32,115 bases of DNA from a virus (IMGVR_UViG_3300021961_000368:1-32115); one strand, 5' to 3'. Positions 1 through 32,115 are shown, counted from the stretch's first letter. Notes: a model not told the origin generated them from the letters alone. Numbers and translations: made by a program.

Positions 1-2
1 AT

Positions 3-149
3 TACCGGATTTCCACCCTGAAAAAGCGGGTCGATGCCGAGGATTGGGATGGGGCAGCAACCGAAATCGTGAAGTGGAATAAAGCCGCCGGTCGGGTTCT
101 GCCCGGATTAACCCGCAGACGAACTGCTGAAGCTGCGATGTTGAGGTAG
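3..149 (+). CDS. GH24 phage lysozyme/endolysin, C-terminal part (5' end outside the window)
   Basis: Manual translation gives YRISTLKKRVDAEDWDGAATEIVKWNKAAGRVLPGLTRRRTAEAAMLR*, matching the typical GH24 C-terminus (STL..., W.KA.G..L.GL.RRR.AE). Confidence 0.9.
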   Translation, partial: YRISTLKKRVDAEDWDGAATEIVKWNKAAGRVLPGLTRRRTAEAAMLR

Positions 150-151
150 AG

Positions 152-2038
152 ATGCCATTATCCAAGCTGATATTTAAACCCGGCGTCAACCGCGAGAACA
201 CGCGCTATACCACGGAAGGTGGCTGGTATGAGTGCGACAAGGTGCGCTTTCGGCAAGGCACTCCAGAGACAATCGGTGGCTGGCAACCACAGACACTCAA
301 CACATTCTTAGGCGCGTGCCGGTCACTTTGGAACTGGGTAACGCTTAGCTCGTTAAACCTGATTAGCCTTGGTACAAACTTAAAGTTTTACATTAACAAA
401 GGCGGTGATTTTTATGACACCACGCCGATTCGCGCTACTGTTACGCTAAATGATCCTTTTGCACTGACCGCTTCCCCGGTTGTGACGGTCACAGATACCG
501 CTCATGGGTGTGAAAACGGCGATTTTGTTACCTTCAGTGGGGCAACCGACATTGGTGGGGCTGGTACTAATGTCACTGCGGCGGTGCTAAATCAAGAGTT
601 TCAGATTACTTTTGTGGACGCTAATACGTACACAATCACGATTTCTGTCACGCCAAATGCTACGGCTATTGCTGGCTCCCCCGGTGGTGGGGCCGCTGTG
701 AGTGCGGCGTACCAAATAAACACAGGATCTGCGTTTGCGGTTCCGGTAGTCGGATGGGGCGCTGGCCCGTGGGGGTCTGGTGTTTGGGGGTCGGGAGGCG
801 CTACGCTGTCCCCGGTGCGGCTGTGGAGTCAAACAAACTACGGCGAGGATTTAATTTTTGGCCCCCGTGGTGGTGGTGTGTATTACTGGGACGCCACTAC
901 TGGCGTAGGGTCACGCGGGGTTGACCTGACCACACTAGGCGACGCCGACACGCCGGTTGTCCAGAATGTAATTTCCGTGTCAGATACGTCCCGGTTTGTG
1001 CTGGTGTTTGGCACGAACGACTATGGCTCCAGTACGCTAGACCCCATGCTAATTCGCTGGTCGGCGCAGGACGATCCGTTCACATGGTCCCCCGCTGCAA
1101 CAAACCAAGCAGGCAGCATCCGGCTGTCACACGGCTCAGAAATTATTACGGTGGTGCAGACCCGACAGGAAGTTGTCGTAATCACCGACTCTTCCGTCTA
1201 CAGTATGCAGTACCTCGGCCCTCCGGCAGTCTGGGGTGTCCAGCTTCTTGGAGATAACATCTCTATCGCGGGGCCGAATGCTGCGATCATTGCCTCCGGG
1301 GTTGTGTATTGGATGGGCATCGACAAGTTCTACGCCTATGACGGGCGCACTCAGACGCTTAATTGTGATCTGCGCCGGTTTGTATTCAATGACTTTAACT
1401 TGTCCCAACGCGAGCTTGTGTACTGCGGGTCAAACGAAGCGTTCAATGAAGTCTGGTGGTTCTACGCATCCGCCGGATCTCAGGTGGTGGATCGGTATGT
1501 TGTTTATAACTACCTAGAGCGTGTCTGGTACTACGGGACTATGAACCGTAGTGCGTGGTTGGATTCCGGACTTCGGTCGTACCCACTGGCGACGCTGTAT
1601 GACCCTGACACACAGACTGGCCGGTTGCTTGAGCATGAAAATGGGCTAAATGACAACACGGACGGTACCGACAACCCAATTAATGCGTACATTTCGTCAG
1701 CAGAATTCGACATTCAGGACGGCCATCAGTTCGGGTTTGTCTGGCGGGTGCTGCCTGACTTGACGTTTAGTAACTCGACGAATTCGCCGTCTGCGGAAGC
1801 GCCAAAAGTTGCGATGACTCTGCGGGGTCTGTACAACTCAGGCTCCGGGCAAATTGACTCGGCGACCAAGAATGTCTCCAGAGGCAGTACGTACACGATC
1901 ACCGAGGAGTTTACTGGTCAGATTTACACACGGGTGCGTGGCCGTCAGATGATCTTTGAGATTGAGTCCAACCAAGTCAACACGGCATGGCAGCTTGGCG
2001 CACCCCGGTTCGACATCCGTCCTGATGGCCGCAGATGA
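152..2038 (+). CDS. Tail hub/nozzle (packaged-DNA stabilisation, P22 gp10-like) protein with an inserted beta-rich domain
   Basis: 628 aa, beta-rich, with repeated WD-like strands (IRWS.QDD...W, VYWMG.DKFY.YDG, FNEVWWFY). GAGG RBS upstream. First gene of the virion block. Confidence 0.65.
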   Translation: MPLSKLIFKPGVNRENTRYTTEGGWYECDKVRFRQGTPETIGGWQPQTLNTFLGACRSLWNWVTLSSLNLISLGTNLKFYINKGGDFYDTTPIRATVTLNDPFALTASPVVTVTDTAHGCENGDFVTFSGATDIGGAGTNVTAAVLNQEFQITFVDANTYTITISVTPNATAIAGSPGGGAAVSAAYQINTGSAFAVPVVGWGAGPWGSGVWGSGGATLSPVRLWSQTNYGEDLIFGPRGGGVYYWDATTGVGSRGVDLTTLGDADTPVVQNVISVSDTSRFVLVFGTNDYGSSTLDPMLIRWSAQDDPFTWSPAATNQAGSIRLSHGSEIITVVQTRQEVVVITDSSVYSMQYLGPPAVWGVQLLGDNISIAGPNAAIIASGVVYWMGIDKFYAYDGRTQTLNCDLRRFVFNDFNLSQRELVYCGSNEAFNEVWWFYASAGSQVVDRYVVYNYLERVWYYGTMNRSAWLDSGLRSYPLATLYDPDTQTGRLLEHENGLNDNTDGTDNPINAYISSAEFDIQDGHQFGFVWRVLPDLTFSNSTNSPSAEAPKVAMTLRGLYNSGSGQIDSATKNVSRGSTYTITEEFTGQIYTRVRGRQMIFEIESNQVNTAWQLGAPRFDIRPDGRR

Positions 2039-3408
2039 CTACACAAATCGTCACCACGGAGTTTTCTCTTGACAGGTTGGTCCCTCCCAACTTGCCGTTG
2101 GCTCCGGTGCAGTACGAGTCCCGGTATCAGGAGGCGCTTAATAACGTCCTGCGGCTGTACTTTAACCAGCTAGACAATTTTTTGGCGAAGCTCATGGCAA
2201 CAAGTACGTCAATCCCGGTCACGTTCCCCGGCATGGAGGCGGATGCGTTTGGTCGCTTACGTACCAGCAATCCGTTTACGCTATTTGATAGCCAAAATCG
2301 GTATGAGAAAGACCCTCAGTTTGCAGAATCAACGGTAAATGGCGCTGCGATTACCTTCGACGCTGACGCTTCTACGGTGCTGATGGCTGCGGATACAACT
2401 TCGGGGTCAAAGGCGGTTCGTCAGACTTACCGGGTGTTTCCCTACCAGCCGGGTAAGAGTTTGCTGGTCTTAGCGACGTTTGTAATGGCCGATGCTCAGA
2501 CCAACCTGCGCCAGCGGGTCGGCTACTTTAATACCGATAACGGGGTATTTTTCCAAAAGAATGGGTCGATAAACTCATTTGTTTTGCGCACTGCAACAAG
2601 CGGTACGCCTAGTGATGCCCGGACGGTTAATCAGGCTGATTGGAATGGAGATAAGCTGGACGGGACCGGGGACAGCGGGATCACGTTAGATACGTCTAAG
2701 TCACAGATTCTGTTTACGGATTTTGAGTGGCTTGGGGTTGGATCGGTGCGCTGTGGCTTTGTGATTGACGGGCGGTTTATTATTTGCCACACCTTCCAAA
2801 ACGCCAATTCCCAGACCGGCGTATATATGACCACGGCAATTTTGCCGATCCGCTACGAAATTGAGGCAACGGATACGCTGGCTACCGGCGCAACAATGAA
2901 GCAAATATGCTCCACGGTAATCTCGGAAGGTGGCTATGAGCAAGCGGTAGCCAATCAGTTTGCCCGTAGAAGCACGGCGTTATCGACTATTTCTGATACC
3001 TTTTTGCCGGTAGTTTCAATTCGGCTGGCATCAGATTCCTTGGGCGCGGCGGTTCTTATTCAGGGTATTCAGGTATTCCCGACCACTACACAGAATTATG
3101 AAGTGGCCTTGTTTAAAAATGCTACCCTGACTGGGGCAAGCTGGAATACCTCGACGTTTAGCCATGTGGACTACGACGAAACCGCGACTGCCGTTTCCGG
3201 TGGAACGATGGTGCTACAAAGCTACGCGGCCTCATCTTCCCAAGGGCGAGCAGTGTCTACGACCCCGAGCGGATATAACTTCAGCCTACAACTTGGTGTA
3301 GACCTGTCTGGGACTAGCGATGTGTATACGCTGGCGGTGCGCACACTGACTTCGACGCCGACTGGAGATGCGTTCGGAGTTATCGACTTTATTGATTTAA
3401 CTGATTAA
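2035..3408 (+). CDS. Tail-associated protein: short N-terminal anchor plus lectin-like beta domain (putative receptor binding)
   Basis: ATGA overlap with the previous gene. N-terminal PPNLPLAP..Y...LRLYFNQLD segment is followed by a DAFGRLR.S.P.TLFD...DFEWLGVG beta-sandwich-type domain. Confidence 0.55.
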   Translation: MTTQIVTTEFSLDRLVPPNLPLAPVQYESRYQEALNNVLRLYFNQLDNFLAKLMATSTSIPVTFPGMEADAFGRLRTSNPFTLFDSQNRYEKDPQFAESTVNGAAITFDADASTVLMAADTTSGSKAVRQTYRVFPYQPGKSLLVLATFVMADAQTNLRQRVGYFNTDNGVFFQKNGSINSFVLRTATSGTPSDARTVNQADWNGDKLDGTGDSGITLDTSKSQILFTDFEWLGVGSVRCGFVIDGRFIICHTFQNANSQTGVYMTTAILPIRYEIEATDTLATGATMKQICSTVISEGGYEQAVANQFARRSTALSTISDTFLPVVSIRLASDSLGAAVLIQGIQVFPTTTQNYEVALFKNATLTGASWNTSTFSHVDYDETATAVSGGTMVLQSYAASSSQGRAVSTTPSGYNFSLQLGVDLSGTSDVYTLAVRTLTSTPTGDAFGVIDFIDLTD

Positions 3409-3431
3409 AATTCAGAAAAATGGAGTGAATT

Positions 3432-4451
3432 ATGGGTGCTGAAGCGATGTTGCTAGGCGCTGCGGTCGGCGGTGCTACCAGCGCGATGCAGAAGAAAGAC
3501 CCGCTATCAGGCGCTCTTATGGGGGCACTGGGCGGCGCGGTCATGCCGGGTATTACAAACGCCCTCGGTATCGGTGGTGGGGCTGCTGCGGGTACGGCTG
3601 CTGGTACGGCTGCAAACGCGGGGGCGCAAGCTGCTGCCGCTGCGCAACCGGCAACTTATATGGATGCTGCTATTGATCTTGGCGCTCTCAAAGGTGCTGG
3701 GGGGTCAATGGCGTTAGATCCGCAAGCGGCGATTGACTTTGGGGCGCTTAAAGGCGCTGGTAATGCAGCGATTCCAAATATCGAATCCACGGGACTTCAG
3801 GCTAATGCCCCCAGCATGCTGCACCCGGCAAAAGATGTTCTAAACATTGCTTCAGTTGCCCCTGACACACAAATAGCTGGACCTGTATCGACACAAGCCG
3901 CCGATACCGGCCCCCTCAGTGGACTTAAAAACTGGTGGGGTGGTCTGAGTGGTAAAGAAAAGCTCCTCTACGGTGGTGGCGCGGGTATCGGCGCTATGAT
4001 GCTTGCTGATCGGATGAACGCGCCGGATATGCCGTCCTCCAAGTATTCGGGGCCGCTTTCTAAGTTTAGTTTTGACCCAAGGAAGTACCGCAGTTCTATG
4101 TATGCCGCCGAAGGCGGTATTGTTGCTTTGGCTGCGGGGGGATCACCTGCGCGTCGCCCGGATGGCGGCATCTCAAGTCTTGGCTCATACTCTGATGGTG
4201 GCCGTATGCTGCGCGGTCCCGGTGATGGGATGAGCGACAGTATCCCCGGTGTTATTGGCGGCAAGCGCCCTGCACGGCTTGCAGATGGTGAGTTTGTGGT
4301 CCCGGCTGACGTTGTTTCTGGGCTTGGGAACGGATCAACTGATGCTGGCGCTCGGCAACTGTATGCAATGATGGACAAAGTGCGCAAGGCACGTACCGGC
4401 AAGAAAACCCAAGGGCGTGAAATTAACGCTCGCAAGTACATGCCCGCATAA
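3432..4451 (+). CDS. Internal virion/ejection protein (Gly/Ala-rich)
   Basis: GGAG RBS. Glycine-zipper-like hydrophobic segments. C-terminal GPGDGMSDSIP...LADGEFVVPADVV motif seen in phage virion and tape-measure proteins. Confidence 0.6.
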   Translation: MGAEAMLLGAAVGGATSAMQKKDPLSGALMGALGGAVMPGITNALGIGGGAAAGTAAGTAANAGAQAAAAAQPATYMDAAIDLGALKGAGGSMALDPQAAIDFGALKGAGNAAIPNIESTGLQANAPSMLHPAKDVLNIASVAPDTQIAGPVSTQAADTGPLSGLKNWWGGLSGKEKLLYGGGAGIGAMMLADRMNAPDMPSSKYSGPLSKFSFDPRKYRSSMYAAEGGIVALAAGGSPARRPDGGISSLGSYSDGGRMLRGPGDGMSDSIPGVIGGKRPARLADGEFVVPADVVSGLGNGSTDAGARQLYAMMDKVRKARTGKKTQGREINARKYMPA

Positions 4452-4454
4452 GGA

Positions 4455-5873
4455 ATGGCAATGAGAAAGAAACATTACTCCGTTGATAAGTACGGTAGGA
4501 AGGTCAGCAGGTTTTTCGCCGGTGGTGACGGGGATAGTAGCGACGATGGTTCATCCGACGCAGGTACAGGTGGCGCTGACCCCGGAGATGGCAGTGCGCC
4601 GGGGGATGCTGGTGACGCTGGCGGAAACGGTGGTGGTATTGAGACGCTAGTATCTAATACAGGGACCACAACGCCTCCGGTCACTACAACAACCACTGCT
4701 GGGTTAAGTGGCCCCGGTAATACGGAATACACTCCGCAGCAGATTGCCGACGCGCTACGCGCCGAGCTTGGTATGCGACCCGGTACGACGTACTGGGACA
4801 TGATGCAGTATGGGAAGCAGCAATACGGCCTGTCGCCCGACCAAATCAATCAAGCCTACCAAGACATTCAAGGTAGCGTCACCCCCTACAATCGGCCAAC
4901 TCCCGGCACTATTTATTCGGCCCCGCCGACTGCGTACCAGCCGGTGCGTTACACCCCTCAGTATGACCAGTACGGTCAAGGGATCGCCTCGTTGTTTGGG
5001 CGTGGGTACAGCCAATATTTCCAGCCGCCCGGACTGACTGGTACGTACTTCTTTGGTTCTCCCGGCACCGCGCCGACTTACGTAGCCCCCGACGGCACTA
5101 ATCTTGGACCGGGGACGCAATTAACCCCCGGAACACAGCCTCCCCCGATAACCCAACGGCCCCCGACACAAACTATTCCGGGGCTAACACCCGCGCAGCA
5201 AGAACAATACAACACGCTATCCGAGCAGGACAGAGCACGATACCTCCAAGCTTTAGGGCTTTATAACGCTCCGGGCAACGTACAGTCTGACGCGGCTTTG
5301 ATGCGGCAATACATGCAGGAAAACAACCTGAACGCTAGTGACATGGCGCAGTTGGTTGGGACAACTACAGATGTGATTACGTCATACCTTGGGCAAGCGA
5401 ATCTAACAGACGCGCAGCTTGGTCGCTATACAAATCTTAATACCCAGCAACAAAGACAGTACGCTGATCTGGCTGCTGCTTATAACGCCCCCGGAGATAC
5501 GGCATCTGATGCAGCGCAAATGCTCGGCATAATGCAGCAAAGTAATTTGTCCGCTGCGGATGTGGCTGCACTCACGGGCATCCCAATTAATGCCGTCAAT
5601 GACTATTTGGCCCTTGCTACACCTACTGTAGAGGCTTCCATGGAAACAACAAACACCCCGCAACGTGTTGACTATTCCCAGTACGCTGAGACACCGGCAA
5701 CGGGTAGCACTCCGGAAAGCATGGGGTACAGCACCGCCGCGCAGGACATTGCTGATGCGTATCTGCAAGCGGCGTCCGCTGGTGTTTCCGGCGATCAATT
5801 CCTCCAATATGCGCGGGATGCTGGCTATACCGATGCTCAACTGCAAGCGGCGTATGAGTTGTTGCCCAAATGA
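4455..5873 (+). CDS. Putative internal virion protein with low-complexity regions and internal repeats
   Basis: 472 aa. Acidic Gly/Asp N-terminus, Pro/Thr linkers, two 73-aa tandem repeats. Tightly packed in the late operon. Confidence 0.55.
   Translation: MAMRKKHYSVDKYGRKVSRFFAGGDGDSSDDGSSDAGTGGADPGDGSAPGDAGDAGGNGGGIETLVSNTGTTTPPVTTTTTAGLSGPGNTEYTPQQIADALRAELGMRPGTTYWDMMQYGKQQYGLSPDQINQAYQDIQGSVTPYNRPTPGTIYSAPPTAYQPVRYTPQYDQYGQGIASLFGRGYSQYFQPPGLTGTYFFGSPGTAPTYVAPDGTNLGPGTQLTPGTQPPPITQRPPTQTIPGLTPAQQEQYNTLSEQDRARYLQALGLYNAPGNVQSDAALMRQYMQENNLNASDMAQLVGTTTDVITSYLGQANLTDAQLGRYTNLNTQQQRQYADLAAAYNAPGDTASDAAQMLGIMQQSNLSAADVAALTGIPINAVNDYLALATPTVEASMETTNTPQRVDYSQYAETPATGSTPESMGYSTAAQDIADAYLQAASAGVSGDQFLQYARDAGYTDAQLQAAYELLPK
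5184..5612 (+). repeat. Two diverged 73-aa tandem protein repeats
   Basis: LTPAQQEQYNTL...YNAPGNVQSDAALM...NNLNASDMAQLVG...SYL versus LTDAQLGRYTNL...YNAPGDTASDAAQM...SNLSAADVAALTG...DYL. Unit starts at 5184 and 5403 (219 nt apart). Confidence 0.8.
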
Positions 5874-6301
5874 ACCTTACCGTCCGTCACGTAGATCCCA
5901 ACTACATCCAACAGTTTTGGCCGTTGGTTGAGGGGTACATTGATGAAGCTTTGCAAAAGGGTGATGATTTCGGCCCCGAAGCAAAGAACTACACGACGGA
6001 ACACGTTCGTGTGTTCCTGACTTCATCCCAATGGACTCTCCTTGTGGCGGTCGATGAGGAGCAGCGGGTTCACGGGGCTGCTACGGTGACAATGATTAAT
6101 TACCCACTGCACAGAGTGGCGTTCATCACCACAATCGGCGGCAAATTAATTTCAAACGAAGATACGTTTGATCAGTTAAAGAAGCTCTTGAAGTCCTTTG
6201 GGGCAACAAAAATCCAAGGACTAGGACGCCCAGCGATTGTGCGTCTTTGGAGCAAATACAATTTTGAACCACGTAATACGTTGGTAGAGGTGCTGATATG
6301 A
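5870..6301 (+). CDS. GNAT-fold-like virion assembly protein (P22 gp14/T7 gp13-like position)
   Basis: 143 aa, alpha/beta pattern typical of acetyltransferase folds. Sits directly before the ejection genes with ATGA overlaps on both sides. Confidence 0.5.
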   Translation: MNLTVRHVDPNYIQQFWPLVEGYIDEALQKGDDFGPEAKNYTTEHVRVFLTSSQWTLLVAVDEEQRVHGAATVTMINYPLHRVAFITTIGGKLISNEDTFDQLKKLLKSFGATKIQGLGRPAIVRLWSKYNFEPRNTLVEVLI

Positions 6302-7356
6302 GCGGCGGCGGCGGTCCTACTTCATCTACAGTCACACAGACAAACATCCCCGAGTACGCTCAACCTTATGTTGAGTCAATGCTGGGGGCGTCTCTTAAAG
6401 AAGCGTTTAACGTAAAGCAAACTGGCACGGGCGCGGATGCGACGTATGACATCCAAAGTGTTAGACCTTATAAGCCGTACAGCCTAGACCCCACTGAGTA
6501 TGTTGCCGGATTCTCTCCGCTCCAACAGGCCGCTTTCCTTGGGGCTGGTCAGCTTCAGGTTCCGGGGCAGATTGGTCTGGGCAGTGACATTACTGCGGCT
6601 GCGGCAGCATCCTCTGCGGATGTTGGGCAACAGGCTATGGGCTATGGCGGCATGGGTGCCGCTACCGGACAAAATTACTTTAACCAAGTTACCGATCCGA
6701 CACGCATTGGACAGTTGATGAGTCCTTATATGCAGAACGTGGTCGAGCAACAGATGTCCGGGGCGCGTAGGCAAGCGGATATTACCCAACAGGCTCGTAA
6801 CGCACAGCTTGCAAAAGCCGGAGCCTTTGGCGGTTCCAGACAAGCAATTGAGCAAGCGGAAGCAAACCGTGCATTAAATACCCAACTGGCTGGCATCGAG
6901 GCACAGGGGCTTCAGTCGGCGTATGAAAAAGCATTGGCTCAGCAACAGGCAGGCACTCAATTCGGCTTGCAAGGATTGGGCGTAGGCTTACAAGGAATGC
7001 AACAGGGTCTTGGGGCACTAGGTCAAGCTGGTCAGATGGCTGGGCAACTTGGTCAGTTGGGAATGCAGCAGCAGCAAGCGGCGACCGGCATCCTCGGACT
7101 CCAACAGCAGCTTGGTGCAACGCAGCAACAACAGCAGCAGAACATCATCAATCAGGCAATTCAGAACTATGCGACGGCGCAGCAGTACCCGCAACAGCAG
7201 CTTGGCTTCCTGAATGCGATGATCCGAGGCATGGCGACACCCACAACTACGGTTGAGAGTTATCAGGCAGCGCCGTCGCTTACGTCACAGCTTGCTGGCT
7301 TGGGTACGGCGGGCATTGCTGGGCTGGGCATGTACAACGCGATGAATAAAGCGTAA
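6298..7356 (+). CDS. DNA ejection/pilot protein (P22 gp7-like)
   Basis: MSGGGG..S.T.T...PEYAQPY N-terminus, Gln/Gly/Ala-rich helices, GAFGGSR motif, hydrophobic Gly-rich C-terminus. Confidence 0.65.
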   Translation: MSGGGGPTSSTVTQTNIPEYAQPYVESMLGASLKEAFNVKQTGTGADATYDIQSVRPYKPYSLDPTEYVAGFSPLQQAAFLGAGQLQVPGQIGLGSDITAAAAASSADVGQQAMGYGGMGAATGQNYFNQVTDPTRIGQLMSPYMQNVVEQQMSGARRQADITQQARNAQLAKAGAFGGSRQAIEQAEANRALNTQLAGIEAQGLQSAYEKALAQQQAGTQFGLQGLGVGLQGMQQGLGALGQAGQMAGQLGQLGMQQQQAATGILGLQQQLGATQQQQQQNIINQAIQNYATAQQYPQQQLGFLNAMIRGMATPTTTVESYQAAPSLTSQLAGLGTAGIAGLGMYNAMNKA

Positions 7357-7367
7357 GTGAGGATGGC

Positions 7368-9152
7368 ATGAGTATCGTTAGCAAGCTGCTTTCTAGTCCA
7401 AGCTCGTTTTCTATTGAGATGCTTCAGCGCGGAGTGCAGTCCGGCACTGTCCCTGCATATATTGGCATCCCGCTGATTCAGCAGAAGATGCAAGAAAAGA
7501 AAGCCATGGCGGGGATGCAAGCGCGGGCTGGGATGCAGCAACAGCAGCAAACACCTACCCCCGCTGAACAAGTGATGGCAGAAGCCGCACAAGAAACCGC
7601 ACCGCGCATGGCCCCAATGGCACAGGCCGCTCCCGGTATCGACGGACTTCAATCAAACCTGCCTACTGAGTACGCTGGCGGCGGCATCGTCGCGTTTGCT
7701 GACGGTGGGGACGTTGAGCGGTATCAGAATCAGGGGTTGATCCCCTACAGGCCAGACCAACAGGAAATTGGTAGGCTATATGACCAAAGAAACCAAGCAA
7801 TGCAGCGTGGTGATCTTTATGAAATGCGGCAGATAGAAAAGCGCCTTGCCGAGCTAAACATGCCTACCGCACCGTCGGCGACACCAACACTACCTAGTAC
7901 GCCTACACCGGCTGAGATGCGCGATGTAGAACGAGCGCGTCGGTCGGAACAAGGCGCAGGGCTTCGCGCTGCCGCAGGTGAGTTCTACAGGGAAACAAAG
8001 CTTGGATCAGAGCCAGACCCGGCGCAGAGGTACGTAATGCGTCGAGGCGCGGACGAATATAGCGGCGCGGTTACGGGTTATGTAGAGCCACCGCCGTATG
8101 TCCGAGATATATACCCGGAAACAGCAGGGACGCGTGGGCTACCGTCTATCTCTGCTCCCGCTACACCTACCGCTAGTAGCTCAGCAGGTAGTAAGACGGG
8201 GGATGGGTCAGGAATTATGGGGCTTGGGACTGGATTACGCGCAGCTAATTTCCCAGCAGCGCCGTCCGGTCCTTCGGCTACCGAGATTACACAAAACGCG
8301 TTGCAGGGAGTTGGCGAAGAAGGTGTTGGAGGGTATTTTGCGCGCTCTCAGGAACGTGAGCAGCGGCTTATGGATGCTCTTAGCAAAGACCGCCTGCAAG
8401 GAAAAGCCTTTGAAGGGTACGAGGCTTCGCTAAAAAATGAAGCTCTCCAAGCCGGTGCCGATAAAGAGCAAGCTAAGTACATGTCGTTGTTTAAGGCCGG
8501 TCTCGCAATGATGTCAGGCACCTCGCGGCATGCGCTTCAAAACATCGGTGCCGGGGCTATGGTTGGCGCGGAAGATTACCAGCGGGCCTACAAAGATCTT
8601 AAGAAAGCCGAAAAAGAACGCACTAAAGAATTTGCGCTTATCGAACAGGCCCGTCGTGCTGAGCAAAATAATGATCTTAAACGGCGCGATGCGTTGCTGA
8701 TGCGGGCCTCGGATGCAGCCCAAAAACGTGATGACTTTGGTACCCAAGCACTTATTAACGCGGGTATTAAAGATGCTGATCGGGCAGCGGATATGTGGAA
8801 AACGCAGTACAACGCGGCGGCTCACGAGAATATTGCTCATATTACGGGTGGGTACAGCCTAGCGGGGGCACAAGTCCGCGCAAATCGTCTTGCAGGGATT
8901 ACTCCGTACCAATTAGCGTCGCTTCGAGACAAAGTGGCTAAAGGTATAGACATCTATGATGTGCGGTCTGAATTGGCTAAATCGCTTAGAATGAGTAAAA
9001 CTCCTGCACCCGGTCAGGACGCTGAATTTGACCGGCGCGTCAATGAAGCATACGCCAGACGCGTAGACGAAAGAACGGCCCAACGGTTAAGCGGTTCTAC
9101 TGGTGCGAACACTCAATCGTTCGCGGGGTATAAGTTGGTGGGGCCCGAATAA
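7368..9152 (+). CDS. Internal virion/DNA ejection protein
   Basis: 594 aa, GAGG RBS, helical Ala/Gln-rich. Lies between the pilot protein and the giant protein. Carries a YAGGGIVAFADGG motif. Confidence 0.55.
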   Translation: MSIVSKLLSSPSSFSIEMLQRGVQSGTVPAYIGIPLIQQKMQEKKAMAGMQARAGMQQQQQTPTPAEQVMAEAAQETAPRMAPMAQAAPGIDGLQSNLPTEYAGGGIVAFADGGDVERYQNQGLIPYRPDQQEIGRLYDQRNQAMQRGDLYEMRQIEKRLAELNMPTAPSATPTLPSTPTPAEMRDVERARRSEQGAGLRAAAGEFYRETKLGSEPDPAQRYVMRRGADEYSGAVTGYVEPPPYVRDIYPETAGTRGLPSISAPATPTASSSAGSKTGDGSGIMGLGTGLRAANFPAAPSGPSATEITQNALQGVGEEGVGGYFARSQEREQRLMDALSKDRLQGKAFEGYEASLKNEALQAGADKEQAKYMSLFKAGLAMMSGTSRHALQNIGAGAMVGAEDYQRAYKDLKKAEKERTKEFALIEQARRAEQNNDLKRRDALLMRASDAAQKRDDFGTQALINAGIKDADRAADMWKTQYNAAAHENIAHITGGYSLAGAQVRANRLAGITPYQLASLRDKVAKGIDIYDVRSELAKSLRMSKTPAPGQDAEFDRRVNEAYARRVDERTAQRLSGSTGANTQSFAGYKLVGPE

Positions 9153-9161
9153 TAAGGAAAT

Positions 9162-12100
9162 GTGATGCCGATCTATCGTGTTCAAGCTCCTAACGGCAAA
9201 ATCTATAAGGTAGAGGGGCCAGACGACGCAGATCCTAATACCCTATTTAGCTTCGTACAGCAACAACTTGAGGGCGAAGAGACTCGGCGATTACAAAAGG
9301 AGTACGGTCCCGGCATCTTTAAGACCTTCACACAAGGCGTAGGTCGTGGCGCGGGGGAGCTTGGCTCTCTTGTTACGGACATTATTCCTGCAATGGCAGG
9401 GTCTGCGCTTGGGTTTGAGGACTATGCCAAGGAACAATTAGCGGAAGCCGCGCAAAAACGCCAAGCGCGTGAACTGGAAGCTCCTCCGGTATTCCGTTCG
9501 TATAAAGATGTTGAAGGCTTTGGAGATGCGCTGAAGTTTGGCGCTGAAGTCATTGGCGAGCAGATACCCAATATCGCAACGTCTTTGATTCCCGGTGTCG
9601 GGGGTGGCGTTTTAGCTGGTCGCGCTGCGTTAACTACTGCTGGCAAAGCTCTTGCTACACAGGCGGCAGAACGTGGGCTTGTTGGTGAAGCGGCTACGGC
9701 ATTCGTTGCTGAGGGTATGAAACGCGCTGCACCACAGGTGGCAGCTAGAGCGGGAATGGGTACGAACGTCGGAACCTTCCTTGGATCTTACGCGCAGAAC
9801 GCTCCGGAGGTTTTCCAAAACGTCTTTGAGGAAACAGGCCAATTAGAACCCGGCGTAGCGATGTTGTTTGGAGCGGGTTCTGCTGCTCTGGATTCAGTGC
9901 TACCCGCGACATTGGCTAGGCAGCTTACCGGTCCTATGAAGGTCGGTATCGTTGAGAAGGTTCTTGAGAAGTCCGGAATGGACAAGGGGCTGCTGCGTAG
10001 TGTTACCGCAGGCATGCTCAAAGGTGCGAACGTGCTCAAAGGAGTGCCCGTAGAGGGGCTAACCGAAGGCGCTCAGGAAGCGATCAGTATCGCGGCTGAA
10101 AAGTTCGTAGCCAACAACCCACAAATCTTTGAGAGCAAAGAGTGGGACCGCATCATGGAGTCCAGTGTCCGTGGCGCGATTGCTGGTGGCGCATTTAGCG
10201 CTGCTGGTAGTGGTGTGGAGCGGATGCGGGAGCGGGTGCGGGAGCAGTATAAAGAACAAATCGACGCGGCGGCACAGGAGGCTGCACAAACGGGCGAGCC
10301 GGTTCCGCTTCAGATTGGATATGACCCCAACGTAAGTGCGCCTACCACGTATGGCGGGCAAACCATTTACGTATATCCGGACGGCTCTACACAGTTTGTC
10401 AGTGAAATGACCGATGAGGCGATGGCTGAGAAGTACCCAGAGCCAGAAGCCCCGGTGCCTCCTGAACAGCGAGCCAAAGAAGAAAAGGCGGCGGCGGTTC
10501 GTGCGCGGCAGGCGGAACAACGGAAAACTGCGCAATTAAAAGAAGACGCGGCGAAGCTCAAAAAAGCTATTGCCGATCTAACGGCGGTGCCGACCGATCT
10601 CGTTTCGTTAGCAAAAGGTCCGACTCCATTAGAACAGACAATTCGTCAAGCGCAGGGTGAACTGGATGTACTAGGTGCAAAGCGTGCCCCAAAAACTCCT
10701 AGCGCACCCGTAGCCGCACCCACAACCGCACCCACAACCGCACCCGTAGGCGCACCTGCCTCTATTCCGGGGATGGAAGGTACTATCATCAGTGACACCA
10801 AAGCATTTGGTAAGCAGCTTGGTGTCGGCCCTACGGCCAAAATGCTGAAAGCCGTAGCGGGTAAAGATCTTTCCAACCCCGCAGACGTAGCCGAGGTCAG
10901 ACAGATACTGGAGGCTTATGCGTCGGGCAAGCCTGCTGTCGGTGCCGCAGAGAAGATCGAAGCGTTCCTCAACCGTCCAGAGTTTCAAATTGCCGAAGCG
11001 GAGGTGCCAAGTGAACCTACTACAAGACCTGACGTTGGAGCAGTTGGGGCTGGCGTTCCAAGTGTTAGCGAAGGCGCAGGAGATGTCGGAGGTGGAGGTG
11101 CCCCCGCAGTTGGAGAGTCTATCGGACTCGGACTGGGCGAGACTGGAGATGTTACTGGACAGCCTGCTGCTGGAGAAGAACGCGTCAGTCCTGCACTAAC
11201 TGAAGAAGCTGCCCTAAAACCGGAACCGGAAACTATTAGCCCCCGTACTGAAGAACGTATACAAGAATCGGCGGTACGGCAAGCTAACTTTATTGCTGAA
11301 TTAGACGCTGATGTAGATAAACTCCTCAACCAGCGATTCCAGCAGCAAGCCGAGCAACAGGGCGTTCCCTTAGACGCTATCCCGTCAGAAGATTATCGTG
11401 GGTCTGAAGCGCATAACATTCTACGACTGCCTAGATTGTTTGCGCAGCATCGTGACTCTATGGACATGCTCCAGACATCCACGGACGAAGCTCAGCGTTC
11501 ACTCAACGAGCGGCAGATTGCCCAGATAGAAAAAGCCATTGCGGACGCAGGTCCGGATGCTGTTCAGCTATTCCAACGACTGCAAGCCACGCCAGTAGAC
11601 AAGCAAAATGCTGTTTTGTCTCAACTTAATCAGATGGCTATTCGGACGTTCGACGCCCAAGCTAAAGATAAAGTTGCGCAAGCTAAAGCCAGTACAGAAG
11701 TGCCGGGCGCTGCGCCCTCTAAGAAATCCAAAAAAGCTCTGACGGATGAGGAGCTTGATGCGTTAACGCATGAGTTTAATAAGCGGCATCAAAAACGTGG
11801 CGGCGGAAAACTCTTCTTGCCTGCATACAGAGGGGCTAGTCTTGACGCCACTGGTAAAGATCTTGCCATCAGCGGTGACTTGCGTGGGCTGATCGACCAT
11901 CTCCAAGCGCGGGCCACGAACCCCATAGTCCGGGGGATGCTCGCCAAAATCAAACGGTTGAACCTTAAGACGAAGATTGTCGTTAGGAATCCTGAAGGCC
12001 CGATGGCCTTGCGCACTCCTGAGTTTCAACGTTGGTTTGGGGGTAGCAAGGTTGTCGATGAAAATGGCAATCCGCTGGTGGTGTATCACGGTACGTCGAA

Positions 12101-15100
12101 AGACGTGGACTTTAACAAGTTCAAACTGCCGAAGAACGGCGCATGGTTTACGACAGACCCAGAAAGTGCTTCGCAATACGCCGTTGAAAACGACAGCATG
12201 GGCTTCAAATATAACCGTGACACAAGGAATTTCGACGAGATCAATACAGCCGCTCGCGTCATGCCGGTGTTTGTGCGTATTGAAAACCCCTACACCCTGA
12301 CGGCAGAAGAACGCGCTACGCTGCTCAAGGCCGCTAACTACAACAAAGCCCAAGGCGTAATTTTTGAACGTGCCAAGGCACAGGGGTACGACGGCATCCG
12401 CATGGGTGACGGCATTTGGGTTGCTATCAAAGACCCCACACAAATTAAATCCGCCATTGGCAATGTAGGAACATACGATCCCACCAGCCCGGACATTCGT
12501 TACGCCGCCAACAAGGCTGGTTCATTTGACCCCCGCACCAACACAATCGCGCTGGACCCCGATAACGGATTGAACGAACACACGGTGCTGCACGAGTTGA
12601 TGCACGCTGCTATCTCCCATGTGCTGCGCAACCCGAGCCTGCCGGTCACTAAGCAACTGACCGAACTGTTTGATGGAATCCGAGGTCAGATGGGTACTGC
12701 CTATGGTGCCCAAGACATTCAGGAATTCACGTCTGAGTTGTTTAGCAACCCAGAATTCCAAGCACTGCTCAAAGGGATCAAGGCTCCTAAGAGCGGCAGT
12801 CTGTTCAAACGGATTGTGCAAGCACTGGCAAACTTCTTTGGATTTACCAAAGGTACAAGTGCCTATGACCGGGGCATGAAGCTCGTCAACGACGCGCTAG
12901 ATATCTCTGCTGAGGTAGAGCCGTCTGTGAGCGACATGATGTTCCTTGGCACACCAAATCTCATGCGCGAAGCGTTTAATGTCGTGGGGGATATTGGTCG
13001 TGCGATGCCATCGTTAGCTGGACGCACCGTAGAAAGCACCAAAAACTCTCTGTCGAACGCCCCGTCGGATCTGAAATCCATGGCGCTCAGCCTTTTGCGG
13101 CTGGACAACCTTAACACCATTTATGGGAAAGAACTGCCTTCTATCCAGACTCTGACCGACAACATCGAGTTGCGTAACGGGATGCAGGAGAAGGCGGTTG
13201 CGGAAATCAATAAGAACTACAAGTTCTTTGAGGAAACGCAGAAGAAATTCCCGGCTCAGTTTAAGGTCATGGAAGACATGGCCTACGATGCTCGCTTGGA
13301 AATGGCGGACCCCAAAGATCCAGACTTCCTAAAACAGACTGGGCTGAGCGCCAAACAACAGCAGGAATATCGGCGGCTGCGCAACATCTACAACTCCTTA
13401 CCCGCAGATGTGCGTAAGACCTACGACATGATTCGGGACGCGTACACTAAGGCGATTGACGACTACGAAGCCATGCTGGTGGGCGATCCCGACAAAGGTA
13501 TTCCGGGGCTTGTCGATTCCTCGGTCGCTGCCAAACTTAAGCTGCAATTCCAAGCCAAGAAGCGGCAGATTGCCTACATTCCATTTCTGCGTAGGGGCGA
13601 CTTCTGGGTTGAGTACGACATAGACGGGGAACGTGCGGCTTCCGCTTTCCAATCAATCCGTGAGCGTGACCGCTTTATCCGGCAAGAACTTGCGCCCAAG
13701 GGTATCCAATACCGGATGTACCAGAACATTGAGAACCAAAGCTTCCAACAGGGTACGTTGCCACCGACCAGTTTCATCGTGGGGGTGATGGCGGACCTAA
13801 ACAAGCAAGGTGCTAGTCAAGAGATTAAAGATAACGTCTATCAGGCGTATCTGGCGCTGTTCCCCGCTGCGTCCATCTCCAAGAACTTTATGAAAGCCGA
13901 CAATGTTCGGGGTATGGAGCGGGATATTGCACGGGGGTATGCGGAGACCATGGTTAAATGGTCCCGTAAATTGGCTAATACCAAGTACGCTGGTCCTATC
14001 AATCAAGCGTTCGACGCTATTGACGGGGAAGCTGAAGCGGTAAATGACCCGAGTGTATATGCCGCTGCGCAGAATATTCGTAACCGGCAAAACTTTATCA
14101 ATAACCCAACGTATAACAAGCTAACGTCCGCAGCCACGAGCCTTAGTTATTTCACGTTCATCGCGGGTAACGTGTCCTCGGCACTGGTGAACTTATCTAC
14201 GTTGCCTCTGTTCGCATGGCCTATGCTGGGAGGACGGTTTGGGTTTGATAAAGCTACGTTTGCACTAACGGGCGCGACAAAAATTGCGAGTATGTATGCA
14301 CTCAAAAAGAAGGTTCCGGGTAAGTACGCAAGGCTGTTTGACGTATTAAATGACCATGCGCAGTTGGAACATACGATGGCGCGTGAGGTGCTTGAGGGGC
14401 GTAGGCAGACCACCGCAGATTATCTGGGGTTCAAAGCTAGGGTAATGGACCTCATCTCTAAGCCGTTCCATATTTCTGAGGTGATGAACCGGGGGGCTAC
14501 CGCAATCGCGGCGTATGAGTTGGCGCTGAAGGGCAATCCCGCGCTGAAGATCCCGGCTATGAACGAGGCGGATGCCATCAGGTATGCGCTGAGCGCCGTG
14601 AAAGATATGAACACGTCAGGCTTGTCTGCCAGCGCCTCGACATACATGCAGCACCCGCTTGGTCGCGTGATGCTTACGTTCAAGTCGTTTGCGTGGAACC
14701 AAGCTGCGTTGATCGCACGGGCCTTCCATCAGAGCGTTAAGGGTGAGTCCCCTGAAGTTCGCAAAGAAGCCTTTAGGCAACTGGTCGGCACCTACGGAAT
14801 GGCGATGGCTCTTGCGGGGGCCAACGGGATGCCCTTTATGGGGGCCGCTTCGGTCTTGGCGAACATGATTAATGCCCTGCTCGGAGATGATGACGAGCCG
14901 TTTGATTTTGATGTACTGATGCGCCAGTGGACAAATGAGTTGTTCTATAAAGGGTTGCCCAACTACTTTCTGAATTTGGAAGTCTCTAACCGTATCGGTG
15001 TGGCAAACGATCTACTCTTCCGTGATGACCCCCGTGGCGTTGCTGAGGATGGCTACGTGATGACTGCGCTTAGGCAGTTGGCTGGCCCTCTTGGGTCTTA

Positions 15101-15620
15101 CGCAGTGGGCGTTGAGAACGGGGCAAAGCTTATGCGGGAAGGCAACGTGCAGCGGGGGATTGAGGCCGTACTTCCCAGCTTCTTACGGAATGCGCTGAAG
15201 GGTGCGCGGTATATGTCCGAGGGCGCACTTACCCTCAAAGGCGACCCGATTGTCGATGATGTTTCCGTGTACAACGGAGTCATGCAGATGCTTGGGTTTA
15301 CTCCCGCAGACCTGTCTCTTGCCTACGAAGATGTATCTATGCGGAAGGGGTATGAGCGAGAGATCTTGGCGCAGCGCAAGCGGTTGCTGGATAGGTACGA
15401 GATAGCCCGCACTACCGACGATTACGACTTGATGGAAGAAGTCCGGGAAGGGATCGCTCGGTTCAACGACAGGCGCATCGACCCGAAAGCGCGGATCAGT
15501 TCCGATACCCTGCGGCGGTCCATGAAGGCAAGGGAAGCTGCCGAGAAGAACATGATCAACGGGGTGCGCTTCAATAAGCGGCTGATGCCCGAAATCACCG
15601 ACCTGCTGGAAGAGGAGTGA
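9162..15620 (+). CDS. Large polyvalent/injected virion protein with ART-like, HExxH zincin-like and PLxRFG-like regions
   Basis: 2152 aa. ART-PolyVal-like segment (F..WFG.SKVVD.NG.PLVVYHGT...WFT...P.QIKSA.GN.G.YDP...DIRY), HELMH motif, YIPFLRRG motif. AAGGA RBS; start is GTG 9162 or ATG 9165. Confidence 0.8.
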   Translation: MMPIYRVQAPNGKIYKVEGPDDADPNTLFSFVQQQLEGEETRRLQKEYGPGIFKTFTQGVGRGAGELGSLVTDIIPAMAGSALGFEDYAKEQLAEAAQKRQARELEAPPVFRSYKDVEGFGDALKFGAEVIGEQIPNIATSLIPGVGGGVLAGRAALTTAGKALATQAAERGLVGEAATAFVAEGMKRAAPQVAARAGMGTNVGTFLGSYAQNAPEVFQNVFEETGQLEPGVAMLFGAGSAALDSVLPATLARQLTGPMKVGIVEKVLEKSGMDKGLLRSVTAGMLKGANVLKGVPVEGLTEGAQEAISIAAEKFVANNPQIFESKEWDRIMESSVRGAIAGGAFSAAGSGVERMRERVREQYKEQIDAAAQEAAQTGEPVPLQIGYDPNVSAPTTYGGQTIYVYPDGSTQFVSEMTDEAMAEKYPEPEAPVPPEQRAKEEKAAAVRARQAEQRKTAQLKEDAAKLKKAIADLTAVPTDLVSLAKGPTPLEQTIRQAQGELDVLGAKRAPKTPSAPVAAPTTAPTTAPVGAPASIPGMEGTIISDTKAFGKQLGVGPTAKMLKAVAGKDLSNPADVAEVRQILEAYASGKPAVGAAEKIEAFLNRPEFQIAEAEVPSEPTTRPDVGAVGAGVPSVSEGAGDVGGGGAPAVGESIGLGLGETGDVTGQPAAGEERVSPALTEEAALKPEPETISPRTEERIQESAVRQANFIAELDADVDKLLNQRFQQQAEQQGVPLDAIPSEDYRGSEAHNILRLPRLFAQHRDSMDMLQTSTDEAQRSLNERQIAQIEKAIADAGPDAVQLFQRLQATPVDKQNAVLSQLNQMAIRTFDAQAKDKVAQAKASTEVPGAAPSKKSKKALTDEELDALTHEFNKRHQKRGGGKLFLPAYRGASLDATGKDLAISGDLRGLIDHLQARATNPIVRGMLAKIKRLNLKTKIVVRNPEGPMALRTPEFQRWFGGSKVVDENGNPLVVYHGTSKDVDFNKFKLPKNGAWFTTDPESASQYAVENDSMGFKYNRDTRNFDEINTAARVMPVFVRIENPYTLTAEERATLLKAANYNKAQGVIFERAKAQGYDGIRMGDGIWVAIKDPTQIKSAIGNVGTYDPTSPDIRYAANKAGSFDPRTNTIALDPDNGLNEHTVLHELMHAAISHVLRNPSLPVTKQLTELFDGIRGQMGTAYGAQDIQEFTSELFSNPEFQALLKGIKAPKSGSLFKRIVQALANFFGFTKGTSAYDRGMKLVNDALDISAEVEPSVSDMMFLGTPNLMREAFNVVGDIGRAMPSLAGRTVESTKNSLSNAPSDLKSMALSLLRLDNLNTIYGKELPSIQTLTDNIELRNGMQEKAVAEINKNYKFFEETQKKFPAQFKVMEDMAYDARLEMADPKDPDFLKQTGLSAKQQQEYRRLRNIYNSLPADVRKTYDMIRDAYTKAIDDYEAMLVGDPDKGIPGLVDSSVAAKLKLQFQAKKRQIAYIPFLRRGDFWVEYDIDGERAASAFQSIRERDRFIRQELAPKGIQYRMYQNIENQSFQQGTLPPTSFIVGVMADLNKQGASQEIKDNVYQAYLALFPAASISKNFMKADNVRGMERDIARGYAETMVKWSRKLANTKYAGPINQAFDAIDGEAEAVNDPSVYAAAQNIRNRQNFINNPTYNKLTSAATSLSYFTFIAGNVSSALVNLSTLPLFAWPMLGGRFGFDKATFALTGATKIASMYALKKKVPGKYARLFDVLNDHAQLEHTMAREVLEGRRQTTADYLGFKARVMDLISKPFHISEVMNRGATAIAAYELALKGNPALKIPAMNEADAIRYALSAVKDMNTSGLSASASTYMQHPLGRVMLTFKSFAWNQAALIARAFHQSVKGESPEVRKEAFRQLVGTYGMAMALAGANGMPFMGAASVLANMINALLGDDDEPFDFDVLMRQWTNELFYKGLPNYFLNLEVSNRIGVANDLLFRDDPRGVAEDGYVMTALRQLAGPLGSYAVGVENGAKLMREGNVQRGIEAVLPSFLRNALKGARYMSEGALTLKGDPIVDDVSVYNGVMQMLGFTPADLSLAYEDVSMRKGYEREILAQRKRLLDRYEIARTTDDYDLMEEVREGIARFNDRRIDPKARISSDTLRRSMKAREAAEKNMINGVRFNKRLMPEITDLLEEE
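10704..10757 (+). repeat. 12-bp tandem repeat (about 4.5 copies) encoding an APVA/APTT linker
   Basis: gcacccgtagcc gcacccacaacc gcacccacaacc gcacccgtaggc gcacct. Confidence 0.85.
11011..11199 (+). CDS. Overprinted 62-aa acidic helical protein in the +1 frame of the giant gene
   Basis: GGAGGT at 11000-11005, 5 nt before GTG. Translation MNLLQDLTLEQLGLAFQVLAKAQEMSEVEVPPQLESLSDSDWARLEMLLDSLLLEKNASVLH*. The host frame here is a low-complexity linker. Confidence 0.6.
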   Translation: MNLLQDLTLEQLGLAFQVLAKAQEMSEVEVPPQLESLSDSDWARLEMLLDSLLLEKNASVLH

Positions 15621-15646
15621 AAAAAACCCCGGCATTGCGCCGGGGT
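15620..15646 (-). terminator. Rho-independent terminator of the minus arm (possibly bidirectional)
   Basis: Minus strand reads ACCCCGGC-GCAAT-GCCGGGG-TTTTTTT: a GC-rich stem followed by a U7 tract, at the convergence of the two arms. Confidence 0.9.
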
Positions 15647-15677
15647 AACATCTTCTCTAGGAGGAGAAGGAGAGTGC
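15620..15677 (-). ncRNA. Predicted ~58-nt small RNA with an anti-RBS 5' seed
   Basis: Lies between a sigma70-type promoter (15684-15712) and the terminator, with no ORF. Predicted sequence GCACUCUCCUUCUCCUCCUAGAGAAGAUGUUACCCCGGCGCAAUGCCGGGGUUUUUUU. The 5' end is complementary to RBSs at 20148, 20551 and 31361. Confidence 0.65.
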
Positions 15678-15683
15678 AGTGCG

Positions 15684-15712
15684 ATTATAGGCTACACCCT
15701 CCAGACCCGCAA
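15684..15712 (-). promoter_or_regulatory. sigma70-type promoter TTGCGG-N17-TATAAT for the predicted sRNA
   Basis: -35 at 15707-15712, exact 17-nt spacer, perfect -10 at 15684-15689. Only about 60 nt lie between it and the terminator. Confidence 0.7.
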
Positions 15713-15886
15713 TCCATATTTCCCGTTCTCAATAACGTGTTTACACAAGATACCCACCCTCATACGGCGCGCTTCTGATTCTACAAACCGCTGCGTGAGT
15801 TTGCGGTCGATACAAGGCACGAAGAACGACGTGTCTGGTTGGAATTTAGCCCAATCAATCAGTAGTGGTAGGCCCAGTATCTTCAT
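15692..15886 (-). CDS. Small hypothetical protein (possible DNA-binding), last gene of the early arm
   Basis: MKILGLPLLIDWAKFQPDTSFFVPC...GKYGLRVWRV. The SFFVP...G.RVWR pattern recurs in small phage proteins. Overlaps the primase stop. Confidence 0.6.
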   Translation of the reverse strand: MKILGLPLLIDWAKFQPDTSFFVPCIDRKLTQRFVESEARRMRVGILCKHVIENGKYGLRVWRV

Positions 15887-18707
15887 CTTTGAGTAGCACC
15901 GTATCGTCAAAGAACTCCAATCTGGAGGTATCGAAGCACAGGCAGTTCACCGCAGCTTGGGTGTTGGCGACAGTGCCAGCGGTCATGCGTTTTTTCTTGA
16001 TCTCCACCAGCGCCTTAGTCTTGTGATACGGGGCCAGTGATTCATCAAAGTTCATAAAGTTCTTGGCGCAATCATCCCGGTACGCCTTGGTCATTACGTA
16101 CAGCATCTTGGTATCTGGTTCGTATCGTGCGGTCAAAGCCCCACGGGGTTCGCGGATCGGGCCGTGCTCAAGGCCGGTGTGCTTATCACTCTTGCCGTTG
16201 ATTACTAAAATCTCGTGGAAGTGACGTTGCAGGAACCCGCCGAGATACTCATCAGCGTCGAACATGTGCTCCCGATTTTTTGCACGTGTAGTCTGTATGA
16301 GATTGATCCCAAAGTCGAACACCGGCTTTATCTCAATATCGTGCAGCCCCAGCTTCTTAGCGATAGACCCTCCAGTTACGGCAAGCATCACCGCTGTTGA
16401 CCAGTACCGTTCTGTGTTGCGCACCGTTGCGGCGGCATCGACCTTCTCGTGAATACCCCGCATCATGTCCTGTACTGACGGTAGCTGCGAAATAATAGTT
16501 TGGGCGAACGGCTCGGCGGCATGCCCGTAGTTGGTCAGCAGTTGCGCGAAGTGGTTCCGCGACCAGCCTGTATCTGCCCCCTCTTCCGGCTTTATGGGGA
16601 TCTCAAGAACACGGTTCAACTCCCCATCTGGAAAGCTCTTTATAGAGAGTAACGCGTCGGGGACTGACCTATTGCTTGAAGAAATTACACAGGTAGCAAA
16701 GCTTGTGTGGTTCAGGCGCTCAGCGTTTTCATGCTGCCTCATCCGGTTCTTACCTCGGCTGGATGTCACGTCATAAATCTGTTGGGACATTTGATCCGGC
16801 GGCATATTGGTGATTTCATCCAGAGTCACGGCGAAATTACGCATGGTCCCAAAGCGTTGCATGCGGGAGTTGTACGTATCTTTTGGGTACAGCAGGAGTT
16901 CTTTGGGCCTGCCGTAGATACTGTTGATCGCATGCAGAACCGTAGTCTTGCCTGACCCTGACTCGCGGCTCATCAAGTTGAGCAAGAAGCCGTCGAGCGG
17001 CGTGAACTTCATCAGCATAGCCCCAAAGCCCATGAAGAATGCGAATGCGCGGCCCTCCATTCCGGGTCTGTTGTATGCGTTGATGATGTCTTTCCACACG
17101 TGGAAATCACCTTTGGCGGTGAACAACGGCACCAGCGGTAGTGTTGGTGTGGAGGGGGGACTGTAGACGATTTCAGTCGCCCGAATCTCCCGGTCTCCAA
17201 GAATGATGGCTGAATTATCATCAACCCACCCGAACTGCTTGTGCGCTTTTTCTGCTTGAGAATTCATTTGTAGCTCCTCTACCCACTTAGTCACGTACCA
17301 CATAAGAATGTCCTGCTGCTTGCTTAAAACGGCGACGCCTTTGGATGCGATTGCTTCCCTAAACTTGTCTTTTGCCAGTACCGATGCCAGCGGCATGATG
17401 AACTCCCTCACCCCGTCCTTGGGTAAGTGCAGCCGCAAAAGCAAAGTCTCCCCGGCGTCCGGGTCCAGCATTCGTTTGACGACGTAAAAGTCGTATGGAT
17501 AAACAACTTCGTCTTTGTCGTTTCCGTCCGCATCTTTGCTGCGAATGAACACACCCCCGCTCTTGCCCCTGAAGAATGGGAACGGATACTTCGGGACTAC
17601 ATATTCTTTTACTTCCTGTGTAGCAGCTTCGACCCCGACGACCTTGCTGTCCTCTTCGGTTGCCTCTACGATCTCTTTCCCAAGTTGTATGGGGGACGTG
17701 ATCTTGAGTGTGCAGCCTTCGCACAGGCTCGGGTTTAAGCGTTTGAACGTCTCACAGGTGTATGGACCCTTTGTCTCGTTGGCTTTCCTCTCGGTATCCT
17801 CGGCGTTGTACTCCGGGTACCCCTTACTGATCGCGTGGATTGCTTTGTCTCTGTCCACACATTGCTGCGCAATCGACAGTCCCGCCCGCCATAGTGGCTC
17901 GTCAATCGTGGATTGGTTCTCGTAGATGTTCGCTATCTGTGCGCAGCCGGTGCCTTCTACCGATTTAATCAATATGGTCTTGAACCGAGACTGGCTTGAC
18001 CCCATCAGGGCGAGTGTTACCGGGTCCAGCGGGCGTTTCTGAAACGTCTTTGTCAGTGCCTCTAGTACGTCCTCATCTGGCTTGAGGAGTTCCGCCATAA
18101 CTTCATTGGCTACGGGCGGCGCTACATACAGAAAATCTACCGGGATCGGGTTAGTCGGATCTTTTACGTGCAACGTAAGCGGTACTCGCAGCACCCGTGC
18201 AGCATCGGCGGGAACTGCGTAATCAATATCAAACTTGTCTGCGGTACACAGCTTCTTTAGCTGCTCAGCTAACGGCTTCCACTCGGTGCGAGGCATGGCC
18301 TCTTCAAGCACCCAGTAGACATGCGCACCCCGCCCGGATCGAATCAATGTCGGGCGTGGAAGTTTGTGCGTCCTACAAAATGCTTTGAGTGCGACTAACC
18401 CATCTTCCAACGTGTCGTATGGCTTACCGGGACCACAATCGAGGTCAATAAAAAAGCTCTTCAGAGATACCGCATTTGCAGCAAACCGCCCGTTTTTGGC
18501 AGCAGCAAACTTCGCCACCGCAAAAAATACGTTAAAGCCTTCATCCCCAAGGGCTGTGGACTTCGCATCGAGATCATCAAGGTCAATCGCGGGGCGCTGC
18601 TTAACTACTTCCCGGTTGTTGACTATCTTTAGACCCCAGCTAAAGTAGCACTCCCCTTCGTCCAGAGGCGGGAGTATTAACTGTAAAAACTCCTTGCGTG
18701 AAAGCAT
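15855..18707 (-). CDS. Primase-helicase: AEP/RepB-like primase, Cys-containing linker domain, DUF927 and P-loop helicase
   Basis: FFIDLDCG, SGRGAHVYW and D.ARVLRVP primase motifs; C..PYTC.TF....C.GC; Walker A ESGSGKTT; Walker B VTLDEIT. AAGGA RBS. Confidence 0.85.
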   Translation of the reverse strand: MLSRKEFLQLILPPLDEGECYFSWGLKIVNNREVVKQRPAIDLDDLDAKSTALGDEGFNVFFAVAKFAAAKNGRFAANAVSLKSFFIDLDCGPGKPYDTLEDGLVALKAFCRTHKLPRPTLIRSGRGAHVYWVLEEAMPRTEWKPLAEQLKKLCTADKFDIDYAVPADAARVLRVPLTLHVKDPTNPIPVDFLYVAPPVANEVMAELLKPDEDVLEALTKTFQKRPLDPVTLALMGSSQSRFKTILIKSVEGTGCAQIANIYENQSTIDEPLWRAGLSIAQQCVDRDKAIHAISKGYPEYNAEDTERKANETKGPYTCETFKRLNPSLCEGCTLKITSPIQLGKEIVEATEEDSKVVGVEAATQEVKEYVVPKYPFPFFRGKSGGVFIRSKDADGNDKDEVVYPYDFYVVKRMLDPDAGETLLLRLHLPKDGVREFIMPLASVLAKDKFREAIASKGVAVLSKQQDILMWYVTKWVEELQMNSQAEKAHKQFGWVDDNSAIILGDREIRATEIVYSPPSTPTLPLVPLFTAKGDFHVWKDIINAYNRPGMEGRAFAFFMGFGAMLMKFTPLDGFLLNLMSRESGSGKTTVLHAINSIYGRPKELLLYPKDTYNSRMQRFGTMRNFAVTLDEITNMPPDQMSQQIYDVTSSRGKNRMRQHENAERLNHTSFATCVISSSNRSVPDALLSIKSFPDGELNRVLEIPIKPEEGADTGWSRNHFAQLLTNYGHAAEPFAQTIISQLPSVQDMMRGIHEKVDAAATVRNTERYWSTAVMLAVTGGSIAKKLGLHDIEIKPVFDFGINLIQTTRAKNREHMFDADEYLGGFLQRHFHEILVINGKSDKHTGLEHGPIREPRGALTARYEPDTKMLYVMTKAYRDDCAKNFMNFDESLAPYHKTKALVEIKKKRMTAGTVANTQAAVNCLCFDTSRLEFFDDTVLLKDEDTGPTTTD

Positions 18708-18796
18708 GGCCGTCCTTAACGCGCCGTCAAAGAGAGGTTGGGCAGGGGCGTGACGGCGACACCCTTTTCGGTAGCGAACCTAGCCCCCTCAAACCT
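18708..18796 (-). promoter_or_regulatory. Structured 5' leader of the primase-helicase gene (or a replication-origin hairpin)
   Basis: Inverted repeats CGCCGTCA/TGACGGCG (18722-18729/18751-18758), AGGTT/AACCT (18735-18739/18792-18796) and GGGGC/GCCCC (18745-18749/18783-18787), interleaved. Confidence 0.5.
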
Positions 18797-19027
18797 TCAA
18801 GCTAACTTCTTTATTAGCTCACTCATACGATCTTGGTGCTTATCGGAAACAACAGACACGCCGCTAAACCAGTTGTACACGGTCACGCGACTAACACCGA
18901 AATATTTGGCTATGTCTTTTACGGGGATGTCGAGCCGCACACATAGCTGCGCGAGGCGCACTCCCAGTAGCTTCTGATCTGCATCGTCAATCGTCTTGAT
19001 GGTTGTCAGTGAATAGCCAGTAGGCAT
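18797..19027 (-). CDS. Cro/XRE-like helix-turn-helix protein
   Basis: IPVKDIAKYFGVSRVTVYNWFSG is a classic HTH pattern. Confidence 0.85.
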   Translation of the reverse strand: MPTGYSLTTIKTIDDADQKLLGVRLAQLCVRLDIPVKDIAKYFGVSRVTVYNWFSGVSVVSDKHQDRMSELIKKLA

Positions 19028-19911
19028 TACTGATCATCCCACTCGTCAAGGATCTTGCTCAGGTCTTTCTTTTCTGCCGGTGCTTCATCTTTCTTTGCGG
19101 CTCGTTTTACCGGCTCTTCTACAGCTTCGACCTCTTCCGCTACCTGCGCTGACGGTTTAGCCTCCAGCCTCGGGGCAGCTTTTACTCCGTCCGCTTCTGC
19201 GACCGTCATAGTGATAGCGCGTTTCGCTGCGGGGGACGCCCCTTGCTGGATGACTGTCTCATGCTCGTGTGGCTCCAGCACGCGAACCGGTTTGAACGTA
19301 AGCTTGGGCGTCGCGCTGCTGGTGTCGAACCGCATCTCAGTCACTACCGCCGTGACCGGCACGCCTTTGCTGCCAATCATCTTTGCGTACATCTGCAACG
19401 GCCATTTACCAGCTTCGCCGCTACCGAAAATTGATGCCCCCGGAAGGGTAAGCTGAAACACGTCGCCATCAATGTCGTTGGCTAATACGACTGCCAGCCT
19501 TTGACTGAAGCGGCATGCACGGCTCTCGCCCTGACCGGAACCTTTAGCGTTCTGCGGGCAATCGAAACACCGCTTAGCTTGTGGGTTCTTAGCCTTGTCA
19601 CTGGGTGTATCCCCATTGGCCGACCAGCAGTCGGGGGCAGTAACTTCACCGCCTTCGGAATACTGCTTAGCGTAGAACGTGCGCGATACCTTCTCGGCTG
19701 CGGCTGCGATCACCACATTCATAGCGCGATCTTCGTTCTTGGCGACTTCTTTGCCGTTGACCATCATGCGCCACACACCGCCCTTGATGGAAATCCTCTT
19801 GGACTCACCGCCGCTTGAGCCGCCCATCAGGGCTTTGGTAGCGTCATCCAGTTGAAGTTCCTTTAGGTAGGAAGGAAGCCCTTGGTCCAGCACTGCGAGT
19901 TCGTTGCTCAT
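19027..19911 (-). CDS. Putative single-stranded DNA-binding protein
   Basis: Located in the replication module. APDCWS...C.DCP.N..GS....AC motif, Ala/Glu/Lys linker and acidic aromatic tail (LDEWDDQ). AAGGAG RBS. Confidence 0.6.
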   Translation of the reverse strand: MSNELAVLDQGLPSYLKELQLDDATKALMGGSSGGESKRISIKGGVWRMMVNGKEVAKNEDRAMNVVIAAAAEKVSRTFYAKQYSEGGEVTAPDCWSANGDTPSDKAKNPQAKRCFDCPQNAKGSGQGESRACRFSQRLAVVLANDIDGDVFQLTLPGASIFGSGEAGKWPLQMYAKMIGSKGVPVTAVVTEMRFDTSSATPKLTFKPVRVLEPHEHETVIQQGASPAAKRAITMTVAEADGVKAAPRLEAKPSAQVAEEVEAVEEPVKRAAKKDEAPAEKKDLSKILDEWDDQ

Positions 19912-19921
19912 TTGTTGCTCC

Positions 19922-20146
19922 TTAGAAAGTAGTGGGTTGTGCGATTGCGCGGGTGAGGGACATAAAACCTTTTTGTAGGTCAGTTTTGGCGATGGCGACC
20001 CAACGTTTGTCCGTTTCGTCCATCTGGTCTAGCGATACGATGAGTTCCCCGACTTTTGCGGCCAGTTCCTTCACGCCGTTTATGCAAGCGATCTCGTGCT
20101 CATTGAGTTCACGGCACCCCTTAATTTCTCGGTGTTGGTTTTCCAT
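19922..20146 (-). CDS. acb2: Acb2-family anti-CBASS cyclic-nucleotide sponge
   Basis: MENQHREIKGCRELNEHEIACINGVKEL...KRWVAIAKTDLQKGFMSLTRAIAQPTTF closely resembles Pseudomonas phage Acb2 as I recall it (MDNQHKKIKGYRDLSQEEI..MN.VKE...RWLAIGKTDIQ.G.M...RAIAQP.SF). AAGGAG RBS before ATG 20146. Confidence 0.9.
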   Translation of the reverse strand: MENQHREIKGCRELNEHEIACINGVKELAAKVGELIVSLDQMDETDKRWVAIAKTDLQKGFMSLTRAIAQPTTF

Positions 20147-20156
20147 TGCACTCTCC

Positions 20157-20549
20157 TTAGCGTTTGACAATCACAACTGTTTGAGACACATCCGCGTTTA
20201 GCCCCGGAGGATGTAGATCGGGGTTCTCTTCGAGAAACTGCTCCATGTTCGCCGTGTTGATGCGTTGGTACAGCAACTGCATGGCGTCTTGGTCTTTGAC
20301 GAATTTATAGAAAGCATCCCAGTCGGTAGGCCAAAACCGCTTGGACGTTCTTCTTGAGATGGTTCCGTATTCGGTGCGTATCGTAGAGGCACCCTGCTCT
20401 TTGCAGATCTCCAATAACTGTTTGGCAATTATGTCTAATTGCTCTTCCAGTTCCTTGTCCTGCTTAGCAAGTTCCCTACGTCGCTCACGAATCTTGACGT
20501 AGACTTTTGTGAGTTTGTCGGCGGTACACGCCTCTGTTTCTTCGATCAC
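20157..20549 (-). CDS. Conserved phage replication-module protein (N-terminal coiled coil)
   Basis: 130 aa: coiled coil, then T..GT, DWDAFY.F and PPG motifs. GTG start with AAGGAG RBS. First gene after the promoter at 20582-20609. Confidence 0.7.
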   Translation of the reverse strand: MIEETEACTADKLTKVYVKIRERRRELAKQDKELEEQLDIIAKQLLEICKEQGASTIRTEYGTISRRTSKRFWPTDWDAFYKFVKDQDAMQLLYQRINTANMEQFLEENPDLHPPGLNADVSQTVVIVKR

Positions 20550-20581
20550 TGCACTCTCCTTCGCTTGTAAAAGGAACCCCT

Positions 20582-20609
20582 ATTATAAGGGTGTGGTTTA
20601 CATTGTCAA
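20582..20609 (-). promoter_or_regulatory. Consensus sigma70 promoter TTGACA-N16-TATAAT
   Basis: -35 at 20604-20609 and -10 at 20582-20587. Points into the 20549-acb2-ssb-HTH-primase operon. Confidence 0.85.
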
Positions 20610-22153
20610 GTATCTTCGATCACATTTTTATATAGGTCTATGACCCTCGTGTGGATGTCCACTTTTTCTGACAGCATCTTGTAGACACGATGCTCGACAG
20701 GACTCCCTCGTAGATGCACCACCGTACAGGGGTTGCGTTGCCCAGCGCGATGCACTCGTGCATTGGCTTGCAAGTACGTTTCGATGGAGGTGATCGGCCC
20801 CCACCATACTACGACATTCGCGGCGTGTAGCGTCACACCATGTGCGGCGGCTTGTGGTTGGATCACAAGCACTTGAGGGTCGGGTTCCGTCTGGAACCGC
20901 GCAAAAATCTCGGTGCGCTTAACGGCGCTGACTCCACCGTGGATGACCTCGGCTGCAATCTTACGCTTCTTAAGCTCGTCCGAGATGATCTCAATCGCGT
21001 GCTTGAACGGCACGAACACGATCACCTTATGACTCGCCTCGTTGATCACCTCGATCAGTGCTTCCATGCGGTTCTTCGCATCGAACGCAACTACCTCCCC
21101 AGTATCGGAGTAGACTGCGCCACCTGACAACTGCAAGAGCTTGTTCAGATTCGCGGCTGCGTTGACCGTGGTGATCTCTTCACCCGCTGCTACCGTCATC
21201 ATGTTCTTACGGATGGCTTCGTAGAATTTCTTTTGTTGCGCAGTCAGTGGTACGTCCCGGTTCACGTAGGTCATGTCCGGAAGGTCGAGGCACTCTTCCT
21301 TCGTAAAACGTATTGCTGGTTGCAGCGCGTCGTGTACTGTTTCTTCTGAGTTGCGCTTGGGCACCCACTTAAACTGTGTGATCTTGAGCATCACCATGTC
21401 GCGGAACGCGCCGAAAAACTTGGGCACCCTGCTCGGCACGATGAGCTTGGCAAGTCCGTAAGCGTCCGTCGGTGACTGCGAGGCCGGGGTACCGGTCAAC
21501 ATCCAAACCCAAGTGTCGGCTTTAATTAAACTGGCCAGCGCCTTCCATCGTTTTGTGCTGACGTTTTTGTAGGAGTTTGCTTCATCGACCACGATCAGAT
21601 CAAAAGCCGCAGCCTCGATCTCGTCTCGGATAATCTCCACCCCATCGTAGTTAATGATAACGAACTCTGCATCGCTTTTGATCGCCTCGACGCGCCGCTC
21701 TTTGGAATAGCTATGGGCTATAGCTACTGTCCGGTGCATAGCGAACTTAAATAGATCCGCTTCCCATGCTGACTGCATGATCGACAACGGACAAAGCACA
21801 AGCACCCGCTTGATGTGCCCTTCATTCAGTAGGTAGTCCGCAGCCCAGATAACGCTTGAAGTCTTGCCGGTGCCCTGTTCGTTAAAACAAAACGCCCGTC
21901 GATGCAAGGTCAGGAACGATGCGGTTTTCTTCTGATGGTCAAACGGTTTATACAACCCCGGCCATGCGTACTTGGCGCTAATCGGGGAGGGTACATTCTT
22001 GATGCGCAGATTCTTTAGCACCTGCGCTTCTTCCAGCCCCCACTTGACCAGCACTTCGCCTGAATCCAGCACCTTGGACTTCGGGATGACGGTTGTTATG
22101 CGGTTGGGTTCTCTGACCCTTAGCAGCAACGCTTTATCGTCTATGATTTGCAC
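20606..22153 (-). CDS. SNF2-like superfamily 2 helicase
   Basis: EQGTGKT (motif I), VVDEAN (II), LTGTP (III), HGVTL (V), QANARVHRAGQ (VI). Confidence 0.92.
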   Translation of the reverse strand: MQIIDDKALLLRVREPNRITTVIPKSKVLDSGEVLVKWGLEEAQVLKNLRIKNVPSPISAKYAWPGLYKPFDHQKKTASFLTLHRRAFCFNEQGTGKTSSVIWAADYLLNEGHIKRVLVLCPLSIMQSAWEADLFKFAMHRTVAIAHSYSKERRVEAIKSDAEFVIINYDGVEIIRDEIEAAAFDLIVVDEANSYKNVSTKRWKALASLIKADTWVWMLTGTPASQSPTDAYGLAKLIVPSRVPKFFGAFRDMVMLKITQFKWVPKRNSEETVHDALQPAIRFTKEECLDLPDMTYVNRDVPLTAQQKKFYEAIRKNMMTVAAGEEITTVNAAANLNKLLQLSGGAVYSDTGEVVAFDAKNRMEALIEVINEASHKVIVFVPFKHAIEIISDELKKRKIAAEVIHGGVSAVKRTEIFARFQTEPDPQVLVIQPQAAAHGVTLHAANVVVWWGPITSIETYLQANARVHRAGQRNPCTVVHLRGSPVEHRVYKMLSEKVDIHTRVIDLYKNVIEDT

Positions 22154-22173
22154 TCTTTCCCCATACGCCGACA

Positions 22174-22202
22174 GGCCGAAAGTGGTATTTCCACTCTCAG
22201 CC
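22174..22202 (-). promoter_or_regulatory. RNA hairpin upstream of the helicase RBS
   Basis: Minus strand GGCUGAGAGUGG-AAAUA-CCACUUUCGGCC: a 12-bp stem whose two G-U pairs only form on the mRNA strand. No U tract follows. Confidence 0.55.
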
Positions 22203-22229
22203 CAGAAACTGCTCTAGTTGTACTGCGTA

Positions 22230-22523
22230 CTACTTTGCTTCGCGCTTGCTACGTTCGGACGTGAGGTTGCCCTTGCTGTCCCTGCGAAACGATCTGTTCT
22301 TTGCTTTGGATTCTACACGAACTCCGTCCTTCGTGGAACCCCCCTTGTCGATGGCCCTCGTATGGGCTACGTCCATGCCATCGCCCTTACGTACTTTGCC
22401 TTCGCGTAGCAGTTTGCGTCGGGCCGCGTTACGCTGGGCACGGTTCTTCTTTTGTTGCTCGGAGCCTTGGTACGACTCATACTCATGGTCGTAGTTCCGG
22501 TCAGCTTTGTTCTTGTACGGCAT
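22230..22523 (-). CDS. Small basic HNH-like protein
   Basis: RA.RN.ARR....G.V..GDG.DV.H......GG......V.S...NRS pattern. GAGGT RBS. Confidence 0.65.
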   Translation of the reverse strand: MPYKNKADRNYDHEYESYQGSEQQKKNRAQRNAARRKLLREGKVRKGDGMDVAHTRAIDKGGSTKDGVRVESKAKNRSFRRDSKGNLTSERSKREAK

Positions 22524-22532
22524 CGCACACCT

Positions 22533-23204
22533 CTAATAAGTAACTTTGCCATTATGCACACAGTCCTTCACCGCGCAATACTGGGCACAGGTGAAGTTGG
22601 GGCGCGGGTTCCACACGTTTAGCTCCATCGCCTTTTCCAGTCGGCTTACGTCCTCAATCCACTTCAGCCACTGCGCCCCGGCACTGCTTTTATTGTATTC
22701 GGCCTTAATGAATTCGTTGGCAACCACAAACAACAGCCCCGCCTTGATCCGTTTGACTTGTGGGAAGTGTTTGAAGGTTGCCAGCGACAGGATCTCCAAC
22801 TGCTTGGTGTCGGCGTATTTAGCGGACTTGCTTGTTTTGTAGTCAACGATGTAGGCGCTATCGCCACGCAGCACAATCAAGTCGGCAATTCCACGCCACC
22901 AAACATTTTTATCGGAGAACTTACACGGTTGCAGATCCCGTGTCATCCCCATCCTGTACTCGCACAGCTTCTCGCCGTCCATGTCCCGTAGCTTGATGAG
23001 CGGGGCCAGCATTTCTTGGTACTGCACGGGGATCGGAGTGCCATCTTTGATGAAGTGTTCGGCTGCACTGTGTACCTTCGTGCCGAAATGCAGGTGTTCC
23101 TGATACGGCTCCACAACATCTTTCTTTACCTTAATCCGGTAATACTTGTGCGGGCACAGCTTAAACGAATCAAGCGCCGAGTACGACCATTTAACATTCG
23201 CCAT
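22533..23204 (-). CDS. PD-(D/E)xK exonuclease, Cas4/AddB-like with 4 Cys
   Basis: WSYS.L..F..CP, GIAD...VDYKT, QL..., C-terminal C.QYC....C. Confidence 0.85.
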   Translation of the reverse strand: MANVKWSYSALDSFKLCPHKYYRIKVKKDVVEPYQEHLHFGTKVHSAAEHFIKDGTPIPVQYQEMLAPLIKLRDMDGEKLCEYRMGMTRDLQPCKFSDKNVWWRGIADLIVLRGDSAYIVDYKTSKSAKYADTKQLEILSLATFKHFPQVKRIKAGLLFVVANEFIKAEYNKSSAGAQWLKWIEDVSRLEKAMELNVWNPRPNFTCAQYCAVKDCVHNGKVTY

Positions 23205-25014
23205 AATTACTCCCTACTCCTGACTCGCAGTTTAACGGTAGTGTTTGCGCCCAGTCTGGACGCCATCGCATACATTCTTCCACGTAGGCTTGCGCCACTG
23301 CGGCTTCTTCTACAGGCGCGATACAAGCAACTGCGTCGTGAACCGTCAATACCACGCGGTACTTATTGCTGATTTTGAGCATCTGTTCGGCAATCACACA
23401 CCGGGCAACTGCTTGACAGATGTTCTCTACCAGCTTACCGCCGTAGATCTTGGTCGGTCCCTTACGGGTCTTGTACTCGTACTGCTCCTTACCCTCAGCG
23501 TCCGTTACTTTGGTCAGCCCCTCGTATCGTTGCCATAACCCGCTGGGGAGCTTAAATCCGTATTCCCTTGGATCAAACTGCACTGCGTCTACATCGCCAA
23601 AGCTAGAGGCGTTGCCGGTAATAATAGCCTCGATACACCGCTGCCCTTGGCTCCACAGTTTCGGGATCTTGGCATACGTAGTGCGGTACACCTCGATAAT
23701 GCGCTTAGCTTCATCAAGCTCTATGTCCGTACCAAACGTCTTTAGCTGTGCTTGGAACTTAACTGCGCCCATGCCATATCCGGCACCGAGGATTGTGGTC
23801 TTGCCTACAAACCGCTCATCTTTGGAGATTTCATCTACTGTTTTGTTGTAGATAGCAGCGGCCATGATCTTGTATACGTCCTCCCCCTTGTCGAACGCCT
23901 CCACCAAATCAGTCTGCCCTGCCAGCCACGCCACCGTCCGCGCTTCGATCTGGCTTGAGTCGCAGTCGATTATCACGTACCCCTCCGGGGGTTTGATAGC
24001 GGCTTTCAGCTTACCGGCGTTCTGCCCCCGGCTTGGCAAGTTTTGCAAGTTAATCTTGTCGTCACCGCCCCATCGCCCAGTGTGTGCGGCGTAATACTTG
24101 ATGGGTACGGGCAGCTTGCCCCGCTTGCTTATGTCGATAAATCGCTGAGTGCGCGTCTCTTCCAGAGTTGTTTTAGTGCCGAGCCTCGCTGACACCAGCG
24201 CCTGAACTCTTGGGTCGTCATGCTCGGCTAACGCTTTGAACTCCTCGTCGGTTTTCGCAAACGCCCAAGTTTCTTTTCCAGTGCGGGCGGAGATCTTGCG
24301 TGGAGGGATTACTTTAAGATGTTTCAGTAAATCAGCGAACTGATCGTTCGACATCAACGTCTTTTTATCTGCGTTCGCAGCCTCTAGTAACCGCTCCTTC
24401 TTGGCCTTCACGTCAGCCAAATGCTGCTCCAGCAACGCCGTATCTAGTTCAAGCTCGGGGTCGATGAACATCTTTAGAGTAGTGTCGATGACTCTAAGCT
24501 CCTTCTTGGGGAACGGCCCCAATAAAACTTGGAACAGATCGTAAGTCAACGCCACATCGTTACGGCAGTATCTTCCGTAATTCTCCAATTCTTCTTGAGA
24601 GAAGTCGGCTCGATGCTTGCCCAGCGCATCGAGTACCTCGGTGCCTTTCTCCCCAAGGCTATACCGTTCTGCCAGTGCTTTGAGACTACCTCCCGCATCG
24701 ACCCCGTGGACCGCACGTGCCATACATAGTGTGTCGAGCCATCCTTTTGCGGTAATGCCGAATCGCCATGACAGGATTGCCCCGTCAAACATCGTGTTGT
24801 GCGCCAGCACCAGCGAGTTAGCCCAATCGAACCCCCGCAAAAACTTGCGCGTCTCGTCCATACTCCCCGAGAACCACGCGGTCTCCCCGTCATCAACCTT
24901 TACCGCGACCCCGATAACCTCAAACTCATCGGCACGTACGTACTCCTCTGTCGTCATCTTGGACAGGGAGTACGCCTTGTCGTAGTACGTCTCAAAATCG
25001 ACGGTAATGATCAT
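23191..25014 (-). CDS. polA: Family A DNA polymerase with 3'-5' exonuclease domain
   Basis: Exo I DFETY, Exo II AHNTMFD, Exo III YCRND; HTGRW; motif A DSSQIEAR, motif B R..GKTTILGAGYG, motif C VHDA. The likely start is ATG 25014 (ATGA overlap). Confidence 0.95.
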   Translation of the reverse strand: MIITVDFETYYDKAYSLSKMTTEEYVRADEFEVIGVAVKVDDGETAWFSGSMDETRKFLRGFDWANSLVLAHNTMFDGAILSWRFGITAKGWLDTLCMARAVHGVDAGGSLKALAERYSLGEKGTEVLDALGKHRADFSQEELENYGRYCRNDVALTYDLFQVLLGPFPKKELRVIDTTLKMFIDPELELDTALLEQHLADVKAKKERLLEAANADKKTLMSNDQFADLLKHLKVIPPRKISARTGKETWAFAKTDEEFKALAEHDDPRVQALVSARLGTKTTLEETRTQRFIDISKRGKLPVPIKYYAAHTGRWGGDDKINLQNLPSRGQNAGKLKAAIKPPEGYVIIDCDSSQIEARTVAWLAGQTDLVEAFDKGEDVYKIMAAAIYNKTVDEISKDERFVGKTTILGAGYGMGAVKFQAQLKTFGTDIELDEAKRIIEVYRTTYAKIPKLWSQGQRCIEAIITGNASSFGDVDAVQFDPREYGFKLPSGLWQRYEGLTKVTDAEGKEQYEYKTRKGPTKIYGGKLVENICQAVARCVIAEQMLKISNKYRVVLTVHDAVACIAPVEEAAVAQAYVEECMRWRPDWAQTLPLNCESGVGSNYGEC

Positions 25015-25313
25015 AGTACCGAGCCTAGATGCCGGACCATGTTTAGAGCTTTTTCCGTGGGGACCAATTTGCGTACGCGTAGGTTCTCCTCGTCGCCAAC
25101 CCGAGAAATCCAACCAGCTTTAATTAACTTCTTTACTCGCGTATGCGTAGTAGCTTGTGATGCTTCACTGAAATTTTTTATCAGGGTCATCGTAGGCACG
25201 TCGCCATGCCCTCGCATTCGCATCAACTCGTTAATGATCAGCGCGTCGGTGCTATCCAACCCGTACTCTGTGCGCAGCACCTTAGTGATTTGAGAAAAGT
25301 TATCGAGATTCAT
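25011..25313 (-). CDS. MarR-like winged-helix protein
   Basis: SQATTHTRVKKLIKAGWISRVGDEENLRVRKLVPTEKA matches the MarR recognition helix and wing. AAGGAGAG RBS before ATG 25313. Confidence 0.75.
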   Translation of the reverse strand: MNLDNFSQITKVLRTEYGLDSTDALIINELMRMRGHGDVPTMTLIKNFSEASQATTHTRVKKLIKAGWISRVGDEENLRVRKLVPTEKALNMVRHLGSVL

Positions 25314-25567
25314 CAGTCTCTCCTTATTCGGTAATAGTACCGCCGATCCCGGCCTTGGTACCAAAATTCAACAACTCCAGCATCTTCAAGCAAGCACATG
25401 TATCGCTCTGCGTTGCTCTCACTCATCCTCATGGTTCGGGCGATGTCTTTTACGCTAACCGAATACCTGCCTTGTATCCGACGCCCGATCAGTCGGAGCT
25501 TTGCCGCACTCGGCTTGGCTCGCCCCGTTACTGCTTCTTGTTCATCACCTTGACGCATTTTTCGCAC
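25313..25567 (-). CDS. Winged-helix DNA-binding protein
   Basis: VSVKDIARTMRMSESNAERYMCLLEDAGVV...YYY. Start uncertain. Confidence 0.65.
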   Translation of the reverse strand: MRKMRQGDEQEAVTGRAKPSAAKLRLIGRRIQGRYSVSVKDIARTMRMSESNAERYMCLLEDAGVVEFWYQGRDRRYYYRIRRD

Positions 25568-25707
25568 ATGAATCGTGTGATTTTGGATTCTTTCGGGTCA
25601 ACAATCAGCACCCCGTTTGGGCTGAGCATATCGGTGATGCCGCAGAAAGCGATCCGGTACTTGGTTCCGTTTGCGGTTTTTTCAGCCGCTTGCAAATGGG
25701 TTTGCAT
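25528..25707 (-). CDS. 59-aa putative zinc-binding protein (not in the ORF track)
   Basis: Manual translation MQTHLQAAEKTANGTKYRIAFCGITDMLSPNGVLIVDPKESKITRFMCEKCVKVMNKKQ*, with an H...CG...CxxC pattern. Starts directly after the upstream TAA. Confidence 0.6.
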   Translation of the reverse strand: MQTHLQAAEKTANGTKYRIAFCGITDMLSPNGVLIVDPKESKITRFMCEKCVKVMNKKQ

Positions 25708-25884
25708 TTATTCACCGTCCACCAATGCGTGAAGATGCGCTGCTTCCGTCAAAATTTGCTTGGCTAAATCCCGCGCTTTGTCGGACGACACCCCGCGTTT
25801 GCCGTTTAGTTCTGAGTACAGCATCCGCGCCAGCCCCTGAATGTTCAGGCACAGCAAGCTGAAGTCCCTATCTTTCTTTTTCAT
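25708..25884 (-). CDS. 58-aa hypothetical protein (not in the ORF track)
   Basis: MKKKDRDFSLLCLNIQGLARMLYSELNGKRGVSSDKARDLAKQILTEAAHLHALVDGE*. Fills the gap in the operon; AAGGA upstream. Confidence 0.6.
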   Translation of the reverse strand: MKKKDRDFSLLCLNIQGLARMLYSELNGKRGVSSDKARDLAKQILTEAAHLHALVDGE

Positions 25885-26041
25885 TAAGAAGTTCCTTTAA
25901 GTTCATCAAGTCTTGTTCGTAGTGTTGCGCTGCGGTTCGCTTGTCCATTGAGTGTCGTTGCACTTTGGTGCGCCGCCTAAGTTCTGAAGTTACGATTTGT
26001 TTGACCGTACGGATGATGCGTAGTTGCTTTTCGGGAGTCAT
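25868..26041 (-). CDS. Hypothetical protein
   Basis: MTPEKQLRII...; ATGA-coupled to the upstream peptide gene. Confidence 0.55.
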   Translation of the reverse strand: MTPEKQLRIIRTVKQIVTSELRRRTKVQRHSMDKRTAAQHYEQDLMNLKELLNEKER

Positions 26042-26139
26042 TGACACCAATGTTCAGATAGGACAAAGCCGATAAGGAAGCCGACAGCAAAAGCCACAGC
26101 GGTCAATACTACAAGATGCTCAAAATTAAATTGGAACAT
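26038..26139 (-). CDS. 33-aa single-pass membrane peptide (not in the ORF track)
   Basis: GAGGAGG RBS. MFQFNFEHLVVLTAVAFAVGFLIGFVLSEHWCQ*. Stop overlaps the next ATG. Confidence 0.6.
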   Translation of the reverse strand: MFQFNFEHLVVLTAVAFAVGFLIGFVLSEHWCQ

Positions 26140-26166
26140 CACACCAATGCCTCCTCTAACTTCTTG

Positions 26167-26871
26167 TTACGTTCTTCTTTCTTCATCCACTTGACGATCT
26201 TTTTGCGCTGCTCCGGTGTTTTGAAGGGCCAGCGCCACTCGGCTAAAGTCAATCCGCTCGGGTGCCTTAGGTTTTTCATCTAGTTCTTTCCTTCTTCGTA
26301 GTTTACGGAATGCTTTGGCTTCGATTTGTCTGACACGCTCTCGCGTTACATCAAGAATATTTGCTACCTGCTCAAGCGTGCGTTCTCCAGCGCCGTCAAC
26401 ACCCCATCGCAATATAATGGCTTTTCTTTCTCTTGGGGTTAAACTTTCAAGCATGTCAGATGTAACCTTAACAGTTTCTTTTTTATACAACGCCTCCTCC
26501 GGGGAGTCGTATGTTATTTGTCCTGTTATTGTGGGAAGATTTTGCGCAAGCTGATCAAGGTCGTCACGGTCCATTCCCCGTTCGGAGTAGTTCTTATGCA
26601 GCTTCATTGTAAGTTGCTCATCAGTCCACAAGTCATTTGGTGCCGCACCAAATATTTCCATTAGCTTTTTAGCAGCTACGCAAAATTCACCTTCTGAAGT
26701 GATGGGCGCTTTTTTGAGGGCTATGAACATATTCAAGTCGTTGTAGTGGATGCCGTGATCCTTGGCGAATTTGGGTATAGATGTGTAACCCGTTTCTTCA
26801 ATCAAATTAAGAATCAAGTTGTTGCGAACAATTACCTTAACCCGATACTCGCTGACGGTCTCCTCGCTCAT
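26167..26871 (-). CDS. Protein with C-terminal sigma70 region 4 and an N-terminal HTH-like domain
   Basis: LTPRERKAIILRWG.....RTLEQVANILDVTRERVRQIEAKAFRKLR is an RpoD-like region 4. No region 2 is recognisable. Confidence 0.85.
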   Translation of the reverse strand: MSEETVSEYRVKVIVRNNLILNLIEETGYTSIPKFAKDHGIHYNDLNMFIALKKAPITSEGEFCVAAKKLMEIFGAAPNDLWTDEQLTMKLHKNYSERGMDRDDLDQLAQNLPTITGQITYDSPEEALYKKETVKVTSDMLESLTPRERKAIILRWGVDGAGERTLEQVANILDVTRERVRQIEAKAFRKLRRRKELDEKPKAPERIDFSRVALALQNTGAAQKDRQVDEERRT

Positions 26872-27161
26872 GTGTTCTTCTCCTTGTTGTCGTTGATGAT
26901 CAGTCGATATCGATACAGACCGTTTTTTATGTATTCTCTTTCAACTGTGTGCGCACCAAAACGATCTTTTCGCAAGTGCCGTAACTGTGCGCTTATGCTG
27001 GCTTCTGGATCTCCAGTCACCCGAGCAATCTGCGGCAACGTGTGCCACAAACCATCACTCATGACAGACCATACACGCAGTAATTGACCACCTAACCGCT
27101 CGTCATCTCTTTCCGGGTTGTAATCTGCACCATCGAATCGCGGTGTTTCAAATGTTGTCAT
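26868..27161 (-). CDS. Winged-helix protein
   Basis: MSDGLWHTLPQIARVTGDPEASISAQLRHLRK...GLYRYRL. Ends in KEKNT. Confidence 0.75.
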   Translation of the reverse strand: MTTFETPRFDGADYNPERDDERLGGQLLRVWSVMSDGLWHTLPQIARVTGDPEASISAQLRHLRKDRFGAHTVEREYIKNGLYRYRLIINDNKEKNT

Positions 27162-27382
27162 GTGTTCTTCTCCTTGATCTTTGCAAGAACTGCGCGTCCT
27201 TTGTCTGTCAGCCGTTCAATCGCAACGGGGCCAGACGGGGAATCTCTGAACGCACTCTTGCCAAGATACCCGCGCCGAATCAGCGACCAGTAAGTGTTCC
27301 AGCTTCCCGGTCGGTCATTGAACAGCCGAAACCCCCAGCCTTTCTCGAACATTTTGAGCATAAAGATTTGTTGCGGACTCAT
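27158..27382 (-). CDS. Hypothetical protein (possible winged-helix)
   Basis: 74 aa, bounded by junction repeats on both sides. SLIRRGYL...LTDKGR pattern. Ends in KEKNT. Confidence 0.7.
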   Translation of the reverse strand: MSPQQIFMLKMFEKGWGFRLFNDRPGSWNTYWSLIRRGYLGKSAFRDSPSGPVAIERLTDKGRAVLAKIKEKNT

Positions 27383-27642
27383 GTGTTCTTCTCCTTGAGT
27401 TTGGCTTCGATGGCACTTGCAAATTCTTTGTAGTCATTCCAATCAAATTCGTTGTGGCAATACGGAACAAGAAGATCAAACTCGTCTTTCGTCAGCCCAA
27501 CCCATTCACGCTGTTGGCAGCAATGCCCACACCTCGGGCATTCAAACTCCTGCCCTTTTTCTGCCCACGCTGATTGTTGGGCCTTGTTCCACGCCTCTTC
27601 AACCCAGTTCATCCACTCGGTTTTTGTCATGGGTTTAGCCAC
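27379..27642 (-). CDS. Hypothetical protein with CPRCGHCC motif and a WVGLT...IEAKLKEKNT module
   Basis: AAGGAG RBS before GTG 27642 (alternative ATG 27630). The longer ORF in the track overlaps the upstream gene. Confidence 0.7.
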   Translation of the reverse strand: MAKPMTKTEWMNWVEEAWNKAQQSAWAEKGQEFECPRCGHCCQQREWVGLTKDEFDLLVPYCHNEFDWNDYKEFASAIEAKLKEKNT

Positions 27643-28306
27643 CGTTCTTCTCCTTGACCTGATAGTCCTTGAACACCGTTCCTTTGCTTGCATCACCCTT
27701 CCAGCATTCTTTGACCCAACCGCGCTTGCCAGACTTGTAGGTTCGCCAATGTCCACGTGACTGGTGTCTGCGTGGGCTTGCGTGTGTGCCTCCTTGATGC
27801 TCTTGCTTTGGTTTTGGAGGCTCAATGACAACTGTGTGCCAGTCAAATGAGAGGGCAGACTTACCTTTGGCGGCGCGTTTACGATTGATAAATGTTTGTT
27901 TTGGAGTTGCTTGGTATGCCGTTCCACCTTCCGACAACTTGTTCAAAACCGCACAAACCATCCTTAGCACCGGATCAATTTGTTGGCGCGTAACTTCTTT
28001 GTCGTTGTTGTAGTACCGCAATCCATCTTCGGTTTTAATGTACGCAAACGGTGCAAAGAAAGAAGTGGGTTCCATCGTGCATCCAGCAGTGGTTACGCTG
28101 TCTTGACCAGCGGTCATCCAAAGGCTGAATTTGCGTCCGTGTGAATCCAATCCGGCTATTCCGGTTCTCTTGAATGGAAGGTGCAAAAGAACATCAATTG
28201 GTGTGCGCGTTGATTCAGCCAGCGGTTCCATGACTCCAACATCAAACCACATTGCCGTTTCAGGCTCTGGGGCCAATCGCACAGCCTCTTGGATCAAGGG
28301 GGTCAT
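27635..28306 (-). CDS. Conserved phage protein with an H.SPR.H..RGHWR motif
   Basis: Starts at the junction ATG 28306. C-terminal GGTHASPRRHQSRGHWR...G.V.KDY motif. Ends in KEKNGG. Confidence 0.75.
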   Translation of the reverse strand: MTPLIQEAVRLAPEPETAMWFDVGVMEPLAESTRTPIDVLLHLPFKRTGIAGLDSHGRKFSLWMTAGQDSVTTAGCTMEPTSFFAPFAYIKTEDGLRYYNNDKEVTRQQIDPVLRMVCAVLNKLSEGGTAYQATPKQTFINRKRAAKGKSALSFDWHTVVIEPPKPKQEHQGGTHASPRRHQSRGHWRTYKSGKRGWVKECWKGDASKGTVFKDYQVKEKNGG

Positions 28307-28611
28307 GTGTTCTTCTCCTTGAGCTTGGCTTCGATCTTGTCGAACAGTTGTCGGGTGTAGCCCTTGATCGGAGTATCCCCCCAAGGCCCAATGATCTCTT
28401 TGATCTCGTCGTCGGTCAGCCCAACCCACTTTCCATCTGTCTGTTGTTGAATGGCTTGGTTCAGAACTTTGATTGGTTCAATGCAATCTTTTCTGACAAA
28501 ACCCGCCAAATCCATTGCGTCTTCATGAAATTTTTCTTCGATGAAATAACCGCACCCCGCGTAAATTTCTTCCAGTGCTTTTAACGCTTTCTCCATTGCA
28601 TAAATGCTCAT
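28303..28611 (-). CDS. Hypothetical protein with a WVGLT...IEAKLKEKNT module
   Basis: GAGGAG RBS and ATGA overlap at 28608-28611. MSIYAMEKALKALE...WVGLTDDEI...IEAKLKEKNT. Confidence 0.75.
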   Translation of the reverse strand: MSIYAMEKALKALEEIYAGCGYFIEEKFHEDAMDLAGFVRKDCIEPIKVLNQAIQQQTDGKWVGLTDDEIKEIIGPWGDTPIKGYTRQLFDKIEAKLKEKNT

Positions 28612-28781
28612 GTTCTGCTCCTCATATGTTCCTTGGCTCGTGCTAGGCAGTCGTCGCAGATCCATCTGAACTTGCGCTGGGTGCCCTTGGTTGCATCGCG
28701 CGTCTGATAGCATCCGGAACAGAACCGCTTGCCGGTCGCCTTGATCTCGCCATCTCGGGCTTCAGTTCTTGTGTCTGTCAT
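28608..28781 (-). CDS. Small zinc-ribbon protein (CxxC...CxxC)
   Basis: FCSGC...WICDDC. ATGA overlaps at both ends. Confidence 0.7.
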   Translation of the reverse strand: MTDTRTEARDGEIKATGKRFCSGCYQTRDATKGTQRKFRWICDDCLARAKEHMRSRT

Positions 28782-29197
28782 AGCTGGTAGTTGTGCTGGC
28801 GCATACCGAGGATCTGCAACCAATGATTCTGAGTTTTACCCCGGCTCTTCGTCGTCTTGCCGTTGATGACCACGCGCATCTTCTTGGCGTAGCGCAGCTT
28901 TGCGGCTCGGATTGTCTTGATACCAAACGCGGGACGCGGCGCGTCGAACAACCCGTCGAACCCACGCAGGTACAGGGGTGCTTCCCTACCACCATTGCCA
29001 CGTTGCAGTGAGTAGTTGACGATCACAAAGCCGCCCGTACCGGAGCCGTACTTCTTTCTCGCATGGATGACCGCGCTGCTGACCGAGTGCTGCTTCAGGC
29101 CAAGCTCGTCGGTAATCTGTGCAATGGTCCGGGGTTCACCGTCAGCAAGCAGCGCGTTGACCGCATCACGCACTACGGACTTATAGACCCTTGGCAT
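28778..29197 (-). CDS. Winged-helix DNA-binding protein
   Basis: LLADGEPRTIAQITDELGLKQHSVSSAVIHAR, with a basic C-terminus. Confidence 0.65.
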   Translation of the reverse strand: MPRVYKSVVRDAVNALLADGEPRTIAQITDELGLKQHSVSSAVIHARKKYGSGTGGFVIVNYSLQRGNGGREAPLYLRGFDGLFDAPRPAFGIKTIRAAKLRYAKKMRVVINGKTTKSRGKTQNHWLQILGMRQHNYQL

Positions 29198-29423
29198 CAC
29201 CGTACTCAACTTCTAATATTTTTTGGCAGTAGTGGATCGCCTTGCGAATGTCCTCAGCACCGTTCTTGTCTCGATACCGCGACAGGTACTTGATGGCGTT
29301 CCCGGCTAGATACGGGATCTCGTTCCCGGCAATGTAGTCCCAAGGCTGGATTGCCCTGCCTTTGTAGTGCGCACCACCAACCTGTAGATCGTTGGCCGTC
29401 GTTTGTTTTTTGGTTGTTGTCAT
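29181..29423 (-). CDS. DUF3310 (SaV/T7 gp1.7-like) protein
   Basis: QVGGAHY....IQPWDYI......GNAIKY..R...KNG.ED..KA.HY signature. ATG 29423. Confidence 0.88.
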   Translation of the reverse strand: MTTTKKQTTANDLQVGGAHYKGRAIQPWDYIAGNEIPYLAGNAIKYLSRYRDKNGAEDIRKAIHYCQKILEVEYGDAKGL

Positions 29424-29527
29424 TGTACGACCCCAAAAAGGATCAGAAGCAGCAGGGAGAGGGCGGCGATAGCCATGCCTACACCGACCAACATGTCTTG
29501 TTTTTGTCTGAACGTCGTGTATCTCAC
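29420..29527 (-). CDS. 35-aa single-pass membrane peptide (not in the ORF track)
   Basis: MRYTTFRQKQDMLVGVGMAIAALSLLLLILFGVVQ*. GTGA and ATGA overlaps with both neighbours; GGAG RBS. Confidence 0.65.
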   Translation of the reverse strand: MRYTTFRQKQDMLVGVGMAIAALSLLLLILFGVVQ

Positions 29528-29859
29528 TTTGCACTCCGTAAAAAATTAAAACTAGCGGAATCTGGTAACTCATTAACACGTGTTAATAAATCAGCAAAAG
29601 ATTCCAAGCCAGTCTCATCGACTAGGATGGCGACCCCGCCCGCAGATGATAGTTCCCGCAAGTTCTTTAGCTGAAGATCCGTAGGCTGATTGCCGTTGGC
29701 TTTGCACTCGATGCCGAGGAACCGTCCACGTAGGCAAGCCACAATATCGGGAACCCCGGAAGCACCGTAGCCGTGCGTGGCTGGCATGAAGTGGTAAGCC
29801 CCATGCGCAGCCAGCAGCTTCTTCACTTTGTCCTTTACCTTTTTCTCAGGCGTGGACAT
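29524..29859 (-). CDS. VRR-NUC domain nuclease (putative Holliday junction resolvase)
   Basis: TPE.KV, G..GVPD...C..G.F.GIECKA....PT.LQ. Confidence 0.9.
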   Translation of the reverse strand: MSTPEKKVKDKVKKLLAAHGAYHFMPATHGYGASGVPDIVACLRGRFLGIECKANGNQPTDLQLKNLRELSSAGGVAILVDETGLESFADLLTRVNELPDSASFNFLRSAK

Positions 29860-29866
29860 TTCTTGC

Positions 29867-30244
29867 TCACTCTACAGCAGTCGAGATGAGCTTGGCTTCA
29901 AGATACCTGACGACCGCCATCGCGTCGTAGTATTTAATTGACGTGTTGTGCAACTCACGCTCCAGTCTGGCGATCTCTTTTTTAGCCGTGTCCAACTCTC
30001 GGCGTGACATGGCTGGGGGCGCAACTGTAGCGGGTTTGGGTGCGGGCGGCGCGGCGTCCTCTGGCAGCAGGATGTACCCCGTACCTATCTTGTCTACGGT
30101 ACCAGCACTAAACAGCTTCGATATCGCCGTGTACACCTGAGCCGATGGCCGTTTGATTTTGGCTATGATTTCTTTCGGAGTCATAGGCGCTTTGGATGCG
30201 GCGAGGGTTGCGATAACTTGCTTACGAACTGAGATCTTTTTCAT
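29867..30244 (-). CDS. Winged-helix plus coiled-coil protein
   Basis: PMTPKEII.......AQVYTAISKL...G.V......Y, then a Pro linker and a coiled coil. ATGA overlap at 30241-30244. Confidence 0.65.
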   Translation of the reverse strand: MKKISVRKQVIATLAASKAPMTPKEIIAKIKRPSAQVYTAISKLFSAGTVDKIGTGYILLPEDAAPPAPKPATVAPPAMSRRELDTAKKEIARLERELHNTSIKYYDAMAVVRYLEAKLISTAVE

Positions 30245-30504
30245 TTGCACTCTTCCTTGATTTGTTGATACTCGTCATACGATATGTAGATCACGATTAC
30301 ATCTTCTTCTAGCTTGCGTCCTATACGTTCTCCTCTCCTAGATTTATTAACATTTGTTAATCTGAGCAGCGCAAACCGCTCTGACACGAACTTCGGCGCT
30401 ACCGCCAAGTTTGGGATGTCTATGAACTCGATGTCTCGATTGTCTATGGCCCGAATGGAATGCACTTGGTTGCTGTCGAATGTAACGCGGACTATGTAGC
30501 GCAT
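30241..30504 (-). CDS. Hypothetical protein
   Basis: 87 aa, downstream of a promoter. Resembles the C-terminal part of the 30574-31359 product (AP..V.E..A.LRL.....G). Confidence 0.65.
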   Translation of the reverse strand: MRYIVRVTFDSNQVHSIRAIDNRDIEFIDIPNLAVAPKFVSERFALLRLTNVNKSRRGERIGRKLEEDVIVIYISYDEYQQIKEECK

Positions 30505-30529
30505 CTATAAGAACCTTTGTTGTGTATGT

Positions 30530-30558
30530 AATATATAGCTCCAGTTGAACTATGTCAA
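30530..30558 (-). promoter_or_regulatory. sigma70 promoter TTGACA-N17-TATATT
   Basis: -35 at 30553-30558 and -10 at 30530-30535, in an AT-rich intergenic gap. Confidence 0.8.
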
Positions 30559-30573
30559 GCACCACAACGGTTC

Positions 30574-31359
30574 TTATTCTGCGAGTACCTCAACCCAGAA
30601 AGTGTTAGGGCGTGTGCGCATGCCAACCTCGGGGACTAGCTTCCCCTCATCGACTAGGCGCAGCATGGCTACCGCTTCTTGTACACAGGCCGGAGCGGCT
30701 AGTAGCGATGGGAGTACCGTAAGCCCTCTGTTGATCCCCCCATACCCTAACTTGTCATAGGAAAACATATCGACCGTATCATCCGCGTTTATCGTTATGC
30801 TCACCTTCATAATCTGACGCGATTTCATGCGGTCCCACTCCTTGGCGGCAGCGATACCCTTGTCGTACATCCTAATAAATGATGGCGTGCGTGGTACGTA
30901 ACCGGAAGCCACCATGCGTTCGACCTCGACTATAAGGTCAGATTGTGTAGTCGCAAACGCCTCGATGAACGCCGTACGCAGAGAATACTTCCACGCATCA
31001 ACCTCATTGTCGTACGTGTGGAATGTCCTGTTGGCAACCTCTTCTGGTGTGAACGATATGGCGAAGTCGCGCAGATACCTAAGCACCTTTTTCAGATCCC
31101 CGGTTCGCTTTTGATGCCTACGCGCCCCATTGAACCGTGATTGGTTGATTAGCCTAGACTGAACTACCCACGCATCCTTATCCCGGTACAAAGAGGCAAG
31201 CAAAGTACCCGACGGAAATCTAGTGTCGTGGAACCGGACAGATGATGGGTTCAACACCTCTATCCGGACGGGGAACCTGCTCACATGGGTTCGTCGTAAG
31301 TCCTTTAGCAGCGAAGTTACAACGGGGCTAAGCTGATCGGTATTTTCGATTAGCAACAT
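30574..31359 (-). CDS. Hypothetical protein
   Basis: 261-aa ORF with an AAGGAGAGTGCC-ATG RBS. Confidence 0.75.
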   Translation of the reverse strand: MLLIENTDQLSPVVTSLLKDLRRTHVSRFPVRIEVLNPSSVRFHDTRFPSGTLLASLYRDKDAWVVQSRLINQSRFNGARRHQKRTGDLKKVLRYLRDFAISFTPEEVANRTFHTYDNEVDAWKYSLRTAFIEAFATTQSDLIVEVERMVASGYVPRTPSFIRMYDKGIAAAKEWDRMKSRQIMKVSITINADDTVDMFSYDKLGYGGINRGLTVLPSLLAAPACVQEAVAMLRLVDEGKLVPEVGMRTRPNTFWVEVLAE

Positions 31360-31369
31360 GGCACTCTCC

Positions 31370-32113
31370 TTAAAACATAGAAAGAATCTGATCGACCTTG
31401 GACTTCACATCTAAACGTGTTGTATCGCTCTCTCTGAGATCCTTAGCTGATACTCCAACGATTGCTGTCTCAAGCTGTTTACGGGCAGTCTCCAGTTTGG
31501 TATCGCCCGTCACGTTCAGCTTAGTCAGCAGCCCGCACAATTCCACCGCATTAGTGACCAGCGTGTCGCGGAAGATCTGAGTCTTGATGACCTCTCCGTC
31601 TTTGCTGGTGCGCGGTGATTCCGAGTCGGCCAGCTTCTCACTCATCCGAGTCAGACATTCATGGAGCCTGCTCCACGCATCTTGCATAGCTTCTGACAAC
31701 TTGTTCTGATAAAACGATTCGTACTGGGATTTCAACTCCCCGAGATGCTCCTCGTTCACGTCAATCCTGAAGTCCCCGATCTCCGGCACGGGCAGGAACA
31801 CATACCGGAACTTGAACTTATCCTCCAGCTTGTGCGCGTCGGGATACTCGTCTGCATCGAACAGATCGCCTAGCTGGAACGCAGCCGCACTCACCAGCGT
31901 CGGGTACTCGGTCAAGAACTCATCGACCGCTTCCTTGAACTGAATCTCGTAGTCGGCCAGCATTGCCTTGTAGTCAAAGAAGTTCTTCATGGGCAGCAGC
32001 CGCGAACCCGCATCCGACCACGGCAGTGTCTGCTCGTAGTGCCACACGCGAATCGCACCGACAAGTTTCTGCAACTCGGCCAGCTTGCCAGTGTTGCCGA
32101 GCAGCGCCTTGTG
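31370..32113 (-). CDS. Conserved phage protein, possibly DUF3150-like (5' end outside the window)
   Basis: Frame is open to the window edge (HKALLGNTGKLAELQK...). HY..TLPW.D.G.RLLP and LG.LF...EYP motifs, IFRD.LV. Family name is tentative. Confidence 0.6.
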   Translation of the reverse strand, partial: HKALLGNTGKLAELQKLVGAIRVWHYEQTLPWSDAGSRLLPMKNFFDYKAMLADYEIQFKEAVDEFLTEYPTLVSAAAFQLGDLFDADEYPDAHKLEDKFKFRYVFLPVPEIGDFRIDVNEEHLGELKSQYESFYQNKLSEAMQDAWSRLHECLTRMSEKLADSESPRTSKDGEVIKTQIFRDTLVTNAVELCGLLTKLNVTGDTKLETARKQLETAIVGVSAKDLRESDTTRLDVKSKVDQILSMF

Positions 32114-32115
32114 AT

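What the first reader, a model, noticed from the sequence alone, without database searches (positions are those of the whole stretch)
15620..15712. Candidate phage sRNA regulon: a ~58-nt RNA whose 5' seed is antisense to the RBS of several early genes
Seen: a complete non-coding unit on the minus strand, with TTGCGG-N17-TATAAT, a predicted +1 near G15677, and a GC hairpin plus U7 terminator. The RNA would begin GCACUCUCCUUCUCCUCCU, contain a CUUCUC/GAGAAG hairpin with a CUCCUA loop, and end in the terminator. Locus 15666-15681 is a perfect 16-nt complement of the SD plus GTG start of gene 20549 (20547-20562). The 11-mer AAGGAGAGUGC also sits at the RBS of acb2 (20148-20158) and of gene 31359 (31361-31371). 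An arbitrary 11-mer is expected about 0.015 times on both strands of this window, although SD enrichment raises that. The shared motif ends exactly at the predicted +1. Established: phage regulatory RNAs exist (P4 CI, P1 C4, lambda OOP), and bacterial sRNAs repress by 5'-seed pairing to the RBS. Inference: a trans-acting, multi-target translational repressor of replication and anti-defence genes, acting as an early-to-late timer or an RNA-based immunity/lysogeny switch. It could also be released from the 3' end of the early operon as negative feedback.
Basis: partly seen in the sequence, partly recalled or inferred. Interest (0 to 1): 0.93.

Follow-up and report, generated by a model that had tools for sequence, protein, structure and literature searches.

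The report
Phage sRNA addressing its early genes
A clade of uncultured aquatic phages keeps a tiny predicted RNA gene whose predicted exposed front end is the mirror image of the ribosome-binding sites of five to seven of the phage's own early genes and changes in step with them, so it likely switches those genes down as a group.

Summary
Observation confirmed and widened. At 15620-15712 (minus strand) lie a sigma70-type promoter, an unpaired 5' seed (GCACTCT), a hairpin and a terminator. The unit sits at the same place in 80 of 82 related phage sequences (primase 41-100% identical). Its complement lies at 5 of 23 early and 0 of 9 late gene starts in the window, and at 29 of 405 versus 1 of 351 over 15 records. 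Seed and the DUF7307 ribosome-binding site agree in 56 of 61 distinct pairs; two more are compensated. Cognate pairs beat swapped pairs across primase clades (p<=0.0025); four control genes do not. One lineage lost the unit and both testable sites. Against: a sister-pair sign test was not significant (p=0.21), the G-U test was inconclusive, one lineage keeps the seed but lost four usual sites, and no transcript was seen. No integrase or CI-type repressor was found, so a lysogeny role is weak; acb2 seems a passenger. Nearest family: Betaproteobacteria toxic sRNA (RF02278, 29.7 bits, cut-off 50), not a member. This scan noted four similar anti-RBS phage RNAs on other DNA (unchecked notes).

The parts
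15620..15677 (-). predicted small RNA, about 58 nt (5' end predicted)
   Evidence: same unit in 80 of 82 related sequences; single copy per record
15707..15712 (-). -35-like hexamer TTGCGG, inside the last codons of the 64-aa ORF
   Evidence: Leu codon here is TTG/TTA in 52 of 52 distinct cases, against 35% in the primases
15684..15689 (-). -10 hexamer TATAAT
   Evidence: TA..T hexamer in 62 of 63 distinct elements; spacer 17-18 nt in 61 of 63; lies after the ORF stop in 18 of 62
15670..15677 (-). 5' seed GCACTCTC, predicted single-stranded
   Evidence: GCACTC in 43 and CA[CT]TC in 52 of 63 distinct elements; mean unpaired probability >=0.75 in 43 of 52
15652..15669 (-). hairpin 1, 6 bp with anti-SD loop CTCCTA
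   Evidence: per-sequence folds give a hairpin here in most relatives with changed sequence; the MAFFT consensus fold did not recover it
15620..15646 (-). intrinsic terminator, also the end of the leftward early operon
15692..15886 (-). conserved 64-aa ORF of unknown function whose 3' end holds the promoter
   Evidence: no Pfam; Atlas lead DUF7303 on 13% of a rank-23 cluster
15855..18707 (-). primase/helicase-like protein (DUF927), upstream neighbour used to find relatives
9162..15620 (+). convergent giant virion protein (ART-PolyVal, LPD39); its stop codon overlaps the last base of the U tail
20547..20562 (-). predicted target 1: SD and start of DUF7307 gene 20549-20157
   Evidence: net -19.2 kcal/mol; co-variation
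20582..20609 (-). consensus promoter TTGACA-16-TATAAT in front of DUF7307-acb2-294aa-HTH-primase
   Evidence: TTGACA within 120 nt upstream of the start in 42 of 46 distinct motif-bearing DUF7307 leaders
20147..20158 (-). predicted target 2: RBS of acb2 (20146-19922, PF24729)
   Evidence: net -14.6
22149..22156 (-). predicted target 3: start of the SNF2 helicase (site overlaps the GTG)
   Evidence: net -12.5
30246..30253 (-). predicted target 4: RBS of 125-aa HTH (TrmB-like) gene 30244-29867
   Evidence: net -13.0; motif at the like gene in G016
31361..31371 (-). predicted target 5: RBS of 261-aa gene 31359-30574, no family
   Evidence: net -13.4; motif at like genes in G002, G004, G016, G018

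Best explanation
The element is a conserved single-copy unit of promoter-like boxes, seed, hairpin and terminator that likely makes a ~58-nt trans-acting RNA, whose seed is complementary to a motif written between the Shine-Dalgarno sequence and the start codon of selected early genes, where pairing would block ribosome loading. Shown by sequence: anatomy, conservation, target placement, co-variation. Inferred: transcription by host sigma70 polymerase from G15677, nucleation at the unpaired seed, unzipping into hairpin 1 to cover the SD, repression of translation, probable Hfq help. More weakly inferred (about 0.45): the RNA builds up with genome copy number and so turns early and replication genes (helicase, DUF7307 operon head, DUF3150, 261-aa and HTH genes) down during a lytic infection.
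For: Unit present in 80 of 82 sequences that reach the small ORF's end, window included; 23 of 23 IMG/VR hits of a -10+seed pattern lie behind that ORF and before a terminator. Constraint is on bases, not protein: TTR-only Leu codon 52 of 52, seed after the stop in 11 and frame-shifted in 2 of 48. In the window the element is the only stretch that is an 11-nt complement of two or more gene starts; the five AGAGTGC starts have the five best net energies of 21 early starts tested. GAGTGC at 29 of 405 early and 1 of 351 late starts, the one being a false ORF on the element's own opposite strand. Seed GCACTC and DUF7307 GAGTG[CT]: both 39, neither 17, seed only 3, site only 2 of 61; those 2 (L064, L066) have ACACTC facing GAGTGT. 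Other matched changes: L079/L081 ATTCTTCTCCT vs AGGAGAAGAAT, sister L073 13 nt with C vs G, L057/59/60/63 AAGCACTC vs GAGTGCTT, L102-L108 TCCTCTTGGT vs ACCAAGAGGA. One random sequence per primase cluster, 30 draws: DUF7307 p max 0.001 (25 clusters) and 0.0025 (15), helicase and 294-aa gene mostly significant, HTH, primase, 97-aa and exonuclease genes not. L058/L093 lack the unit and the motif is decayed at both testable sites. Two complete genomes not used before carry it at 6 and 7 early starts. The motif ends 0-4 nt from the start codon in 46 of 46 cases but 51-105 nt from TTGACA.
Against: No transcript, 5' end or repression was observed. Independent sister pairs: 9 for, 5 against, 7 ties, sign p=0.21; sign-flip on magnitudes p=0.03. 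The G-U versus A-C test did not favour RNA pairing (11 G-U, 21 A-C, 21 transversions, on a set that includes non-targets). L039 keeps an intact seed but lacks the motif at DUF7307, the 73-aa gene, the 261-aa gene and DUF3150, with one new site. L007 and L088 also lack the exact DUF7307 motif; L111 pairs weakly. The concerted loss is one event in a 66%-complete record. Without clade thinning the HTH control was also significant. Gene starts come from my own heuristic; the L075 element and start were set by hand. The -35 is weak.
Confidence: 0.72

Rival explanations
1. The motif is a DNA operator (for example for the 76-aa or 125-aa HTH protein); the copy at 15667-15677 sits on a transcription start and the others near early promoters.
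For: The DUF7307 copy lies just behind a consensus promoter in most relatives; two HTH genes are present; the G-U test was inconclusive.
Against: Sites track the start codon (0-4 nt) more tightly than the promoter; acb2 and 31359 sites lie in gaps of about 10 nt behind a stop codon with no listed promoter; gene-start sites are always sense and the element always antisense; in L102-L108 the matching stretch is some 35-45 nt inside the RNA; L058/L093 keep the 76-aa HTH but lost element and sites.
Confidence: 0.09
2. The RNA is mainly a host-directed anti-Shine-Dalgarno inhibitor like the betaproteobacterial toxic small RNAs; matches to phage genes are secondary.
For: Best Rfam likeness is RF02278, full-length, same two-hairpin CU-rich plan; CTCCT in the head of 50 of 63 elements; L039 keeps the seed without most phage sites; overexpressed ncS27 slows growth (PMC5688073, passages).
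Against: The variable, non-SD part of the seed follows phage RBS changes; a host-directed RNA would be expected to select against matching sites in essential phage genes (inference).
Confidence: 0.07
3. There is no separate small transcript: the seed acts from the 3' end of the primase-operon mRNA or from a processed piece of it, as negative feedback.
For: The terminator also ends the early operon; the small ORF reads through the seed in 37 of 48 cases; the -35 is 3 of 6.
Against: -10 and spacing are kept at base level, with the seed 6 nt behind the -10 in most, as expected of a primary 5' end.
Confidence: 0.07
4. Same pairing, but its job is immunity: it keeps a carrier or lysogenic state and silences superinfecting kin, as c4 and CI RNAs do.
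For: Clade-specific seeds resemble immunity-group drift (inference); a host-type promoter could fire in a dormant state.
Against: No PF00589 in 15 records (4 at least 90% complete), no PF00239 or PF00717 in 5 complete records; no relative of the primase in GTDB genomes. A non-integrating carrier state is not excluded.
Confidence: 0.04
5. The stretch is a leftover or duplicated plus-strand RBS, or a plus-strand decoy for an RNA-binding protein.
For: Read on the plus strand it is SD plus GTG.
Against: The plus-strand frame is 3 codons in the window and reaches 40 codons in only 5 of the 36 close loci that hold the element; promoter and U tail point to the minus strand.
Confidence: 0.01

Closest known systems
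Betaproteobacteria toxic small RNA / Burkholderia double-hairpin RNAs (Rfam RF02278; also anti-hemB RF02837, ncS16 RF02866)
   Same: 57-92 nt, two hairpins, CU-rich unpaired 5' end and loop complementary to RBSs (PMC5688073 passages); full-length match at 29.7 bits.
   Different: Below the cut-off of 50 in every scan; phage-borne and single-copy, not 3-5 chromosomal copies; seed GCACTCT rather than a plain anti-SD; predicted targets are its own genome's early genes.
c4 antisense RNA of phages P1/P7 and P4 CI RNA
   Same: Phage RNA that controls phage genes by short pairing (PMC8201110 passages; pairing details recalled).
   Different: No C4 match; c4 acts on the icd-ant region of a temperate phage, whereas these sites are spread 4.5-15.7 kb away over several operons in phages with no integrase or S24 repressor found.
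Trans-acting phage or satellite sRNAs SviR (PLE), VpdS (VP882), PreS (lambda)
   Same: Trans pairing or Hfq-linked control of several mRNAs during infection (10.1101/2022.04.08.487710 abstract; PMC12197685 part 1).
   Different: Those come from a satellite or temperate phages and are described as acting on helper or host mRNAs or host sRNAs; none is described in the parts I read as having a shared RBS address co-evolving across the phage's own early genes.

Membership tests
RF02278 toxic small RNA | covariance-model score at or above 50 bits | tested here: not met
   29.7 bits window; 28.4, 25.5, 24.9, 20.2 in relatives
RF02278 toxic small RNA | short double hairpin with CU-rich unpaired 5' end and loop | tested here: met
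RF02278 toxic small RNA | several chromosomal copies in Betaproteobacteria | tested here: not met
   one copy per phage record; the 3 GTDB pattern hits have no terminator or phage genes
RF02278 toxic small RNA | toxic to E. coli when cloned | not testable with these tools
   needs an experiment
c4 antisense RNA (RF01695) | match to the C4 model | tested here: not met
   absent at gathering score and among 23 matches to E 10
c4 antisense RNA (RF01695) | targets within its own icd-ant immunity region of a temperate phage | tested here: not met
   sites 4.5-15.7 kb away; no integrase, resolvase or S24 repressor found
trans-acting 5'-seed sRNA (functional class) | own promoter and intrinsic terminator | tested here: met
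   by sequence conservation only
trans-acting 5'-seed sRNA (functional class) | conserved unpaired seed complementary to several translation starts | tested here: met
trans-acting 5'-seed sRNA (functional class) | seed and target co-vary | tested here: met
   the sister-pair sign test alone was not significant
trans-acting 5'-seed sRNA (functional class) | G-U-tolerant (RNA-type) mismatch pattern | tested here: inconclusive
trans-acting 5'-seed sRNA (functional class) | transcript, Hfq binding and repression shown | not testable with these tools
   needs an experiment

The most novel reading that the evidence does not exclude
Virulent phages run RNA-addressed regulons: the phage writes a short address into the SD-to-start spacer of any gene it wants shut off after the early phase, and one small RNA, possibly tamed from the betaproteobacterial toxic-sRNA plan, reads that address as a copy-number-driven early-to-late timer with no protein repressor; genes that insert behind such a junction, such as acb2, join the regulon at once.
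Probability: 0.35. Interest if true: 0.86.

Novelty: new variant of a known kind. Interest (0 to 1): 0.72.

Why it matters
What small RNAs do in lytic phages is described as unclear, and prediction as limited by the lack of homologue sets (PMC8244752 passages). Here is a family of 63 distinct sequences with named targets, natural compensatory pairs and a natural loss, so the mechanism can be tested at once in E. coli reporters by swapping natural seeds and natural RBSs. If it holds, temporal control of a virulent phage can rest on a 58-nt RNA, and odd RBS spacers in phage genomes become a readable sign of such regulons.

Tried and rejected
Rfam at gathering score: nothing in the window or 7 relatives. 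Sequencing runs: no RNA holder listed. Cultured phages: no DNA match; best protein matches are 28% (primase) and 40% (helicase) to Pseudomonas phage Rollin and 22%/40% to Rhizobium RHph phages; Rollin's junction has overlapping genes and RHph_TM29's has only a terminator hairpin, so no cultured model was found. GTDB: no primase relative; 3 pattern hits are chance; host not identified. Consensus folding on the MAFFT alignment gave 3 pairs only because loops of varied length misalign; I relied on per-sequence folds. The pattern was ill-made (it cannot match the overlapped SD+motif form) and is disregarded. The hand-picked 18-clade matrix (p=1e-5) was chosen after seeing the data and is not relied on; one search replaces it. 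Protein-coding constraint as the cause of conservation was rejected. The AAGGAGAAGAAC junctions at 26871-28306 pair weakly (net -3 to -10) and are not counted as targets. A second RNA against the AACAGGAGT sites of the earliest genes was sought and not found in 5 records. Literature searches showed no description of this element. In PMC10690425 (10,006 viral candidate RNAs) six motif spellings had no hit in 3 of 6 listed supplements; the other three and three larger files could not be searched, so it may be catalogued there. The original toxic-sRNA paper was not available.

Full report
Setting. The window is a 32-kb virus record with virion genes on the plus strand ending in a 2152-aa protein at 15620, and replication and early genes on the minus strand: primase-like DUF927 protein, HTH, a 294-aa protein of unknown function, Acb2 (PF24729), DUF7307, SNF2 helicase, PD-(D/E)XK nuclease, DNA polymerase A and many small ORFs. 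The element fills the gap where the two arms converge. Complete relatives are 62-65 kb. No cultured phage is closer than 40% in the helicase, and the host is unknown.

Observation. The 11-mer has three exact copies on the minus strand, all at gene starts; with one mismatch allowed there are 6 matches against 0.36 expected. The 7-mer AGAGTGC occurs 7 times on the minus strand, 5 of them at starts: 20549, 20146, 22153, 30244 and 31359. These five have the best net pairing energies (-12.5 to -19.2 kcal/mol) of 21 early starts tested; the next is -11.5 at an uncertain start near 29526. An unbiased scan for any stretch complementary over 11 nt to two or more starts finds only the element in the window. 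Two cautions: with +1 at G15677 only 12 of the 16 matching bases are transcribed, and unrelated 15- and 16-nt inverted matches exist in the window.

Conservation. Two primase searches of IMG/VR gave 111 loci (the second kept the best 80 of 298 confirmed). Of 82 sequences (window included; L001-L003 are near-identical to it) that reach the end of a small conserved ORF behind the primase, 80 carry a -10-like hexamer, a pyrimidine-rich head and a terminator (79 by rule, L075 by hand), giving 63 distinct elements. L058 and L093 have none: the ORF stop overlaps the late gene's stop. An independent pattern scan gave 23 hits, all 23 at this position with a terminator. The promoter lies in or just behind the ORF's last codons, so protein constraint had to be excluded: the Leu codon at the -35 is TTG or TTA in 52 of 52 cases against 35% in the primases, the -10 persists after the stop in 18 of 62, and the seed is non-coding in 11 and in another frame in 2 of 48. 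These counts are not independent of ancestry. Per-sequence folds mostly give the same plan, open seed, hairpin, linker, terminator; the seed is at least 75% unpaired in 43 of 52. The most distant clades differ: L094-L096 add a 5' hairpin, L100-L109 are 86-101 nt with CCTCCT loops, and L071 and L111 match my sequence model only in the terminator.

Targets. With a heuristic gene caller of my own, GAGTGC lies at 29 of 405 early-strand and 1 of 351 late-strand starts in the window plus 14 records (some only partly fetched); the single late case is a false ORF on the element's opposite strand. The recurring targets are DUF7307, the helicase or a 73-aa gene inserted in front of it, DUF3150, the 261-aa gene, the 125-aa HTH gene, VRR-NUC and in some clades the 294-aa gene. 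Two complete genomes examined last, G016 and G018, have the motif at 6 and 7 early starts, with 3 and 1 background hits. Acb2 was found in 6 of 112 sequences, and its RBS is the junction that precedes the 294-aa gene in L013 and L052; I infer it entered the regulon by insertion.

Co-variation. Among 61 distinct element/DUF7307 pairs, seed GCACTC and site GAGTG[CT] are both present in 39, both absent in 17, seed only in 3 and site only in 2; the last two have a changed seed ACACTC facing GAGTGT. Further matched changes are seen in L073 versus L079/L081, in L057/59/60/63, L067/L070, and L102-L108, where a new 10-nt stretch matches both DUF7307 and VRR-NUC starts. In the L076-L091 clade the motif has moved into the first codons and the duplex spans the start codon. 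All-against-all energies gave cognate -16.9 versus -14.2 (p=0.0002), but the HTH control was also significant there. With one random sequence per primase cluster, 30 draws, DUF7307 stayed at p<=0.001 (25 clusters) and p<=0.0025 (15 clusters), helicase and the 294-aa gene were significant at the median, and four control genes were not. The strictest test, 21 independent sister pairs, gave 9 for, 5 against, 7 ties (p=0.21), p=0.03 on magnitudes. In the lineage without the element, the motif is decayed at DUF7307 and at the 73-aa gene while sisters keep it; this is one event in an incomplete record. Against: L039 keeps the seed yet lacks the motif at four usual genes, and the G-U test did not favour RNA pairing.

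Mechanism. Most likely host sigma70 polymerase makes a 58-nt RNA; its open seed nucleates on the spacer between SD and start codon, and pairing runs on into hairpin 1 to cover the SD, which by established sRNA biology blocks 30S loading. The U tail suggests Hfq use (inference). With no integrase, resolvase or S24 repressor found, I favour shut-down of early and replication genes in a lytic cycle over immunity. A DNA-operator reading stays open at about 0.09, because the main target follows a strong promoter, but the site keeps 0-4 nt from the start codon while its distance to TTGACA runs 51-60 and once 105.

Comparison. Rfam has no member-level match. The nearest model is RF02278 at 29.7 of 50 bits, end to end; the Burkholderia double-hairpin RNAs have the same plan and predicted RBS pairing but chromosomal, multi-copy, host-metabolic context (PMC5688073, PMC4603805, PMC7011215: passages). 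This hints at a betaproteobacterial host but does not show it. P1 c4 is the nearest phage precedent (PMC8201110 passages; details recalled). A 2025 review (PMC12197685, parts 1-2 of 6 read), the SviR preprint (abstract) and eight searches showed no such self-directed multi-operon regulon in a virulent phage; the viral RNA catalogue PMC10690425 (passages, 3 of 6 supplements) could not be fully checked. Four earlier AI notes of this scan describe similar anti-RBS RNAs in unrelated phages; I did not test them, and none is on look-alike DNA.

Verdict. A real, conserved element, best read as a new family of trans-acting phage sRNA with a self-targeted early-gene regulon: a new variant of a known kind. 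Confidence in RNA-RBS repression 0.72; interest 0.72.

Noticed in passing
window 18724-18790 (-): int-alpA RNA motif (RF02996) at 35.4 bits, cut-off 35.8, in the primase leader; the like place scores 39.2 in G016 and 33.7 in G002, none in three other complete records.
   Followed up: partly
G001 33517-37242, G002 6918-10479, G004, G006 (earliest genes, AAA/DUF2201 region): The SD sits in a palindrome (TTAAC AGGA GTTAA core) repeated at several earliest genes, like a CsrA-type loop or an operator. Six of 63 elements carry CTCCTGTT, its complement, in the loop, but G001 and G004 have the sites without it.
   Followed up: partly
window starts 26871, 27161, 27382, 27642, 28306 (-): Five small genes share the junction AAGGAGAAGAAC before the start codon, a repeated cassette boundary; weak pairing to the element.
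   Followed up: partly
window about 22175-22200 (-): Short hairpin in the helicase leader kept with base changes in relatives; possible cis-regulatory RNA.
   Followed up: no
window 15692-15886 (-): Conserved 64-aa ORF overlapping the primase end, no Pfam family, weak DUF7303 lead.
   Followed up: partly
L102 12969-13069 and L100-L109: Longer form of the RNA with three or four hairpins and CCTCCT loops; best Rfam likeness suhB/mmgR 29.8 of 41 bits.
   Followed up: partly
window 9162-15620 (+): Giant virion protein with an ART-PolyVal ADP-ribosyltransferase and LPD39 domain, DarB-like by PHROG.
   Followed up: no
window 26167-26871 (-): Early gene with a sigma-70 region 4 domain; possible transcription regulator.
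   Followed up: no
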